The translations under genes were made by a program, and so were the position numbers. From Candidatus Magasanikbacteria bacterium RIFCSPHIGHO2_02_FULL_48_18 (GTDB lineage: Bacteria > Patescibacteriota > Patescibacteriia > Magasanikbacterales > UBA922): 64,000 bases of DNA. Positions 1 through 64,000 of the stretch are shown here, piece after piece. The notes beneath the pieces were generated by a model. It made no database searches and was not told the DNA's origin. It saw only the letters and a list, made by a program, of their open reading frames with translations. The stretch covers positions 90,599 through 154,598 of the forward strand of contig MFQC01000008.1 in NCBI GenBank assembly GCA_001784285.1, in the 5' to 3' direction. How positions within the stretch are numbered: the first letter of the stretch is position 1; each line of letters starts with the position of its first letter.

Positions 1-224
1 CATGGTAATCCCGAGCCAATTCTTCGCTCATGAAAAGAGCAGGCTTGCCTGCCAAAGCAGAGCGAAGGCAGGTGTAGAGACTTAATGGTAGACACCCTCA
101 TCCACCACAGGCGGACGGGTGAAGAGAAAGTCCAGACCACAAATTCCAACCAAATTGGAAGCAACGAAAGTTGTAGTGGTACGCATAACCCGAAGGTCGC
201 CGGTTCGAATCCGGCCCCCGCAAC
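1..224 (+). ncRNA. ssrA: Probable 3' portion of tmRNA (ssrA); the 5' part lies outside the window
   Basis: A tRNA-like T-arm GGTTCGAATCC followed by acceptor 3' strand CCCCCGC and discriminator A ends at ~224. No complementary 5' acceptor (GCGGGGG) occurs within ~90 nt upstream, so this is not a canonical tRNA. The arrangement resembles a tmRNA 3' terminus. A tag reading frame could not be assigned confidently. Confidence 0.4.
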
Positions 225-225
225 A

Positions 226-257
226 AAAATCCCCCGGCCGGGGGATTTTTTTTAAGA
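226..257 (+). terminator. Rho-independent terminator hairpin (CCCCCGGCCGGGGG plus T-run)
   Basis: Perfect GC-rich palindrome AAAAATCCCCCGGCCGGGGGATTTTTTTT. A near-identical hairpin occurs at 9296-9322 next to the tRNA cluster. Confidence 0.7.
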
Positions 258-387
258 AAAATTTCCAATATTGTCTAATCACTAAACACTATTGGGAATC
301 ACGGAACCTGCTTGTACCTCTGAAAAAAACAAGTTCCGTTTTCCCTCCTTTCATAGGCAAACCTCCTTTCCGGCCGTGGACCGGAGC

Positions 388-873
388 TTAACTTTCTGAC
401 TCTTCCTCGAAAATCACCCTCAAGAAGATGGTTGGATTCGCCTCTGTCGTCTGGCTGGCGGGGAGACTCTCGATCGCCACCCGCCCCCGAATGAACAGGG
501 GGGTGGCTTGGTCGGCCGTAATGACGGCCAGCCCCAGGAGCCGGTTGATCTCACTTCCCAGCTCCTCCAACGACCGGATGTCGGAACCGATGCCGGCCCA
601 TGTTCGGATGTTGACGTGGGTGCCACAGGTACAACACACCTCAACATCAACCCCCATCCCCTCGTTGCTGAGTCTGGAAGCGCGGACATTGGCCACGAAG
701 CACAACCACTCGTCACCATCCACGATCCCTACCCTCACCATTTCAGCTCCCGCCCGCAAGGCGTCGGCCTTCGTCGGAATCCCCCGCACATCCTGCGTCA
801 CCCGCAAGATGGCGGTCCCGTCCCCTTGAATGACCAATCCCAATTTATTCACTTTTACCTCCTCAGTTGTCAT
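388..873 (-). CDS. Hypothetical protein (161 aa), GC-rich islet gene
   Basis: Long ORF with protein-like composition. Local GC (~58-60%) is well above the window background. No family recognised from sequence alone. Confidence 0.5.
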   Translation of the reverse strand: MTTEEVKVNKLGLVIQGDGTAILRVTQDVRGIPTKADALRAGAEMVRVGIVDGDEWLCFVANVRASRLSNEGMGVDVEVCCTCGTHVNIRTWAGIGSDIRSLEELGSEINRLLGLAVITADQATPLFIRGRVAIESLPASQTTEANPTIFLRVIFEEESES

Positions 874-880
874 CGCCCCC

Positions 881-1351
881 CTAAATAGAATCGGTCTTCG
901 GCCGCCGACGCGATCTGGTCTGTTCCAGCAGACGCCGGCCCTCGACCTTGAGCCCCAGTGTCTCGGCCGAGGTTACCAGATGCAACTCAGCGGCCATGTC
1001 GACGTGCCAGTCGACTTCGGTCACCGTCCGGAGGTTCATCCTATTCTTTTGACCGAGAACGGTCAAACAGATCCCGCCGCCTTCTTGATTGCGGGAGAGT
1101 GCCGGAGCCAGATCGCCGTCTGGCATGGACGATGCCCGCACCTCTCGGACAAAATTCCGCCAGGCCGCCATGTCGAAGTCCTTGGCGACGATGGCGACCG
1201 CCGCTTGAAAAATCAATTCCGCCTTAGTCCGGCACACCGAACCGACTTCGAGAATCTCATAACGCCCAAGGGGCACTTCGAGATCCTCCATAAAATGGAT
1301 GATTCTTTTGGCCATGAAAATCCTCCATTTTTTTCGGCCAAAACCAACCAA
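881..1351 (-). CDS. Hypothetical protein (~145-156 aa), GC-rich islet gene; start may be the internal MAKRII at 1315
   Basis: ORF adjacent to and co-directional with 388..873, separated by an 8-nt gap, with the same elevated GC. No recognisable family. Confidence 0.45.
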   Translation of the reverse strand: MVGFGRKKWRIFMAKRIIHFMEDLEVPLGRYEILEVGSVCRTKAELIFQAAVAIVAKDFDMAAWRNFVREVRASSMPDGDLAPALSRNQEGGGICLTVLGQKNRMNLRTVTEVDWHVDMAAELHLVTSAETLGLKVEGRRLLEQTRSRRRPKTDSI

Positions 1352-1510
1352 AAGCGCGCCTTTTTTGCGCCCAGGTCGGATGAACGATCATATAATGATG
1401 AGACGAAAAAGTCAAGGCAGGCCTGTAGGCAACATATCAACACCCTTTCTGGCAAAATTCTTTGGTTTTGTATATACTATTCCGGTACAGTAAATTACTG
1501 TATGGCAACA

Positions 1511-1541
1511 GCAAAAAACCAGCCCTTTCGGGATGGTTTTT
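1511..1541 (-). terminator. Terminator hairpin downstream of the ABC exporter gene
   Basis: On the minus strand the sequence reads CCATCCCGAAAGGGCTGG followed by a T-run, immediately after the stop at 1562. Confidence 0.5.
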
Positions 1542-1561
1542 TGATTTCTTTAGCATTTTGT

Positions 1562-3370
1562 CTATAAAATACGCCGTTTTACCTTGCTATGGTATTTTTT
1601 CCATAATTCCTGAAATTCCATAGATGTCTGGAGAAGATATTCCAAAGAACCGGATGCAATAATTTTTCCTTTGTCAAAAAAATAAATGGTATCAAACAAC
1701 GAAAGCAAATGCAGGCGATGAATGGACGACACAATGACTTTGTCTTCAAACGTTTGAAAGATATTTTTATAAATCGCCAATTCGTTTCGTGAATCCACAC
1801 TGCTCGTGGGCTCGTCAAGAAGCACAATGGATTTATCTTCCGACGCCAATAGGCCGCGGGCGAGCGCCAGCCGCTGTTTTTCTCCGCCGCTCAAGTTAAC
1901 CCCCTTTTCCACAATGGACGAATCAAATTTTTTTGGCAGGCGGCTCACTACATCGGTAAACCGCGCCATGTCGGTATACCGCGTTATTTTTTTTATTGTA
2001 TGGTCCACTCCAATCGTGATATTTTCTTTGATCGTGGTTGCAAAAATTTCCGGATCTTGGGGGATAAGCGCGATTTCCGAGCTGATGGATTCAAACCCGT
2101 GTTTGAGCGGCGCGTCATCCAAGAACAATTCGATATGGTTTGGCTTGTAGAGCCCGCGCAGTATTTTCAATAAAGTGGTCTTGCCGCTTCCGCTTGCGCC
2201 AATGAGCGCGATCCGCTCTCCGTTTTGAATGGAAAAAGAAATGCCATCCAGATGAAGATCGGCGCCGTCTTCTTTGTGATACGAAAAACGAAGATTCTTC
2301 ACGGAAAGCGCGCGCCATTCTCGACGCAAAGACACTTGCTTGACGGTTTTCTTGTTCTTAAATTCTTGCGTCAATTCTTCGGCGTTCATGACCGCGGTTT
2401 TTTGCTGGACAATGTCGCTATACATAAACGCAAACCGGTAAAACAGATCGCTGATTTTTTGCACATATCCATAAAGCGCGTAGATAATGCCAATCGCGAC
2501 TACGCCGCCAACCGACACGGTTTGATACATGTAAGAAAACAATACCAATACAATCATGCCCGTGCTACACATGGTAACCAAAAACCATTTCCATTCATTG
2601 ATCTTGCTGTTTTTTACAAAAAGCGGAAGCGGGGCAAAAATTTTTTTGACAATGGTTTTTGAAATCAACCCTTCCACGCGAAGAATAATAACAGTCGTGA
2701 TATTGCTGATAGTATCGTACACTTTTTCCGCGATGCCATTTTCGGCGCGAAACAACTTTTCATATTGCGGAACCAGTATTTTGTCAAACCCCAAAATAAC
2801 AAACGCGGTAATAAACACCAGGCCAAACACAATAAAAAGAGATGGCGGATGAAAGTACGCCAGCGCCACGCCCGAGCCAACCAAACGAACCACCGCTTCA
2901 ATAACCATGAACGAATCGGAAGAAAACTGATACAGCGCTTTGGTTCCTTTTTCTATTTTATCAATCGTATCCCCTGAATGATGATCGGTATGCCATTCGA
3001 CCGGAAGAGCCATGACCCCATCGATGAGGTATTGTTGATACTGCGCACGGACGATAAATGCGTTTCGAGTTTCGATCACGCGAGCCGGCCCATGAAACAC
3101 CCAAAATCCGATATTCACCGCAATAATAAGGAGAAGTAATGCAATAATAAAACGCAGATTCTCCGCATGAACTCCCTGGCGCTGGATGGTATTTAAGAGC
3201 CACGCGATAACCAGCGTTTCGGCGAGCATGATGATATTGGCAATCGCAAATAAAACAAAATATAACACGACCTGCGCGCGGTTGCCTTTGGAGTATTCCC
3301 ATGTTTTTTTGGGAAGAAAAATAAGCGGCGTATCGCGAAATGGCATAGAAATCACCCACAAGTATACCAT
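1562..3370 (-). CDS. ABC transporter, fused permease/ATP-binding exporter (MsbA/ABCB-like)
   Basis: An N-terminal 6-TM domain is followed by a nucleotide-binding domain with Walker A GASGSGKTT, ABC signature LSGGEKQRLALARGL and Walker B LLDEPTSSVD. Confidence 0.9.
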   Translation of the reverse strand: MVYLWVISMPFRDTPLIFLPKKTWEYSKGNRAQVVLYFVLFAIANIIMLAETLVIAWLLNTIQRQGVHAENLRFIIALLLLIIAVNIGFWVFHGPARVIETRNAFIVRAQYQQYLIDGVMALPVEWHTDHHSGDTIDKIEKGTKALYQFSSDSFMVIEAVVRLVGSGVALAYFHPPSLFIVFGLVFITAFVILGFDKILVPQYEKLFRAENGIAEKVYDTISNITTVIILRVEGLISKTIVKKIFAPLPLFVKNSKINEWKWFLVTMCSTGMIVLVLFSYMYQTVSVGGVVAIGIIYALYGYVQKISDLFYRFAFMYSDIVQQKTAVMNAEELTQEFKNKKTVKQVSLRREWRALSVKNLRFSYHKEDGADLHLDGISFSIQNGERIALIGASGSGKTTLLKILRGLYKPNHIELFLDDAPLKHGFESISSEIALIPQDPEIFATTIKENITIGVDHTIKKITRYTDMARFTDVVSRLPKKFDSSIVEKGVNLSGGEKQRLALARGLLASEDKSIVLLDEPTSSVDSRNELAIYKNIFQTFEDKVIVSSIHRLHLLSLFDTIYFFDKGKIIASGSLEYLLQTSMEFQELWKKYHSKVKRRIL

Positions 3371-3477
3371 TTTTCTTTCGTTTTGATATGATCCGTTATC
3401 CGGTAATGCCGCTTTTGCATCATTGATATGCCTTCCTCACCGTCTCGCAATGATGTACGCAAAAAGATACACACAAA

Positions 3478-3503
3478 AAAGAGTCCATCATGGACTCTTT
3501 TTA
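3478..3503 (-). terminator. Terminator hairpin after the major pilin gene
   Basis: AGAGTCCATCATGGACTCT palindrome flanked by A/T runs, just downstream of the pilin stop (3522). Confidence 0.6.
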
Positions 3504-3521
3504 TTTTTCTTTCAGAATATT

Positions 3522-3989
3522 TTATCTTGACACGCTAATTGCCGAACCGCCCTCAGGGTCGCACGCGCCAATGGTAATTGCGCCGGCTGATGACTTGGTG
3601 ATGTAATAATCTGTTTTGGCATCTGTGCCGGTGCTTGGGTCTTTCGGTATCGCCGCAATGTAGCCTTCGGTCACCAAACCGCTTAAATCGGCACATGCCG
3701 CTTGGGTGGTTTTTGCCGTACAGCCGGAATCTCCGCCGGTTGCACACGTTCCGATGGTATAGTTGGATGCGGCGGTGAGCGCCGTGATTGAGGCAAGATA
3801 ACTGCCGCCATTATCCACCTGATCTACTTTGGTCGCGTCTAAGACCGATGTGACATCCGACCATCTGGTTGAATCCCGCGCTTCTTGAAACCGCGAAAGC
3901 GGATCCAAGGCAACAAAGACAACGCCAGCGAGAATTGCAATGATCGCGATCACGATCAGAAGCTCGATGAGCGTAAAACCTTTCTTCAT
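3522..3989 (-). CDS. Type IV pilin (prepilin-type N-terminal cleavage/methylation domain), probable major pilin
   Basis: N-terminus MKKGFTLIELLIVIAIIAILAGV carries the class III signal motif G-F-T-L-I-E. It is 155 aa long with C-terminal cysteines. Confidence 0.9.
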   Translation of the reverse strand: MKKGFTLIELLIVIAIIAILAGVVFVALDPLSRFQEARDSTRWSDVTSVLDATKVDQVDNGGSYLASITALTAASNYTIGTCATGGDSGCTAKTTQAACADLSGLVTEGYIAAIPKDPSTGTDAKTDYYITKSSAGAITIGACDPEGGSAISVSR

Positions 3990-4060
3990 AACACGTGCAG
4001 ATTAAAAATGAATGTATAAACGCATCTACTATAGCAAAAATATCCTATTCTGGATATTTG

Positions 4061-4069
4061 TTATCCACA
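4061..4069. promoter_or_regulatory. Consensus DnaA box TTATCCACA in the pilin promoter region
   Basis: Exact 9-mer match to the DnaA box consensus, 72 bp upstream of the pilin start. Its functional relevance is unknown. Confidence 0.3.
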
Positions 4070-4076
4070 GATCCTT

Positions 4077-4484
4077 TCATGGCTCTCCCCAGTCGGTAAT
4101 AGCCCACGGGGACAGCGTCACCATAATTGTGACCTCGCGAGTAAACTGTTTCAATGTTCCTATGATTTGAATCGTTCGTATATTGTCACTGCCGCTGACC
4201 GCGATTGTACAATTTCCTTCTCCCAGGACAATGGTTGCGCCCGCATATGCTGTGTCGCGTTTTAATTGAATCAATGCTTCTTGAACACAACTTTCCATGT
4301 GAAATTCCGTCTGTATTCCGGTAAAGGCAATATCGCGCTGATTGAGATGAGTCAGCGTGCTTAATGCAACGCCAATGAGCACAACCGAAATGACCCCTGC
4401 CAAAATAATGACGGCAATCACCATGATAAACCCGCTATTGGATGCGCAGGGTTGCCGAGGTGACGAATGTTTTTTCAGCTTCAT
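4077..4484 (-). CDS. Pseudopilin/minor pilin-like protein (start uncertain: M at 4484 or 4424)
   Basis: A hydrophobic N-terminal segment SGFIMVIAVIILAGVISVVLIGV resembles a prepilin signal but lacks Glu5. It sits inside the pilin cluster. The 5' end of the annotated ORF overlaps the neighbouring gene in another frame. Confidence 0.55.
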   Translation of the reverse strand: MKLKKHSSPRQPCASNSGFIMVIAVIILAGVISVVLIGVALSTLTHLNQRDIAFTGIQTEFHMESCVQEALIQLKRDTAYAGATIVLGEGNCTIAVSGSDNIRTIQIIGTLKQFTREVTIMVTLSPWAITDWGEP

Positions 4485-4989
4485 AAAAAACGGAATTACT
4501 TGGGTTGGCTGCTTCAAGATGAAGCGTGATCTGAACGGTAGGAAGCGTATCTGATGTGAGATTGGCGAGAATGAAACTGGCCACATGAACGCGGTCGCTT
4601 GTGATATCAATGGGAGTGGCGCTCCCGTGCTGGAGTCTCAATTTGGTTATCGGCACGATTGTTTCGCCAAGAGCGACCGACGTCTGATAGGTATCAATAG
4701 TGACGGTCGGGTTGGTATTCGATGTCAGCACAAGTTTTCCGGGATCTGTGCCATATATGGTGTCGCTTCCAATGGTACTGGCGCGTCGCGTATAGTAGAG
4801 CATTTGTTCCAAGGCAAAATTGCCACTGTTGTTCACCTCCATAAGCGCCGCTTGTTTGGCGCGGTTGTGGAGAATGCTCCAGGTGAATGATAGGAGCGAA
4901 ACCAAAACCATCGTCGTCATGCCAATGTAGATAACAAATTCAAGAAGGGTGAATCCCGCTCTTTTGGAGGATACAAAACAGACTTTCAT
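4435..4989 (-). CDS. Prepilin-type N-terminal cleavage/methylation domain protein (pseudopilin)
   Basis: Contains KRAGFTLLEFVIYIGMTTMVLVSLL, a canonical G-F-T-L-L-E motif. Confidence 0.8.
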   Translation of the reverse strand: MKVCFVSSKRAGFTLLEFVIYIGMTTMVLVSLLSFTWSILHNRAKQAALMEVNNSGNFALEQMLYYTRRASTIGSDTIYGTDPGKLVLTSNTNPTVTIDTYQTSVALGETIVPITKLRLQHGSATPIDITSDRVHVASFILANLTSDTLPTVQITLHLEAANPSNSVFYEAEKTFVTSATLRIQ

Positions 4990-4995
4990 AAAAAA

Positions 4996-5871
4996 TTAGG
5001 GCACAAACGGCGGGGTGGTTACCTCGGTCGTTGAAGAGCCGTCAATCATGGTCGCCGTGATAGTAAATGTCGCGCCGTCCACCTTTTCGTCAAAGCGAAA
5101 AACATCGATGTCGTATGATTCTTCGGGTTCTAAAACCAAATCAACAAGGTCGAGTTCTGTGCCGGATGGCTGTTCTCCTTGCGGCGAGCCCGTTCCATTG
5201 GAAGAGTGCCAATAATTCGTTCCTTCGATTTTGATATAGCCAATCTCTCCGGGCTTTGTCCACGTGAGTGTCATGGTATCAAGTGTAATTGACGAGCTGT
5301 CATTATTCGTAAGGACCACTCCGACTAATGATTTTTTCGTTGCGTCAATGCTCGCAAGTGAAATGTCTATATCCAAATTACTCGCTTGGCCGGTTTCTCC
5401 GCATGCGCCAGGAGTCTTCCAGTCGGTAAAATAGGCGCCAACCTCACGGCTTTTGTTTTGTCCTCCTTCTGTCCAGCTGATTGTCGTCGTCACATGCATG
5501 GTTGACGGGTCGGCCGTTCCTTGGCCGGTTTGCACAAGAGCGCAGTTGGCGTCCCGCTCTGTCCCGTCAATTGTAACAGTCCGCAGGTATGTTCCATTGA
5601 TGCTGTCCGGCGACGGTTGCATCTGCCATGCGCCTCCCTGGCTTGTGAGCCCAAATGTGCCGATTGTCATCGCATTCCAATTCGTGCTCGCGATGCTTTG
5701 CATGGCCTCAAGGCTTTCTGTGAGAATCAATTCAACGTCAGTGAGCTCTTGAGCTGAACGAAAAGTCTGCAAAGAGCGGCCAGAAAGAAGGATGGCGCCG
5801 CTCAAAAAAGCAAAAAAGATGGCGAGCGCCAATATAACTTCAATGAGTTGCTGTCCGCGAGAAAACAACAT
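4996..5871 (-). CDS. Large pseudopilin-like protein (291 aa) with a Thr/Ser/Gly-rich C-terminal domain
   Basis: N-terminus RGQQLIEVILALAIFFAFL is a prepilin-like motif with Glu at +5. The remainder is T/S/G-rich. Confidence 0.7.
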   Translation of the reverse strand: MLFSRGQQLIEVILALAIFFAFLSGAILLSGRSLQTFRSAQELTDVELILTESLEAMQSIASTNWNAMTIGTFGLTSQGGAWQMQPSPDSINGTYLRTVTIDGTERDANCALVQTGQGTADPSTMHVTTTISWTEGGQNKSREVGAYFTDWKTPGACGETGQASNLDIDISLASIDATKKSLVGVVLTNNDSSSITLDTMTLTWTKPGEIGYIKIEGTNYWHSSNGTGSPQGEQPSGTELDLVDLVLEPEESYDIDVFRFDEKVDGATFTITATMIDGSSTTEVTTPPFVP

Positions 5872-5984
5872 ATTGCGAATGTCTAATTTCTAATGCCTAA
5901 TATCTAATGCCTAATTTCTAATGTCTAACCTTGTTATTTCTTAAATTCTGATTAATTTAGAAATTAGACATTAGGCATTAGTAA
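5872..5984. repeat. Intergenic CTAAT-unit tandem repeats forming a long imperfect inverted repeat
   Basis: GTCTAATTTCTAATGCCTAATATCTAATGCCTAATTTCTAATGTCTAA, then a ~27-nt spacer, then TTTAGAAATTAGACATTAGGCATTAG, which is the reverse complement of the left-arm units. Confidence 0.7.
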
Positions 5985-6422
5985 TTATTCAATCAGTCCT
6001 TGTTCATTTATAGTGATCGTTTCCGTTTGATTTGTTGCGCTGTTCAAAAGAGTAATGGCGCCTGTGGCAGACGGCAGACCGGTTGAGGTGGCAAAGGTGA
6101 TCTCTGTATTTGCGGTAAACGTAATGGTATCGGGGAGCGTAAAAAGATTGTCTTCTGCGACGACGCGGGTGGCATAGGTATTGCCTTGAAATACGGTATA
6201 TGAAGAATCTTGCATATACACGCCGAAACGACTATTGTGCGCCCCGTATCTTGCTTTTGTCTCAGCTAATCGCAGTTGTTCCACAATGTCTGCTTTGCTC
6301 GAATCAAGCATGCTCACCCGCAAGAGAGCGTCATACAATGGTATGGACACGGACAAAAGGATAATGCCGAGTGCAATGACGACAATAACTTCAATCAAGG
6401 TAAACCCGGGCCGTGCGGTCAT
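5985..6422 (-). CDS. Prepilin-type pseudopilin (start taken at MTARPGFTLIEV)
   Basis: RPGFTLIEVIVVIALGIILL is a canonical prepilin cleavage/methylation motif. Confidence 0.8.
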   Translation of the reverse strand: MTARPGFTLIEVIVVIALGIILLSVSIPLYDALLRVSMLDSSKADIVEQLRLAETKARYGAHNSRFGVYMQDSSYTVFQGNTYATRVVAEDNLFTLPDTITFTANTEITFATSTGLPSATGAITLLNSATNQTETITINEQGLIE

Positions 6423-6435
6423 AGGGCAACTGCAT

Positions 6436-7548
6436 TTACCGATGAAACTGACCGGTAATAGAATAGAGCGGCGTAATAATGGATAAAGCCAAAAAACCGA
6501 CGAGAAGGCCGATAGCAACCAACAGGATGGGCTCGAGAATTGTTGCCAAATTTTTTGTGATGGAATCCACCTCGTCTTCGTGGATGGTGGAACAAAATTC
6601 GAGCGAGTGGCTCAACGTTCCTGATGATTCGCCAACACTGATAATTTGGATATCGGTCGGGGGAAAAAGATGAGTATTTTGCCGCAATGTATCGGTGAGC
6701 GAGTCGCCGGCTTTGATTTTTTGGTACACGAATTCCAAAAATTTTTTATAACGGATATTATGTATTGTTTTGGCGCAGATAGAGATGCTTTCATCAATGG
6801 TAAGCCCGCTTTTCAAGAGCAGGCTCAATGTCCGGCAAATAAGCGTCAAATTGAGATGGATGGAAATTGATGAAATAATAGGCGTATGAAGGATGACCCA
6901 GTGCGTTAGCGGACGAAGACGCTCTCGGCGCAGGGTCCATACAAGAGCAACAGACCCGCCAACGACCAAAAATGCCGCAAGGATGCCATGCGTCTGAAAA
7001 AAGGTTGAAACGGAAATAAGGACTCGCGTCGTGAGGGGCAATTCCACTTTAAAATTTTGAAATAATTTTGCGACCTTCGGGAGCACGAACAGCGCAATAC
7101 CAAGACTCAAGATAATGCCGCCGATACAGACAATGCTCGGGTAAATGAGCGCGCCGATGACTTTCTTTTTTAATTCGTAATTTTTTTCCAATTGTCGCCC
7201 CAAATGTTCAAGATTCTGATCCAATTTTCCTGATTCTTCGCCGATGGCGATCATGTTCGTGTAAATATCAGAAAATGCCTTTTTGTGCCTGCGGAGCGCT
7301 TCGCTCAATTTTTGTCCGGTATTGATTGATTGGTACACGTCATCAAGAATAAAGCGCAATCTGCCTTTCACTTGTGTTTTGAGTACGGCGAGAGCCTCGG
7401 GAAGGGTGGAGCCGGACTGCAACATGATCGAAAGATTTTTGGTAAAAAAAAGAATTTGTTTCTGAGGAACTCTTCCTATATACAAAAAACGCTTCCAATC
7501 TTTCTTTGGGGGGAGAGGAGCAGGTTGTATCGCAGGGGATCGGCGCAT
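6436..7548 (-). CDS. pilC: Type IV pilus assembly platform protein PilC (GspF family)
   Basis: ~370-aa polytopic protein with two GspF-like repeats, located next to the PilB ATPase. Confidence 0.85.
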   Translation of the reverse strand: MRRSPAIQPAPLPPKKDWKRFLYIGRVPQKQILFFTKNLSIMLQSGSTLPEALAVLKTQVKGRLRFILDDVYQSINTGQKLSEALRRHKKAFSDIYTNMIAIGEESGKLDQNLEHLGRQLEKNYELKKKVIGALIYPSIVCIGGIILSLGIALFVLPKVAKLFQNFKVELPLTTRVLISVSTFFQTHGILAAFLVVGGSVALVWTLRRERLRPLTHWVILHTPIISSISIHLNLTLICRTLSLLLKSGLTIDESISICAKTIHNIRYKKFLEFVYQKIKAGDSLTDTLRQNTHLFPPTDIQIISVGESSGTLSHSLEFCSTIHEDEVDSITKNLATILEPILLVAIGLLVGFLALSIITPLYSITGQFHR

Positions 7549-7551
7549 AGG

Positions 7552-9240
7552 CTATTCTTTTGATACGCGAAGTATCTCCTCAATGGTGGTCATCCCTTTG
7601 AGCACTTTTTGGATCCCGTCTTCAATCATGGTAATCATTCCTTGCTCGAGCGCTTTTTGTTTGATGCGAGCCGCATTGGCTTGATCCATAACCAGTTCCT
7701 TAATTTCATTGGTCATTTCCAAAATTTCAAAAATGCCTTTGCGCCCCTTAAAACCGGTGTCTTGGCACTCGGCGCACCCCTTTCCATGGTACAGGGTAAG
7801 CGATGATGAATCGAGCGCGTATGTTTTGATGAGGGAAGCCGGCAATTGTTTTTTGATGATTGCAATTTGCTCATCAGTCACCGTACCGCTGGTCTTGCAT
7901 TTTTCACAAATGATGCGCACAAGACGCTGTGCGATGGCAAGGTTAATGGTAGAGGCAACCAAAAATGGCTGAACCCCCATGTCCATGAGACGCGGGAGGG
8001 TCGTGGCCGCATCATTGGTGTGGAGCGTCGAAAGGACGAGGTGTCCCGTCATGGCTGAATTCACCGCAATTTTGGCGGTTTCTTCGTCGCGAATTTCTCC
8101 CACCATAATAATATTTGGGTCTTGACGGACAATAGCGCGCAACCCCGCCTCAAAGGTAAGATTTGTTTTGGGATTCACTTGAATTTGGTTGACCCGATCC
8201 ATATCATACTCGACCGGGTCTTCAATCGTAGAAATATTCACTTCACGGGTGTTCAATTTTTTAATTATGGCATACAGCGTTGTCGTTTTTCCAGAACCGG
8301 TTGGCCCAGTTGCCAAAATCATTCCCCAGGGTTTTTCGATATTTGTCTTGATTTTTTCAAAATCCTCTGGTCGGAAGCCTAAATTTTCCAAGTCGTGTTG
8401 GCGAGATTTCTCCGAAAGAAGCCGCAATACCACCTTTTCCCCGTTTATGACAGGCACAATCGAAACACGCACGTCGACGTTTTCATCGCCAAAAGCAAAT
8501 TTTAATTTTCCATCCTGGGCCGCGCGGTGTTCATCGGTTCGCAATCGTGAAAGAATTTTGAGACGAGTAATAATGAGCGTGTGGAGGTATTTGGGAATAA
8601 CAATAATATCGTGGAGCATCCCATCAATGCGGAACCGAATAAGTGTTTGTTTTTCGTATGGTTCAATATGGATGTCCGAGGACTTATTCGCGTACCCCAG
8701 CTCCAATAACTTATCCACAATTTTGATAATCGGCAGATCTTCAGCCCGGGCGATAAGATCTTCTCCTTGAATGATATCATTAATCAATTTAGCGAAATCC
8801 TGTGAGTCGGTGCTATGCAACGATTGTAGCACCCGATGGATGCTGTCCGCATCCGCAAAATACAGAATGACCTGGTCGTCCAGGCGTTTTGTGATTGCCT
8901 TCAGGCATTCGTCGTCAGTGGGATTGTCGGTCGCCACATGAAAGCCCTTTTTGTCTCGCATAAACACAACGGCTGTATTGTTATGTGAGACTATTTCGGG
9001 CAGTAATTGGACGATTGCCGGATCAATGGTGATGGCGCTTAAATCAACGTACTGAACTTTGAGGCTTTTTGCAATCAACTGGTTGAGATGTTCTTTTTCA
9101 ACGCCCCCTTCTTCTAAAACGAGAGAATAGAGGTCGGACTGTGTTTCTTCTACCGTTTTCATGAGTTCGACTAACTTTTTTTTCTTCACGATATCGTGCT
9201 CGAGCAAAATATCGCCAAGCGCATGAGGGGAGAGCGGCAT
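7552..9240 (-). CDS. pilB: Type IV pilus assembly ATPase PilB (GspE family)
   Basis: Walker A GPTGSGKTTTLYA, Asp and His boxes, a C-terminal tetracysteine CEKC...CAEC and N-terminal GSPII-like domains. Confidence 0.9.
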   Translation of the reverse strand: MPLSPHALGDILLEHDIVKKKKLVELMKTVEETQSDLYSLVLEEGGVEKEHLNQLIAKSLKVQYVDLSAITIDPAIVQLLPEIVSHNNTAVVFMRDKKGFHVATDNPTDDECLKAITKRLDDQVILYFADADSIHRVLQSLHSTDSQDFAKLINDIIQGEDLIARAEDLPIIKIVDKLLELGYANKSSDIHIEPYEKQTLIRFRIDGMLHDIIVIPKYLHTLIITRLKILSRLRTDEHRAAQDGKLKFAFGDENVDVRVSIVPVINGEKVVLRLLSEKSRQHDLENLGFRPEDFEKIKTNIEKPWGMILATGPTGSGKTTTLYAIIKKLNTREVNISTIEDPVEYDMDRVNQIQVNPKTNLTFEAGLRAIVRQDPNIIMVGEIRDEETAKIAVNSAMTGHLVLSTLHTNDAATTLPRLMDMGVQPFLVASTINLAIAQRLVRIICEKCKTSGTVTDEQIAIIKKQLPASLIKTYALDSSSLTLYHGKGCAECQDTGFKGRKGIFEILEMTNEIKELVMDQANAARIKQKALEQGMITMIEDGIQKVLKGMTTIEEILRVSKE

Positions 9241-9323
9241 AATGACGATTCAAAAATTATATATAGTGTACCAAAAAAAAACGCAACAGGAAAGTAAAAA
9301 ATCCCCCGGCCGGGAGATTTTTA

Positions 9324-9400
9324 TGGTCGGAGTGAAAGGACTTGAACCTTCGGCCTTCTGGTCCCAAACCAGACGCTCTAGCCAACTGAGCTACACTCCG
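9324..9400 (-). tRNA. tRNA-Pro (anticodon TGG), CCA encoded
   Basis: Reverse complement gives CGGAGTGTAGCTCAGTTGGCTAGAGCG...CTGGTTTGGGACCAG...GGTTCAAGTCC...CACTCCGACCA, a cloverleaf with anticodon UGG. Confidence 0.85.
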
Positions 9401-9423
9401 AGAACAATAATTAGTCATCTTCG

Positions 9424-9495
<72 letters not shown>

Positions 9496-9499
9496 ATTG

Positions 9500-9572
9500 T
9501 GGACCAGAGGAGATTCGAACTCCTGACCTCCGCCGTGCAAGGGCGGCGCTCTACCAACTAAGCTACTGGCCC
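9500..9572 (-). tRNA. tRNA-Ala (anticodon TGC) with the G3:U70 identity pair
   Basis: Reverse complement gives GGGCCAGTAGCTTAGTTGGTAGAGCGCCGCCCTTGCACGGCGGAGGTCAGGAGTTCGAATCTCCTCTGGTCCA. The acceptor stem contains G3-U70. Confidence 0.9.
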
Positions 9573-9646
9573 TTTGTTTTCTCAATCACGAAAAAAATGC
9601 GAGACTATCATATCAATCCACCCCCTTTCTGTCAAGAAGAAATATC

Positions 9647-11386
9647 TTATTCAACGCCAACCGTAAATCGCAATTTCATTTCTTCTTTTTGTTCTTTGCG
9701 CAAAAGATCGAAACGCCTTTTGGTCCACGGTATTTCTTGCAAGACGCCGGAAATCCAGCTCCCTCCAAGGAGGTGAGGCATCATCACATAATCGGCTCCG
9801 GCGTGATACAGCTCTTCCAAGTAGGAATTATGATACAAATTTGCCACAATGCGCGTGCGTTTTGAACGATCGCGAATATATTTGATGAGCGTGAGTTGAT
9901 CGTCGGCCTCCGGAATGGTGGAAATGACAAGTTTTGCCTTCTCAAGCGGCAAGGACTCCAAAAATTCCACGTCCGCGGCGTCGCCAAAAAAAGCGGGAAT
10001 GCCGCGGCGATGCAACTTGGCAATGGCATCCGGATTAAAATCAATCACGCAAAATGATATTCGTTTTTGCTTCAATGCCTCGCATACTTTCCATCCGATA
10101 CGATGATATCCAAACACAAACACCTCAAAGATGTTTGTTTCGTCCTTTTCTTGTTGCGCATGATCTTTGCCAAACGCATTCAAAAATGGCATGACCTTGC
10201 GGTACAGCGCTTCGTTATATTCAATAAGGTAGGAAGAAATAATAATGGTGATGAGAGCGACAATGGTCAAAATCGCCAATTCCACGTCCTGAAGATAGCC
10301 AATTTCTTTTCCTTTAAAGGCGAGAATAAATCCAAATTCGCTGATTTGCGCGGCAGTGATGCCGGCAAGAAACGCGTTGCGCCGCGTATAATGGAGCCGC
10401 CGCATGACAAAGTACAAAATCAAAGGATCGGCGACAATCACAAACCCTGCCAAAATAAGTCCCGGGGCCAGTGCACGGCCAAGATCTGCGACCTGGAGTT
10501 CGCTTCCCAAAACAATAAAAAACAAAACAATAAAAAAATCCCGAAGCGGCCGAATACGGCTGCTAATCTGGCGCTGATATTGAGACGCTCCGAGCGAAAC
10601 ACCGGCAACCACGGCTCCGATTTCAATGCTAAAGCCCGACCAATACACCAGGCTTGCGATGCCAAAACACCAGGCGATGGTAAAGATGAACAGCAACTCG
10701 CCGGAACGCGCCACGCGATCCATCAAAAACGGCAATACAAATTTGGCCATGAGAATAACAACACCCACAAGCAGTATACCTTTCCCCAGCGTTTCCAAAA
10801 CCGAAAAGTACCATGACGCGCCCTGGGCCGACGACGTGTTGAGAAAAATCATGATGCAGACCGCAATAATATCTTGAATGAGGAGAAGCCCAATAATATA
10901 CCGCCCATAGACCGTCTCAAGATCTTTTTTTCCGGCCAATAGTTTAATAACAATGATGGTGCTCGAAAACGTGATGGCAACGGCGACAAAAAGGGATGAC
11001 ACAACAGAAAACCCCATAAACCGCATAAAGAAAAAACCCACGCTTGCGGTGATCAAAAATTGAAATGTGCCCCCGATAAAGACGGCCTTTCCAACTTTTT
11101 TGACATACTGCACATTCAAACTCAATCCGACAACAAACAACAACAGAACAATGCCGAGCTGGGCAAATGCCTCAAAAAACGCTTCATCTGCGTCAATGAC
11201 TCCCAAAAAAAGAGGGCCGGCAATAAGACCGGCGACAATATAGGCCACCATGAGAGGCTGGCGAAGCAACCGAACCACAAACGCAATGGAAACCGTGAGC
11301 CCGAGGAGAATGCTAATTTGAAGAAAGATATTATCAATCACAGACAAAAAAATACGCCGTTCGAAGGAAGTATACCAAAAAATCAT
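9647..11386 (-). CDS. Monovalent cation:proton antiporter (CPA2 / KefB-like) with a C-terminal TrkA-N/RCK domain
   Basis: An N-terminal ~12-TM Na+/H+ exchanger domain is followed by a Rossmann-like RCK domain (VFVFGYHRIGWKV...DAADVEFLESL). Confidence 0.85.
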   Translation of the reverse strand: MIFWYTSFERRIFLSVIDNIFLQISILLGLTVSIAFVVRLLRQPLMVAYIVAGLIAGPLFLGVIDADEAFFEAFAQLGIVLLLFVVGLSLNVQYVKKVGKAVFIGGTFQFLITASVGFFFMRFMGFSVVSSLFVAVAITFSSTIIVIKLLAGKKDLETVYGRYIIGLLLIQDIIAVCIMIFLNTSSAQGASWYFSVLETLGKGILLVGVVILMAKFVLPFLMDRVARSGELLFIFTIAWCFGIASLVYWSGFSIEIGAVVAGVSLGASQYQRQISSRIRPLRDFFIVLFFIVLGSELQVADLGRALAPGLILAGFVIVADPLILYFVMRRLHYTRRNAFLAGITAAQISEFGFILAFKGKEIGYLQDVELAILTIVALITIIISSYLIEYNEALYRKVMPFLNAFGKDHAQQEKDETNIFEVFVFGYHRIGWKVCEALKQKRISFCVIDFNPDAIAKLHRRGIPAFFGDAADVEFLESLPLEKAKLVISTIPEADDQLTLIKYIRDRSKRTRIVANLYHNSYLEELYHAGADYVMMPHLLGGSWISGVLQEIPWTKRRFDLLRKEQKEEMKLRFTVGVE

Positions 11387-11425
11387 TTCTCTGTCGTGAG
11401 ACAGGCGGTCTCTCGCGTCTTTTTC

Positions 11426-14400
11426 TCATTCGCGTTTTTTTCGTATGATGCCAAGAAATACGACCCCCGCGCCTTGTATGATCCGTTTTACCGCCGCACC
11501 TCGAAAATGCAAAACAGCCGCGAGACCAAGAGAAAGAACGCCGCTTGCCAGAGCCGTACCGTATGATGACCCGGCATCATTTCCCGGAGCAAATGTTTGA
11601 ACAGCCAAAAAATCTTCTGTCTTTTCTGCCGCTTCTTCTTCATCATAAAAATCAATATCATCCAAAGAGCGAGGGAGCAAACGATATCCGGATTTGGTTT
11701 GGCTCACAACGCCAACCACCGAAACCGATTGGCCCGCGCGGATGTCTTTTCGCACAATGCCGGTTTCTTTTTTGATTGCAACCACGATTTCTCCTGTACC
11801 GTCGTCTACAATAATCGTGGAGCCGTTGCTTTCGGTGACATCTCCTTCAACTCGCGCGAGTCCTCCTTCAAAGGTTTCACCAATGTCGATAATGGGAACC
11901 GCGTCCGGATTGGGCGGAGCGAGGACGCCAATTTTTTCAATATCCGTTTCCTCGGCCACTTTGATCCGCGTTTCTCCCTGGATCTCAGATAATTCTCCGG
12001 ACACATTCACCAAATCGCCAACCGCAAGCTCTGGAAATTTTTTTGCGTGTTGATACACCTGCACCCCGCCCTGCTGTACTCCGTCGGCGATATTCACATC
12101 CATAATATACAAATACTGCGATCCCAAAATACCGGGCAACACAATAACGACTCCCTGCACGCGCACGCGATCGCCAATCTCGTACTCACGAATTTGTTCG
12201 AGTGTGGTATCAATACCGGAAAGCGGCACCGGGCCGCCCGATACGTTTGAGTTTGACACAGAAACCGACTGAAATACATTTTTAAATTCCGGCGTACTCT
12301 CCATGGTCCATGACCATTTTCCGTTTTCATCTGCCGCGTAAGACGCGCCTTCGGGCGGGCGGTCATACAACACTTCCTCTGCAACCGATCCATCCGGAAA
12401 AAACAACCGAACCGCGTCGGCATCGTTGTTGAGCGCTATTTTTGTGTCTCTTCGCTCAAAAACGATGTAGGACAGCGGATCAATCATGGTTCCTTCGGGA
12501 AAGACATATACCTGCGATCCGCCGTCTTCGTCGTCCAGAGCAAACCCGGAAATATCAACGGTCGAGGTGGAAAAATTGGCAAGTTCAATAAATTCTTCTT
12601 CATCAGAACCAATAGGGTTGGGAAGAAATTCGGAAATATGAACCATTACAGAAAATGAACTGGACGACTGCTGTTCACTCTTTGAAGAAATGCTCTTTTC
12701 TGCCGGTTGCGCTATTGAAAAAACATTTGATTTTCCCGGCGTCGGCGTTGCTGTCCAAAGCCACTCGTCGTCCGTATCAATGGAATAACTTTGCGCTTCC
12801 GGCGCAGGCCCGGAATACGCAACCGATTGAGCAATTACTCCTGTCGGTGACCGCAGACTAACCGTATCGCCGTCCCCATTATTGAGCACAATGCCGGTGA
12901 TATCGTTCGACAGAAGCAAAAAACTTTTTGCCGCAATGGTGGTTGTGGAAAAAGAAAATAATTTTCCCGATGCATCAACCAATGACCACCCGGAAAGATT
13001 TGCCGCCGCGGATGATGGATTATACAATTCAATAAATTCTTGCCCGCTGTCGTTGCCGTGCGGGTTGGGAAAAACTTCGCTCATAATGACCGGAGTTGTG
13101 GACGCCGCGGCGGTAGGGATAGATAAGAGAGACGGCGACGCCGTTGGCAAAATAACGATATTGACTGACCCCTTGGTAACAATGGTTGTCACGGCAAAAT
13201 CCGCGCTATCGGCATTGGTATCTTTTCCATCTCCAATACGAGCCAAGCTCCAGGGGTCGTCTGCTTTTGGCGCGTTATCCGACACATTCCCGTCATTCCA
13301 TGATCCGTAACAAACCCGGTCAATTTCTTTCCCGGTCGGATCCATAAGTCGAAGCAAATCGCCGGCATTATTCAAGCTTCCTTTCGGCTCTGCAAGAACA
13401 AAAAATTCATGCCCCCCAACCGAACCCTTCAACAGTGTTTTTGCCGTGCTTCCGTCTTCAGCCCACCAGCCATCGAGCATAATCGCCGCATTGTTTGGAT
13501 TATAAAATTCGACAAATTCTTCAGCTCCGTCCGCGGGATCGGACACCAATTCATTAATACGAATATCTCCAGGCTGAAAGCTGACTATATTCCCGAGAGA
13601 TCCGGTATTCCCCGAAGCGGGCGGTGGATTTTGCGCCGGAGATTCTAAATTTGTTTGCGGCGGGGCCACAATACTATTTGGCGCGCCCTTGGTCGGCGTT
13701 GTCGTGATGGCAAAGTCGGCTGAGTCGTTATTGGTATCCGCGCCATCCGCAATGCGGGCAACCGAATACGGATCGCCCGCGACCGGCGCAGTGACTGCTG
13801 TTGAAGATGCCACGTCCCCGAACACGCCATACGTCACGCTATCCGCCACCATTCCGCTTGGATCGGTAAACTGAATGCTGTCGCCCGCATTATTGAGCTT
13901 ATTGAACATTTCAAAAACGACAAATCCATTTCCTTCAATGGTCGTGGTCGGCGAGACAAGAACGCCGGCGCCATCGTGAATTTGCCATCCTATAAGGTCG
14001 GCGTCCGATGTTCCGGTATTGTATAGTTCAATCCATTCTTTTTCTCCGGATACGGGGTCGGAAACAAATTCATTGATGATAATAGCGGGAACGCCTTTAC
14101 TCGCCTCGCCACCATCAGCCGTGTCGGCGGGCGTACTTTCTTTTTTTGGCAATAATTGGGGCTTCCCGTATACGACCAAATTTTTTGACGCGACAGCCAT
14201 CGCGCCATGAACGTCACTCACCATAAGAGTCGCGACTATTTTGGCTGAGACGGAAAAAGTGTGAAAGACCGTACCCCCGCTGTCCTTTTGTCCATCGCCA
14301 AAATCCCAAGCGTATGAAAGCGCATCGCCGTCCGGATCGGTTGATGCGGACGCGTTGAAAAGAACAGGGTGATCCACCAAAAGAAGGCTTGGATACACGG

Positions 14401-15151
14401 AAAAAGAAGCGGCCGGCGGCTGATTGGCCAAAATCGGATCATTCGGCGCGTCCTGAAGAGGCGGTTCTTCAGCCGGTTCCGCCGTATTTTGCGGCAAAGA
14501 CCCGGGGTCGGCCTGGGGGGCTGGTTCGGATGCCGGAGCCTCTTCAGGTTTGGTCTCTTCGGGCGGAGATTCGGATTGAGATTCTGCCGTCCAATAGTTT
14601 ATATCCCCCACAGTCGCCCCCGAAGGATGTTCTTTCCAATTTTGTGCGGAATAATCCGCCAAAGAAAGATCAATTCGCTCAAGCGACCCATTTCCTGTTA
14701 TGCCCATATATGAAAATACTTCAATAAACGCGTTACTTCCCACGCCGGACTTGAGACCGATTTCTTCTCCGGTTTTTTTCAATCCAGTTGTCCAGGAGCT
14801 GTCAAAAACCGTTACGGTTTGATTGGTTGGGTATGCGGTCAAAAATGCCTGGCTGTTTTCTGCAATCAGCGCATATTCGCCGGGGTCGAGCGTGGCGTCA
14901 TTGCCTTGTACAAGGGTAAGGCTGTGATTTGTTTGATCTTCCCAAAATTTCCAGCCGTTTATGTCAACCGGCGCTCCACCGATATTGACAATCTCGATCC
15001 ATTGTTCGCTTTTTTGCGCGACGCAGGCGGTGGGACAAATTTCGGTAATCACGACCCCTTGTCCGTCTCCTCTTGCCAAAGACGGAAATAAAAAAACACT
15101 CCCGAGGATGACAAACCCAAAGAGTGTATTCAAAAACGAATGCGTTTTCAT
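11426..15151 (-). CDS. Large secreted protein with 5 lamin-tail domains (LTD), a PKD domain, a C-terminal OB-fold and a C-terminal TM anchor
   Basis: Signal peptide MKTHSFLNTLFGFVILGSVFLFPSLA. Five LTD-like repeats (ITEICPT...EWIEIVNIGG..NGWKF; INEFVSDP..EWIELYNTG..IGWQI; INELVSDP..EFVEFYNP..DGWW; SEVFPNP..EFIELYNPS..SGWSL; SEFLPNP..EFIELANFS..SGFAL). PKD-like ASASTDPDGDALSYAWDFGDG. C-terminal OB-fold-like segment and a hydrophobic tail. Confidence 0.8.
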   Translation of the reverse strand: MKTHSFLNTLFGFVILGSVFLFPSLARGDGQGVVITEICPTACVAQKSEQWIEIVNIGGAPVDINGWKFWEDQTNHSLTLVQGNDATLDPGEYALIAENSQAFLTAYPTNQTVTVFDSSWTTGLKKTGEEIGLKSGVGSNAFIEVFSYMGITGNGSLERIDLSLADYSAQNWKEHPSGATVGDINYWTAESQSESPPEETKPEEAPASEPAPQADPGSLPQNTAEPAEEPPLQDAPNDPILANQPPAASFSVYPSLLLVDHPVLFNASASTDPDGDALSYAWDFGDGQKDSGGTVFHTFSVSAKIVATLMVSDVHGAMAVASKNLVVYGKPQLLPKKESTPADTADGGEASKGVPAIIINEFVSDPVSGEKEWIELYNTGTSDADLIGWQIHDGAGVLVSPTTTIEGNGFVVFEMFNKLNNAGDSIQFTDPSGMVADSVTYGVFGDVASSTAVTAPVAGDPYSVARIADGADTNNDSADFAITTTPTKGAPNSIVAPPQTNLESPAQNPPPASGNTGSLGNIVSFQPGDIRINELVSDPADGAEEFVEFYNPNNAAIMLDGWWAEDGSTAKTLLKGSVGGHEFFVLAEPKGSLNNAGDLLRLMDPTGKEIDRVCYGSWNDGNVSDNAPKADDPWSLARIGDGKDTNADSADFAVTTIVTKGSVNIVILPTASPSLLSIPTAAASTTPVIMSEVFPNPHGNDSGQEFIELYNPSSAAANLSGWSLVDASGKLFSFSTTTIAAKSFLLLSNDITGIVLNNGDGDTVSLRSPTGVIAQSVAYSGPAPEAQSYSIDTDDEWLWTATPTPGKSNVFSIAQPAEKSISSKSEQQSSSSFSVMVHISEFLPNPIGSDEEEFIELANFSTSTVDISGFALDDEDGGSQVYVFPEGTMIDPLSYIVFERRDTKIALNNDADAVRLFFPDGSVAEEVLYDRPPEGASYAADENGKWSWTMESTPEFKNVFQSVSVSNSNVSGGPVPLSGIDTTLEQIREYEIGDRVRVQGVVIVLPGILGSQYLYIMDVNIADGVQQGGVQVYQHAKKFPELAVGDLVNVSGELSEIQGETRIKVAEETDIEKIGVLAPPNPDAVPIIDIGETFEGGLARVEGDVTESNGSTIIVDDGTGEIVVAIKKETGIVRKDIRAGQSVSVVGVVSQTKSGYRLLPRSLDDIDFYDEEEAAEKTEDFLAVQTFAPGNDAGSSYGTALASGVLSLGLAAVLHFRGAAVKRIIQGAGVVFLGIIRKKRE

Positions 15152-15248
15152 ATCCCCCCTTGTTAAAAATGAAAATGAAACAATGTTCTTTCTCTATTGT
15201 ATACAAATTTTCCGCACTGTCCACCAAAACACCTGTGGACAATTACGT

Positions 15249-15815
15249 TTAAAATATCTCCATCTCCACCCACTTCACGCCAAGTTTTTTTGCCTCTTCT
15301 TTAGTATCCACCAAGACATCAATGCGCGCCTGGCCGTTGTATCGAGCGTTCATGCGGTCGCGCACAACCAGCATCTTATCGCCGGTCAATTCCGGCAATC
15401 GAACTGCAGTGCCAAAGCGCAAAAAATTGGCGGCAATGGTATTGTGGAATCCGGTTTTTTCGCGAAGCGCGCAGAGGTCCTCTCCATTTGCCGGAATACA
15501 CGGAGTCGCGTCCGTTTGGGCGGGATCCAACGAATAAAAGGTCGCCAAGACCCACATGGTTCGACGCGGCTTTCGCTCTTCGGCAACTGGAAATGTTTCC
15601 TTTGGCGCCTGTTCGGTTTCATTTTGCAACAAGAAAGAAACCCCCTGTGTCAGTGGATATTCCTCAAATGAGGACAATACATTGACCACCACTTCTTTCG
15701 TCGATGCATCAACCGCCTGGGTTGGCACCATAGCCACGATCACAGAGAAGACAAGACCCAGGGCGACAACTTGTTCAAATATGGTATATATATTTTGTTT
15801 TTTGAGTATCATCAT
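15249..15815 (-). CDS. RlpA-like / 3D-domain (double-psi beta-barrel) cell-wall-binding protein with N-terminal TM anchor
   Basis: C-terminal region TFYSLDPAQTDATPCIPANGEDL...TIAANFLRFGTAVRLPELTGDKMLVVRDRMNARYNGQARIDVLVD resembles RlpA/MltA 3D-domain barrels. Confidence 0.6.
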   Translation of the reverse strand: MMILKKQNIYTIFEQVVALGLVFSVIVAMVPTQAVDASTKEVVVNVLSSFEEYPLTQGVSFLLQNETEQAPKETFPVAEERKPRRTMWVLATFYSLDPAQTDATPCIPANGEDLCALREKTGFHNTIAANFLRFGTAVRLPELTGDKMLVVRDRMNARYNGQARIDVLVDTKEEAKKLGVKWVEMEIF

Positions 15816-15991
15816 AGAAATATGGCCTGTTCATTCCGTCAGAGCTGTTGAAATACCATACCCTAGGAAAACCTAGGGTAGAAAGCACAAAATAGTGCGG
15901 CGTCATAATAGCATGCTGACGATCGTTTGTCAATATGATACAATACTATTATTGGCTGAAAAGGATAAGTTTTTGGCTAAAATAAGCAAAT

Positions 15992-18900
15992 ATGCCAATT
16001 CCGCATTTACAAAGAAGAACCTACGGTTACACCGATCCGGAGAAAAAAAAGCAGACAAGAATCTACGGCGAGGAACAACCCGAGCCGCGCCCAAAAATCA
16101 GCCGCCGCCGACGGTCAAAAACCATATTTTGGTGGTTTGGGTTGCCATTTCTCATCACTTGGCGCATTCTTTCCTTTCTTTTTGGTCTTTGGAAAAAACA
16201 TCCACGACTCAAAAAACAAACAAAACGGGCGCTCAGAAGACGCGTCCTGCGCGCCGCCGTCATTCTCACGATTGTTGGCTTTATTGTTGGAACAGGGCTT
16301 GTCGCATGGATAAGCCGGGATCTTCCCGACCCCGATCGCTTGTCCGATATCAACATCGCGCAGAGCACCAAAATATACGACCGCACCGGAGAACACCTCC
16401 TATATGAAATTTTTGCGAAAGAAAAACGGACCATCGTTGAAATGGATCAAATTCCCCAATATCTTATTGACGCGGTGGTGGCGACAGAAGACAAAAAATT
16501 TTTTGAACACCGTGGCGTGCGCCCTCTCAGCATGATTCGCGCCGTCGCCCAAGGAATTTTCACCAGAAAACGCATCAGCGCAACGTCCACCCTCACCCAA
16601 CAGTTGGTTAAAAACGTCATTCTCACGGACGAACGATCGCTCCAAAGAAAAATCAAAGAAATCATCCTCGCGATTCGTCTCGAACAAAAATATACCAAAA
16701 CACAAATACTCAAAATCTATTTTAACGCCATTCCATACGGATCAACCAACTATGGCGTCGAAGCCGCGGCCCAAAGCTATTTTGGAAAACACGTGAAAGA
16801 TATCACTCTTTCAGAGGCCGCCACACTCGCGGGGTTGCCCAAGGCGCCCACCTCGTATCTCAACAATCCGGACGCGCTCATCCGGCGAAGGAATTTTGTT
16901 CTTTTCCGAATGGAAGAAGAAAGATACATCACAAAAGGACAAAAGGAGGCCGCACAACAAGAACCGCTCGAAATCAAACAACGATACGACAATATTGACG
17001 CCCCGCATTTCGTGCTCTATGTGAGAGAATTGTTGGTGAAAGAATTTGGAGAACAATTGGTGGATACAGGCGGCCTCAAAGTGCAAACCACGCTGAATTG
17101 GGATCTCCAACACATTGCGGAAACTGTCATGGAAGAAACCGGAAACATTGTCCTCCCGGAGGCCGGCGCCAACAACTCGGCATTGGTCGCGATTGACCCA
17201 AAAACCGGAGAAGTGTTGGCCATGATCGGGTCCAAAGACTTTTTTGACGAATCCATTGATGGACAATTTAATGTGGCCGCTCACGGCAAGCGGCAACCCG
17301 GATCCTCATTCAAACCGGTGATATATGCCGCCGCATTTGAAAAGGGGTACACGCCGGAAACGGTGCTGTTTGACGTGGCAACCAATTTTGCGGTTTCCGG
17401 AAAACCGTACAAACCGCTCAACTTTGATTTGCAGGAACGGGGTCCGGTGACGATTCGCCAGGCGCTCCAAGGATCGCTAAATATTCCCGCAGTCAAAACA
17501 TTCTACCTGGTCGGAGAAAAAAACGGCATAGACTTTGCAAAACGGCTCGGCTATACCACATTTGACGAAGGAAATTTTGGGCTGTCTCTTGTTCTGGGCG
17601 GCGGCGAGGTGCGTTTGATTGAACATGTCAACGCATTTGCCACCTTTGCCAACTATGGAATGCACCACGAACCAACCACCATCCTTCGAGTGGAAAATGC
17701 CAAAGGCGACACGTTGAAAGAATGGAAAAATAAAAAAGGGGAGCGCGTCCTTGATCCGAACATCGCAAAAACCATAACCAATATATTAAGCGACGACCCT
17801 GCTCGAGCGTATATTTTTGGAGCGGGCGGTATGCTCACTCTCCCGGGGCGTCCGGTCGCGGCCAAAACAGGAACCACGAATAATTATGTTGACGCGTGGA
17901 CCGTTGGGTACACCCCGAGCCTTGCCGCGGGCGTATGGGCGGGCAATACCAACAACAGCCCCATGAAAAAAGGACACGGCGGAAACAGGGTAGCCGGAGA
18001 GCTGTGGAACGCATTTATGAAACAAGCGCTTGCCAACACTCCTGTCGAATCATTCGAGCCGCCCACGCCGTCGAATACCGACAAACCCGTCCTCAAGGGG
18101 AACAGCGGAGGCGCCATTACGCTTTTGGTTGACAAAGTCACAGGAAAAATCGCCACGAGTTCAACACCGGAAAAATATCTTGTTGAAAAAACCTATATCC
18201 AACCTCATTCCATTTTGCATTATGTCAATAAGGATGACCCGCAGGGGCCGCTGCCAGAAGACCCGGCCCAAGATTCTCAATATGCCGGATGGGAGATGGC
18301 GATACAGGAATGGATTGCCCGAAAAAAAGAAAAGGAGCCGGATTGGGATCTGAGTTTTGAAGAGCCGCCAACCGAATATGACGATCTTCATTCTTTGGAG
18401 CTTATCCCGACGCTCACCGTGATCTCTCCTGCGCCAGGAACGAGTTTTTCAACGCGACATATTGAAGCCCGCATAGAGGTCAGCGCTCCACGAGGCGTCT
18501 CTCGCGTGCTCTACAAGCTCGACAACACCTTTATTGCGGTCGTTGACGAGCATCCGTTCGCCCTCAGCTATGAGGCAGACACCATTGAATCAGGAGAACA
18601 CACGCTCACGATTATTGTGGAAGACGACGTGGGAAATCATGTGGAAGAAACCGTTCCTATTCTCTTTGATGTGGGAACGCTGATTCCGTCGGTTTCGTGG
18701 TCGGTTCCCATTGACACTCTTGCAGTAAACCAATTCCCGATAACCCTTTCTCTTGTTCCGACAAAAACAGAAGATATTATAGCGGTGTCTGTCTTCTTCC
18801 AGCCTTCGGACGGAAGCGGAGAAAAAAAACTGCTGTACACGACGAACGACCTTGCCAATCTGTTCAATAATCAAATTGCTTTTGTCTGGCCCGATGCCCC

Positions 18901-18994
18901 TGCCCCAGGGTCATGGTCGCTCACGACCCAAATCAACCTCAAAGAAGGCGCCGTTCTTTCCGGAGATTCACACACCATTATTGTGAAAGAATAA
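15992..18994 (+). CDS. Penicillin-binding protein 1A (bifunctional transglycosylase/transpeptidase) with a C-terminal Ig-like extension
   Basis: GT51 motifs EDKKFFEHRGV and TLTQQLVKN, transpeptidase motifs SSFKP, SLN and KTGTT, and an N-terminal TM anchor. Confidence 0.9.
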   Translation: MPIPHLQRRTYGYTDPEKKKQTRIYGEEQPEPRPKISRRRRSKTIFWWFGLPFLITWRILSFLFGLWKKHPRLKKQTKRALRRRVLRAAVILTIVGFIVGTGLVAWISRDLPDPDRLSDINIAQSTKIYDRTGEHLLYEIFAKEKRTIVEMDQIPQYLIDAVVATEDKKFFEHRGVRPLSMIRAVAQGIFTRKRISATSTLTQQLVKNVILTDERSLQRKIKEIILAIRLEQKYTKTQILKIYFNAIPYGSTNYGVEAAAQSYFGKHVKDITLSEAATLAGLPKAPTSYLNNPDALIRRRNFVLFRMEEERYITKGQKEAAQQEPLEIKQRYDNIDAPHFVLYVRELLVKEFGEQLVDTGGLKVQTTLNWDLQHIAETVMEETGNIVLPEAGANNSALVAIDPKTGEVLAMIGSKDFFDESIDGQFNVAAHGKRQPGSSFKPVIYAAAFEKGYTPETVLFDVATNFAVSGKPYKPLNFDLQERGPVTIRQALQGSLNIPAVKTFYLVGEKNGIDFAKRLGYTTFDEGNFGLSLVLGGGEVRLIEHVNAFATFANYGMHHEPTTILRVENAKGDTLKEWKNKKGERVLDPNIAKTITNILSDDPARAYIFGAGGMLTLPGRPVAAKTGTTNNYVDAWTVGYTPSLAAGVWAGNTNNSPMKKGHGGNRVAGELWNAFMKQALANTPVESFEPPTPSNTDKPVLKGNSGGAITLLVDKVTGKIATSSTPEKYLVEKTYIQPHSILHYVNKDDPQGPLPEDPAQDSQYAGWEMAIQEWIARKKEKEPDWDLSFEEPPTEYDDLHSLELIPTLTVISPAPGTSFSTRHIEARIEVSAPRGVSRVLYKLDNTFIAVVDEHPFALSYEADTIESGEHTLTIIVEDDVGNHVEETVPILFDVGTLIPSVSWSVPIDTLAVNQFPITLSLVPTKTEDIIAVSVFFQPSDGSGEKKLLYTTNDLANLFNNQIAFVWPDAPAPGSWSLTTQINLKEGAVLSGDSHTIIVKE

Positions 18995-19032
18995 AAAGAG
19001 CCCCGATGGCTATCGGGGTTCTTTTTTGGATG
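18995..19032. terminator. Bidirectional terminator hairpin between PBP1A and dnaN
   Basis: AAAAAGAGCCCCGATGGCTATCGGGGTTCTTTTTTGG: a GC stem flanked by an A-run and a T-run. Confidence 0.7.
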
Positions 19033-19059
19033 AATTTTGACGAACGCGCGGCAAAAAAA

Positions 19060-20190
19060 TTATTGCCGGATAGGCATGACGATATACACATAGTCGTGCG
19101 ATGATTTTGGACGAAACAAACAGGGCGACTCAGCACTATTCACACAAAACTCAACGTCCCCGTCACCCATGTGCTGGACGCCGTCGATAACATACTTATG
19201 ATTGAGCAGAATTGAATTTTCTTCTCCCCGAACGTCCGCGTCAATTTCCGAGGTGTGCTCTCCGGTCTGGGTGCTGGTAGACGAAATACCAACCGTTTTT
19301 TCTTCCACATTCAAATCAAACGCAACCGCGTTCACTCCGGTTGTGGTAAATAAACTTGCCGCCTTGATTCGTTTGATAAAAACATCGGCCGGAAACGTTG
19401 CCGTCGTTTTGAACGAGGCTGGAATAATTTGTTCGTAATCCGGATACGCGCCGTCAATGAGCCGGCTCACCATTTCGCACTGCTCAAACCGAAGCGCTAT
19501 CTGATTGGCGCTCACAAACAAATGGATATCTTGTTCTCCCCCATCTTCCTTGAGGACCAGCAAAAGACGAATCATCTCGGATGCTGTTTTTGCCGGGACA
19601 ATGCAGTTGACGGCGTTTGTGCCCTGAGACACCACAGCGCGCTTTTCCGCCAGCCGATACGAGTCTGTCGCGGCCAAAAGCAATCCATCGTATGATGGAG
19701 AAAAAAAACGGAAACAGATGCCGGACAATTCCGGCCGAATTTCATTTTTTGCAACAGCCACAATCGTTTTTGCAAGAGCATCGCGATACAGGCTTGCGTT
19801 TATTTGATATTCAGTGCCCTCTTCAATGTGCGGTATCACCGGAAATTCCTCGGCGCTTGTTCCTTTTATTTTTGTGCTCGAGTTTCCGCAGGTGAGATGC
19901 AGTTCGTTATCGCGGAGTTCCAAAACAACCTGCTCCTCCAAAAGAAGCCGCACAAAGTCGGTAATCGTTTTTGCTGGCACGGTAAACGATCCCTCTTGTT
20001 CAATCTTTGCCCGAACCGTCATGTGTATTGCAATCTCAAGATCGGTCGCAATAAGCGCCACGCGGGACGCTGTTGCCTCAATAAAAATATTGGAAAGAAT
20101 GGGAAGATGGCTTTGTCTGTTCGCAACACCGCTCACCCCATCGAGAGCATGGGAAAGGTTTTCCCTTGTGCACGTAAACTTCATAATCAA
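19060..20190 (-). CDS. dnaN: DNA polymerase III beta subunit (sliding clamp)
   Basis: 376 aa with N-terminus MKFTCTRENLSHALDGVSGVANRQSHLPILSNIFIEA, typical of DnaN, located immediately downstream of dnaA. Confidence 0.9.
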   Translation of the reverse strand: MIMKFTCTRENLSHALDGVSGVANRQSHLPILSNIFIEATASRVALIATDLEIAIHMTVRAKIEQEGSFTVPAKTITDFVRLLLEEQVVLELRDNELHLTCGNSSTKIKGTSAEEFPVIPHIEEGTEYQINASLYRDALAKTIVAVAKNEIRPELSGICFRFFSPSYDGLLLAATDSYRLAEKRAVVSQGTNAVNCIVPAKTASEMIRLLLVLKEDGGEQDIHLFVSANQIALRFEQCEMVSRLIDGAYPDYEQIIPASFKTTATFPADVFIKRIKAASLFTTTGVNAVAFDLNVEEKTVGISSTSTQTGEHTSEIDADVRGEENSILLNHKYVIDGVQHMGDGDVEFCVNSAESPCLFRPKSSHDYVYIVMPIRQ

Positions 20191-20445
20191 ATAAATAAAT
20201 GAAATAATTATTGATTGATGGTTATTAGGGGGTGTGAATAGGGGGGATAAGTGTTATTTTTCTTTTTGTTGGGCCGTGTTTATGGTGTATATTTTTTTTG
20301 AAATGTGTTGTGTATTTGTGTTTTGTTTGTGTTTTGGTGTGTATGAATTTTTTCTTTTCTTTTTTGTTTGTGTATATGTTTCATTGTGTGGGGACACGTA
20401 TGGGATAATTGTCTGTGCGCAGAAGGAGACATCCACAGGCTGTCC
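20191..20445. promoter_or_regulatory. dnaA-dnaN intergenic origin-associated region: an AT-rich candidate unwinding element, a DnaA-box-like GGGGGATAA, and a ~200-bp strand-asymmetric GT-rich low-complexity tract
   Basis: AAATAAATAAATGAAATAATTATTGATTGATGG AT-run, GGGGGATAAGTG at 20242, then long GTGT/TTGT repeats. No credible ORF. Confidence 0.5.
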
Positions 20446-21825
20446 CTACATTCTTTCCGCGTAAAGCTGTTGTTTAATGGATTCTATTTCTTGTTTTAAT
20501 TTGAGATCATTTTCTATTTCAGTCAAAATTTTTGTGTGGGCATGCATGGCGGTGGTATGGTCTCTCCCGCCAAGCTCGTCGCCAATCGCAGGATAAGACA
20601 TTTTTAATTCCTGTCGGAGGAGAAACATGATGATTTGTCTCGGGAAAGACAGTTTTTTTTCTCTGCTTTTTCCGACAATATCGTCGGTGCTGATGCCATA
20701 AAATTTTGTCACGGCGCCGATAATGTCTCGCGGCGTCGAGGATTTGCGGAGATTGTTCGGTTCGAGGTTGGAAAGGATCGCACGAATGGTTTCTTTGGAA
20801 GGATCTATATTTTTGAGATTATGGAAGGCAATGATTTTGTTGAGTGCTCCTTCGAGCTCTCGGATATTGCTTTGGACATGAACCGCAATGAGCTGGGCGA
20901 CATCTTCTTCGAGCGGAAAATCTTTTTCCTGCGCTTTGGCCTGGAGAATGGCGGTTCGCGTTTCAAGATCTGGCGCGGAAATGTCGGTAATCATTCCCCA
21001 CTCAAATCGGCTTCGCAGGCGGTCTTCAAGGGAAGGAATGGCTTTTGGTGGTCTGTCGCTTGTCAACACGACCTGCTTTGATTGCTGGTGGAGCTCGTTG
21101 AATGTATGAAAAAACTCTTCCTGTGTTTGTTCTTTCCCCCCGATAAATTGGATGTCATCAATAAGAAGAAGGTCCGTGCCTCGGTATCGCTCTTTAAAAT
21201 GTGCGGTTCTGCCTTCTTTGATGGAAAGAACAAATTCGTTGGTGAATTTTTCTGAGGTGACGTATAAAATTTTCAACTGAGGATTGTTTTCAAGCATTTT
21301 TTGCGCAATCGCCTGAAGCAGGTGGGTTTTGCCAAGGCCCACACCTCCATAAATGAAGAGGGGGTTGTATGCATCCCCGGGACGGGACGCAACCGCCTGA
21401 GCCGCGGCATGGGAGAGTTCGTTGCCTTTCCCCACAATAAATGTGGAAAAGGTATATTTGGGATTGAGGCCAAACCGCGTGGCGAGTGTTTGTTTTTTTT
21501 CGGAGTAGATGGGAGTCTTTGCGCTTGAAATTGCAGGCATTTCGGAAAGCGCGCATTCCATTTCGGCAATATGTTTGATATTTTCGACATGGTATTCTAT
21601 TTTTTTCACCGGTTTTCCTGTGACATGCTCTAGCGTTTTGACAATATCGGAATGGTATTTTTTTTCAAGCCAGCTTTTGGTAAAGGCATTGGGGACACAG
21701 ACCGCGACTTCACCCGAGGAAAATTTGGCGATGCCGGTGCTTTTGAACCATGTGGTGAAATTGGCTTTTGAAAGTTTGAGTTCAAATTCAGCAAGAACAG
21801 CCTGCCAAATTTCATAATTCGTCAT
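20446..21825 (-). CDS. dnaA: Chromosomal replication initiator protein DnaA
   Basis: AAA+ Walker A GGVGLGKTHLL, Walker B LLLIDDIQF, sensor motifs and a C-terminal DnaA-box-binding helix-turn-helix (domain IV) region. Confidence 0.95.
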   Translation of the reverse strand: MTNYEIWQAVLAEFELKLSKANFTTWFKSTGIAKFSSGEVAVCVPNAFTKSWLEKKYHSDIVKTLEHVTGKPVKKIEYHVENIKHIAEMECALSEMPAISSAKTPIYSEKKQTLATRFGLNPKYTFSTFIVGKGNELSHAAAQAVASRPGDAYNPLFIYGGVGLGKTHLLQAIAQKMLENNPQLKILYVTSEKFTNEFVLSIKEGRTAHFKERYRGTDLLLIDDIQFIGGKEQTQEEFFHTFNELHQQSKQVVLTSDRPPKAIPSLEDRLRSRFEWGMITDISAPDLETRTAILQAKAQEKDFPLEEDVAQLIAVHVQSNIRELEGALNKIIAFHNLKNIDPSKETIRAILSNLEPNNLRKSSTPRDIIGAVTKFYGISTDDIVGKSREKKLSFPRQIIMFLLRQELKMSYPAIGDELGGRDHTTAMHAHTKILTEIENDLKLKQEIESIKQQLYAERM

Positions 21826-22018
21826 AGAACGGAAAGAAAAAGATGGAATAGACCCATTTTATCATAGCGTTGCTGTTTAAAAAATGGCTTTATAAAGCCA
21901 AAAAGTGGGTAATATGGGGATAAGATGTGGATAGTGGGGATAAATGGCTCAATCTTGACATATTCTTAGTTTATCATATATACTATGCGTACTTTTGCAT
22001 AGACCTCATTTTTTTCGT
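21826..22018. promoter_or_regulatory. Origin-proximal DnaA-box cluster and the divergent dnaA/rpmH promoter region
   Basis: Three tandem DnaA-box-like 9-mers TGGGGATAA (21914), TGTGGATAG (21925) and TGGGGATAA (21934). Downstream is TTGACA...TATCAT/TATACT, a promoter-like pair. Confidence 0.6.
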
Positions 22019-22195
22019 ATGACCAAACGAACATACCAGCCTAAAAAAAGAAAACGCGCCAAAACACACGGGTTTCGTGCGCGCATGAAGACCAAAGACG
22101 GCCGAGATGTCTTAAAGCGACGAAGACTCAAGGGCCGAAAGAAACTCACCGTGAGTGATGAAAAAAAGGGAAAGAGAACCAAGAAAACACGATAA
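22019..22195 (+). CDS. rpmH: 50S ribosomal protein L34
   Basis: [45 protein letters not shown] matches the L34 consensus, with a short C-terminal extension. Confidence 0.9.
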
Positions 22196-22264
22196 CATTT
22201 TTTTTACTCAAAAGGACTTCGTTTGGCGGAGTCTTTTTTGATATACTACCGCTGTCTTTGTCCT

Positions 22265-22648
22265 ATGCTCAAAAATCAGTTTCGCCTCAAACGAAAAAAA
22301 GATTTTGAGATTCTCTTCCAAAAGGGTCGGTTTGTGGACGCAAAACTTGTGGGACTCAAAATTTGGCGCATTGATCCCGCCGCCTTCCCTCGGCGGGCAT
22401 TTTCATCGGACGACCTCCTTATTGGTTTTGTGGTCGGAACAAAGATCGATAAGCGAGCGGTCGTACGAAACAAAATGAAGCGGCGTCTGCGAGAGGCGGT
22501 GCGGCATATTTTGGAAACCAATGGAATACGCAAGGGGTATATAATGGCGTTTTTAGCAAAGCCGGCGATGAAAGAGGCGGATTATGCCGAGATACAGAAG
22601 AATGTCTTTTTTTTGCTGAATAAAGCAAAGATTTTGGAAAGATTGTAA
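22265..22648 (+). CDS. rnpA: Ribonuclease P protein component
   Basis: Starts at MLKNQFRLKRKKDFEILFQKGRF, the typical RnpA N-terminus. Basic ~127-aa protein directly downstream of rpmH. Confidence 0.85.
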   Translation: MLKNQFRLKRKKDFEILFQKGRFVDAKLVGLKIWRIDPAAFPRRAFSSDDLLIGFVVGTKIDKRAVVRNKMKRRLREAVRHILETNGIRKGYIMAFLAKPAMKEADYAEIQKNVFFLLNKAKILERL

Positions 22649-22660
22649 AGAGCTGAGATA

Positions 22661-22885
22661 ATGGAACGTTATACAAAAGTTATTTTTTATCATCAAGTCA
22701 CTTTTAACCTCAATAATATGGGTAAAATCGAAACATACTCGGATAACAAGGGTAATTCAATCACGGTCGAAACTGCTTCAGATGGCGTAACCGTTTCCGC
22801 TCGGATAAAAACGAAGCCAAAATATACTGGCGGTTCAAGCGCTTCGGCGGCACGAGCATATGCGCAAAGAAACGGTCTTAAATAA
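22661..22885 (+). CDS. Small hypothetical protein (74 aa)
   Basis: ORF between rnpA and yidD whose 3' end overlaps the yidD start. No recognisable domain. Confidence 0.25.
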   Translation: MERYTKVIFYHQVTFNLNNMGKIETYSDNKGNSITVETASDGVTVSARIKTKPKYTGGSSASAARAYAQRNGLK

Positions 22886-23144
22886 ATTTCGCTCCTTCCT
22901 CTCTCTCCCTGGCAACATTCTCCGCGGCGTCATTTGGCTGTATCAAAAAACACTGTCGCCGGACCACAGTTTTTGGGGCAAGCGGGTGTTTTCAAACGGG
23001 TATTGCAAGTTTTATCCCAGTTGCAGTGAGTACGGGCGGCAAGCGATACAAAAGAGAGGGATCGTCGTCGGATCTCTCAAGACTGTTTGGCGAATTTTGC
23101 GGTGCAATCCGTGGAACAAGGGCGGGGTTGATGTGCCGAAGTAA
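22860..23144 (+). CDS. yidD: Membrane protein insertion efficiency factor YidD
   Basis: CKFYPSCSEYGRQAIQKRGIVVGSLKTVWRILRCNPWNKGGVDVP matches the YidD hallmark C-x-F-x-P-[ST]-C-S-x-Y...R-C-x-P...GG-x-D-P. Confidence 0.85.
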   Translation: MRKETVLNKFRSFLSLPGNILRGVIWLYQKTLSPDHSFWGKRVFSNGYCKFYPSCSEYGRQAIQKRGIVVGSLKTVWRILRCNPWNKGGVDVPK

Positions 23145-23150
23145 GTTTTT

Positions 23151-23426
23151 TTAGTGTTTGTTTTGGAAAAGTTTCAGCGCCGCGTCCAAAGAAAAAGTAT
23201 CATCCTGGATTTCCAGGATTTTTTTTCTGCTGGAAAAACCGGAGATAATACGCATGTCTGTTTTGCGCACATGCCATGTTTTGGAGAGAAATGAAACAAG
23301 CGCTTTATTGGCCTCTCCGTCTGCTGGAACAGCACGAAGTTTTATTTTCACAGAGCCGTCGGGAAGAAGGCCGACAAAAGTGTTTGTTGAAGAACGAGGA
23401 GCGACCGTGATAGAAATTCTCTGCAT
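23151..23426 (-). CDS. DUF167 (YggU/UPF0235) family protein
   Basis: 91 aa; SVKIKLRAVPADGEANKALVSFLSK...KTDMRIISGFSSRKKILEI matches the DUF167 pattern. Confidence 0.7.
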   Translation of the reverse strand: MQRISITVAPRSSTNTFVGLLPDGSVKIKLRAVPADGEANKALVSFLSKTWHVRKTDMRIISGFSSRKKILEIQDDTFSLDAALKLFQNKH

Positions 23427-23447
23427 ACGCGAAAAAAATCCGCAGGG

Positions 23448-24842
23448 TTATGCCGACGGCGGCGTATTGGCGTGGCCGTGGGAATCACCATGGGTGTGGT
23501 CATGGTTTTCATCGTTGCAGTCTTTGCATCCCATTTTGCTGAGGTTGGGGTCGTCCATCATGTCTTCTCCCAAAATTTTTGCCTTGAGCCAGGCCATGAC
23601 TTTTTTGTTTTGAAGCTGTATGGCGATGGTGTCTTTTACTTCCGGTCTTTTGAGGCGGTCGCGGTATTCGGCGTTATCTTTATATATGTCTTTGAGCGCG
23701 GCAAGTTCGCTTTGAAGTTCAGCGTCTTCAACCGTAAAATTTTGTTCCTGCGCGATTTGCCGAGACAACAGCGACGCCTTTACTCTGCGGACGGCACGCT
23801 CTTTAAATTCTTCAAAGAGGTCTTTTTCTTTTTTCTTGATATCGCCAAGGTATTGGTCAATGCTCACATTGTGCCGCTCTAGGTCTCTTCGCAACTCAAA
23901 CATCATTTTTTCTCGTTCCGCGTCAATAAGAATATCCGGGATCTCTCCAAAAGAGGAAGCATCAATCATTTTTTCCAGAATTTCTATTTCTGCCGCGTCG
24001 TTCGCTTTTTTTTGTTCTTCTTCAAAAATATTTTGTTCAATGCGTTCTCGGAGTTTTTGCGCGCTTTCCTGGCCAAGCGTTTTGGCAAATTCGTCGGTCA
24101 ATTCCGGGAGTTCCCGATCAAACACCTCTTTCGCCGTTACGATAAATGCGACTTTTTTTCCCGCCAGCTGTTTTTGGTAATGCGTGTCCGGAAACGTGAG
24201 AGAAAATTCTTTTGTGCTTCCTTTTTCAAGCCCAAGCAACTGGTCGTTGAATCCTGGAATGTAATGGTCTTCATTGAGATACACGCGATAATCATTGGCT
24301 TGTCCTCCTTCAATAGGGACGTTGTCAACGGTCATGGCCATATCAATCACGATTGCGTCATCTTTGGCGGCCGGACCGGACTTTGCCGCTTCTTTTGCGC
24401 GCATGCCACGGAGCGCGGCAAGCGTTTTGTCAATTTGCGAAGGGTCAACCGACACCGAGCGTTTTTTTACCGTAATCGTATCGGGGTTCGCGACAGAAAC
24501 GCTGGGGAAAAGGGCGACTGTTGCGGAAAATTCAAGCTCATTAGCGGGAGCGATTTTTTTTACATCAATTTTTGGCATTCCCACCACGTCAAGTTTTTCT
24601 TCCAAAACAGCCGTATAGTAAAATTCATGAACAATGGATTCAAGCGCTTCTTCAAGGATAGCCATGTCTCCCACTTCTTTTTTGATAATATCAAAGGGGG
24701 CTTTCCCTTTTCGAAATCCTCGTATGGCGCTTCTGTCCGATATCCGTTTTGCGGCTTTTTCGAGATGATGCTGGTATTCTTCGGGCAAAACGGTAATGGT
24801 TATGGTCACGCTGGCATTATTTTTTTCTGTTGTATGGTGCAT
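23448..24842 (-). CDS. tig: Trigger factor (ribosome-associated chaperone/PPIase) with a C-terminal Cys/His-rich tail
   Basis: N-terminal ribosome-binding domain with GFRKGKAP motif, central FKBP-like domain and C-terminal arm. Tail ...GCKDCNDENHDHTHGDSHGHANTPPSA. Start assigned to MHHTTEK. Confidence 0.85.
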   Translation of the reverse strand: MHHTTEKNNASVTITITVLPEEYQHHLEKAAKRISDRSAIRGFRKGKAPFDIIKKEVGDMAILEEALESIVHEFYYTAVLEEKLDVVGMPKIDVKKIAPANELEFSATVALFPSVSVANPDTITVKKRSVSVDPSQIDKTLAALRGMRAKEAAKSGPAAKDDAIVIDMAMTVDNVPIEGGQANDYRVYLNEDHYIPGFNDQLLGLEKGSTKEFSLTFPDTHYQKQLAGKKVAFIVTAKEVFDRELPELTDEFAKTLGQESAQKLRERIEQNIFEEEQKKANDAAEIEILEKMIDASSFGEIPDILIDAEREKMMFELRRDLERHNVSIDQYLGDIKKKEKDLFEEFKERAVRRVKASLLSRQIAQEQNFTVEDAELQSELAALKDIYKDNAEYRDRLKRPEVKDTIAIQLQNKKVMAWLKAKILGEDMMDDPNLSKMGCKDCNDENHDHTHGDSHGHANTPPSA

Positions 24843-24931
24843 AAAGGCAAAAACATAAAGAAATACGGTTGCCCTAGCATACCGTGCGATAGAAAAAACG
24901 TCAACCTGGTTCTCTTTCCCGAACCGCAAAA

Positions 24932-26347
24932 GTGTGGTATCTTGAGGGGAGGAGCCAAAAGGCTCCGGACGGTATGCATTATTTTGGCTATAAATTTCTT
25001 CATCGACTTCTTACAGGTCTTGTCTATGGGAAACGGGCGCTGGTATGGGGGCTCGGACGTCTCTGGTCACTCTATACGGGCGTACAGCGGCTGTACCGGC
25101 ACACGATAGGATTTCGCTTTGTTAAGCTTTTTTTTGTCTTACAGAAAAAATTAGGATCTCGTCTACACCCCTGGTCAGAGTGGGTGTTTATTTTTTTAGG
25201 AAAACGATTGACGTTGCAGGTGATTCTTTTTTTGGTGGCGACGGTCGTCATGGTTCCTCATACCAAACTGTATACCAAGGAAATTATCGGGACGCCCGGA
25301 AGAAACACCTTATTATATGCGTTTGTGGGGCCGGGGGATCAAGATTTTTCCATTGAAGAGGTGGTGGGGGAGGTTGACACGCAACTCACTCAGCAATCCC
25401 GCACATGGAGAGAGGGCGCCGTGACTTTGGAAACGCCCCAAGGACCATCAGCGCAGATAAAACAGGAGCCGGAAGAGATTGCGGGCATAAGCGCCGGCGG
25501 GTCTGCCCTTGCAAAGCCCACGATTATCTCCGGCAGTCTTGTGGAGTCTCAGGCGGCCGAGAACGGGTCTATCAGCGGCAGAAGAGAGATTGTTGAATAT
25601 ACCGTAGAATCTGGAGATACCGTCAGCGATATTTCCAAGAAGTTTCAAGTGCAGATTGAAACCATTCTCTGGGCAAATAATTTGTCGGTGCGTTCGTATA
25701 TTCGTCCCGGAGATCGGCTAAAGATATTGCCGGTTGACGGTGTATTGTATACGGTCAAAAAAGGAGATACGGTCTTGAAAATCGCCAAGAATTTTTCATC
25801 CGACGCGGACGAGATTATTGCGTTCAACCGTTTGCAGAAAGATGGGGCGGACATTATCGTGGGGGAACAACTTATTCTTCCCGGAGGAAAAATTTCGGCG
25901 CCAGTGTATGCGCCTCGTCCTCAACAGTCGTCCAAGTTTCAATCCATTGTCGCTCCGCCTCCTTCCGTTGCCACGCCGGCCGGATCAGGATACTTATGGC
26001 CCACCACTCTTCGTCATATTACCCAGTATTTTGGGTTGCGGCATACCGGTCTTGATATCGCGGGCCCTTCCGGCGCTCCCGTGTATGCATCTCGTTCAGG
26101 GACCATTATAAAGTCTCAATGCGGATGGAATGGAGGTTATGGGTGCTATATTATTATTGACCATGGCGGCGGCGTGCATACGCTGTATGGCCATAATTCG
26201 CAATTGTTGGTTTCCTCCGGCGACACTGTCGTCCAGGGACAAACCATTGCCCTATCAGGCAACACCGGACGGTCAACCGGTCCGCACCTCCACTTTGAAG
26301 TGCGCGTCAACGGAGGAAGACAAAATCCGTTAAAATATATTCGATAA
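24932..26347 (+). CDS. LysM-domain M23 family metallopeptidase (start may be a downstream Met)
   Basis: Two LysM repeats (YTVESGDTVSDISKKF..., YTVKKGDTVLKIAKNF...) and a C-terminal M23 domain (GLDIAG...HGGGVHTLYGHNS...GNTGRSTGPHLHFEVRVNG). Confidence 0.85.
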   Translation: MWYLEGRSQKAPDGMHYFGYKFLHRLLTGLVYGKRALVWGLGRLWSLYTGVQRLYRHTIGFRFVKLFFVLQKKLGSRLHPWSEWVFIFLGKRLTLQVILFLVATVVMVPHTKLYTKEIIGTPGRNTLLYAFVGPGDQDFSIEEVVGEVDTQLTQQSRTWREGAVTLETPQGPSAQIKQEPEEIAGISAGGSALAKPTIISGSLVESQAAENGSISGRREIVEYTVESGDTVSDISKKFQVQIETILWANNLSVRSYIRPGDRLKILPVDGVLYTVKKGDTVLKIAKNFSSDADEIIAFNRLQKDGADIIVGEQLILPGGKISAPVYAPRPQQSSKFQSIVAPPPSVATPAGSGYLWPTTLRHITQYFGLRHTGLDIAGPSGAPVYASRSGTIIKSQCGWNGGYGCYIIIDHGGGVHTLYGHNSQLLVSSGDTVVQGQTIALSGNTGRSTGPHLHFEVRVNGGRQNPLKYIR

Positions 26348-26373
26348 GAACCTGTTTCAGATCTCCTTGGTTG

Positions 26374-27897
26374 TTATTCTGCTCGCGCTCGGTATTGGAT
26401 CGCTTCCGCAACATGATGCGGATGAATGCGATCGTCGCGATCAAGATCAGCGATCGTTCGCGCCATTTTGATGATGCGAAAAAAACTTCGTGCGGAAAAC
26501 CCCATTTGCTTTGTGGCAGTGCGCAAGAGTTCGATCGTATCGTCCGTAAGAGGGCAGAATTCCCGAATTTCTTTATTGCCCATTTCGCTGTTGGTGGCTA
26601 TAGGCAGGGACGCAAATCGTTTCCGCTGGCGTTCGCGTGCCGCTTCCACCCGCTCTCGCACAAGAGCGGAGGACTCGCTGAGCGCCACCGTATGCAGTTT
26701 TTCAAATTGAACGCGAGGCACATCTACATGCAGATCAATGCGGTCGAGGAGCGGGCCGCTTATTTTTTTCTGGTAGCGATGTTTTTGCTCTGGAGAGCAC
26801 ACGCATGGTTTTTCCGGATCGGTCGCATATCCGCAGGGACACGGATTTTGGCTTGCGATCAGTGTGAACCGCGCGGGAAAGCTGAGCGTCCCTTGCGCCC
26901 GCGAAATGGTGACGACGCCGTCTTCAAGCGGCTGACGAAGATTTTCCAAGACCACGCGCGGGAATTCCGGAAATTCATCAAGAAAAAGAACACCCCGGTG
27001 CGCTAAAGAAATTTCTCCCGGCTTGGGATATTTGCCGCCGCCAACCAAGGCCACGCCGCTTGCGCTGTGATGAGGAGACCGAAACGGCCGCTGATTGATA
27101 TAGGGTTTGTTTTTTGGCAAAAGTCCGGCAACGGAATAAATTTTGGTGACTTCAATGATTTCTTTAGCGGTCATGGAGGGGAGGAGCGACGGAAACGTGC
27201 GCGCGAGCAATGTTTTTCCTGATCCCGGCGGTCCGGAAAGAAGAATATTGTGCGCGCCGCTCGCGGCAATTTCGAGGGCTCGTTTTGCAAATTCTTGCCC
27301 TTTGATATATGCCATGTCTCCGTCAATTGAGAGCAGGGGAGCGTCGAGAGCAAGTGGAGACGGCTCAAGCGGAGGAATGATCGACACCTGTTCGATGTGG
27401 TCAATGACGTGGCGAAAAGACGCGACCGGATGAATGCGGATATGTTCTACCAGGCCGGCTTCTGTTGCGTTCACCAAAGGAAGAAAGAGATGTTTGTACC
27501 CTTGTTCGGCCGCAAAAATGGCTATCGGCAATATGCCGTTCGTGTGCCGCAATGTTCCATCGAGCGCCAATTCTCCGACAAATAAACAATCTGACAGGTC
27601 AATGTCAGATTGTTTGGTTGTGGCGCAATACATGCCGACCGCCATGGGAAGATCGTATAAACTTCCTTCTTTGCGGATATCGGCCGGCGCGAGATTGACG
27701 ACCACACGGCCATTATTTGGAAATTGCAGTCCTGAATTTTTCCACGCGGTTCGAATGCGTTCTTTTGCTTCTTGAATGGCGGTGTCGGGCAGGCCGACAA
27801 TATGATACCCCGGCCATGCGCCGGCAATATCCACTTCTACGTCAATTGTGGTGCACTCAAGCCCCAATACCGCGGCCGAATGAATGGTAGTAAACAT
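26374..27897 (-). CDS. YifB/ComM family Mg-chelatase-like AAA+ ATPase
   Basis: N-terminal MFTTIHSAAVLGLECTTIDVEVDI (Lon-like subdomain), AAA+ core GPPGSGKT...VLFLDEFPEF and a C-terminal ChlI-like domain. Confidence 0.9.
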   Translation of the reverse strand: MFTTIHSAAVLGLECTTIDVEVDIAGAWPGYHIVGLPDTAIQEAKERIRTAWKNSGLQFPNNGRVVVNLAPADIRKEGSLYDLPMAVGMYCATTKQSDIDLSDCLFVGELALDGTLRHTNGILPIAIFAAEQGYKHLFLPLVNATEAGLVEHIRIHPVASFRHVIDHIEQVSIIPPLEPSPLALDAPLLSIDGDMAYIKGQEFAKRALEIAASGAHNILLSGPPGSGKTLLARTFPSLLPSMTAKEIIEVTKIYSVAGLLPKNKPYINQRPFRSPHHSASGVALVGGGKYPKPGEISLAHRGVLFLDEFPEFPRVVLENLRQPLEDGVVTISRAQGTLSFPARFTLIASQNPCPCGYATDPEKPCVCSPEQKHRYQKKISGPLLDRIDLHVDVPRVQFEKLHTVALSESSALVRERVEAARERQRKRFASLPIATNSEMGNKEIREFCPLTDDTIELLRTATKQMGFSARSFFRIIKMARTIADLDRDDRIHPHHVAEAIQYRARAE

Positions 27898-27965
27898 ATC
27901 CCTCCTTATGATGATATAAATGTATTGTTATTGTACCAATGATGCGAGCATAATTCAACAGCGTC

Positions 27966-28397
27966 TTAGAATTTTTTTTTGTATTCATCAACAAAAATCA
28001 GCCCGACCCCTGCGAGAATCATTCCGTCGGCGATATTGACGACTGATGTCCATATCCGAAGATAATCAACCGTAAAGCCAAAGAATATCCGGTCAAAAAG
28101 ATTGGAGAGCGCGCCGACAATAATAAAAAATAATCCAAGCGTCACGAGGGTGTGTTTCTTTTTTTGGTGCAAGAGAACAAAAAGAAGCCAGAGCAGGATA
28201 AGCGATGTAAGGCCAATGAGAAGCGGGGAGGGGAAAGGGAGGCTGAAGGCGATGCCTGGATTTTTATAATAGTCCCAGCCAAACCATTGGAAAGAGGGAA
28301 AAAAGAATGGGTCTCGCATCGCGATGTATTTGAATATGCGATCAAAAAATAAAAAAAATCCTGTAATAAGAAGGGAAGACAGGATTTTTTTGTGCAT
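27966..28397 (-). CDS. lspA: Lipoprotein signal peptidase II
   Basis: Four-TM protein with conserved YYKNPGIAFSLPFP (N-x-G-x-AFS) and LSNLFDRI...VVNIADGMILAGV (F-N-x-AD) motifs. Confidence 0.8.
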   Translation of the reverse strand: MHKKILSSLLITGFFLFFDRIFKYIAMRDPFFFPSFQWFGWDYYKNPGIAFSLPFPSPLLIGLTSLILLWLLFVLLHQKKKHTLVTLGLFFIIVGALSNLFDRIFFGFTVDYLRIWTSVVNIADGMILAGVGLIFVDEYKKKF

Positions 28398-28429
28398 ACG
28401 GATATATCGGGCAAGAAAGAGCCTTTGTT

Positions 28430-28819
28430 TTATGCTTCCTGGGTGATTGTTTTTTTGCATGGAATGCAGGAACTCGATGTGGGCCGGGCGCGAAGGCGTT
28501 TTTCTTCTATGGGCTGTCCGCAGTATTTGCACATGCCGTACTGGCCCTTGTCAATTCGGTCGAGCGCCTTGACCACATCTCGGAGCGTTTTTTCCAATGT
28601 GAGTTCTAGTGGCTTGTTGGTGGTGTACTCGGCGACTTCCCGCGCGTTGTCGTCTTCTTCACTGCCATACTCGGGCATGGTGGTTTCAAAATCTCCTTCC
28701 ACATGAGGATTTTTGGTTGTAAATTTTGCCAGCTCTTTGGTGAGGCGGTCTTTTTCTGTGAGGAGCATGTTTTTCATGTCGTCAAGAAATGCTTTGGAAA
28801 ATGAAGTTGTTTGAGCCAT
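28430..28819 (-). CDS. DksA/TraR family C4-type zinc-finger protein
   Basis: Coiled-coil N-terminal region and a C-terminal C-x2-C-x17-C-x2-C (CKYCGQPIEEKRLRARPTSSSCIPC). Confidence 0.75.
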   Translation of the reverse strand: MAQTTSFSKAFLDDMKNMLLTEKDRLTKELAKFTTKNPHVEGDFETTMPEYGSEEDDNAREVAEYTTNKPLELTLEKTLRDVVKALDRIDKGQYGMCKYCGQPIEEKRLRARPTSSSCIPCKKTITQEA

Positions 28820-29039
28820 ACGGATAGTGATGCACGTCGTTTCTATGGCAAAATCAGAAGAGAGAAACTGGGCGGCTGTGAATAAAAGGTATGAAGAAGT
28901 ATAGCCTACAAAGGGTTTTTTATCAATAGTTATTATACGAAACCTCTTCTGAAAAAACAATGACCACCCAAAAGAAAAGCAAAAAGCAACAGAAGAAGAA
29001 AAACAAATAAAAAAGGGCAATCAACGCCCTGGGTAATTG

Positions 29040-29350
29040 AATGGCGGATCGCCCTCAAATTCCCCAAGCGTCGTCATGTCAGATGATGCGGAAAAAGGTT
29101 TAAAAATCTGTTTCCACATCATCTGACAAGACAGATCATCCGGGGGATGATAAGCCCTTCTACCGCTCTAAAGGTGGAAACTCTCCGCGTACCGGCCGAA
29201 AGGCACAGGACACATAATGGAGAGCGACCGAAGTCCGAACTTACCGCATACACAATAGTTCATTCTTCCCTAAGCAATTGTGCAGGGGAAAGTCCGGAAA
29301 AGAGAGCAGTGAAAAGGGAGTGATGCTGTTCCCAACGAAATGACGTTGTG
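29040..29350. other. Structured non-coding region (candidate small RNA/leader) with two perfect hairpins
   Basis: Hairpin 1: GTCAGATGATG (29078-29088) pairs with CATCATCTGAC (29118-29128). Hairpin 2: ATCATCCgggGGATGAT (29135-29151). A GGAAAGTCCGG segment follows. No ORF of convincing quality. Confidence 0.3.
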
Positions 29351-29414
29351 AACAACATTCTTTTCATAAAGAGCAAGATATAATCAGTATAGCAGTTTTT
29401 TTGAAATATGTCAA

Positions 29415-29574
29415 GAATAGCGTATACATTTTAATTTTTTGCTAAAATAAGCTATTTATTAAGTTTTTCGTATAGAATAGTATATACAAATGATGTCTTT
29501 TTATGGGATTTATCCCCAATTATGCTAAGTTTCCCACAGAGTTATCCACAATGTGTAGAATAGTGTATACAAAG
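29415..29574. promoter_or_regulatory. Three direct copies of a GAATAG-(C/T)GTATACA(A/T)(A/T) motif plus two DnaA-box 9-mers, upstream of the Cys-rich lipoprotein gene
   Basis: GAATAGCGTATACATT (29415), GAATAGTATATACAAA (29475), GAATAGTGTATACAAAG (29558), TTATCCCCA (29510) and TTATCCACA (29542). The first copy is preceded by TTGAAA at -35-like spacing. Confidence 0.55.
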
Positions 29575-29836
29575 TTGGACGTCGGACTTCAGACATCAGA
29601 CTTGTTATCTTGGCTGTTCGACGTTTTCCTATAGGCTTTGACAGTTACAAAATACTTTGATACACTTTCCAGTTCCCCGCCATGCGTCATATTGTGTGGT
29701 TTGGGGCGTCTTTTGATTGAGGCGCGTTTGTTTGTTGCAATGAACACAGGCGTCTGCACAGCACATCGGTGTTGTGCAAAACAGAAGAACAATTCGGTTT
29801 TTGTTTTAGCGCGAGCAGTGGCTGCTCGCAAGGAGA

Positions 29837-32455
29837 ATGCCCGTGAAGACGACGCTGGTTCTTTTTGTTCTTCTTCTGGCGGCCCTGTTCGGGGCCTGCC
29901 GGGAGGAAGAAGTGGTCTACGACGCCCCCTACCTTGAGGTCTCGACCGAGTCGGACCTCGGGGTGGCGGCGCTGGATCTGACGTTCGTCCAGATCGCTGA
30001 GGGGCAGCGATATCTGGCGAACAAAGAGACCGGGGAGGGCTACTCGGTCGAGGTCGGATGGGATCTTCTCAAAAAGAAGTTCGTCATCCGGATCGATCGA
30101 AAGACCGGGGATCCGGACCACCCGCCGTTCATTCATGTCCTCAGCGCCACGGACGTGGTGTTTGAGGATACGGATGCGGCGTACGTCCACATCCTCGGTC
30201 GCAACACGGACGGGCAGGCCGTGGCAGTCGCGGGGTTCAAGCTGGACCTCACGCTCCAGGGACAGGTGCCGGTGACGCTCCAAGCGTTGGCCGGTAAATG
30301 CGACCTGGACGGCGACGGCACGCCGGATTGTGGGATTGATGGCTGCTGCGACGAGGACTACGAACCGTTCCTCGCCGACTGCAACGACAACGACCCGGCC
30401 GTGTCTCCCATCGCGTGGGAGATTCCGGCATGCGTGCCGTGCGAAAACATACCGGATTACTTCTGCCTTGGCAGCACGGCCTCGTACGAGTGCACGTGCC
30501 AGGCAGAAGCCGTGTGCAGCGCGGCATCGTGTGTTGCGGATGAGTGCCAAGAGACGGCGCTCGACTGCAACGACAACGACCCATGCACCACGGACGCGTG
30601 TGATCCGGCCACGGGTTGCACGGCCGTGCCCGTCGACTGCGATGACGACGAGGCCTGCACGGCAGACGCGTGTAATCCCAACACCGGTGTGTGCGAGTAC
30701 ACGCCCGCATGCGGGGATTGCGACACCAACGAGGAGTGCGACGACGAGAATCCGTGCACGGACGACCGGTGCGATGTGACGACTGGGGCGTGCGAGCATA
30801 CGCCCAATACGGCCACATGTAGCGACGGTAGCCTGTGCACGAAGAACGACGGGTGCATTGACGGGGAGTGCATTGGCACACCCATCAACTGCGAGGACGG
30901 CAGTGCGTGTACCACGGAAGACACCTGTCATCCCGGCACTGGCCTGTGCATTTACACGCAAGCCGACTGCGATGACGGTGTGGCGTGCACCGTTGACTCG
31001 TGCGATGTCGAGCTCGGATGCGTCAACACGCCGGACGACGGGACATGTCCGGACGGCGATCTGTGCGCCATCCCCACATGCGATGTGGCGGATGGGTGCA
31101 CGTACGTGCCGGTCGACTGTAACGACGGCAACGAGTGCACCACGGACGCGTGTGATCCGGAGACGGGCGATTGCATCCACATTCCGTCGTGTCCGATCTG
31201 TACGTCGGACGCGGAGTGCAACGACGACAATTCCTGTACGGACGACACGTGCGATCCGGCAACTGGGTGCGTCAACGTCGACAACACGGCGCCGTGCGAC
31301 GACGCGAACGCCTGTACCGAGGGCGACACGTGCCAGGGCGGCGAATGCGTCGGTGGGTCGCCTGCCGACTGCAACGACAACGACCCGTGCACGACAGACT
31401 CGTGCGATCCTGTCGAGGGGTGCGTCAATATGGGCGAGTGCCCGCCGTGCCTTTCGGACGCCGAGTGCGACGATGAGAACGTCTGCACGGATGACGCGTG
31501 CAACCCGGCCGTGGGTTGTATCAATACCCCGCAGAGCGGGGCGTGCGAGGACGGCAACGGGTGCACGGGAAACGACGCGTGCCAGGGCGGCACGTGCGTG
31601 GGCGGTACGCCGATCAACTGCGACGACGGGAACGCGTGCACGGCAGATGAGTGTTTTGGAGGAGGCTGCGTTCATAGCGCTTTCTCCTGCGACGACGGCA
31701 TTGCCTGCACCAACGACTCGTGCGACGCAGCCATCGGGTGCGTCAACGCACCGGTCAATGGCCTCTGCGACGATGGGGATGCGTGCACCCTTGACCTCTG
31801 CAGCGAAACAGAGGGGTGCCAGGCCCTGCCCATCGACTGCAACGACGGCAACGCGTGTACGGACGACGTCTGCGATCCGGTGCAGGGCTGCGTCTATACC
31901 TCGACCTGTCCGACGTGTGAGTCGGACGAGGAGTGTGACGACGGCAACCCGTGCACGGCAGACGCGTGCGACACGGTTCTTGGGTGCGTGAATGCCCTTC
32001 CGGACGATCCGGAAATCGACAGCATTTGCGCGCCCTGCGACGACGGCAACCCCTGCACCGTCCCCGATGTCAGTGGTCTCACGACCACGTGCGAGGACAT
32101 CGGGGTTGACCCCGCCGTAGGCGGGGGCGGGGCTTGCCTCACAACCGCGAACGCGGCCACCTCCGATTCACTCGGCTTTGTCTGCTTTGGAAAGACTCCA
32201 CCAAAACAGTATCAAGACGTGTGGATTGAGGTGGTTTCGGGCGTGCCCGGCACGCCCAAGTTCAAGGTTTCAAGCGGCGCCTACGTCTACATCGGCGCCG
32301 CGGACTCAATATCGATTCGGGTTTTGACCACCGGCACGTCGCCGGAGGTTGTGGACCCGATTGACTACGGCTGTCACTGCCTCGTGGGCGAGGTGGTCTC
32401 GGGCCAAAACATCGTGGTGGATGATAAGGGGCCGCTCCTTGTCTGTCCGCCATAA
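29837..32455 (+). CDS. Secreted lipoprotein (872 aa) made of ~30 tandem cysteine-rich repeats (C-[ND]-D-x-N-x-C-T-x-D-x-C-[DN]-P-x-x-G-C), with distinct N- and C-terminal domains
   Basis: Lipobox LLAALFGAC. More than 120 Cys residues in a regular ~19-20 aa periodicity. GC ~65% with GC3-biased codons, unlike the rest of the window. The repeats resemble myxobacterial-type Cys-rich repeat families. Confidence 0.85.
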   Translation: MPVKTTLVLFVLLLAALFGACREEEVVYDAPYLEVSTESDLGVAALDLTFVQIAEGQRYLANKETGEGYSVEVGWDLLKKKFVIRIDRKTGDPDHPPFIHVLSATDVVFEDTDAAYVHILGRNTDGQAVAVAGFKLDLTLQGQVPVTLQALAGKCDLDGDGTPDCGIDGCCDEDYEPFLADCNDNDPAVSPIAWEIPACVPCENIPDYFCLGSTASYECTCQAEAVCSAASCVADECQETALDCNDNDPCTTDACDPATGCTAVPVDCDDDEACTADACNPNTGVCEYTPACGDCDTNEECDDENPCTDDRCDVTTGACEHTPNTATCSDGSLCTKNDGCIDGECIGTPINCEDGSACTTEDTCHPGTGLCIYTQADCDDGVACTVDSCDVELGCVNTPDDGTCPDGDLCAIPTCDVADGCTYVPVDCNDGNECTTDACDPETGDCIHIPSCPICTSDAECNDDNSCTDDTCDPATGCVNVDNTAPCDDANACTEGDTCQGGECVGGSPADCNDNDPCTTDSCDPVEGCVNMGECPPCLSDAECDDENVCTDDACNPAVGCINTPQSGACEDGNGCTGNDACQGGTCVGGTPINCDDGNACTADECFGGGCVHSAFSCDDGIACTNDSCDAAIGCVNAPVNGLCDDGDACTLDLCSETEGCQALPIDCNDGNACTDDVCDPVQGCVYTSTCPTCESDEECDDGNPCTADACDTVLGCVNALPDDPEIDSICAPCDDGNPCTVPDVSGLTTTCEDIGVDPAVGGGGACLTTANAATSDSLGFVCFGKTPPKQYQDVWIEVVSGVPGTPKFKVSSGAYVYIGAADSISIRVLTTGTSPEVVDPIDYGCHCLVGEVVSGQNIVVDDKGPLLVCPP

Positions 32456-32557
32456 ACGCCCACGAAAAAGGAGGGAAACAGGGGGATGCAATCGTGCGTC
32501 CCCCTTCCCTTGATTCTGTTTTTATCCTTTACGGGTGATGAAGATAGTGAGAGGGAA

Positions 32558-32854
32558 CTACGTGAACCACAAAAATCGCGCGAGAAGAATTTGGAGCGCG
32601 ATAATAATAGCGAGGACGGCCTGAAAAGACGTCTTTTTTGTTTTGTGACGAAAAAAAGACATGCCCAGGAGCGCGCCGACCGATCCGCCGAGAAGACAAA
32701 GGATCCACAATGTTTTTTCAGAAATACGCTCTCCTTTGCCGCGCGATTTCCATTTGTCAATGCCAAAAAAAGAGAATGTGGCCGTATTTACAATGAAGAG
32801 ATAGAAAAGGCCAATAGTGAGCACCGGCCATTGTGGTGAAAAGGAGGGTTCCAT
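32558..32854 (-). CDS. DUF1294 family small membrane protein
   Basis: FSFFGIDKWKSRGKGERISEKTLWILCLLGGSVGALLGMSFFRHKTKKTSF matches the conserved DUF1294 core. Confidence 0.7.
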   Translation of the reverse strand: MEPSFSPQWPVLTIGLFYLFIVNTATFSFFGIDKWKSRGKGERISEKTLWILCLLGGSVGALLGMSFFRHKTKKTSFQAVLAIIIALQILLARFLWFT

Positions 32855-32872
32855 AGCAATGCCGTATGAAAA

Positions 32873-33469
32873 TTATTCATTGAGGGTGGCGTCGTGAATA
32901 TGATATTTTCTGTCTTGGTCCGCGAGCTGAATAAGCGCTTCGCGGATTTTATTTGGACGAGGGATATCATGGGCCACCACATTGATGTTGTTTGACGCGG
33001 TTTTAATGGAGACGGTTCCATAGTTGAAGAACGTCGCAAATACCCCATGGACGTCTGATGTCACGTCCTGGATGCGGTAGAGATCGAGTTCGGAAATGGA
33101 TCGAGAAAAAAGGCTTCGCTGTTCCACGTCCATGAGCCGGTCATTGGTGACAATAGTGATATCAAGATAAAATTCAATAAATCGCGTGAAAAAGAAAAGA
33201 TAGATTGCAAGAAAATAGGCGCTCGCAAATAATACGAGCATGGCATAGCTGATTTGATTTTCAAGAAGCGCCGGGAAAAGAGAGGAAACAAGAAAATAGA
33301 GCGCAAACGGTATTGCCATGAGAATGAGAAAAAGAACGGCAATGGGCACAAAGGTAATCCAATGATGCCTCAGCACATACAGGATTTTTTCGTATGATTT
33401 TTGTTTGATAAATGCGGCAAGATGCATATTTTTATGGAGAAAATAGTCCTCCGAGCCATGAGGCGTCAA
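32873..33469 (-). CDS. Bacterial PH-domain (YdbT/DUF304-like) membrane protein
   Basis: Two N-terminal TM helices followed by a ~100-aa domain with the bPH_2-like pattern. Confidence 0.55.
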   Translation of the reverse strand: MTPHGSEDYFLHKNMHLAAFIKQKSYEKILYVLRHHWITFVPIAVLFLILMAIPFALYFLVSSLFPALLENQISYAMLVLFASAYFLAIYLFFFTRFIEFYLDITIVTNDRLMDVEQRSLFSRSISELDLYRIQDVTSDVHGVFATFFNYGTVSIKTASNNINVVAHDIPRPNKIREALIQLADQDRKYHIHDATLNE

Positions 33470-33692
33470 GGAGTGTCACCGGCGTTTTCCAATCAATGTC
33501 GGGAAGGAGGGACATGGTTGCATACAGGGTGATAATGGTAAGAAAAAAAATCAAGAAACAAAATAAAAAGCTCGTGAGTGTGAGCGAAGCCGTTGCAATG
33601 ATATGGTAAACGTGAATGAGGGAAAAAATCAAAAATACGACCAAAAAAAGCAGGTATACAAAAAGAAAAACGTACAGCGGTATTTGGATCAT
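33432..33692 (-). CDS. Small hydrophobic hypothetical protein (86 aa)
   Basis: ORF with two or three predicted TM helices. Its 3' end overlaps 32873..33469. No homology recognised. Confidence 0.3.
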   Translation of the reverse strand: MIQIPLYVFLFVYLLFLVVFLIFSLIHVYHIIATASLTLTSFLFCFLIFFLTIITLYATMSLLPDIDWKTPVTLLDASWLGGLFSP

Positions 33693-34753
33693 ACGGCGCT
33701 ATGCATCATTTTTATATGTTCGTGCGCGCGAGGCGTTACCACTCTCCCTCTTGGCGTTCGATCAATCATGCCAAGCTGGAGCAGGTAGGGTTCGTACACG
33801 GTTTCAACCGTGTCCATCTCTTCTGCCACGGCCGCGGCAAGCGTATTCAGGCCCACAGGGCCGCCATTAAATTTTTGAATGATGGTCGAGAGAATTTTTC
33901 GGTCAACCGCATCCAGTCCGTGCTTGTCAATATGAAGCATGCCGAGTCCGTCGTTTGTTATCTGCTCAGTAATGTGCCCGTCATGGCGGACATCCGCGTA
34001 GTCGCGGATTCGTTTGAGCAGGCGATTGGCAACACGGGGTGTTTTTCGGGATCGTTCGGCGATAAGGACGGCCGCGGCGTCGTCAATCATAACATTGAGG
34101 AGCGACGCATTGCGCCGGATAATTGTTTCAATATCCTGCGGTTCGTAGAAATTGAGGTGGTAGACATGGCCAAAGCGGTCACGGAGAGGGTTTGAAAGAA
34201 GGTTCAATTTCGTCGTGGCGCCAATAAGGGTAAATGGTTCAAGAGGCATGCGAAGCGTTCGCGCAGAAGGGCCTTTGCCGACCACGATGTCGAGGGCGTA
34301 GTCTTCCATGGCCGCGTAGAGCACCTCTTCGATGGTTTTGTGCAACCGATGAATTTCGTCAATAAAGAGGACGTCGCCGCGTTTCAAATTGGATACAATA
34401 GCCGCCAAATCGCCGACGCGTTCAAGCGCCGGCCCGGCCGTCACGGTAACCCCTGCGTCCATTTCATGGGCAATAATGTGGGCGAGTGTGGTTTTTCCAA
34501 GGCCCGGGTTGCCATACAGGAGCACATGCTCCATCGGTTCGTTTCGTTTTTTGGCGGCGGCGATGGAAATGATGAGCGGTTCTTTGATATGGGCTTGCCC
34601 AACAAAATGAGCCAGTATTTTTGGCCGAAGGGTGTGCTCTATTTTTTGTTCTTCGCCTGGGGCGGGGTCAACCATTCGCGGCGGCTCCGGAGCTTGTTCG
34701 GAAAGGGGTAACATAGGTGACGGTAGTATACGGAGTTCGGACGCACAAGGCAA
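33689..34753 (-). CDS. ruvB: Holliday junction branch migration DNA helicase RuvB
   Basis: AAA+ Walker A LLYGNPGLGKTTLAHIIA, Walker B VLFIDEIHRL, sensor motifs and a C-terminal winged helix. Confidence 0.95.
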   Translation of the reverse strand: MPCASELRILPSPMLPLSEQAPEPPRMVDPAPGEEQKIEHTLRPKILAHFVGQAHIKEPLIISIAAAKKRNEPMEHVLLYGNPGLGKTTLAHIIAHEMDAGVTVTAGPALERVGDLAAIVSNLKRGDVLFIDEIHRLHKTIEEVLYAAMEDYALDIVVGKGPSARTLRMPLEPFTLIGATTKLNLLSNPLRDRFGHVYHLNFYEPQDIETIIRRNASLLNVMIDDAAAVLIAERSRKTPRVANRLLKRIRDYADVRHDGHITEQITNDGLGMLHIDKHGLDAVDRKILSTIIQKFNGGPVGLNTLAAAVAEEMDTVETVYEPYLLQLGMIDRTPRGRVVTPRAHEHIKMMHSAV

Positions 34754-34786
34754 CCCGGGAAGTCTTGAAATATTTTTTATAAAAAT

Positions 34787-34960
34787 TGTGGATAACTTTT
34801 TTTGTTTCTTTTTTCTCTGTCATTTAACGCAGAACCGAGCAAAAAAAGATGTGTCGCAGAATAATTTGGGAGGGGAGACAAGGGTGTGCTATACTACGCC
34901 TACCTTAAAAGAAACACAACATATTGTGGATAAAAAATATCTTAAACCATATATATAGTA
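34787..34960. promoter_or_regulatory. nrdAB regulatory region: two NrdR-box-like palindromes ~31 bp apart plus two DnaA boxes
   Basis: TGTGGATAA at 34787-34795. ACACAACATATTGTGG at 34915-34930 (near-perfect palindrome, NrdR-box-like), overlapped by TGTGGATAA at 34926-34934. Second box ACCATATATATAGT at 34947-34960. Confidence 0.55.
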
Positions 34961-35146
34961 ATTTTCATACCGTTTTTTCTTCGCCTGTCCTTTTCGAATA
35001 ATGGGCTCTCCTGCCTCTTTTACGAGCGGTCTCTTTGACGCTTTTTTGACGCCTTTGATCCTTGAAAAAAGGAGAAACAAAACCTCTCTCCAGTTTTTGG
35101 TTCGCGGTAATTTCAGTGTCTCATCAATTATTTTTAAAGATGTCCT

Positions 35147-38080
35147 ATGTATCCTTCAACCACTATTGCTCAAATCAAAAAGCGAACCGGCCAGATTGTG
35201 CCGTTTCATCCGGATAAAATACTGGTTGCCGTGAGTAAGGCATTTGCGCACATAAAAGGCGCGGCCGATCCGACCCTCATGAGAGAACTGACCGCTCTTG
35301 CGTTGGAAAATTTGGAACAAAAGTTTTCCGATGCCACTCCGGGCGTGGAAGACGTCCAAAATGAAGTGGAAGGCGTGCTCATGGCGCGCGGATACTTTGA
35401 TGTGGCAAAAGGATATATTATTTATCGCTATGAGCACGCCAAAGTCCGAGAAATAAAAAAACAGGAGCTGGAAAAGAAAATTGACGTTGGAGGCATTTTT
35501 GTGGTGAAGCGGTCGGGAAAGAAAGAGCCGTTTTCCATGGAAAAAATAAAACAATCGCTTGCGCATTACGCGTCCGGATATGAAACCATTATTCATATTG
35601 ATGCCGTTGCGGAGCAGGTTCGCACAGAATTGTACGAAGATATTGAAACCAAAGAAATCGCGCGCGCCATTATTATGGTGTTGCGTTCCTTTATCGAGCA
35701 CGACCCCGCGTATTCTTTTGCCGCGGCTCGGGCATTGTTGATTGAAAATTACAAAACCGTTATTGGCCACGATAAGATTGATTTTAAAAAATTGGACCAA
35801 CAGCTCCGCGACGCTTTTGTAATGTCCATCCAAAAGGGCGTCTCCATGGGAAAACTGGATCCGAGACTGTTGTTATTTGATATTCCGGCAATAGGAAAGA
35901 TGTTGCAATTTTCTCGAGACGCCATACTGCCGTATGTGAGCGTCCAAACATTGGCCGATCGGTATTTCTTGCGTGAAAACTACGAAAGCGATGCTTTGGA
36001 AACACCGCAAATGTTTTGGATGCGCGTCGCGATGGGTCTTGCGTGTCAGGAAGAAAAAAAGGAAGAGTGGGCGCAGAAATTTTATGAGGTGATGTCCACT
36101 CTTCGGTATGTTCCGTCAACCCCGACGCTTTTTCACGCGGGAACCGTGCATCCGCAGATGAGTTCGTGTTATTTGACAACCATAGAAGACGACCTGACGC
36201 ATATTTTTAAATGTATCGGCGACAACGCGCAACTCGCAAAATGGTCGGGAGGCATTGGAAACGATTGGTCCAATTTGCGCGGCACGAACGCGCTGATTAA
36301 AGCAACGGGCGTTGGAAGCCAGGGTATTATTCCATTTTTGAAAATTGCCAACGACACCACGGCCGCCATCAACCGAAGCGGACGCCGCCGCGGCGCCACG
36401 TGCGCGTATCTCGAAACATGGCATTGGGACATTGAAGATTTTCTTGAGCTCCGAAAAAATACCGGAGACGAACGCCGGCGAACGCACGACATGAACACGG
36501 CAAACTGGATTCCGGATCTTTTTATGAAGCGCGTGAAAAATGGACAAGACTGGTCGCTCTTTTCTGCCGACGAAACGCCGGAATTGCATCATTTGTATGG
36601 CGAGGCGTTTGAACGAAAATATGAGGAATACGAACGCAAGGGGGAAGCGGGGCAACTGCGGATGTACCGCACCATGCCGGCGCGAGATTTGTGGAAAAAA
36701 ATGCTGACCATGCTCTTTGAAACCGGCCATCCATGGATTGCCTGGAAGGACCCGAGCAACATTCGCTCGCCGCAAGATCATGTTGGCGTCGTGCATAGCT
36801 CCAACCTCTGCACGGAAATAACGCTCAATACGTCATCGGACGAAACAGCGGTATGCAATTTGGGTTCCGTCAATTTGGAGAGGCATATAACGAATGAAGG
36901 GGCGCTCAATATGGATATGCTTCAGGAAACGGTCGGCATCGCAATGCGTATGCTCGACAATGTCATTGATCTCAATTTTTATCCCACCAAAGAAGCGCGA
37001 AATTCCAATTTTCGCCACCGTCCGGTCGGGCTTGGCATTATGGGTTTCCAAAATGCGCTGTATAAGATGGATATACGGTTTGACAGCGATGCGGGCGTTG
37101 CGTTTGCGGATTACAGCATGGAAGCGGTTTCCTATTTTGCCATTCTCGGATCAACCGAATTGGCGCGCGAACGAGGAGCATACTCCAGTTATCGAGGCTC
37201 CAAATGGGATCGCGGCCTTTTGCCGATGGACACCATTGCCCTCTTGGAGCGCGAGCGCGGAACGACCATGCCTATTTCCAAAGAATCTCGCATGGACTGG
37301 TCGGTCGTGCGCGAAGCGATCGCTCGACATGGCATGCGCAATTCCAATTGTTTGGCTTTGGCGCCCACGGCGACCATTTCCAATATCGCGGGAACCACGC
37401 CAACCATTGAACCGCTGTACAAAAATATCTACGTCAAAACCAATCAGGCCGGAGATTTTACCATTGTCAATCCGTATCTGGTTGAGGCGCTGAAAAAAGA
37501 ACATCTGTGGGATGATGAAATGCTGGGAAAATTGAAATACCACGATGGCCGGGTGACGGATATTCCGGAAATTCCTGTCGCTCTCAAAGAGATATACAAA
37601 GAAGTCTTTGAAGTCGACCCCAAATGGCTTATCCTTGCGACTGCACATCGCGGGAAGTGGGTCGACCAAAGTCAGTCTATGAATTTGTATTACGCCGGAA
37701 AATCGGGAAAAGAAATCAGCGATATGTATCTCTTTGCATGGGAGATGGGGCTCAAAACCACCTACTATCTCCGGACGCTCGCGATGTCTCAAGTGGAGAA
37801 GTCAACCGTCAAGACCCAGGAATATGGAGAAACGCATACGCGCCGAACATTTTTGGAGAAAAGCGCGTCGCCCGACGGTGCGGCCGAAGCACTATCTATA
37901 GAGCGCGTCACGACAACGACGGTGGCAACGCATGAACCCGCAATGACCGCGGCGCAAGAAGCCTCTGTGCCCTCATTGCAGAAGACACTCGTCTCCGTTG
38001 TTCCTCCTGCCAGTCTTTCGGAAGAGACCTCACCCAAATTATGTACAATAAACGACCCGGACTGCGAAGCATGCCAGTAG
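35147..38080 (+). CDS. nrdA: Ribonucleotide-diphosphate reductase alpha subunit (class I) with two N-terminal ATP-cone domains and a low-complexity C-terminal tail ending in a Cys cluster
   Basis: Two ATP-cone-like segments (residues ~5-95 and ~108-195). Catalytic core with the active-site triad N-L-C-T-E (NLCTEI; C, E conserved). C-terminal ...CTINDPDCEACQ redox cysteines. Confidence 0.9.
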   Translation: MYPSTTIAQIKKRTGQIVPFHPDKILVAVSKAFAHIKGAADPTLMRELTALALENLEQKFSDATPGVEDVQNEVEGVLMARGYFDVAKGYIIYRYEHAKVREIKKQELEKKIDVGGIFVVKRSGKKEPFSMEKIKQSLAHYASGYETIIHIDAVAEQVRTELYEDIETKEIARAIIMVLRSFIEHDPAYSFAAARALLIENYKTVIGHDKIDFKKLDQQLRDAFVMSIQKGVSMGKLDPRLLLFDIPAIGKMLQFSRDAILPYVSVQTLADRYFLRENYESDALETPQMFWMRVAMGLACQEEKKEEWAQKFYEVMSTLRYVPSTPTLFHAGTVHPQMSSCYLTTIEDDLTHIFKCIGDNAQLAKWSGGIGNDWSNLRGTNALIKATGVGSQGIIPFLKIANDTTAAINRSGRRRGATCAYLETWHWDIEDFLELRKNTGDERRRTHDMNTANWIPDLFMKRVKNGQDWSLFSADETPELHHLYGEAFERKYEEYERKGEAGQLRMYRTMPARDLWKKMLTMLFETGHPWIAWKDPSNIRSPQDHVGVVHSSNLCTEITLNTSSDETAVCNLGSVNLERHITNEGALNMDMLQETVGIAMRMLDNVIDLNFYPTKEARNSNFRHRPVGLGIMGFQNALYKMDIRFDSDAGVAFADYSMEAVSYFAILGSTELARERGAYSSYRGSKWDRGLLPMDTIALLERERGTTMPISKESRMDWSVVREAIARHGMRNSNCLALAPTATISNIAGTTPTIEPLYKNIYVKTNQAGDFTIVNPYLVEALKKEHLWDDEMLGKLKYHDGRVTDIPEIPVALKEIYKEVFEVDPKWLILATAHRGKWVDQSQSMNLYYAGKSGKEISDMYLFAWEMGLKTTYYLRTLAMSQVEKSTVKTQEYGETHTRRTFLEKSASPDGAAEALSIERVTTTTVATHEPAMTAAQEASVPSLQKTLVSVVPPASLSEETSPKLCTINDPDCEACQ

Positions 38081-38098
38081 GGGTACAGACTATTTTTT

Positions 38099-39133
38099 AT
38101 GCCAATACAAAAAACGACAAGCCGGATTGATATCAATCAGCGCCGGATTATCAACGGCGCTGACGCCGATGTGATACAGCTCTATCCGATGCGGCATACG
38201 TTTGCATGGGACGCGTACAACATTGGGAATGCCAATCATTGGTTGCCAACGGAAATTATCATGCAAAACGACATTGAGCAGTGGCGCAGTGCAAATGTGC
38301 TCTCCGACGAGGAACGCTGTGCGTTCAAGACCGTCCTTGGATTTTTTACAACCGCGGATTCCATTGCGGCAAACAATATTGTGATTGCGCTCTATCGGCA
38401 CATCACGTCTCCTGAATGCCGCATGTATTTGTTGCGCCAGGGTTATGAGGAGGCGATTCATACCCATGCGTACCAATATATTGTGGAAAGCTTGTCTTTG
38501 GATGAAGGCGAAATTTTTAACATGTACCGGGAAGTGGAATCCATTTACGACAAAGCATCGTTTATCCTCACATTCAATGAAGGGATCTTCCATCCTGGGT
38601 TTAAAACCGGCACATTTGAGGCGGATCAGAAATTTTTGGAAAACATTGTGGTGTTTTCTCTGATTATGGAAGGTATTTTCTTTTACAGTTCGTTTGCGGT
38701 CATGTTTGGATTTCAGCGTCAAAATAAAATGGTGGGGTCCGCCGAGCAGATCCAATATATTATGCGCGACGAATCTCAGCATTTGAATTTTGGCATCAAT
38801 CTCATCAATACCATAAAGCAAGAACAGCCGGAATTGTGGACTCCAGAATTTCAACAGCGGATCATTGATTTGGTGCGCGAAGGCGCAACGTTGGAATATA
38901 CATTTGCGCAGTCTGTTTTTCCGCGGGGTATTTTTGGCATGAATGCCGAAGGGTTCAAGCAGTATATTCAGCATATCGCGGATCGGCGTCTGACTCGCAT
39001 CGGCCTTCCGGAGCAATTTGCCGTGGCAAATCCATTTCCATGGATGAGCGAGGCTGTGGATTTGAATAAGGAAAAGAATTTTTTTGAAACACGGGTGACC
39101 GAATATCAGACGGGCGGAACATTGGATTGGTAA
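38099..39133 (+). CDS. nrdB: Ribonucleotide reductase beta subunit (class I R2, diiron/tyrosyl radical)
   Basis: Ferritin-like fold with iron ligand motifs EEAIHTHAY and MRDESQHLNF. Confidence 0.9.
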   Translation: MPIQKTTSRIDINQRRIINGADADVIQLYPMRHTFAWDAYNIGNANHWLPTEIIMQNDIEQWRSANVLSDEERCAFKTVLGFFTTADSIAANNIVIALYRHITSPECRMYLLRQGYEEAIHTHAYQYIVESLSLDEGEIFNMYREVESIYDKASFILTFNEGIFHPGFKTGTFEADQKFLENIVVFSLIMEGIFFYSSFAVMFGFQRQNKMVGSAEQIQYIMRDESQHLNFGINLINTIKQEQPELWTPEFQQRIIDLVREGATLEYTFAQSVFPRGIFGMNAEGFKQYIQHIADRRLTRIGLPEQFAVANPFPWMSEAVDLNKEKNFFETRVTEYQTGGTLDW

Positions 39134-39224
39134 TGTACGTTTGCCCAGCAAACTCAGTCTTGTCGTGGGAAAAAGAAAAATTCATTGTGGATGAAACTGT
39201 GTATTGAGCCAAGGGGGGCGTATT

Positions 39225-40520
39225 ATGCGAGAAAAAATTCATATTGACAAATTTGTTTTTGGCGGACAAGGATTGGGGCGTCTTTCAAACGGAAAGGTGG
39301 CATTTGTGTGGAATGCCATTCCGGGCGAAGACGTGCTGTTTGAACCGGTGAAGAATAAAAAGGAATATGTGGAGGGTATTGCGACCGACATTCTTGCACC
39401 GTCTTTGCACAGGATTCCTCCGGCAGAGCCGTCGTTTTTGTCGACCAGCCCGTGGCAGATAATCGATTTTTCCTATGAACAAGAGGTAAAGCAAGCGATT
39501 GCGGCTGAAACGTATGCAAAAATTGGCGATTTGGTGATACACCCTTCGGACATATCCATTGATTCTGACGGGCGCATGTTTGGATACCGAAATAAAATGG
39601 AATTTAGTTTTGCGTTTGGACATGATGGACGGCCTGCGCTGGCTTTTTTTGAACGGGGGAAAAAGGTGAAAATTCCGGTTTTGGATTCGGCGCTTGCGAA
39701 TCCCGCGATCAATGAGGCGGCTCAAAAAATACTTGCGTGGATTGAGGGGCAACAGATTCCGTTGCGAAGCCTCAAGAGTTTGATTGTTCGATCGGCTCGG
39801 TCAACAGATTCTCCAAAAGACGCAACCATTGCCGCGTTGTTTCTCAAAGATCGTTTGCCGTTTTCCCAGTTTCCATCGCTCGATACTCATTTTGCTGGGT
39901 TTCAGCTTTATTATTCAACGCATAAAAGTCCGGCGTCGGTGCCAACCGAACTTCTGTTTGCACAAGGACAAGACACGTTAACCCAGTCACTCTTAGGAAC
40001 CCCGCTTCAATTTGGCATATTGAGTTTTTTTCAAGTCAACCCGCCCTTGTTTGAGCGTGCCCTTCAGGATATTGCCGCGTTTTTGGAACCCCGCACGCCC
40101 ATTGTTGATTTATATTCCGGTGTTGGCGCTATCAGTCTGCCGCTTTCGCGGCATCGATTGGAGGCGATACTGGCAGATAATAGCGAAGAAGCGATTTTCT
40201 ATGCGAAAAAAAATATTGCCATGAACGGGCTTTCACAGTGCAGTGCATTGTGCGTTCCAGCGGAAAATATGACGGACGCTATTGCGTCCGAGAAAGTCCT
40301 TCTGGTTGACCCGCCTCGGGCCGGTCTTCATGAAAAAGTAATCCGCGCCATTTTGTCCCAAAAACCAACGCGGGTTATCTATTTGTCGTGTGATATTGCA
40401 ACCCAGGCGCGGGATATGCGTTTGTTGAGCGAATGCTATGTGGTCTCTTTTCTCAAGCTCTACAATTTTTTTCCTCGAACGCCGCATATCGAAGGGCTTT
40501 GCGTTTTGGATCTTTTGTGA
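39225..40520 (+). CDS. 23S rRNA (uracil-C5)-methyltransferase RlmD/RumA-like (TRAM domain plus class I SAM methyltransferase)
   Basis: N-terminal TRAM-like KIHIDKFVFGGQGLGRL, SAM-binding DLYSGVGAISLPL, and catalytic LVDPPRAG plus a C-terminal Cys nucleophile region. Confidence 0.8.
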   Translation: MREKIHIDKFVFGGQGLGRLSNGKVAFVWNAIPGEDVLFEPVKNKKEYVEGIATDILAPSLHRIPPAEPSFLSTSPWQIIDFSYEQEVKQAIAAETYAKIGDLVIHPSDISIDSDGRMFGYRNKMEFSFAFGHDGRPALAFFERGKKVKIPVLDSALANPAINEAAQKILAWIEGQQIPLRSLKSLIVRSARSTDSPKDATIAALFLKDRLPFSQFPSLDTHFAGFQLYYSTHKSPASVPTELLFAQGQDTLTQSLLGTPLQFGILSFFQVNPPLFERALQDIAAFLEPRTPIVDLYSGVGAISLPLSRHRLEAILADNSEEAIFYAKKNIAMNGLSQCSALCVPAENMTDAIASEKVLLVDPPRAGLHEKVIRAILSQKPTRVIYLSCDIATQARDMRLLSECYVVSFLKLYNFFPRTPHIEGLCVLDLL

Positions 40521-40543
40521 TAAAAGAAGTATTATTGGTGCAT

Positions 40544-41374
40544 ATGCACGAGCAATATGTTTGGCATAATAAAGGGTTGATTCCAAAAGAAGAAGCCCGT
40601 GTTCCCATTGGCAATATCGCGGCCATGTATGGCTTTGGCGTGTATGAAAATGTTCGTTTCCGAAACGGCCGAGTTTTCTTTTTGGATCGGCATATCGACC
40701 GTCTTTTTCGTTCCGCCGCGCTTATCGGGCTTGAACATTTTTTTTTGGCGTCCGCTGTTCGTGAAGGAGCACAGGCGCTCGTTCTCAAAAATTATGTTAC
40801 AGACGCAAACATGAAGATGGTGCTCCTGGGCGGAAAAACCGCCGAGGATGCTCAGCTTTTTTTAATGGCGCTTGCGCCGAAATTTGTGGAAAAGTCCGTC
40901 TATCGGAAAGGCGTGCGTGTTTTGGCCAGGCACTATGAACGATTTTTGCCGCAGGCAAAAACATTGAATATGTTGCCAAGCTATCTCTTTTTCCGTGAGG
41001 CGGAAAAGGCAGGCGCGTATGATACCATTTTGGTGAATCGTGAAGGGAACATCACCGAGGGTACCAGGTCAAACATATTTGTCATCCGTGGCGAGCATAT
41101 TATCACGCCCGCAAGGGAGCATGTTTTGCTGGGTGTTACGAGAGAGACGGTTATTGAATGTCTCAGAGAACACGGGTATACTGTCAAGGAGCAATCAGTC
41201 CCATTGGACCGGATTGGGGAATATGAAGGCGCTTTTTTGACGAATACTTCGGGAAAAGTGGTCCCCACACGGAAAATAGACGAACACGAATTTTCTTCCA
41301 TTCCAGAGCTGGTTCGCTCCGCAATGGCATGGTATGATGCGTGGCTTGAGACGAAAGGCGAGTCCTTGATATAA
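40544..41374 (+). CDS. Class IV (branched-chain amino acid / D-amino acid) aminotransferase
   Basis: Fold-type IV PLP enzyme pattern: ...GFGVYENVRFRNGRVFFLDRHIDRLFRSA... and ...EGTRSNIFVIRGEHIITPA... Confidence 0.8.
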   Translation: MHEQYVWHNKGLIPKEEARVPIGNIAAMYGFGVYENVRFRNGRVFFLDRHIDRLFRSAALIGLEHFFLASAVREGAQALVLKNYVTDANMKMVLLGGKTAEDAQLFLMALAPKFVEKSVYRKGVRVLARHYERFLPQAKTLNMLPSYLFFREAEKAGAYDTILVNREGNITEGTRSNIFVIRGEHIITPAREHVLLGVTRETVIECLREHGYTVKEQSVPLDRIGEYEGAFLTNTSGKVVPTRKIDEHEFSSIPELVRSAMAWYDAWLETKGESLI

Positions 41375-41407
41375 GACGAGTATTTTAAAACGTAGCGAAA
41401 ACGCACT

Positions 41408-42052
41408 ATGTCCGAAACAACAAAACGGGTCGTTTTATGGGGGGGAACCATTCTTGGTCTTTTTTTATTTGTCGTGCTTTTGGCAAAGTTGGGCGCCGGA
41501 GGCTCGTCCGGGGTATTGTCAGATGACGTCGGCCCCGATGATCACACGCAAGGAACGCAGGGAGCGGCGGTGGTGTTGATCGAATACAGCGATTTTCAAT
41601 GTCCTGCCTGCAAGGCCACGTATCCGATAGTCAAAAAGATTGCAGAAGAATATCAGGACAAGATTCTTTTTTCCTATCGCGATTTTCCGCTTGAGCAAAT
41701 TCACGCCCAGGCATTCTTGGCGGCGCAAGCCGCAGAGGCGGCCGGAATGCAGGGAAAATTTTGGGATATGCATGATGTGTTGTTCAATACGCAAGCAACA
41801 TGGTCGGGCATCGGCGCGGCGGAAGATTTTTTTGTAGCGCTCGCCGATTCCATTGGCCTCAACCAAGAACAATTTAAAGCGGATTTGTATTCTGATTCGG
41901 TAAAAAAGAAGGTTCAGGACGACATCGAATCGGGCAATGCATCCGGCGTCAATGCCACACCCGCGTTTTTTCTCAACGGAACACAAATAACCCATCCCGG
42001 ATCGTATGACGGATTCAAAAAAATCATTGATGATGCACTTGCCAATTCCTAA
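41408..42052 (+). CDS. DsbA-family thiol:disulfide oxidoreductase with N-terminal membrane anchor
   Basis: Thioredoxin fold with active site C-P-A-C (YSDFQCPACKATYP) and an N-terminal TM helix. Confidence 0.85.
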   Translation: MSETTKRVVLWGGTILGLFLFVVLLAKLGAGGSSGVLSDDVGPDDHTQGTQGAAVVLIEYSDFQCPACKATYPIVKKIAEEYQDKILFSYRDFPLEQIHAQAFLAAQAAEAAGMQGKFWDMHDVLFNTQATWSGIGAAEDFFVALADSIGLNQEQFKADLYSDSVKKKVQDDIESGNASGVNATPAFFLNGTQITHPGSYDGFKKIIDDALANS

Positions 42053-42506
42053 ATGGCTCCCGTTCGCATTTCTTCTTGTCTCATTTCTTGGTTTTTTGGA
42101 TGCCACCTATTTGACCGTTGCCCATTATGGCGGCGTTGCCCTGGTGTGCGGCGTATTTCAAGGATGCGATGTGGTCACGACGAGTTTGTACGCGACCGTG
42201 TTTGGCATTCCGGTCGCGCTCTTGGGAGCCGTCTATTATTTGGATGTATTTTTCTTTACCCTTCTCTATATTGACACTAAAAAACCGCTCTTTTTTCTTT
42301 TGGCGGCCGGATGGACCGTTGCGGGTCTTTTTGCGTCTGCATGGTTTATGTATCTGCAATTATTTGTCATCCGGCAAATATGCATCTATTGCATCGGGTC
42401 GGCCGCAACGTCGGCGCTTTTGTTTGCATGTGCCGTTTTTTTTGTCTGGCACGGCTTGAAACAAATATCGAACCCGCATCCTGGAGAGCCGCCAGTTCTA
42501 TCATAG
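42030..42506 (+). CDS. Vitamin K epoxide reductase (VKOR) family protein
   Basis: Four-TM protein with the C-x-x-C redox motif (CIYCIGSAA) and loop cysteines (CGVFQGCDVV), directly downstream of DsbA. Confidence 0.8.
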   Translation: MMHLPIPKWLPFAFLLVSFLGFLDATYLTVAHYGGVALVCGVFQGCDVVTTSLYATVFGIPVALLGAVYYLDVFFFTLLYIDTKKPLFFLLAAGWTVAGLFASAWFMYLQLFVIRQICIYCIGSAATSALLFACAVFFVWHGLKQISNPHPGEPPVLS

Positions 42507-42520
42507 AAATAAACTGATGT

Positions 42521-43474
42521 ATGTCGCATATTATTCTTTCAGGTTCATTGGCGTACGATTATATCATGGATTTTCCGGATTCATTTAAGAATCACATTTT
42601 ACCGGACCAGATTCATATTTTGAATGTTTGTTTTGTCGTTGAAAAACTGGAAAAGAATTTTGGCGGCACTGCCGGGAATATCGCATATACCATGGCGCTT
42701 CTCGGCGGGTCGCCGGTTATTGTCTCCTCGGTCGGAAAAGACGGTAAAGAATATATTGAGCGTCTCACGATGCTTGGCATTGAAACCGGAGGAGTGGTTC
42801 AATCACAGGAGCGGATGACCGCCTCCGCGTACATTACGACCGATAAAGACGACAACCAGGTGACCGCATTTTATCCCGGGACATTGGACGAAGCGCCGTC
42901 GTTGTCTGCTTTCTCAGAAAAATCGGAGGCAACGTTTGCGATTATTGGTCCAACCAACAAAACCATCATGTTGCGGCACGCGAAAGAATGCCACGACTCC
43001 AGAATTCCCTTTGTGTTTGATCCGGGCCAACAAATTACGGCGCTCAACCCCCAAGAATTGATGCAGGCGATCGGGCAGGCCGCGTTTTTGATTGGCAATG
43101 ATTATGAAATGAAGATGATAGAACAAAAAACCGGTTGGGATACGCGCGCCCTTTTGGATCATGTGGATGTGGTTATTGTGACAATGGGCGAACGCGGATC
43201 GGTGGTTGTGACCAAAGATCAGACCTATGAAATTGAGGCGGTAAAACCGCGTTCGGTTGATGACCCGACAGGGGCTGGAGACGCCTACCGCGCAGGATTT
43301 TTTTTGGCATATAGCCGTGGAAACAATTTTGAGACCTGCGGCCGCGTGGGGAGCGTGGCCGCCGCATATGCCATTGAACATTATGGAACACAGCACCATA
43401 CATTTGCCCAAAATGAGTTTGTGGAACGGTACGAGAGGGCATATGGCGGTACGCTCGATTGGACATACCAATAA
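42521..43474 (+). CDS. PfkB-family carbohydrate/nucleoside kinase (adenosine kinase or ribokinase-like)
   Basis: Motifs GGTAGNIAYTMALLGG and the anion hole DPTGAGDAYRAGF. Confidence 0.8.
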   Translation: MSHIILSGSLAYDYIMDFPDSFKNHILPDQIHILNVCFVVEKLEKNFGGTAGNIAYTMALLGGSPVIVSSVGKDGKEYIERLTMLGIETGGVVQSQERMTASAYITTDKDDNQVTAFYPGTLDEAPSLSAFSEKSEATFAIIGPTNKTIMLRHAKECHDSRIPFVFDPGQQITALNPQELMQAIGQAAFLIGNDYEMKMIEQKTGWDTRALLDHVDVVIVTMGERGSVVVTKDQTYEIEAVKPRSVDDPTGAGDAYRAGFFLAYSRGNNFETCGRVGSVAAAYAIEHYGTQHHTFAQNEFVERYERAYGGTLDWTYQ

Positions 43475-44451
43475 AAGGCTTGATTTTTATGTTTTTTTCT
43501 ATTTTTTTCTTGCTTATTGGACTTGCCATTTTGCTTTTTGGCGGCGAGGTATTTGTTCGAGGGTCCGCGTCATTTGCGAGGCGTCTTCGCGTGCCTCCTC
43601 TTGTGATCGGGCTCACCATTGTGGCGTTTGGAACGTCTGCTCCGGAATTGATCGTCAATATCTTTGCCGCGCTGAGAGGCGCTTCCGATATTGCCATGGG
43701 CAATATTTTGGGGAGCAATATCGTCAATATTTTGTTTATTTTAGGCATTGCCGCGGTGGTTCGCCCGCTTTCGGTTAAAGAAAACACGACATGGAAAGAA
43801 ATTCCTCTGGGCATTCTTTCTGTTGTCGTCCTCTTTTTGCTGGGGAATGACGTCATGTTTGGAAACAACGGCGCGGATGTGTTGACGCGGGCCGACGGAC
43901 TGATCCTCATCAGTTTTTTTATTATTTTTTTGTATTACACGTACGGCCTTAGCAAAGTGGAAGGCGAAAAGCAGGATCTTGCGACATACAGCACCCGCCG
44001 GTCGGTGGCATATATTATTGGCGGCGTTATCGCCCTGGCGCTCGGAGGAAAATTCATGGTTGACGGCGCGGTTGCGCTCGCGCGCATGGCGGGAGTTTCC
44101 GAATTATTGATCGGACTTACCATAACCGCTGTGGGGACGTCTCTTCCCGAACTCGTGACCTCTGTCATTGCCGCGTACCGCGGGCATGTGGCAATTGCGG
44201 TCGGCAATGTGGTGGGGTCAAATATCTTTAATATATTGTGGATTTTGGGCATTACGCCGGTCATTGCGCCGATCGCGTTGCCCGAGTCAATCAATGTGGA
44301 TCTCGCGATGGCGTTTATCGCGTCTATGTTATTGTTTTTGGTCATGTTTGTCGGCGGAAAAAAGCATCGTCATGTGCTTCGGCGCTCTGAGGGCATTTTT
44401 TTTGTTTTGTGTTATATTGCCTATATTATGTTTGTTGTCTTTCGGGGATAA
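43459..44451 (+). CDS. Ca2+/Na+ antiporter (CaCA family, YrbG-like)
   Basis: Two alpha-repeats with GTSAPEL / GTSLPEL signature motifs. Confidence 0.85.
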   Translation: MDIPIKGLIFMFFSIFFLLIGLAILLFGGEVFVRGSASFARRLRVPPLVIGLTIVAFGTSAPELIVNIFAALRGASDIAMGNILGSNIVNILFILGIAAVVRPLSVKENTTWKEIPLGILSVVVLFLLGNDVMFGNNGADVLTRADGLILISFFIIFLYYTYGLSKVEGEKQDLATYSTRRSVAYIIGGVIALALGGKFMVDGAVALARMAGVSELLIGLTITAVGTSLPELVTSVIAAYRGHVAIAVGNVVGSNIFNILWILGITPVIAPIALPESINVDLAMAFIASMLLFLVMFVGGKKHRHVLRRSEGIFFVLCYIAYIMFVVFRG

Positions 44452-44468
44452 ACATGTAATTTTTTTCT

Positions 44469-45899
44469 ATGAATCAAACCGATCAGTACAAGGTGAAAGA
44501 CCTGTCGCTTGCCGAATTGGGAAGAAAAGAAATTGAAATTGCGGAAAAAGAAATGCCTGGTCTCATGGCAATTCGGGAGCGGTATAGAGAGGGAAAACCG
44601 TTGAATGGCGTGAATGTTACCGGGTCGCTTCACATGACAATTCAAACCGCGGTTTTGATTGAAACGCTCGCGGCCCTCGGCGCCAACGTGCGGTGGGCGA
44701 GTTGTAATATTTTTTCGACCCAGGATCATGCGGCGGCGGCAATTGCCAAAGCAGGCATTCCTGTGTTTGCCTGGAAAGGGGAAACGCTTGAAGAGTATTG
44801 GTGGTGCACGGAGCGCGCGCTTGATTTTGACAACGGAAAGGGGCCGGATCTCATTGTTGACGATGGCGGCGATGCGACGCTTATGATTCATCAAGGAGTG
44901 GCTGTAGAAAAAAATCCTTCTCTTTTGGAAAAAGATTTTTCAAAGGAGGGAGAGGATTTCCAGGAACTCATGAAACGCCTTGGAGAAGAATATCAAAAAA
45001 ATTCGGTGCGGTGGCAAACAGTGGCAAAAGGGGTAAAAGGAGTCTCGGAAGAAACCACAACGGGCGTGCATCGCCTGTACCAAATGGAAAAAGAAAAAGC
45101 GCTGTTGTTCCCTGCCATCAATGTGAATGATTCGGTGACCAAATCAAAATTTGACAATATCTATGGATGCCGCCATTCGGTGGTGGATGGGCTGAATCGA
45201 GCCATGGATGTGATGCTTTCGGGAAAAGTTGCGGTAGTGTGCGGATATGGCGATGTGGGAAAAGGATGCGCCCAAGCATTGAAGGGCCAAGGGTGCCGCG
45301 TTATCGTGACCGAGATCGACCCGATCTGCGCGCTCCAGGCGGCCATGGAAGGATATGAAGTGACGACACTTGAAGAGACGCTTGGACGAGCGGATATCTA
45401 CGTGACCACAACCGGCAATAAAGACATTATTCGCGTCGAGCACATGGAGCGCATGAAAGATCAGGCGGTCGTGTGCAATATCGGGCACTTTGATAATGAA
45501 ATTCAAGTGACGCTTCTCAATGAGCGAAAGGATGTCCGCCGGATTACGATTAAACCGCAGGTTGATAAATATATATTTCCCCCCACGGCGGACAGGCCCA
45601 ATGGCCATGAAATGTATTTGCTTGCGGAAGGACGGCTGGTCAATTTGGGATGTGCGACCGGCCACCCCAGCTTTGTTATGAGCAACAGCTTTAGCAATCA
45701 GGTATTGGCGCAGATTGATTTGTGGAAAGGAACATATGCGATTGGCGTGTATACATTGCCAAAGAAATTGGACGAAGAGGTCGCGCGGCTTCACCTTGAA
45801 AAAATCGGGATACGGTTGACCACGCTGACCGAAGAGCAGGCGCGGTATATCGGCGTTCCGGTCGAGGGTCCGTATAAATCGGAATGGTATCGCTATTAG
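44469..45899 (+). CDS. ahcY: Adenosylhomocysteinase (S-adenosyl-L-homocysteine hydrolase)
   Basis: 476 aa with an NAD-binding [10 protein letters not shown] motif and conserved SAHH substrate-binding regions. Confidence 0.95.
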
Positions 45900-45924
45900 G
45901 ATTTTTGAAACGGTGTTATCCAAA

Positions 45925-45952
45925 AAAACCGTGGGGTATCCACGGTTTTATC
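45925..45952 (+). terminator. Terminator hairpin after ahcY
   Basis: AAAAAAACCGTGGGGTATCCACGGTTTTATC. Confidence 0.6.
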
Positions 45953-45995
45953 ATGTTGAAAAAAACTCCAAAATAGGGTTAAATGAAGGATATCT

Positions 45996-47222
45996 ATGAT
46001 GGTCTATTTTATCATTCTTTGTCTCTTTCTCCTTCTCTCCGCGTCTTTCTCCGCGGCCGAGGTGGCGTTCATATCTTTGACAAACGCCAAAATTGAGGCC
46101 ATGATCAAGCGAAAACTTCCACGAGCGGAGCTTATCAAAAAATTAAAGTCCAACCCCAGGCGCCTGTTGATTGTTGTTTTGATTGGGAACAACGTGGTCA
46201 ATATCGGGAGCGCGTCTTTGGCAACCATTGTGGCCTCGACGCTGTTTGATTCGGCTGTCTTTGGCATTACCACCGGAGTTATGACATTGATTATTTTGAT
46301 TTTTGGCGAGATTCTTCCCAAAAGTTATGCCGTGAATCATCAAAAGCGATTAGCGATTTTTTTTGCGCCTCTGCTTTTATTTTTTTACTATTTATTTTTC
46401 CCCGTGGTTGTGATTTTTGAATGGTTTTCAGCTCTTCTTACCGGGGACCACGTGGAAGAAAAAGTCAGCGAGGAAGAATTGAAAGCGCTCGTAAAAGCAG
46501 GAGTAAAACAAGGAACGATTGAACACGAAGAAGACCAAATGATCCATCGTTTGTTTGCTTTAAACGATATTACAGCCGAAGACATTATGATACCCAGGGT
46601 GCAGATGATTTCTATCGGCGCTGATCAATCCATTGACAAGGCCGCGGGAATTATTGAGCGCCACCCGTTTAGCCGGTTCCCAATTATCGACCAATCACCT
46701 GATCGAGTGATTGGGTTTGTTCATTCCCGGGACGTGTTGTTGGCATACCATACGGATGCCGAACACACGCCGATTAAAAAAATTATCCGTCCCATTGTGG
46801 TGGTTCCCAAACAAATGCGCATTGACGACATTATGCGCGAATTTCAAAAAACACGAACCCATATGGCGATCGTGGTTGACGAGTACGGCGGCACGGAAGG
46901 TATTGTGACATTTGAAGACATTATTGAAGAATTGTTGGGGGATATCGAGGATGAATCTGACATTGATAACACGCGCATCAGTCGAATTGATACAAAAACC
47001 ATTCTTGTCGCAGGGGATACGGATATTCGTGATATTAATCGCGCGCTCAAGTCTTCTCTTCCCGGGGATGATTTTGATACCATTGCCGAAGTGCTTTTGG
47101 ACGCGTTTCATAAACTGCCGCAGAAAGGAGACCAGGCAACACTTGGGAATGCGGAATGCACCGTGGAAGAAGTGAAAAAACGCCGGATTCAAAAAGTGAA
47201 AGTTGTTCGTCTCTATGCCTGA
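45996..47222 (+). CDS. CNNM/HlyC-CorC family transporter (DUF21 plus CBS pair plus CorC_HlyC)
   Basis: N-terminal 4-TM DUF21, tandem CBS domains and a C-terminal CorC/HlyC transporter-associated domain. Confidence 0.85.
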   Translation: MMVYFIILCLFLLLSASFSAAEVAFISLTNAKIEAMIKRKLPRAELIKKLKSNPRRLLIVVLIGNNVVNIGSASLATIVASTLFDSAVFGITTGVMTLIILIFGEILPKSYAVNHQKRLAIFFAPLLLFFYYLFFPVVVIFEWFSALLTGDHVEEKVSEEELKALVKAGVKQGTIEHEEDQMIHRLFALNDITAEDIMIPRVQMISIGADQSIDKAAGIIERHPFSRFPIIDQSPDRVIGFVHSRDVLLAYHTDAEHTPIKKIIRPIVVVPKQMRIDDIMREFQKTRTHMAIVVDEYGGTEGIVTFEDIIEELLGDIEDESDIDNTRISRIDTKTILVAGDTDIRDINRALKSSLPGDDFDTIAEVLLDAFHKLPQKGDQATLGNAECTVEEVKKRRIQKVKVVRLYA

Positions 47223-47226
47223 AACA

Positions 47227-48003
47227 ATGCGCATTCATAAATATATGGCTATACAAGGGATGTGTTCTCGCAGAAAAGCAGAGGAATTGATTCGCGCTGG
47301 AAAAGTGCGATTGAATGGCAGGGTCGTAACGACAATGGGGCGCATGATTGATCCATTGAAAGACACGGTTGAAATCATCGGAGATCGGGCATATTCGAAA
47401 TCTGGCGCACCCATAATCCCCAAAGCCCCAGTAATCGAAGATTCAAAATTGTATATTGCCCTCAATAAACCGGTTGGATATATTACGAGTGCGTCGAACA
47501 CCCAGGGTCAGTCGGTCATTGATCTTATGACCCCGGATCAATGCATGCAGAGAAACAGCAAAAAATTTCTTTTTGGCAAAGACCGTCCGCCACGAGTATT
47601 CCCCGTTGGACGCCTGGATAAAGATTCCGAAGGGTTGGTGCTGTTAACCAATGATGGCGACCTGGCCAATAGAGTAACCCATCCGCGGTATGAGCATGAA
47701 AAAGAATATGATGTGGTGATTGATCATCCGCTCACAAGAGACGCAAAAAAAGTGTTGGAACACGGCATGAAGTTGGACGATGATATCGTTGGAGGAGTGG
47801 ACATTATAAAAGAGTTTAATAAGGGAAGACAAACCATTGTAACTGTTATGTTAACCGAAGGAAAAAATCGCCAAATACGAAAAATGTTCGGCCGTCTTGG
47901 CTATGTCGTTCATACGCTTCGCCGGACAAGAATAGGAAAGCTGAAATTGGGCGTATTGCCGGTGGGGCGGTGGAGATTTGTCAGAAAAGAACATATTGTG
48001 TAA
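47227..48003 (+). CDS. Pseudouridine synthase, RsuA/RluB family (S4 domain plus catalytic domain)
   Basis: S4 RNA-binding MRIHKYMAIQGMCSRRKAEELIRAGKVRLNG and the catalytic Asp motif VGRLDKDSEGLVLLTNDG. Confidence 0.85.
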   Translation: MRIHKYMAIQGMCSRRKAEELIRAGKVRLNGRVVTTMGRMIDPLKDTVEIIGDRAYSKSGAPIIPKAPVIEDSKLYIALNKPVGYITSASNTQGQSVIDLMTPDQCMQRNSKKFLFGKDRPPRVFPVGRLDKDSEGLVLLTNDGDLANRVTHPRYEHEKEYDVVIDHPLTRDAKKVLEHGMKLDDDIVGGVDIIKEFNKGRQTIVTVMLTEGKNRQIRKMFGRLGYVVHTLRRTRIGKLKLGVLPVGRWRFVRKEHIV

Positions 48004-48013
48004 GCCAGACTGT

Positions 48014-49588
48014 ATGCGCAAATTGCTTCTTCTCATTCTCGATGGATGGGGCATCAATACGAATTTAAAAAATAATGCGATTGCGGAAGCTAATCCATCT
48101 TTTTGGAATCATCTTGTACAAGAGTATCCGTTTAGCGCGCTCCATTGCCGTGAAGAATCAGTCGGCGTACCGAAGGGGTGTCTTTCCAACTCCGAAGTGG
48201 GCCACACCGCGATCGGCGCCGGACGGGTAGTGCCGCAGAGCGCGTTTGCGATTGATGAGGCAATTCAAAGCAAGGCATTTTTTGATAATCGTGTATTTGT
48301 AAAAATTCAAGAACACCACACGGCTTCTGGTGGCGCGCTCCACCTTGTCGGGCTTTTGAGTAATGGCGGCATTCATGGACATATTGATCATGTGATTGCG
48401 CTTTTGGAGTGGGCACAACAAAAAAAAATGGACAATGTGTTCCTCCATCTTTTTTTGGATGGCCGCGACATGCCGCCGATGAGCGCCCTTACTCTTTTGA
48501 AAAAATTGGAGCCGTTTCTGAATGATACCGTTCAGATTGCTTCTGTGTGCGGCCGGGCGATTGCCATGGATCGCTCGGAAACGTGGGAAAGAACGGTGAG
48601 TGCATATAATACACTGCTGGCTGTCCAGCCCCTTACCCCCCTCTTGATCTCCCACGCGGGGGAGGAGAGATTTGGCGCTTCTGCCATGGTTGAGATGAGC
48701 ACGATGAACGTAACAACATATATAGAACAGAATTATGCCGAAGGCGTGGGTGATGAATTTATCCAACCCGCTCGGTTTTGTGATGCGGGGATACAAGATA
48801 ACGACGCGGTGATCTTTTTTAATTTTCGCGCCGACCGCATGCGGCAAATGGTACGGTTGTTTTTGAAAAAAGCGCCGTCTGCAATACAACAGCATATTAT
48901 GGTGCCAAAAAATCTTTTTTTGTCAAGTCTGACGAGTTACAATGATGATTTTGACGCACACGTCATGCCTTTTTTTCCAAAAGAAATTCCAAAAAATAAT
49001 ATGGGAGAATGGCTCAGTACAAAAGGATTGACGCAGTTTCGCATTACGGAAACTGAAAAATACGCGCACGTCACATTTTTTTTCAATGGCGGGCAAGAAG
49101 TGACGTTTCCCGGAGAAGAACGGCTACTCATTCCATCGCTTGGCCTCGCCAATTACGCGTCGCATCCGGAAATGAGTTTGCCCGAAGTAACGACGTCACT
49201 CTGCCGCGTGCTCACGCAGGAGCGGTTTGATTTTGTGGTGTGCAATATTGCCAATGGGGATATGGTGGGGCATAGCGGCGACCTTACTGCCGGGATCCGG
49301 GCTGTACAGCACGTTGATACGGCGCTTTCCAAAATTGTGTCAAAAGCGGAAGCATGCGGGTATACGGTCGTGATCACGGCTGACCACGGTAATATTGAAT
49401 ATATGGAACACGAAGGAACACCGCATACCGCGCATACCTTCAACGACGTGCCATTTTTGGTGATTGGGCAAAACGTTTCTCTTGAAAAAAATGGTTATTT
49501 GCACCAGGTAGCACCAACGCTTCTCGAGCTTATGGGCATAGAAAAACCTGCCGAAATGACGAGTGAGTCGTTAATAATGACAAAATAA
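48014..49588 (+). CDS. gpmI: 2,3-bisphosphoglycerate-independent phosphoglycerate mutase
   Basis: N-terminus MRKLLLLILDGWGI and metal-binding DHGN / ADHGN motifs typical of iPGM. Confidence 0.9.
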   Translation: MRKLLLLILDGWGINTNLKNNAIAEANPSFWNHLVQEYPFSALHCREESVGVPKGCLSNSEVGHTAIGAGRVVPQSAFAIDEAIQSKAFFDNRVFVKIQEHHTASGGALHLVGLLSNGGIHGHIDHVIALLEWAQQKKMDNVFLHLFLDGRDMPPMSALTLLKKLEPFLNDTVQIASVCGRAIAMDRSETWERTVSAYNTLLAVQPLTPLLISHAGEERFGASAMVEMSTMNVTTYIEQNYAEGVGDEFIQPARFCDAGIQDNDAVIFFNFRADRMRQMVRLFLKKAPSAIQQHIMVPKNLFLSSLTSYNDDFDAHVMPFFPKEIPKNNMGEWLSTKGLTQFRITETEKYAHVTFFFNGGQEVTFPGEERLLIPSLGLANYASHPEMSLPEVTTSLCRVLTQERFDFVVCNIANGDMVGHSGDLTAGIRAVQHVDTALSKIVSKAEACGYTVVITADHGNIEYMEHEGTPHTAHTFNDVPFLVIGQNVSLEKNGYLHQVAPTLLELMGIEKPAEMTSESLIMTK

Positions 49589-49707
49589 ACCCCGCCATTG
49601 TGGAATGACGGGGCTGTGAGGTATTGAAGAACCCACCGTTGGATCCGCGTTGGGTCGCCTGCCCCGATGAACATCGGGGCGGAAGGCAGTGCGGTGGTGG
49701 GTGTGGT

Positions 49708-50076
49708 TCAGACGGGCGGCTCGGTCCCCTCGATGAACAAGAGGACCTTGTCTTGAGGGGAGAAAATACGGATCTTGTCCTCCCTGGTGCGCTGCGGAAT
49801 TGGTCCATAGATCTGGCGGGCGATGCCGGCCGCCGCGCCGGTGATCTTCACATAAACCGGCCATGCGAATGGGTCACCTCCATTCCAGACGGCGAAGACC
49901 GCATTGCTGGCCAGGAGACCAAACTTGGTCTCCTTTTGCACGGCGTAGAACTGGTCGGGTACGCCAGCGGTCAGTCTTCCGTCCTTGTCAGCGAGGTCCT
50001 CGCGCACCTTTTTTTTGATTCCATTGAAATAGACAGCCGCCCCCTGGTTGATTTCTCTGAATTTTTTTGTCGGCAC
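49708..50076 (-). CDS. Hypothetical protein (122 aa) in a GC-rich mini-islet
   Basis: Only protein-like ORF in the ~500-bp ~60% GC segment between gpmI and the ABC-2 cluster. The overlapping plus-strand ORF is low-complexity and G/R/D-rich, suggesting antisense. No family recognised. Confidence 0.4.
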   Translation of the reverse strand: MPTKKFREINQGAAVYFNGIKKKVREDLADKDGRLTAGVPDQFYAVQKETKFGLLASNAVFAVWNGGDPFAWPVYVKITGAAAGIARQIYGPIPQRTREDKIRIFSPQDKVLLFIEGTEPPV

Positions 50077-50199
50077 GACCTTCTCTCTCCTTGCCCATTT
50101 TGGGCGGTTGATTTGGTGGATTTATATACAAAAAAAAGTCTGCTGTCAAGAGGAAGGGAGGTTCGGACAAGATAGGTTGTTTTTGGTATACTTTGCCCC

Positions 50200-51003
50200 A
50201 TGTCATTCACAGCTAAAAAATATTTCACAACGTATAAAAATTCCCTGAGCCAATTTTTTCAATATCGGCTCAATTTGGGTTTGCTTGTGGTGAGCCATGT
50301 GGTGAGTTTGAGCGGTCTTATTTATTTGTGGATCGCGGTGTATGCGGCCGGGCAAACCGTAGGGACATATTCGCTTGAGCATATATTGGTGTATTACATT
50401 GTGTTGACTATTTTGCATATTACCATTTCGGAAGGGGTGGGGATGGGATTTGAAGTCTCGGATCATATCAAAGATGGCGTCGTGACGAATTATCTCGTCA
50501 AACCGTTCAGCTACTCCATTGAACGGCTGGTAAAAATGCTCGGGCAGGTGACGATCAATGTTTTTTTTATTATTCCGGTTATCGCAGTTCTTCTCATTAT
50601 CAAGCCGGACAGCATCCCATCGCCGTCTATCCTCCAATGGATGCAATTCGCAGGCATGGCGTTTATTGGCCTTCTGTTTTATTTTCTTTTGTATTATGCG
50701 GCCGCGCTGTCTTCTTTTTGGCTTCACCAGGGGCGTGCAATGGTATTTGCATTATTGTTGACGAGCAATTTGCTCAATGGTTCTCTTCTCCCGCTCGATA
50801 TGTTTCCGGACTGGTTTCAAAAATTGAGCCGCGTGTTGCCATTTACGTATTTGATTTTTTTGCCAATCCAAACCCTTCTCGGCCGGATTGAGGGGTGGGG
50901 ATTCTTGCTTTTGGTTGCGTGTCTCTGGGCTCTTGGCTTGTCTTTATTTATTTTTTTGATTTGGAAACGGGGAATTCGACGGTTTGAAGCGGTGGGAAGA
51001 TAA
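50200..51003 (+). CDS. ABC-2 family transporter permease, type A paralogue (copy 1)
   Basis: ~6-TM 267-aa protein ending ...WKRGIRRFEAVGR. Paralogous to 51817.. and 53425.. Confidence 0.75.
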   Translation: MSFTAKKYFTTYKNSLSQFFQYRLNLGLLVVSHVVSLSGLIYLWIAVYAAGQTVGTYSLEHILVYYIVLTILHITISEGVGMGFEVSDHIKDGVVTNYLVKPFSYSIERLVKMLGQVTINVFFIIPVIAVLLIIKPDSIPSPSILQWMQFAGMAFIGLLFYFLLYYAAALSSFWLHQGRAMVFALLLTSNLLNGSLLPLDMFPDWFQKLSRVLPFTYLIFLPIQTLLGRIEGWGFLLLVACLWALGLSLFIFLIWKRGIRRFEAVGR

Positions 51004-51018
51004 ATGTGAAGAAATTGT

Positions 51019-51807
51019 ATGACGAAGTATATACGATTATATGGCGCGTTTTTTCGCGCCAATTTCATGAAGGCGACTGCGTATCGAGGCAATTTTTGGC
51101 TGTATGTCCTATTGACCGCGCTCGAATCTATGACCGTCTATATTGCCATTGCGGTATTGTTTCTCCATGTAGAGACAATCGCGGGGTGGAGCTATCATGA
51201 CATGTTGGTTCTGAGTGGTATTTTTATTATCACGAACGGTTTGTCATGGATATTGTTTCGCGCGAGTGTGATGCAGTTGGATCAAATGATTACGAGCGGA
51301 GATTTGGATGGAAAACTCACAAAGCCGGTTGACGCACAGTTTTTGGTGTCGGTCGAGCGCATTGATATTGAAGACGTGGGGAGGTCCTTTGTGGGTATTG
51401 GCATACTGTGGCTCGGGCTTCGGGGAACGCCGCTGTTTTCGTTCGCGACCGCGTTGCCGTTTTTTTTGATTATGCTTGTTTCCGGACAGATTATTTTATA
51501 TAGCATTATGCTCCTCGTCAAAGTCATCAGTTTTGCGTCGATCCAAGGGTGGTCAACCAATGCAATTTCCTGGCGGTTTCATGACCTTTCTCGGTATCCC
51601 ACCGACATCTATACGGGTATGATGCGGGTGATCTACACCTTTGTTTTTCCGCTTGTTTTTATTGCAACCGTTCCGGCCAAGGCGCTCATTGGGCGATTGA
51701 CTATGCCATTCTTTTTTGGCTCGCTCGTTGCCGCCGCAATGAGTTTTGCCGTGGTTCGTTTTTTTTGGGTGCGAGCATTGCAAAAGTACACGAGCGCTTC
51801 AAGCTGA
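51019..51807 (+). CDS. ABC-2 family transporter permease, type B paralogue (copy 1)
   Basis: 262-aa 6-TM protein ending ...RALQKYTSASS. Paralogous to 52642.. and 54228.. Confidence 0.75.
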   Translation: MTKYIRLYGAFFRANFMKATAYRGNFWLYVLLTALESMTVYIAIAVLFLHVETIAGWSYHDMLVLSGIFIITNGLSWILFRASVMQLDQMITSGDLDGKLTKPVDAQFLVSVERIDIEDVGRSFVGIGILWLGLRGTPLFSFATALPFFLIMLVSGQIILYSIMLLVKVISFASIQGWSTNAISWRFHDLSRYPTDIYTGMMRVIYTFVFPLVFIATVPAKALIGRLTMPFFFGSLVAAAMSFAVVRFFWVRALQKYTSASS

Positions 51808-51816
51808 TTTTTTTCT

Positions 51817-52617
51817 ATGCGACCATATATCTCCGCTTTTCGCATGAGCTTGTCCGAACAGGTAACATACCGATTTGGATTTTTCTTTGCGCGTCTCCGC
51901 GGGCTGTTTGTGCTCGTCACTTTGTTTTTTGTGTGGTCGGCCGTGAGCATGAAAACCGGCTTTTTTGCCGGCTATTCGCGCGAGGAACTCATGACGTATG
52001 TGTTTGGCGCTCATATATTGCGTTCGCTGGTTTTTGGATCGCAATCGCGAAGAATCGCATCCGAAATTCATGATGGAACGTTTTCGCTTTTTTTGGTTCG
52101 GCCGGTGAATCATTTTCTTTTTTATTATGCGCGTGAGCTCTCGGAACGATTGCTCCTTGGTTTTTTTGCCGTTTTGGAAGTGGGTATCATAGTGGTTTTT
52201 TTTGATAGTACATTTCTTTTTCCCAGCCATCTCTCTGTTTTCTTTTTTGTCTTTCTGTCGGTATTTTTGTCGCATATGTTGTATTATTGCATGAGCTATG
52301 GCATGAGCATGCTCGCATTTTGGTCGCGCGAGGCCATGGGGCCGCGATTTCTTTTTGAGTGGATTTTGGAATTTTTGTCCGGCGCGTTTTTTCCAGTTTC
52401 GATTGTCGCCACCAATGTTGCTCTCGTTTTTTTGTTTTTTGCCCTTCCATTCATCTACCTTGTCTTTATGCCGCTCACGATCTATCTTGAGCGAGTGCCG
52501 GGGAATCAGCTGTTTCTTTCTTTTGTGTGGCAAGGGATGTGGATTGCGATTGTTGCGGGCCTTCTTCGCGCGCTATGGCGGCGGGGATTGAGGGCATATA
52601 CGGGGGAAGGGATATAG
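51817..52617 (+). CDS. ABC-2 family transporter permease, type A paralogue (copy 2)
   Basis: 266 aa, C-terminus ...WRRGLRAYTGEGI. Confidence 0.75.
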   Translation: MRPYISAFRMSLSEQVTYRFGFFFARLRGLFVLVTLFFVWSAVSMKTGFFAGYSREELMTYVFGAHILRSLVFGSQSRRIASEIHDGTFSLFLVRPVNHFLFYYARELSERLLLGFFAVLEVGIIVVFFDSTFLFPSHLSVFFFVFLSVFLSHMLYYCMSYGMSMLAFWSREAMGPRFLFEWILEFLSGAFFPVSIVATNVALVFLFFALPFIYLVFMPLTIYLERVPGNQLFLSFVWQGMWIAIVAGLLRALWRRGLRAYTGEGI

Positions 52618-52641
52618 GGATATACTGACAAATAGACATGT

Positions 52642-53421
52642 ATGAAATACGTTCGCGTGTGGGTCCAATTGGTTCATTGCGCATTTTCAAGTTATGCATC
52701 AAACCGCATTGATGCAGGTTCTTATTTTTTGGGCAAACTGATTCGTTTTGGCTTTTTTTGGCTGTTTTTTATTTCGCTTTTTCATTATACGGATTCTTTT
52801 GCCGGCTACACCAAGTGGGAAACGCTTCTCTTTTTTGTCACGTTCAATCTGGTGGATGTATTGGGCCAGGCATTGTTTCGCGGCATTTATTTATTTCGCA
52901 ACGATATACGCAAAGGAAATTTTGATTGTATTCTTGTGAAACCGCTCAATAGTCTTTTTTATATTCTTTCTCGCTTAACAGATATCCTGGATATTTTATT
53001 TTTGGCGCCGCTTGGTGTTGCATTGTGGTATGTGGTTATTCATTTGCCACCGCTTCCGGCCGCATCCTTTTTTTTGTATGCGTTATTTTTGTTCGTTGGC
53101 CTTGTCATTGTGCTTGGCATTCACATTCTTTCCGCCGCGCTCACCATATGGAGCATGGAAAGCGAGGGGATGATTTGGTTTTATCGCGACGCAACCGCGA
53201 TTGGGCGGTTTCCGCCGGAGATATTTTCCAAGCCCATTCAATTTGTTTTTACGTTTTGTTTGCCCATTATCGTCATGGTTGCGTTTCCAGTCAAAATGAT
53301 GCTTGGGGCGCTCCCGCTTTTTTGGGCCATGATGGGGTGTATTATTGCGTTGGTTTTTTTGATTGGAGCGCTTGTTTCGTGGCGCGTCAGTGTGAGGCGA
53401 TATTCCAGCGCTTCAAGTTAG
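52642..53421 (+). CDS. ABC-2 family transporter permease, type B paralogue (copy 2)
   Basis: 259 aa, C-terminus ...VRRYSSASS. Confidence 0.75.
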   Translation: MKYVRVWVQLVHCAFSSYASNRIDAGSYFLGKLIRFGFFWLFFISLFHYTDSFAGYTKWETLLFFVTFNLVDVLGQALFRGIYLFRNDIRKGNFDCILVKPLNSLFYILSRLTDILDILFLAPLGVALWYVVIHLPPLPAASFFLYALFLFVGLVIVLGIHILSAALTIWSMESEGMIWFYRDATAIGRFPPEIFSKPIQFVFTFCLPIIVMVAFPVKMMLGALPLFWAMMGCIIALVFLIGALVSWRVSVRRYSSASS

Positions 53422-53424
53422 GAC

Positions 53425-54231
53425 ATGCATATGAGCATATCAAAATATTGGCAACTCAATAAAACGTTTCTCCAGCGCCATATTGCGTATCGCGCGCGGG
53501 TGAGTATTTGGATTATTGCGGATGTCGCCAATTTTTTGGTATTTCCGTTTGTGTGGCTCGCCGTCTATGGCTCGCGGGAAACGTTGGCCGGGTATGCCAA
53601 GGCGGACATGGTGACGTATTATATGGTGATTATGTTTATCAGCGTCGCATGCACGTCTCATATTTCCCGGCACATGAAAGACGATATTATCAAAGGAAAT
53701 TTGAATGCCATTTTGGTCCAGCCCATGCGATATTTATTTTTTCGCACCATTCACGAAGTAAGCTATCGTATTCTGGCGACAGGTATTGCTATAGCGCTTT
53801 TTGGCGCGGCATTTTTTCTTTTTCCCGCCTATATGCGGTTTCCATCGTCTCCGGCATCGCTGATTTTTTTTCTTCTTTCATTATTTTTTTCATTTTATTT
53901 TTCACACCTTATGCAATTGTTTGTGGGCTTATCGTCGTTTTGGCTTGGAGATAATACCGGGCCGGACCGTCTGCGCCATATCGTTGAAAAAGTTTTTTCC
54001 GGAGAAATTGCGCCACTGGTCTTTTTTCCGCCCCTTCTTCAATCCATCGCGGGTATATTGCCATTTCAATTTTTGTCATACGTTCCGGCGCAGATATTTG
54101 TCGGCCAGCTCACTATGCAAGAAATGCGGCATGTGGTGTTTATTGCATCCATGTGGGCGGCCGGATTAAGCGTGTTTGTCCTTTTTTTGTGGCGGCGAGG
54201 AGTGCGCCGGTATGATGGCGTTGGCATATGA
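53425..54231 (+). CDS. ABC-2 family transporter permease, type A paralogue (copy 3)
   Basis: 268 aa, C-terminus ...WRRGVRRYDGVGI. Confidence 0.75.
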   Translation: MHMSISKYWQLNKTFLQRHIAYRARVSIWIIADVANFLVFPFVWLAVYGSRETLAGYAKADMVTYYMVIMFISVACTSHISRHMKDDIIKGNLNAILVQPMRYLFFRTIHEVSYRILATGIAIALFGAAFFLFPAYMRFPSSPASLIFFLLSLFFSFYFSHLMQLFVGLSSFWLGDNTGPDRLRHIVEKVFSGEIAPLVFFPPLLQSIAGILPFQFLSYVPAQIFVGQLTMQEMRHVVFIASMWAAGLSVFVLFLWRRGVRRYDGVGI

Positions 54232-55016
54232 AAACCTATTGGAACATCTATACAGTCTTTGTGCAAAACGGCGTGTCGTATCTTGCTCAATATCGCAAAG
54301 ACGCGTGGTGGAACGTTGCGGTCAATGTGTTGTGGGTGGGCATGCTCTTTTTGATTGTGGAAGTGATATTTTCTCAGACCGCGACCATTGTGGGATGGAA
54401 AAAAGAGGAAGTGTATCTGTTGACCATCCTCTGGACCATTGTGAGTGAAGCCTTTGTCATGATTTTTGGCGGCAATACCCAGCAGATTCCGCACATGATT
54501 ACCGACGGCGACCTGGATATTTTTCTCACCAAGCCGGCCAATACATTATTTTTGGTCAGCACCCGTTTTTTTCTGTTCCGCGCGTTTTACCGGCTTCTCG
54601 CGGACTTTGGTATTTTGGCATGGATTGTGTGGCGATTTGACGTTGGTGTCTCACTGCCGCATGCGGTTCTTGCTTTTTTTCTTGTTGTGTGCGGGATTAT
54701 AGTCCATTTTTCGATGACGCTTCTGGCCAATACGCTAAGTTTTTGGTTTTTGCGCATTGACAATGTCAATGACACCCTTGTGTCGCTCCACACCTTGGGG
54801 AGGTATCCAATCGATGTGTTTCCAAAAACACTGAAAATACTTCTTTTGACTGCGCTTCCTATGGCCTTTAGCGGATATATTCCGGTTGCCGTCCTTACCG
54901 GTCGGTGGCCGTGGTATGCGGTTGGGTATGCTGTGTGCTTTACGGCCGCATTTTTTTGCCTCGCAGTCCGGTTCTGGTCTTTTGCCCTGAAACGATATTC
55001 GAGCGCGTCGAGTTAG
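54228..55016 (+). CDS. ABC-2 family transporter permease, type B paralogue (copy 3)
   Basis: 262 aa, C-terminus ...LKRYSSASS. The start overlaps the preceding gene by 4 nt. Confidence 0.75.
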   Translation: MKTYWNIYTVFVQNGVSYLAQYRKDAWWNVAVNVLWVGMLFLIVEVIFSQTATIVGWKKEEVYLLTILWTIVSEAFVMIFGGNTQQIPHMITDGDLDIFLTKPANTLFLVSTRFFLFRAFYRLLADFGILAWIVWRFDVGVSLPHAVLAFFLVVCGIIVHFSMTLLANTLSFWFLRIDNVNDTLVSLHTLGRYPIDVFPKTLKILLLTALPMAFSGYIPVAVLTGRWPWYAVGYAVCFTAAFFCLAVRFWSFALKRYSSASS

Positions 55017-55096
55017 CGCGAGACACCGTCAATTTTGCTCTATTCAGGCTAAAATGTTCATGGTATAGTACTGTGTACCTGCCTATTCTCTGTCTT

Positions 55097-56074
55097 ATGC
55101 CAATTATCAACGTCAACCATCTTTCAAAAACGTACGAATATTATAAAAAACAAGCCGGGCTTTGGAATTCAGTCAAAAGTCTTTTCCACAGAGAAAAATT
55201 GTTTACCGTAGCGGTGAACAATATCTCTTTTTCCATTGAAACCGGAGAAATGGTTGGTTTTTTGGGTCCAAACGGCGCAGGAAAGACGACGACCCTCAAA
55301 ATGCTTTCCGGCATCTTGTACCCCACGAGCGGCGAAGCATCGGTCTTGGGATATACGCCATGGAAGCGGCAGAAAGAATTTCAAAAACAGTTTGCCATTG
55401 TGATGGGACAAAAAAATCAGTTGTGGTGGGATTTGCCGGCAATGGAAAGCTTTATTTTGAACAAAGAGATTTATGAAGTGCCGGATGCGCAATTCAAGAA
55501 AACATTGGACGAATTGGCGGTATTGCTTGACATTACCGAAATTCTCGATGTGCAGGTGCGAAAATTATCCCTGGGCCAGCGCATGAAGTGCGAGCTCGTC
55601 GCCGCGCTCTTGCATTCGCCGAAAGTGCTGTTTTTGGACGAACCGACGATTGGGCTTGACGTTGTATCACAAAATAACATCCGAGAATTTTTAAAAAAAT
55701 ACAATCGAGAGAAACATGTCACCATTGTCCTCACATCGCATTATATGGAAGATGTCGAAGCATTGTGCGAGCGCGTGATCATTATTAATTATGGAGCACT
55801 GATGTACGATGGGGGTCTTGTGGAGTTATTGAACCGGTATATTGACCATAAATTGCTTGAGGTCACGTTTACCGAAAAAGTATCGGCGGATCAATTGAAA
55901 AAGTTGGGGAAAATCAAGGAACGGACCCCGCAACGCGTCGTGCTGGAAGTGCCAAAGTCAAACGCCAAGCATGTCGCCGCGTCTATGCTGACCCAGTTGC
56001 CGGTTGATGACATTCTTATCAACGAGGTGCCGATTGATGACGTCATTCGGAAAATATTTCAAGAAAAACGATAA
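55097..56074 (+). CDS. ABC transporter ATP-binding protein (ABC-2 type), the single ATPase of the permease array
   Basis: Walker A GPNGAGKTTT, signature LSLGQRMK, Walker B VLFLDEPTIGLD. Start taken at MPIINVNHLSKTY. Confidence 0.9.
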   Translation: MPIINVNHLSKTYEYYKKQAGLWNSVKSLFHREKLFTVAVNNISFSIETGEMVGFLGPNGAGKTTTLKMLSGILYPTSGEASVLGYTPWKRQKEFQKQFAIVMGQKNQLWWDLPAMESFILNKEIYEVPDAQFKKTLDELAVLLDITEILDVQVRKLSLGQRMKCELVAALLHSPKVLFLDEPTIGLDVVSQNNIREFLKKYNREKHVTIVLTSHYMEDVEALCERVIIINYGALMYDGGLVELLNRYIDHKLLEVTFTEKVSADQLKKLGKIKERTPQRVVLEVPKSNAKHVAASMLTQLPVDDILINEVPIDDVIRKIFQEKR

Positions 56075-56078
56075 ATAT

Positions 56079-57140
56079 ATGCAGACAACCAATAAAATGA
56101 GCTTTGGAAAAATGCGGTCGGTATTTTTCTTTTTGCTCATCGTTCTCTTATCCATTGCAATGTTGTATTTGTTTCGGCCGTTTTTTTATCCCATTTTTTG
56201 GGCCGCGGTTATTGCCGTCATGTTTTATCCGTTTTATGCGTGGCTCAATCGGTATATCAAAGCAAAGGGATTCAATGTGTTTCTTACCATTATTCTCGTT
56301 ATTGCCGCGGTGCTCATGCCACTGTTGTTGGTTGGTATTTTGGTTGTGGACCAATCGATTGACGTGTACCGTTCCATCGATTCCGACGATTTGCGGGAAG
56401 CCTTGAACACGGCAAGCACATGGGTGGAAGGCACACCGTTTGGCCCGTATGCGGAAACGGTTCAGCGGGAATGGCCAGCCTACGCCAGCAAGGCCGCAAA
56501 AGGCATTAGCACTGCCATCTTTACGAGCGTGAAGAGTATTACGCAAAATTCCGTACGCTTTATTGTGATGCTCTTTATCATGTTTTATTCCCTGTATTAT
56601 TTTCTTCGCGATGGAAAACAGGCACTCCTCAGACTTATGCATCTCTCGCCGCTCGGCGATGTATATGAAGAAATGCTGTATGAACGGTTTACATCCACGG
56701 TCCGAGCAACTATGAAGAGCACGCTTATTGTAGGCGGTATTCAAGGAACAATTAGCGGCATTCTCTTTTGGATTGCCGGTGTTGAGGGGGCCTTTATCTG
56801 GGGAGTAATTATGATTATTCTCGCCATTATTCCCGCCGTTGGCCCGGCCCTTATTCTCGGTCCTGCGGCCATTATTATGCTTATTTTGGGCCAGGTGCCG
56901 CAGGGGCTCGTTCTTCTTTTTGGCGCGATTGTCGTGAGTCTTGTTGATAATTTTCTCCGTCCGATGTTTGTGGGAAAAGATATTGAGATGCATCCGCTGA
57001 TTGTTTTCTTCGCAACGCTTGGGGGCATTTTTCTCTTTGGGGTTTCAGGTTTTGTAATTGGTCCCATTATCGCCGCGCTGTATATTTCCATTATGTCAAT
57101 TTATGAGCATTATTATCGCAATGAATTGCAGAATAACTAG
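56079..57140 (+). CDS. AI-2E family transporter (UPF0118 / PerM-like)
   Basis: 8-TM protein with the typical N-terminal FFYPIFWAAVIAVMFYPFYAWL and the conserved central region of AI-2E family members. Confidence 0.8.
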   Translation: MQTTNKMSFGKMRSVFFFLLIVLLSIAMLYLFRPFFYPIFWAAVIAVMFYPFYAWLNRYIKAKGFNVFLTIILVIAAVLMPLLLVGILVVDQSIDVYRSIDSDDLREALNTASTWVEGTPFGPYAETVQREWPAYASKAAKGISTAIFTSVKSITQNSVRFIVMLFIMFYSLYYFLRDGKQALLRLMHLSPLGDVYEEMLYERFTSTVRATMKSTLIVGGIQGTISGILFWIAGVEGAFIWGVIMIILAIIPAVGPALILGPAAIIMLILGQVPQGLVLLFGAIVVSLVDNFLRPMFVGKDIEMHPLIVFFATLGGIFLFGVSGFVIGPIIAALYISIMSIYEHYYRNELQNN

Positions 57141-57153
57141 AAAAGTGCAGGAT

Positions 57154-58875
57154 TTATTGCCGCCAATAATACTCTATCATTTGGATAGTAAAGTTTTTGT
57201 CTTTGGCTTGTGGTATCAGTTCTTCGAGTTCAGAGCGCAGAATGGTTTCGTATAATTTGGATTTTGAAAAGTGAGCCCACTGGAAAGAGCCTGTGTAGTC
57301 GGTGAGAATTATTTTTCCTCCGCCATCTGGGAAATGATCTATCCAAACATGGTCCAATCTCACCTTCTTTTTCTTTAAGGTTTCATCTATTGCCTCTTTG
57401 AGGGCTTCGCCGGCGATGTCGGAAGACGCATTTTTTTGAAGTTCACGCAGTTCTTTTTTCATAGACTCGCTCAATTTTATTTCCTGTTCAAACATTTCTT
57501 CCGTATCGCCGAGGCTATCTTTAATCGTGTTTGTGCGGAAACGCCTTCCAGAATTTCCGACTGGTATTGCCGATTCATTTTTTACCAATCTTTGCCAATT
57601 GGCCACATTCGCTTTCACTTTTCCCGACCATATTTTCGTGCCGCTCGTCCCAAGAGCAGTGCGCAATTTTTTGGCTGCTTCTTTTGGATTCAGTTTTTTT
57701 AACTCTTCAATTTCATTGAGCTGTTTCATCAAATCAGCTTTTGCTTTTCGCATAGCGGCCATGTCCTGTTCTGCTTGTTTGATAATTTGTTCCAGATGCA
57801 ATGATTTTTCCGTTTTTTTAGCAAGAGCGAGCGAGCGCTCTATCTTTGCCTCGGCTTGCGCGAAGTGCTCCGTGAATTTTTCTATCCCTTTTTTGCTTGC
57901 CTTTACGCCGCCGCCTGCAACCGGAACAAAATCCAAAACCGTCATTATGGAATGCCCGAGAAAGCCGCTTAAGCCGCCGATTCGTGTCAGCGTATCCGCG
58001 GATGGATCCAAAAAAATCTCCAAATTCGCATTGGCTTCGGTGATGTTTTCTCTCGGATTTGGAATAAAAAAATTGAGGCTGTTGGACATTTTGGCTATGA
58101 TCAAAGAGGCAACTGGATTGATTGTTATTGTCATACGCTTGCTTCCCGTATTCTCTAAATCTTTGAATTTATTGAGAATCCAAGATTCTCCGATAGAAGA
58201 GGGGTCTTCAAAAGTTTTTCTGACTATAGCAAACGGGGCGAAGATGGATACTGTTGTGGCCTCTTCTTTAGTAAGAGTGTGTGCATTTCCAGTGGGATGA
58301 CCGTCGGCATCTTTGAGAGTGACGAGAGGTATTTTGCCGTCTTGACTGGTTCTGAGCCAGTTTGTGTGCGCGCTGTCGTCAAAAATTGAAATTTTGGTTT
58401 TACCATCGTCATCAGTCCATTGGACAAGGGAAAACCAATACGACGCGCCTAAAAAAAATTCAATAGTCGGCAGTATATCACCCCAATCCACCAATACAGC
58501 GGAGTATATACATGGAAGTTTTTCTAAGCGAACAGCAAAAACAATCCCAGCCGCTTGCAAGTCGCTGGGCAATTTTTCGTCGAGTTCAGCCATTTCGGAA
58601 AAAAAATTTGGCCGACGGGAAAATGTCTCGGTTTTAATAGCTTCTGTCAATGCCTCTAGGCCGGTCTCATCCTGGTTTATCTCTTCGTCACGCAGTAGAT
58701 ACGCTTCAAACTTTACCACATTCCATTCTTCGGCGATGTTATATATGCTTGCGTGAAATTTATTTGGTTCGGCAATAGAATAATTTATTTTGAAAGTTAC
58801 CTTGTATTCATCATCACCGTCATATGCCAGTTCTCCGCTCATGTTTAATGCTGAACGTTTATTTTTTTCTGACAT
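57154..58875 (-). CDS. Hypothetical cytoplasmic protein (573 aa): N-terminal globular domain, Gly-rich segment, central ~120-aa coiled coil and a C-terminal domain containing HVWIDHFPDGGGK
   Basis: Long uninterrupted ORF with no signal peptide or TM segment. Heptad-like K/E/A-rich stretch (residues ~320-450). No known family recognised. Confidence 0.6.
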   Translation of the reverse strand: MSEKNKRSALNMSGELAYDGDDEYKVTFKINYSIAEPNKFHASIYNIAEEWNVVKFEAYLLRDEEINQDETGLEALTEAIKTETFSRRPNFFSEMAELDEKLPSDLQAAGIVFAVRLEKLPCIYSAVLVDWGDILPTIEFFLGASYWFSLVQWTDDDGKTKISIFDDSAHTNWLRTSQDGKIPLVTLKDADGHPTGNAHTLTKEEATTVSIFAPFAIVRKTFEDPSSIGESWILNKFKDLENTGSKRMTITINPVASLIIAKMSNSLNFFIPNPRENITEANANLEIFLDPSADTLTRIGGLSGFLGHSIMTVLDFVPVAGGGVKASKKGIEKFTEHFAQAEAKIERSLALAKKTEKSLHLEQIIKQAEQDMAAMRKAKADLMKQLNEIEELKKLNPKEAAKKLRTALGTSGTKIWSGKVKANVANWQRLVKNESAIPVGNSGRRFRTNTIKDSLGDTEEMFEQEIKLSESMKKELRELQKNASSDIAGEALKEAIDETLKKKKVRLDHVWIDHFPDGGGKIILTDYTGSFQWAHFSKSKLYETILRSELEELIPQAKDKNFTIQMIEYYWRQ

Positions 58876-58880
58876 AGACG

Positions 58881-59486
58881 TTATGTATAATTTCTCGCCT
58901 CGGATGCGACCTCGGCAAGCAGAGTTTTATAAAAAACACAACCACCCGTTAACTTTATGGGCTGCTGTTTCAGGGTGATAGGGAAGACAAGTGTTTTTTT
59001 GTTTTTCAGCCACACGAAATCCACCGTGAGTTTGCGAGCCGCTGACGCAAATTTTGGAATTTTAAGAATGTACTCATACCTGCCAGGCTCTTTTGATTCG
59101 CTTTTCCCTTTATCAAATTCAAGGGCCACCCGAGTGACGCCGACATAAGCGCTGTTTGATGATTGACCCTCCGCCACATCCATGAAACCCAAATTCATAG
59201 ACCACGATAAAAGCGCAAGTCCTGCGGGATCAGATCTTTTAAGCATTTTGATGTTGGCGCGCGCTATATGTGGATTGTAGTCTTCTCCAAAGCATATTTT
59301 TATTTTTCCATCGTCTTGAATTTCAAGAGAGGGCGAGAAAGAGATTTCTCCTTTCAGAAGAGCGTTCCCGTCGCCTATAATTCCACCATCATCCAAAAGT
59401 GGCGTATTTCCATACGTGATGGTAAATTTTTTTGCAGTAGGAGAATATCTCATGCCGGCGATCCAAACCGATTTTTTTTGAGGCAT
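58881..59486 (-). CDS. Hypothetical cytoplasmic protein (201 aa), probably translationally coupled partner of the 573-aa protein
   Basis: ORF ending 5 nt before the start of 57154..58875 on the same strand. No recognisable family. Confidence 0.55.
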   Translation of the reverse strand: MPQKKSVWIAGMRYSPTAKKFTITYGNTPLLDDGGIIGDGNALLKGEISFSPSLEIQDDGKIKICFGEDYNPHIARANIKMLKRSDPAGLALLSWSMNLGFMDVAEGQSSNSAYVGVTRVALEFDKGKSESKEPGRYEYILKIPKFASAARKLTVDFVWLKNKKTLVFPITLKQQPIKLTGGCVFYKTLLAEVASEARNYT

Positions 59487-59518
59487 ATAGTATAGTATAG
59501 CACAAAGACTATTGTTCT

Positions 59519-64000: not shown

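Follow-up and report, generated by a model that had tools for sequence, protein, structure and literature searches.

A GC-rich Dicty_CTDC-repeat lipoprotein gene in a Magasanikbacteria genome and its probable horizontal acquisition

Introduction

How did a markedly GC-rich gene for a Cys-rich protein come to lie in the genome of a CPR bacterium, and what might its product do at the cell surface? The gene is located in a stretch of 64,000 nucleotides from a small-genome groundwater member of the Magasanikbacteria, the whole of which was analyzed here and is called the window (host assembly GCA_001783045.1, CPR bacterium). A first-pass annotation made from the sequence had described a compositionally foreign lipoprotein composed of tandem Cys-rich modules. 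On the reading that we favor, the gene probably encodes an exported, membrane-anchored lipoprotein that serves as a disulfide-rich surface stalk or adhesin, and is an accessory gene acquired horizontally from a bacterium of ~62-65% GC.

Gene structure and the Dicty_CTDC array

The reading frame is present in the open reading frame list as annotated, on the plus strand, and encodes a protein of 872 aa (Table 1). A Shine-Dalgarno motif, AAGGAG, is separated by 1 nt from the ATG at 29837 and by 7 nt from a GTG at 29843, and thus the GTG may be the true start. Further upstream, the sequence TTGACA-17-TACACT is promoter-like and is the putative, host-type promoter of the gene. Rfam searches of the upstream spacer returned nothing real, and no gene remnants (e.g., of transketolase) were found in this 1-kb spacer. 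The protein begins with MPVKTTLVLFVLLLAALFGAC, where L-F-G-A-C fits a PROSITE-type lipobox, in agreement with the first-pass annotation, and Cys21 is the predicted lipidated residue. The signal is laid out as MPVK-TTLVLFVLLLAAL-FGA-C21, matched by eye to the PROSITE rule. This signal peptide with its lipobox, a sequence prediction, supports an extracellular location. The protein contains 103 Cys, and the mature form an even 102.

Table 1. Positions in the window of the lipoprotein gene, its parts, and the candidate maturation genes.
Feature	Position	Strand	Evidence and remarks
CTDC-repeat lipoprotein CDS, 872 aa	29837..32455	+	ORF list; PF00526; alternative start GTG 29843
Signal peptide and lipobox, aa 1-21 (...LFGA|C21)	29837..29899	+	read from sequence; PROSITE lipobox rule
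Shine-Dalgarno AAGGAG	29830..29835	+	sequence
Promoter-like TTGACA-17-TACACT with TG; surrounding DNA AT-rich and host-like	29638..29666	+	consensus scan only
N-terminal domain without Cys, aa 22-155; beta-rich by prediction	29900..30301	+	GC3 0.74-0.86
Irregular Cys-rich transition, aa 155-243, one degenerate module at aa 221	30299..30565	+	Cys spacing, module parse
Array of ~20 Dicty_CTDC modules, aa 244-730	30566..32026	+	Pfam, Cys spacing, module parse
C-terminal region, aa 731-872: one partial module, then Cys-poor domain of ~120 aa	32027..32452	+	sequence
LspA (signal peptidase II)	27966..28397	-	PF01252 E = 2.9e-21; host-like GC3; 1.4 kb upstream of the lipoprotein gene
DsbA-like	41408..42052	+	Thioredoxin_4 1.9e-30, DSBA 6e-15; GC3 0.51
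VKOR	42006..42506	+	Pfam VKOR 6e-23; GC3 0.51; overlaps DsbA-like gene

The repeats had been likened to those of Cys-rich surface proteins of myxobacteria and some eukaryotes, and a search with Cys-rich repeat models had been proposed. Such a search matched the Pfam family PF00526 (Dicty_CTDC; E = 1.6e-74, 245.6 bits against a gathering cutoff of 27, 15 stretches), the only Pfam family scored on the protein. By this profile match the repeats are members of a known family, and the resemblance narrows to exactly PF00526. A scan against NCBIfam returned no family at E <= 1, any myxobacterial Cys-repeat model in that library included.

About 20 regular modules of ~24 aa form the array (aa 244-730), with a degenerate and a partial module in addition, where about 30 modules had been counted before; Pfam scores 15. 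Each module has four Cys with the spacing x5-x4-x5-x6, and the Cys-to-Cys distances 6-5-6-7 recur from aa 244 to aa 730. Two additional Cys, contributed by a C-x2-C linker (CGDC, CPIC, CPPC or CPTC), occur in only four modules, so that the earlier figure of about six Cys per ~20-aa module has to be lowered. The four-Cys module fits the spacing C-x4-C-x5-C-x6-10-C with a conserved C-T-x-D-x-C core, a spacing described for the slime-mold protein SP75 and for chicken CREMP (PMC3068167). Both motifs of the earlier description, C-[ND]-D-x-N-x-C-T-x-D-x-C-x-P-x-x-G-C and a C-x-G-G-x-C-x-G-G variant, were found. Most modules are of the A type (CxDxNxCTxDxCxPxxGC); clear B-type modules (C.DG..CT..D.C.GG.C.GG) begin at three points, aa 328, 487 and 570, and a further variant begins at aa 352. 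No DNA-level tandem repeats were found in the array. Since the DNA of module copies is just 60-77% identical, the array is old and has undergone no recent expansion.

An exhaustive HMMER search of 1.84 billion representative proteins with the N-terminal domain found no match besides the protein itself, none of 119 CTDC homologues shares this domain, and the C-terminal region has no homologue among the same 119 proteins.

Composition and codon usage

The gene has a GC content of 0.634 (GC1/2/3 = 0.605/0.512/0.785), compared with a GC3 of 0.509 +/- 0.034 (range 0.421-0.578) for the 46 other genes of the window (z = 8.1). Its foreign composition, described before as ~65% GC with a GC3 bias, is therefore confirmed, but the neighbors, which had been called AT3-biased, are neutral at a GC3 of ~0.51. 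Plotted along the window, GC forms a step at the ends of the reading frame: the 100-nt GC profile rises at ~29800 and falls at ~32500, and the flanking intergenic DNA has a GC content of 0.41 and 0.50. Within the gene, GC3 lies between 0.66 and 0.88 in every 50-codon block, the Cys-free N-terminal 150 aa included.

Every synonymous-codon class is shifted relative to the host (NNY to C, 0.75 vs 0.33; NNR to G, 0.78 vs 0.28; four-fold GC, 0.84 vs 0.65). The amino-acid make-up of the non-repeat domains is also of the GC-rich type, with a GARP/FYMINK ratio of 1.53 against a host median of 0.78. In its preference for Leu CTC over CTG, its 26% of CTT and its preference for NCG, the gene is closer to the host than to the Binatia gene or L096, which speaks against import. 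A GC3 bias common to highly expressed genes had been named as an observation that would speak against import; rpmH and tig do not share it (GC3 0.475 and 0.472).

PF00526 genes in genomes of 62% GC match their own neighbors (Binatia L095, GC3 0.72; L096, 0.82), and the gene in the window equals these in GC (0.63) and GC3. On low-GC contigs classified as viral in IMG/VR, the GC3 of PF00526 lipoproteins is 0.21-0.26 and equals that of the genes around them; a high GC3 is thus no requirement of the family.

Three specific causes of a high GC3 were considered and rejected. Translational (NNC wobble) selection is excluded by the equal shift of NNR and four-fold codons and by the unbiased rpmH and tig, repeat-driven gene conversion by the equally GC3-rich non-repeat N-terminus, and a requirement intrinsic to the family by the PF00526 copies on low-GC contigs that match their neighbors.

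Distribution and origin

The gene occupies a variable spot adjoining DUF1294, bPH_2 and ruvB. It has no counterpart at the syntenic site in six relatives (L091, L092, L093, L094, L105 and L106), including the closest, L105 (NrdA 69%, bPH_2 67%), where synteny extends on both sides. A more distant relative, L007, carries a different CTDC lipoprotein at the same site and in the same orientation, tail-to-tail with DUF1294. This copy is 30-34% identical to that of the window, differs from it in architecture and is itself a GC3 outlier. At 30% identity the window copy is no closer to it than to a Binatia gene (38%). Vertical inheritance across the lineage, named earlier as the contrary case, is not what these genomes point to.

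Orthology of the two copies was rejected, given 30% identity, different architectures and the lack of the gene in L092, the sister and nearest neighbor of L007.

The search for the nearest donor, also proposed in the first-pass annotation, yielded none: among 5.8 billion proteins the best non-self match reaches 40% identity over ~60% of the length, in the repeats only. Pairwise identities between CTDC genes all fall within 26-47%, without structure, and no donor lineage was found among them. Nor did we find an integrase or convincing flanking repeats at the gene; the nearest tRNAs are ~20 kb away, and there were no phage or plasmid matches. The CTDC motif occurs in 8 of 2.9 million viral contigs, and a scan of viral contigs with the whole protein gave no match. 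A metagenome scan with bPH_2 patterns recovered two short contigs only.

Horizontal acquisition is the best explanation of these sequence comparisons. The earlier proposal of it stands as far as outlier composition and absence from six relatives are concerned, but it gained neither a donor nor the tRNA, integrase or flanking-repeat marks of an island. The gene lies outside the core of the lineage; it is an accessory gene whose most likely source is a bacterium of ~62-65% GC, and its putative promoter and its ribosome-binding site are of the host type.

All eight CTDC genes that we examined in four CPR genomes (the window genome, L007, L087 and L088) are elevated in GC3. The excess over neighboring genes is 0.2-0.5: 0.785 vs 0.51 in the window, 0.59 vs 0.25 in L007, 0.84 and 0.94 vs 0.32-0.52 in L087, and 0.70-0.85 vs 0.29-0.53 in L088. 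In the latter two genomes the elevated genes are interleaved with genes of normal GC and adjoin Wzy and glycosyltransferase genes for surface polysaccharide. In L007 the amino acids of the copy are host-like and rich in Lys, but its codons end in GC (Lys AAG 77/96).

These observations lend some weight to a different account, in which the gene is a long-term resident and its GC-rich third positions are actively maintained, e.g., by codon or mRNA selection that favors export and oxidative folding of a protein very rich in Cys and Asp, or through GC-biased gene conversion within a family of recombining surface genes. Composition would then say nothing on transfer. With elevation in all eight genes, transfer would need many independent recent arrivals; the interleaving with normal genes and the shared site and orientation in the window genome and L007 also fit long residence. 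Furthermore, host-like amino acids with a high GC3, as in L007, are the reverse of the order expected for an imported gene ameliorating toward its host. Nevertheless, we consider long residence unlikely. Low-GC PF00526 lipoproteins reveal no family-wide constraint, the parallel shift of NNR and four-fold codons does not suit selection by tRNA wobble, and a shift that continues unchanged through the non-repeat N-terminus and ends with the reading frame misfits repeat-driven or tract gene conversion. At the protein level, GARP residues are abundant in the non-repeat domains too; the gene is missing from six relatives, and the copy in L007 is no nearer to it than the one in Binatia.

A more far-reaching version of transfer is that CPR (Patescibacteria) episymbionts repeatedly capture GC-rich CTDC stalk genes from bacteria of high GC, which may be their own hosts, with insertion at a few hotspots of surface genes, lineage-specific end domains, and use in host attachment or host range. 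Repeated capture would explain both the un-ameliorated GC3 islands, eight of eight, in four CPR genomes and the unrelated copies at one site in two distant Magasanikbacteria. We regard this extended scenario as quite unlikely.

Predicted structure and function

AlphaFold2 models the repeats (aa 244-720) with a pLDDT of ~80-92 and a single beta-hairpin per module. The terminal domains have a pLDDT below 50 in the full-length model, and the C-terminal 173 aa modeled without an alignment reach 36. Dicty_CTDC has been listed among families without known structure (PMC8078820), and phmmer against PDB sequences gave no match at E <= 0.01, so no solved PF00526 structure was found by sequence. Foldseek matched the repeat region locally to the Cys-rich region of HgL, the heavy chain of the Gal/GalNAc lectin from Entamoeba histolytica (9gjg_H; E = 1.6e-6, probability 1.0, 476 aligned columns), the only significant PDB match. 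That TM-scores between the two are low is due to the length and flexibility of both rods.

As is predicted for the bacterial protein, HgL (PDB 9gjg/9gjb/9gja) is built of ~20-residue modules on pairs of antiparallel beta-strands, and its Cys-rich part is an elongated adhesin arm rigidified by interdomain disulfides (PMC12948311). The two have no sequence similarity detectable by phmmer against PDB, and HgL is a transmembrane glycoprotein of a eukaryote that is accompanied by a lectin light chain. The bacterial protein would work like an arm of the HgL type but is not a member of that group.

Genes that could serve its maturation are encoded nearby. LspA lies in the window, whereas Lgt was not found among its annotated genes. 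The DsbA-VKOR pair that the first-pass annotation placed about 9 kb away is confirmed by Pfam, downstream of the gene. Because the pair is host-like in composition and VKOR is also encoded in L092, a relative without the lipoprotein gene, DsbA-VKOR is resident machinery, not a partner acquired along with it. We infer that LspA and DsbA-VKOR are functionally linked to the lipoprotein. The protein would be exported by Sec, receive its lipid at Cys21 and be cut by LspA, and the 102 remaining cysteines would be oxidized outside the cell by DsbA-VKOR. The ~20 modules would each form a small beta-hairpin and, stacked, give a disulfide-bonded rod that is stiff and probably measures tens of nanometers. 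This rod would join the unique, membrane-near N-terminal domain to a unique C-terminal domain of ~120 aa, which would form the membrane-distal end. The whole molecule would act as a surface stalk or adhesin, and a rigid disulfide-bonded extracellular stalk or adhesin is the likely function.

The same gene, with the same origin, might instead encode a cross-linked component of an envelope or coat, held by intermolecular disulfides or binding polysaccharide, in the manner of the CTDC proteins of the Dictyostelium spore coat. The best-studied members of the family, the slime-mold spore-coat proteins and CREMP of the chicken eggshell membrane, are indeed structural, disulfide-rich matrices (PMC3068167). 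The neighborhood of CTDC and polysaccharide genes in L087 and L088 would suit such a role, and although the mature Cys count is even, the C-x2-C linkers could be redox-active. However, a lipid anchor and single-copy terminal domains better suit a tethered molecule that presents its end, and in the PDB the sole structural analogue forms the arm of an adhesin complex (PMC12948311). A coat function therefore has, in our judgment, a low probability.

Comparison with known Dicty_CTDC proteins

The slime-mold CTDC proteins have the same four-Cys module spacing, are arranged in tandem arrays and are secreted (PMC3068167). They differ in their mucin-like and Pro-rich repeats and in coat assembly with cellulose, whereas the protein studied here is bacterial, predicted to carry a lipid anchor, and consists of one polypeptide whose end domains are orphans. 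CREMP, likewise an array, is built from four-Cys modules akin to the slime-mold repeat and serves as a substrate when disulfides are formed enzymatically (PMC3068167), but its spacing is C-x4-C-x5-C-x8-C-x6 and it forms a metazoan extracellular-matrix fiber with lysine cross-links.

Closer counterparts are the PF00526 proteins of GC-rich bacteria (Candidatus Binatia P0002/P0007 and MAGs labeled Deltaproteobacteria or Myxococcota), which alternate A and B modules in the same way and are 35-43% identical over the repeats, with a GC of ~0.63 and a GC3 of 0.72-0.82. These proteins are longer (1000-1500 aa) and lack the N- and C-terminal domains described above. Their composition fits their own genomes, unlike that of the Magasanikbacteria gene. 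Dicty_CTDC is also found among the surface-display modules in the variable N-terminal region of bacterial teneurin-like proteins (bioRxiv 10.1101/2025.11.11.687626); the present protein has no YD-shell or toxin domain, and PF00526 is its only Pfam family.

Neither the repeat family nor the import of a surface gene is a new idea, and in these respects the gene is a fairly ordinary case. PF00526 genes form GC3 islands in all four CPR genomes examined, yet resemble their neighbors in GC-rich genomes and on low-GC contigs classified as viral. If general, this pattern would suggest that adhesin-like genes flow into CPR recurrently, and might hint at the identity of their partners.

Assembly support

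The gene is a clean, assembly-verified example of an accessory gene for a predicted surface protein in CPR, a group for which few host-attachment molecules are known. An artefact of assembly or binning, by which a piece of DNA from a high-GC organism was fused to a CPR contig, could account for the abrupt GC jump and the lack of a known close CPR homologue, but it is extremely improbable in view of the intact reading frame, the coincidence of the GC step with the start and stop codons, the host-type promoter-like site and Shine-Dalgarno sequence in AT-rich flanks, and identical flanks of up to 10 kb on each side in six assemblies from different groups and assemblers. A chimeric assembly was ruled out because these six carry identical DNA, without polymorphism, across the gene and its junctions (three NCBI MAGs, two ENA MEGAHIT assemblies and one from Logan; contigs of up to 264 kb). 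The exact protein is encoded on 19 contigs.

A predicted cysteine-rich lipoprotein of the Dicty_CTDC family

The GC-rich gene encodes a protein whose N-terminus reads MPVKTTLVLFVLLLAALFGAC, in which a positively charged n-region and a hydrophobic core precede an L-F-G-A-C lipobox containing Cys21. The protein contains 103 Cys, 120 Asp, 83 Gly and 80 Thr residues, and from aa 244 to 730 the Cys-to-Cys distances repeat as 6-5-6-7. The repeat motif proposed in the first-pass annotation is correct, with both module types found in our parse, but its count of about 30 modules with about six Cys each was too high: we parse ~20 modules of ~24 aa carrying four Cys, and four short C-x2-C linkers add two Cys apiece. 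At the DNA level the module copies share just 60-77% identity, and Tandem Repeats Finder detected no array in the gene, indicating that the array is old.

Pfam assigns 15 stretches of the protein to PF00526 (Dicty_CTDC, here CTDC; E = 1.6e-74, 245.6 bits, cutoff 27) and to no other family; an NCBIfam scan gave zero matches. CTDC repeats are known in slime-mold spore-coat proteins, with C-x4-C-x5-C-x6-10-C spacing, and chicken CREMP is related to this family (PMC3068167). They are also listed as a surface module in bacterial teneurin-like proteins (bioRxiv 10.1101/2025.11.11.687626). The query has over 4,200 matching proteins. Its best non-self matches, whose named sources are Candidatus Binatia, Deltaproteobacteria/Myxococcales, Phycisphaerae and a few CPR MAGs, are 35-43% identical across the ~60% of the query that constitutes the repeats. 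The N- and C-terminal domains occur in none of the best 119 matches, and when aa 22-155 were searched exhaustively with HMMER against 1.84 billion representative proteins, the protein itself was the only hit. It is a further member of a known repeat family, with orphan end domains. Pairwise identity among eleven CTDC proteins is 26-47% throughout; the window copy is 38% identical to a Binatia protein versus 30% to the copy at L007, a CPR comparison locus.

AlphaFold2 (24-sequence alignment) predicts at pLDDT ~80-92 that each module within aa 244-720 forms one beta-hairpin, the hairpins following one another in a string; this confident part excludes the end domains. At the sequence level, no solved structure was matched. 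The sole significant Foldseek match of the repeats in the PDB is the Entamoeba histolytica HgL heavy chain (9gjg_H; E = 1.6e-6, prob 1.0), whose cysteine-rich part is an extended arm stiffened by disulfides between its domains (PMC12948311). We propose that the protein would be exported via Sec, lipidated at Cys21 and then cleaved by LspA, encoded 1.4 kb upstream, and that 102 Cys would be oxidised by a DsbA-like/VKOR pair encoded ~9 kb downstream. The resulting stiff rod could hold the unique C-terminal domain off the cell surface, as an adhesin or stalk; by analogy with slime-mold spores, a structural coat component is a less likely alternative. The composition of the DsbA-VKOR pair is host-like and VKOR is also encoded in one relative without the CTDC gene, so the pair is resident rather than a co-transferred partner.

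The Shine-Dalgarno sequence AAGGAG, situated in AT-rich DNA of host type, lies 1 nt from the annotated ATG (29837) and 7 nt from a GTG (29843). This spacing favours the GTG, which is probably the real start, with the annotated ATG two codons too early. The noncoding leader is unusually long (~0.8-1 kb). Because the GTnTAGAATAGTrTATACAAA motif present in it recurs elsewhere in the window, this motif could represent a promoter or -10 element specific to the lineage. The minimum of cumulative GC skew falls near 20 kb, in a region that probably holds oriC; the gene would then lie on the leading strand, just ~8-10 kb from the origin.

Features of the window (nucleotide positions unless marked aa)
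Feature	Position	Strand	Remarks
CTDC lipoprotein CDS	29837..32455	+	ORF list, 872 aa
A-type module			majority; C-[ND]-D-x-N-x-C-T-x-D-x-C-x-P-x-x-G-C
B-type variant	aa 328, 487, 570 (starts)		3 clear; C..G..CT..D.C.GG.C.GG
Further variant	aa 352
Degenerate module	aa 221		n=1
Partial module	aa 731		n=1
Leader	29021-29836		noncoding
Hairpin in leader	29073-29132		near-perfect, 29-nt arms
Motif in leader, three copies	~29410-29430, 29470-29490, 29553-29573
Motif elsewhere	1467-1481	-
Motif elsewhere	15120-15207
DnaA-box-like sites in leader	29510, 29542		n=2
Promoter-like site	29638-29666		in host-like AT-rich DNA
Probable oriC region	19000-22000		GC skew minimum
DnaA-box-like cluster	21915-21943		three sites, dnaA-rpmH interval
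Surface gene set	3522-9240, 11426-15151, 59519-61840		host-like composition
Predicted permease array	50200-56074		six paralogues at 50200-55016
Stretch of GC 0.56	49590-50199		610 nt
ORF in this stretch	49708-50076	-	A8 runs on its flanks

Distribution among relatives

The gene sits in a core neighbourhood, with dnaN, dnaA, rpmH, rnpA, yidD, tig, LysM-M23, comM, lspA and a dksA-type zinc finger upstream, and DUF1294, bPH_2, ruvB, nrdAB, trmA, an aminotransferase, DsbA-like and VKOR on its other side. The nearest relative found (L105; NrdA 69%, bPH_2 67%) has no CTDC gene but keeps the gene order to either side (aminotransferase-trmA-nrdBA-ruvB-orf-bPH_2 and tig/LysM-M23). Loci L091, L092, L093 and L106 carry ruvB-orf-bPH_2-DUF1294-transketolase without insertion, the gap at the would-be site being 7 nt in L092, and L094 also lacks the gene. 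Among the relatives compared, the site is occupied only in L007 (38% GC), by an 800-aa PF00526 lipoprotein gene (E = 1.1e-32) between DUF1294 and transketolase, in the same tail-to-tail arrangement with DUF1294 that the window shows. Its product is 30-34% identical to the window protein and lacks its end domains; L092, the closest to L007 (NrdA and Tkt 74%), lacks this gene. The site is thus variable, having received different family members on at least two occasions, and the gene is accessory. The L007 record (OZ246405.1, a 1.23-Mb chromosome) is named 'uncultured Gammaproteobacteria bacterium', a label that looks wrong because RuvB (75%), NrdB (88%) and local synteny agree with Candidatus Magasanikbacteria.

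Composition and origin of the gene

The gene has a GC content of 0.634 (GC1/2/3 = 0.605/0.512/0.785), and its GC3 lies 8.1 sd from that of the 46 other window genes (0.509 +/- 0.034, range 0.421-0.578), which are neutral and not AT3-biased as originally described. The GC profile, computed per 100 nt, steps up at 29800 and back down at 32500, the exact ORF ends, between spacers of GC 0.41 and 0.50. Every 50-codon block is GC3-high, including the Cys-free N-terminal 150 aa, and the shift is present in all codon classes (NNY codons ending in C, 0.75 vs 0.33; NNR codons ending in G, 0.78 vs 0.28; four-fold-site GC, 0.84 vs 0.65). It extends to the protein level, where the non-repeat domains are GARP-rich (GARP/FYMINK 1.53 vs a host median of 0.78). 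The foreign composition noted at first pass holds against likely highly expressed genes, as rpmH (GC3 0.475) and tig (0.472) lack the bias. Composition is also host-like in other surface genes of the window, namely type IV pilus-like genes (N_methyl pilin, T2SSF, T2SSE), a 1241-aa protein with five Lamin-tail domains and PKD, and a 773-aa BNR/sortilin-type protein; the anomaly is therefore not general to window surface proteins.

We consider it fairly probable that the gene was imported horizontally from a genome of ~62-65% GC, which better explains why every codon class is shifted, why composition changes at the ORF boundaries, why the end domains are GARP-rich and why the gene is patchily distributed among relatives. 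The earlier proposal of horizontal acquisition thus agrees with composition and distribution but lacks a donor and a mechanism: no donor was found among the protein matches, and no mobility marks at the locus. For this reason, and because Leu and NCG codon choices resemble the host, we keep in view the rather unlikely alternative that a high GC3 is maintained in CTDC genes. The L007 copy gives a mixed signal that also sustains this alternative, being an outlier too (GC3 0.59 vs 0.20-0.31 in neighbours) with host-like amino-acid make-up and GC-ending codons. Maintained GC3 would predict recurrence, and every PF00526 gene in two further CPR genomes is a GC3 island (0.84 and 0.94 vs 0.32-0.52 in L087, Magasanikbacteria; four genes at 0.70-0.85, neighbours 0.29-0.53, in L088, Azambacteria). 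On the other hand, PF00526 genes in GC-rich genomes match their neighbours and share the GC of the window gene (Binatia L095, GC 0.629, GC3 0.72, neighbours 0.71-0.83; L096, GC3 0.82), and lipoprotein copies of 623-624 aa on low-GC IMG/VR contigs (GC 0.36-0.39) have neighbour-like GC3 (0.21-0.26), so the family can use AT-rich codons. The most useful lead is that CTDC genes recur as GC3 islands in CPR genomes.

A chimeric assembly is ruled out, since identical DNA occurs in six independent assemblies. The exact protein is present on 19 contigs, including those of the Candidatus Magasanikbacteria MAGs GCA_001783045.1 (264-kb contig), GCA_001783105.1 and GCA_003485625.1, and in two ENA assemblies and one Logan assembly. 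The six loci compared are identical across the gene and up to 10 kb of flank, and represent one population.

Additional observations

In L088 (GCA_016234725.1), three non-CTDC genes of GC 0.63-0.70 (4933-9044 and 13871-14278), the first with a signal-peptide-like N-terminus, lie beside the four GC-rich CTDC genes, and the block is broken by a 135-aa gene of GC 0.37. Neither a single island nor gene-specific bias explains this mosaic neatly. CTDC genes in L087 and L088 adjoin Wzy_C and GT4 glycosyltransferase genes, which hints at linkage to surface-polysaccharide loci. The IMG/VR contigs (L097, L099, L100, L103, L104) are classified as viral, span 8.7-77 kb and have a locus GC of 0.36-0.41; their PF00526 lipoproteins contain 36-64 Cys, have host-like GC3 (0.21-0.27) and adjoin other predicted lipoproteins, and the pair scanned against Pfam measure 623-624 aa.

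Elsewhere in the window, six tandem paralogous genes of ~260-270 aa, with strongly negative AT skew and an ABC ATPase gene after them, form what is predicted to be an unusual sixfold permease array; the two paralogues scanned match ABC2_membrane_6. The adjacent GC 0.56 stretch has no convincing gene on the + strand, where the listed ORF translates implausibly, and its minus-strand ORF is possibly a frameshifted gene. Rfam gave no match to this stretch, and its fold z-scores are -3.0 and -3.8.

Follow-up and report, generated by a model that had tools for sequence, protein, structure and literature searches.

Three permease pairs of the DUF990/EVE family encoded with one ATPase gene in a Candidatus Magasanikbacteria genome: diverged modules that may share a motor

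Introduction

ABC-2 and type V exporters are normally described as one ATPase working with one dedicated membrane unit. In a member of the groundwater Candidatus Magasanikbacteria, which has a tiny genome, three pairs of permease genes are followed by one ABC ATPase gene. This locus raises the question of how a single ATPase may serve three pairs, and whether the pairs are recent copies of each other. We analyzed the locus within a 64 kb stretch of DNA (hereafter the window) and compared it with 81 species-level loci, 63 of which are complete. The genes belong to the poorly studied DUF990/EVE group (TCDB 3.A.1.141), which includes EvrABC (COG4586 ATPase; COG4587 and COG3694 permeases). Patescibacteria have very small genomes, are host-dependent and epibiotic, and their envelopes are poorly understood.

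The permease array and its ATPase

The six permease genes occupy positions 50200-55016 of the + strand as uninterrupted ORFs in the order A-B-A-B-A-B (Table 1), and the A3 stop and B3 start codons overlap (ATGA). All six match Pfam PF06182 (ABC2_membrane_6) with 64-154 bits against a gathering score of 22. No NCBIfam model matched any of them, and a scan of the 64 kb window gave no further PF06182-like ORF. BLAST scores among the window copies are 78-119 bits for A-A, 72-112 bits for B-B and 26-60 bits for A-B comparisons, which separates two alternating types. The C-terminal tail is W(K/R)RG(I/L/V)R(R/A)(F/Y)..(V/E)G. in type A and Y(T/S)SASS in type B. A sequence-only reading of this DNA had described six permeases of two alternating types, with type-specific tails and a single ATPase after them, and the ORFs, Pfam matches, BLAST scores and translations bear out each of these points. 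That reading had also considered that the copies might be frameshifted pseudogene fragments or an assembly artefact. Both cases are ruled out, because all copies are intact and at least four independent assemblies (NCBI, ENA and JGI; different samples) show the same six-plus-one layout.

Table 1. Features of the permease locus, with positions counted in the window and identities given for orthologues in other Patescibacteria
Feature	Position	Strand	Length (aa)	Basis or remark	Orthologues
Promoter-like site, CGGACA-17-TATACT, TG-extended -10 TGGTATACT	50164..50192	+		Consensus scan; putative function	
A1, type A permease, module 1	50200..51003	+	267	PF06182, 64 bits	29-57%, 14 other species
B1, type B permease, module 1	51019..51807	+	262	PF06182, 154 bits	27-57%, 23 species
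A2, type A permease, module 2	51817..52617	+	266	PF06182, 86 bits	35-53%, 22 species
B2, type B permease, module 2	52642..53421	+	259	PF06182, 125 bits	38-57%, 24 species
A3, type A permease, module 3	53425..54231	+	268	PF06182, 78 bits	26-52%, 27 species
B3, type B permease, module 3	54228..55016	+	262	PF06182, 148 bits	37-53% in 24 species loci; 40-55% in database search
TGGTATAGT, extended -10-like element	55061..55069	+		In 80-nt spacer before ATPase	
Cognate ABC ATPase	55097..56074	+	325	PF00005; likely ATG start at 55097, stop at 56074	63-82%, 80 species
AI-2E family transporter	56079..57140	+		PF01594, 174 bits	

The translated ATPase contains Walker A (GPNGAGKT), signature (LSLGQ), Walker B (LFLDEPT) and H-loop (TSH) motifs. 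It is the sole cognate ATPase gene within the 64 kb window. Two unrelated ABC ATPases lie near the window ends, and the other ATPases of the window score at most 43 bits against it or belong to a MacB/FtsX system. Its median identity among Patescibacteria is 77%; the adjacent AI-2E gene reaches 54%, and the permeases 37-51%. Since NBDs are as a rule better conserved than TMDs, such a value does not by itself point to sharing. The AI-2E gene begins 4 nt past the ATPase stop and is possibly co-transcribed with the array. We considered the AI-2E transporter as a core partner and rejected it, as only 19 of the 76 related loci have it immediately after the ATPase gene, and these 19 all belong to the closest relatives.

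The locus shares the Pfam family PF06182 with EvrABC and other EVE systems. Both subunit types and their tails match operons of Chloroflexota, Bacillota and Pseudomonadota, and HMMs built from the type A and type B permeases of the window separate perm1 from perm2 of canonical operons in three other phyla. The ATPase is NatA/COG4586-like with intact catalytic motifs. Full-length comparison with the ATPases that canonical ATPase-A-B operons of other phyla encode gives 44-54% identity. Canonical operons have the order ATPase-A-B with one pair, in contrast to (A-B)x3-ATPase at this locus. The difference from the ATPase-first three-gene layout is therefore one of architecture, not of homology.

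An AlphaFold2 model of B3 (pLDDT 92.3) has an N-terminal interface helix, six TM helices and short helices on the outer face. With this model, the top 13 PDB matches of Foldseek are all Wzm, TarG and KpsM chains (probability 1.00, TM-scores 0.53-0.65). The predicted fold of B3 is that of a Wzm-like type V exporter TMD, like those of the lipid-linked glycan polymer exporters Wzm-Wzt, TarGH and KpsMT. There is no detectable sequence similarity to Wzm, TarG or KpsM, and a PDB sequence search with B3 gave no match up to E = 10. In these systems a single TMD gene accompanies the ATPase gene and the TMDs form homodimers; the present locus instead has two subunit types, and its ATPase is without a recognized carbohydrate-binding domain. 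The family-invariant residues are retained in all six permeases, including the motif I-x-x-G-x-x-x-x-x-L-x-x-P, which in the B3 model maps to the cytoplasmic TM2-TM3 loop, the location of the coupling helix in type V exporters. Conservation of this cytoplasmic motif is expected for any functional member of the family.

Age and distribution of the permease pairs

Identity among the paralogues of the window is 17-29% at the protein level and about 50% at the DNA level. The orthologues of each copy in other Patescibacteria have median identities of 37-51%, with values up to 57% (Table 1). The copies are thus not closer to each other than to their orthologues, as they would be after a recent segmental duplication, and the split between them is older than speciation. 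Recent amplification, one of two alternatives offered by the sequence-only reading, is refuted by these values.

Permease groups were defined by average linkage, which replaced single linkage at 150 bits because the latter merged several A-type groups. Related genomes carry 2, 3, 4 or 6 permease genes, and their combinations and orders vary. More than two permease genes are present in 35 of the 63 complete loci, and one pair in the other 28. Each of the 81 loci has exactly one cognate ATPase (>450 bits), invariably 3' of the array. Multi-pair arrays are common in Patescibacteria, and the window is therefore not a singular oddity. The statement that one A-B pair per ATPase is normal holds outside the phylum but not within it. 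The threefold array that had been called unusual is real, but it is one instance of a lineage-wide pattern.

The permease pairs behave as modules. Next to the orthologous ATPase, module 1 is the sole pair at two loci (L020, L075), module 2 at two others (L018, L053), and module 3 at five (L032, L033, L036, L041, L044). Since every module occurs alone with the orthologous ATPase, each can presumably work with that ATPase. The position adjacent to the ATPase gene can be taken by any module type.

How one ATPase may serve three pairs

We regard three alternative A-B heterodimers using one ATPase dimer as the best reading and as reasonably likely to be correct. The locus encodes an ABC-2 transporter system of the DUF990/EVE family (PF06182), in which one ATPase is probably expressed together with three anciently diverged heterodimeric modules (A1-B1, A2-B2 and A3-B3). 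A dimer of the common ATPase most likely joins each A-B pair, and the outcome would be three transporters with distinct translocation pathways and a common motor. The modules are old orthologous groups that were gained, lost and reordered among Patescibacteria genomes. Because relatives have one to three pairs in varied combinations, the pairs probably take turns on one motor. What we infer from these comparisons is that the ATPase is physically shared, that each A_i pairs with its cognate B_i, and that the substrates differ. The sequence-only reading had suggested diversified specificity sharing one motor; this suggestion fits all of the comparative evidence, although it goes beyond what is observed directly.

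Any A_i might instead combine with any B_j, so that one ATPase would serve as many as nine combinations, or the subunits might form a larger assembly. The docking motifs and tails common to all A and B subunits and the co-transcription of the genes would permit this, and the lone 'a1' permeases and a1-a1 doublets of relatives imply that pairing rules are not rigid. However, the A_i-B_i adjacency occurs 13 times for module 1 and 23 times each for modules 2 and 3, and no cross-partner adjacencies were found among the six types defined in the window. Joint inheritance of adjacent A_i and B_i is the pattern expected of co-evolving cognate partners, and we consider free combination or a larger assembly unlikely. 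B1 is always preceded by an A1-like gene. Rarer B-type partners occur as A3-b5 (three times), A3-b9 (once) and A1-b11 (twice).

It is very unlikely, in our judgment, that one pair only is working, such as the ATPase-proximal A3-B3, and that the others are redundant or being lost. Many relatives do manage on a single pair, and variable module content implies frequent loss. On the other hand, none of the six permease ORFs is disrupted or has lost a family-invariant residue, and several Patescibacteria lineages have kept orthologues of modules 1 and 2. A second species (L010) has retained modules 1, 2 and 3 together, with 40-57% identity, a sign of purifying selection over a long time.

We give equally little credence to the reading that some pairs depend on another ATPase, with its gene at a different site in the genome. 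The survey of ATPases covered 64 kb of this genome, and two other ABC ATPases do lie near the window ends. Nevertheless, these are the unrelated proteins described above, no second cognate ATPase is present within 10 kb on either side of the array in the 81 loci, and each module is found solo with the orthologue of this ATPase. The array gaps of three loci (L017, L086, L073) contain no hidden ATPase genes.

The reading that one A-B pair was recently amplified in tandem, or that the assembly has a collapsed or expanded copy number, has nothing but the tandem layout in its favor and practically no chance of being right, given the low identity among copies, the separate orthologues of each copy in other species and the recurrence of the layout in independent assemblies.

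For three alternative pairs on one motor there is precedent among importers. In group II ECF transporters the energizing module is shared. MsmX, MsiK and MsmK are multitask ATPases of type I ABC importers, a precedent for one ATPase energizing several membrane units. The principle is the same, but these are import systems of another fold that use substrate-binding or S components, whereas the fold predicted here is of the exporter type. Moreover, in importers the gene of the shared ATPase usually lies separate from the permease genes, while here the membrane units and the ATPase are in one operon. If the proposal is true, type V (Wzm-like) ABC exporters would gain their first described case of a shared motor; the principle would extend from importers to this fold, in a form that recurs phylum-wide in many combinations. 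We found no literature account of multi-pair DUF990 arrays or of this glycan cluster in Patescibacteria, a search of partial coverage that makes this weak evidence.

Substrates and the cell surface

Wzx-like, GT1, GT2, Wzy_C or UppS genes flank the array in 50 of the 81 loci, so the arrays of many relatives lie amid glycan-assembly genes. No glycan-assembly genes were found across the whole 64 kb window. More tentatively than the sharing itself, we suggest that the substrates may be envelope glycans or lipid-linked precursors. Against this suggestion, the DUF990/EVE family of other phyla is located in natural-product clusters, and viologens are the only studied substrates of the family. Export of viologens or quaternary ammonium compounds is known solely from Synechocystis EvrABC.

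A bolder picture, which we doubt more than we believe, is that cassette-like permease modules on one conserved ATPase move different lipid-linked glycans or envelope precursors and thereby set cell-surface chemistry. The variable modules beside glycan-assembly genes are a tangible lead to how Patescibacteria build or vary their surface. The DUF990/EVE family is almost without functional data, and the module orthogroups are testable units for heterologous expression.

Regulatory signals

The promoter-like site upstream of the array ends 7 nt 5' of the A1 start codon. Members of the PF06182/DUF990 family are under ppGpp-riboswitch control in some Firmicutes. An Rfam search of the upstream region (49500-50300) gave no credible riboswitch or leader RNA, and over the whole window only four tRNAs reached the gathering threshold. 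The TGGTATAGT element, 27 nt upstream of the ATPase start, might possibly act as a separate promoter for the ATPase. The strict motif is present in the equivalent pre-ATPase spacer of only 11 of 68 related loci, and conservation at this level is unconvincing. A generic scan for promoters and terminators gave counts no higher than in shuffled sequence, and the TGGTATANT motif alone stood out. It has 6 copies in the window compared with 0.77 expected; one copy is within an ORF, one is unresolved, and at least four of the six are just upstream of gene starts.

Organization and age of the permease genes

Six permease genes, A1 to B3, were found head to tail on the plus strand as unbroken ORFs, followed by a gene for an ABC ATPase. 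The successive intergenic gaps from A1 to A3 are 15, 9, 24 and 3 nt, and A3 and B3 overlap by 4 nt. All six ORFs matched PF06182 (ABC2_membrane_6, formerly DUF990) with 64-154 bits (cut-off 22 bits). An HMM built from the family revealed no seventh PF06182-like member, and no second cognate ATPase was found, within the 64 kb of the window. The six intact ORFs and the sole cognate ATPase bear out the layout described in the sequence-only reading. The ATPase start in the table is equivalent to that in the NCBI gene call of the same contig; a longer, GTG-initiated ORF from 54905 overlaps B3 and is improbable.

Features of the window in and around the permease operon
Feature	Position	Strand	Length	Remark
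Secreted repeat protein	29837-32455	+	872 aa	Cys/Asp-rich repeats
Upstream gap	49589-50199		610 nt	unusually long
ORF in gap	49708-50076	-	122 aa	GC-rich
A1	50200-51003	+	267 aa	uninterrupted ORF
B1	51019-51807	+	262 aa	uninterrupted ORF
A2	51817-52617	+	266 aa	uninterrupted ORF
B2	52642-53421	+	259 aa	uninterrupted ORF
A3	53425-54231	+	268 aa	uninterrupted ORF
B3	54228-55016	+	262 aa	uninterrupted ORF
ABC ATPase	55097-56074			80-nt spacer after B3; PF00005 match
Two ORFs	57154-59486	-	573 and 201 aa	adjoin 773-aa BNR/sortilin-repeat protein
TGGTATANT	3361, 3755, 11369, 16689, 50184, 55061			six copies

The array is not an assembly artefact, as the identical six-plus-one layout occurs in the displayed loci of assemblies from NCBI, ENA and JGI, which come from different samples. 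B3 is present on at least 24 contigs, and the annotated close relatives of the window are Candidatus Magasanikbacteria, within the Patescibacteria. The other explanation, a recent amplification, fails on the pairwise identities. Any two window copies share 17-29% global protein identity, well below the identity of each copy to its orthologues (median 37-51%, maximum 57%), and their DNA identity of about 50% is near background. By these values the copies are very old. The alternation of types A and B was confirmed by BLAST, in which same-type scores (72-119 bits) exceeded cross-type scores (26-60 bits), and the type-specific C-terminal tails are as previously stated. Modules 1 and 3 (the adjacent pairs A1-B1 and A3-B3) are mutually nearest (A1-A3, 119 bits; B1-B3, 112 bits). 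The divergence of types A and B predates the phylum, and the same two types occur in operons of other phyla. HMMs derived from the window A and B proteins cleanly separated both permeases of plasmid operons from Chlorohelix, Bacillus mycoides and Bradyrhizobium, and the tails match.

Modular arrays in Patescibacteria

Conservation of the ATPase is striking, with 63-82% identity in the genomes of 80 species representatives from the Magasanik-, Uhr-, Kerfeld-, Falkow-, Moran-, Parcu- and Gracilibacteria. ORFs were called in the related loci, and 230 permeases were found by HMMs and clustered. Their orthogroups are inherited as adjacent pairs: A1-B1 in 13 adjacencies, and A2-B2 (module 2) and A3-B3 in 23 each. 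Besides these, there are a homotypic group, 'a1', single or doubled, and several rarer pairs. Among 63 loci with a fully contained array, 28 have two permease genes, 8 have three, 21 have four and 6 have six. The six-gene arrays differ in which modules they contain and how these are ordered: the window and locus L010 have 1-2-3, L038 has 1-3-2, L016 has 3-3'-1, L054 has 1-2-a1a1 and L086 has 2-a1a1-a1a1. The cognate ATPase gene is present once, and only once, in every locus, always at the 3' end of the array, and the module adjoining it can be of any type. Modules 1, 2 and 3 were each also found as the only pair beside an orthologous ATPase. Because the pairs vary as modules across related loci, the triplicated array is one state of a modular system found widely in the phylum and no local curiosity.

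In the eight loci with an odd number of permeases (L011, L019, L023, L030, L049, L050, L063 and L068), a lone 'a1'-type permease adjoins the ATPase, or in L030 lies upstream of the A3-B3 pair; a1-a1 doublets are present in other loci. These suggest a homodimeric or homotypic module beside the heterodimeric ones. Downstream of its 1-2-3 array, on the opposite strand, L010 also carries a small separate ABC-2 system (11747-13289, minus strand), in which an ATPase with a score of 153 bits accompanies a divergent PF06182-like permease.

By homology, the window system is assigned to the DUF990/EVE family (TCDB 3.A.1.141). The canonical operon of this family has the order ATPase-A-B, as on the plasmids of Chlorohelix (Chloroflexota), B. 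mycoides and Bradyrhizobium, whereas in the window six permeases precede the ATPase. Thus the earlier judgment that a threefold pair with one ATPase is unusual stands against the canonical operon but not within Patescibacteria, where the modular pattern is widespread. All but one of 49 plasmid records held a single match. We found no description of multi-pair DUF990/EVE arrays in the literature; one paper merely mentions evrABC homologues in some Patescibacteria.

Fold and conserved residues

A confident AlphaFold2 model of B3, computed from a 54-sequence alignment (pLDDT 92.3, pTM 0.89), has a surface helix at its N terminus and six long helices, and short helices occupy the TM2-TM3 and TM5-TM6 connections. 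In a Foldseek search against the PDB, the top 13 matches were all chains of Wzm, TarG or KpsM, at a probability of about 1.0 and with TM-scores as high as 0.65; NosY and ABCG transporters came next. B3 is therefore predicted to have a type V exporter fold. The likeness to Wzm is one of fold and not of sequence kinship, and a PDB sequence search gave no match of B3 to any solved structure. The ATPase domain is by sequence nearest to ABCA-type NBDs.

The most conserved positions in all modules (B3 numbering) are Y4, Y22-R23, I91/G94/L96/L100/K102/P103, F172-W173, P194, P211, P219, G225, W250 and the Y257-S261 tail. The model places the I91-P103 motif in the cytoplasmic TM2-TM3 loop, which we take, from Wzm and TarG structures, to be the coupling-helix site of the type V fold. 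On the permease side, all six window proteins retain this region and the other invariant family residues. Such retention is expected if the six dock on the same ATPase, but also of any functional member.

A proposed shared ATPase

We propose that each cognate A-B heterodimer would bind a dimer of the one ATPase, giving three transporters with different translocation pathways. The proposal draws on the presence of a single ATPase in every locus, on the finding of each module by itself with an orthologous ATPase, on the co-inheritance of each A with its cognate B, and on multitask ATPases, which are known among importers and set a precedent for one ATPase serving several membrane units. In working principle the system would thus resemble shared-ATPase systems. 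At a median identity of 77%, the ATPase is more conserved than the adjacent downstream AI-2E gene (54%) and the permeases (37-51%); this high conservation is compatible with a hub protein, though not specific to one. With one dimer per pair, the ATPase would be needed in excess. The array of permease pairs with a single ATPase is itself a solid observation that holds generally across a phylum, but the principle of a shared ATPase has precedent.

An extended -10-like motif, TGGTATAGT, precedes the ATPase start by 27 nt, and a further copy is found 7 nt ahead of A1. In the window, TGGTATANT is over-represented (6 copies versus 0.77 expected); at least four copies precede probable start codons by 7-27 nt, and one is inside an ORF. 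It looks like an extended -10 promoter element of the organism, with leaders that would be very short or absent. Since the motif before the ATPase is not consistent across relatives, an internal promoter there is no more than a possibility. The ORF in the gap ahead of the operon is called as a gene by other assemblies; it had no Pfam match, and the gap had no Rfam match.

Gene neighborhood and candidate substrates

The one studied DUF990/EVE member is a viologen exporter, and in some Firmicutes such operons are under ppGpp riboswitches; Rfam detected none at the window operon. Outside Patescibacteria, the family is found within natural-product clusters, which points to self-resistance or export roles. 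The canonical operons of B. mycoides plasmid p210 (L088) and the Bradyrhizobium plasmid (L089) lie inside such clusters, one with queCDE/folE, glycosyltransferase, carbamoyltransferase and PIG-L genes and the other with NRPS and MbtH genes.

In 50 of 81 Patescibacteria loci, the array is within a conserved glycan-assembly gene set that includes a Wzx-like Polysacc_synt protein and GT1 and GT2 glycosyltransferases (among them L011, L022, L023, L032, L033, L041-L046, L049, L052, L054, L059-L074, L081 and L082). The cluster has two arrangements, mirror images of each other. Its Wzy_C (O-antigen-ligase-like) gene is near the ATPase, either just 3' of it or just 5' of the array. Wzy_C occurs in 30 loci, in about two-thirds of them immediately or one gene 3' of the ATPase. 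Undecaprenyl-diphosphate synthase (UppS) is sometimes part of the glycan cluster and is encoded there in the closest relatives of the window. This neighborhood and the Wzm-like fold suggest that the system takes part in the transport of lipid-linked glycans or envelope precursors. We consider such a role possible but somewhat unlikely, because the window has no Polysacc_synt, GT1, GT2, Wzy_C or UppS gene in its 64 kb.

The place of UppS after the AI-2E gene in the closest relatives is held in the window by the 573- and 201-aa ORFs, neither of which matched Pfam. Most other assemblies give the larger gene 562 aa; in L005 it has 573 aa. Elsewhere in the window, the gene for the 872-aa secreted protein, with repeats of the form D-x-N-x-C-T-x-D-x-C-D-P-x-x-G-C, accounts for a block of 64% GC at 30-32 kb; the rest of the window has 43-51% GC.
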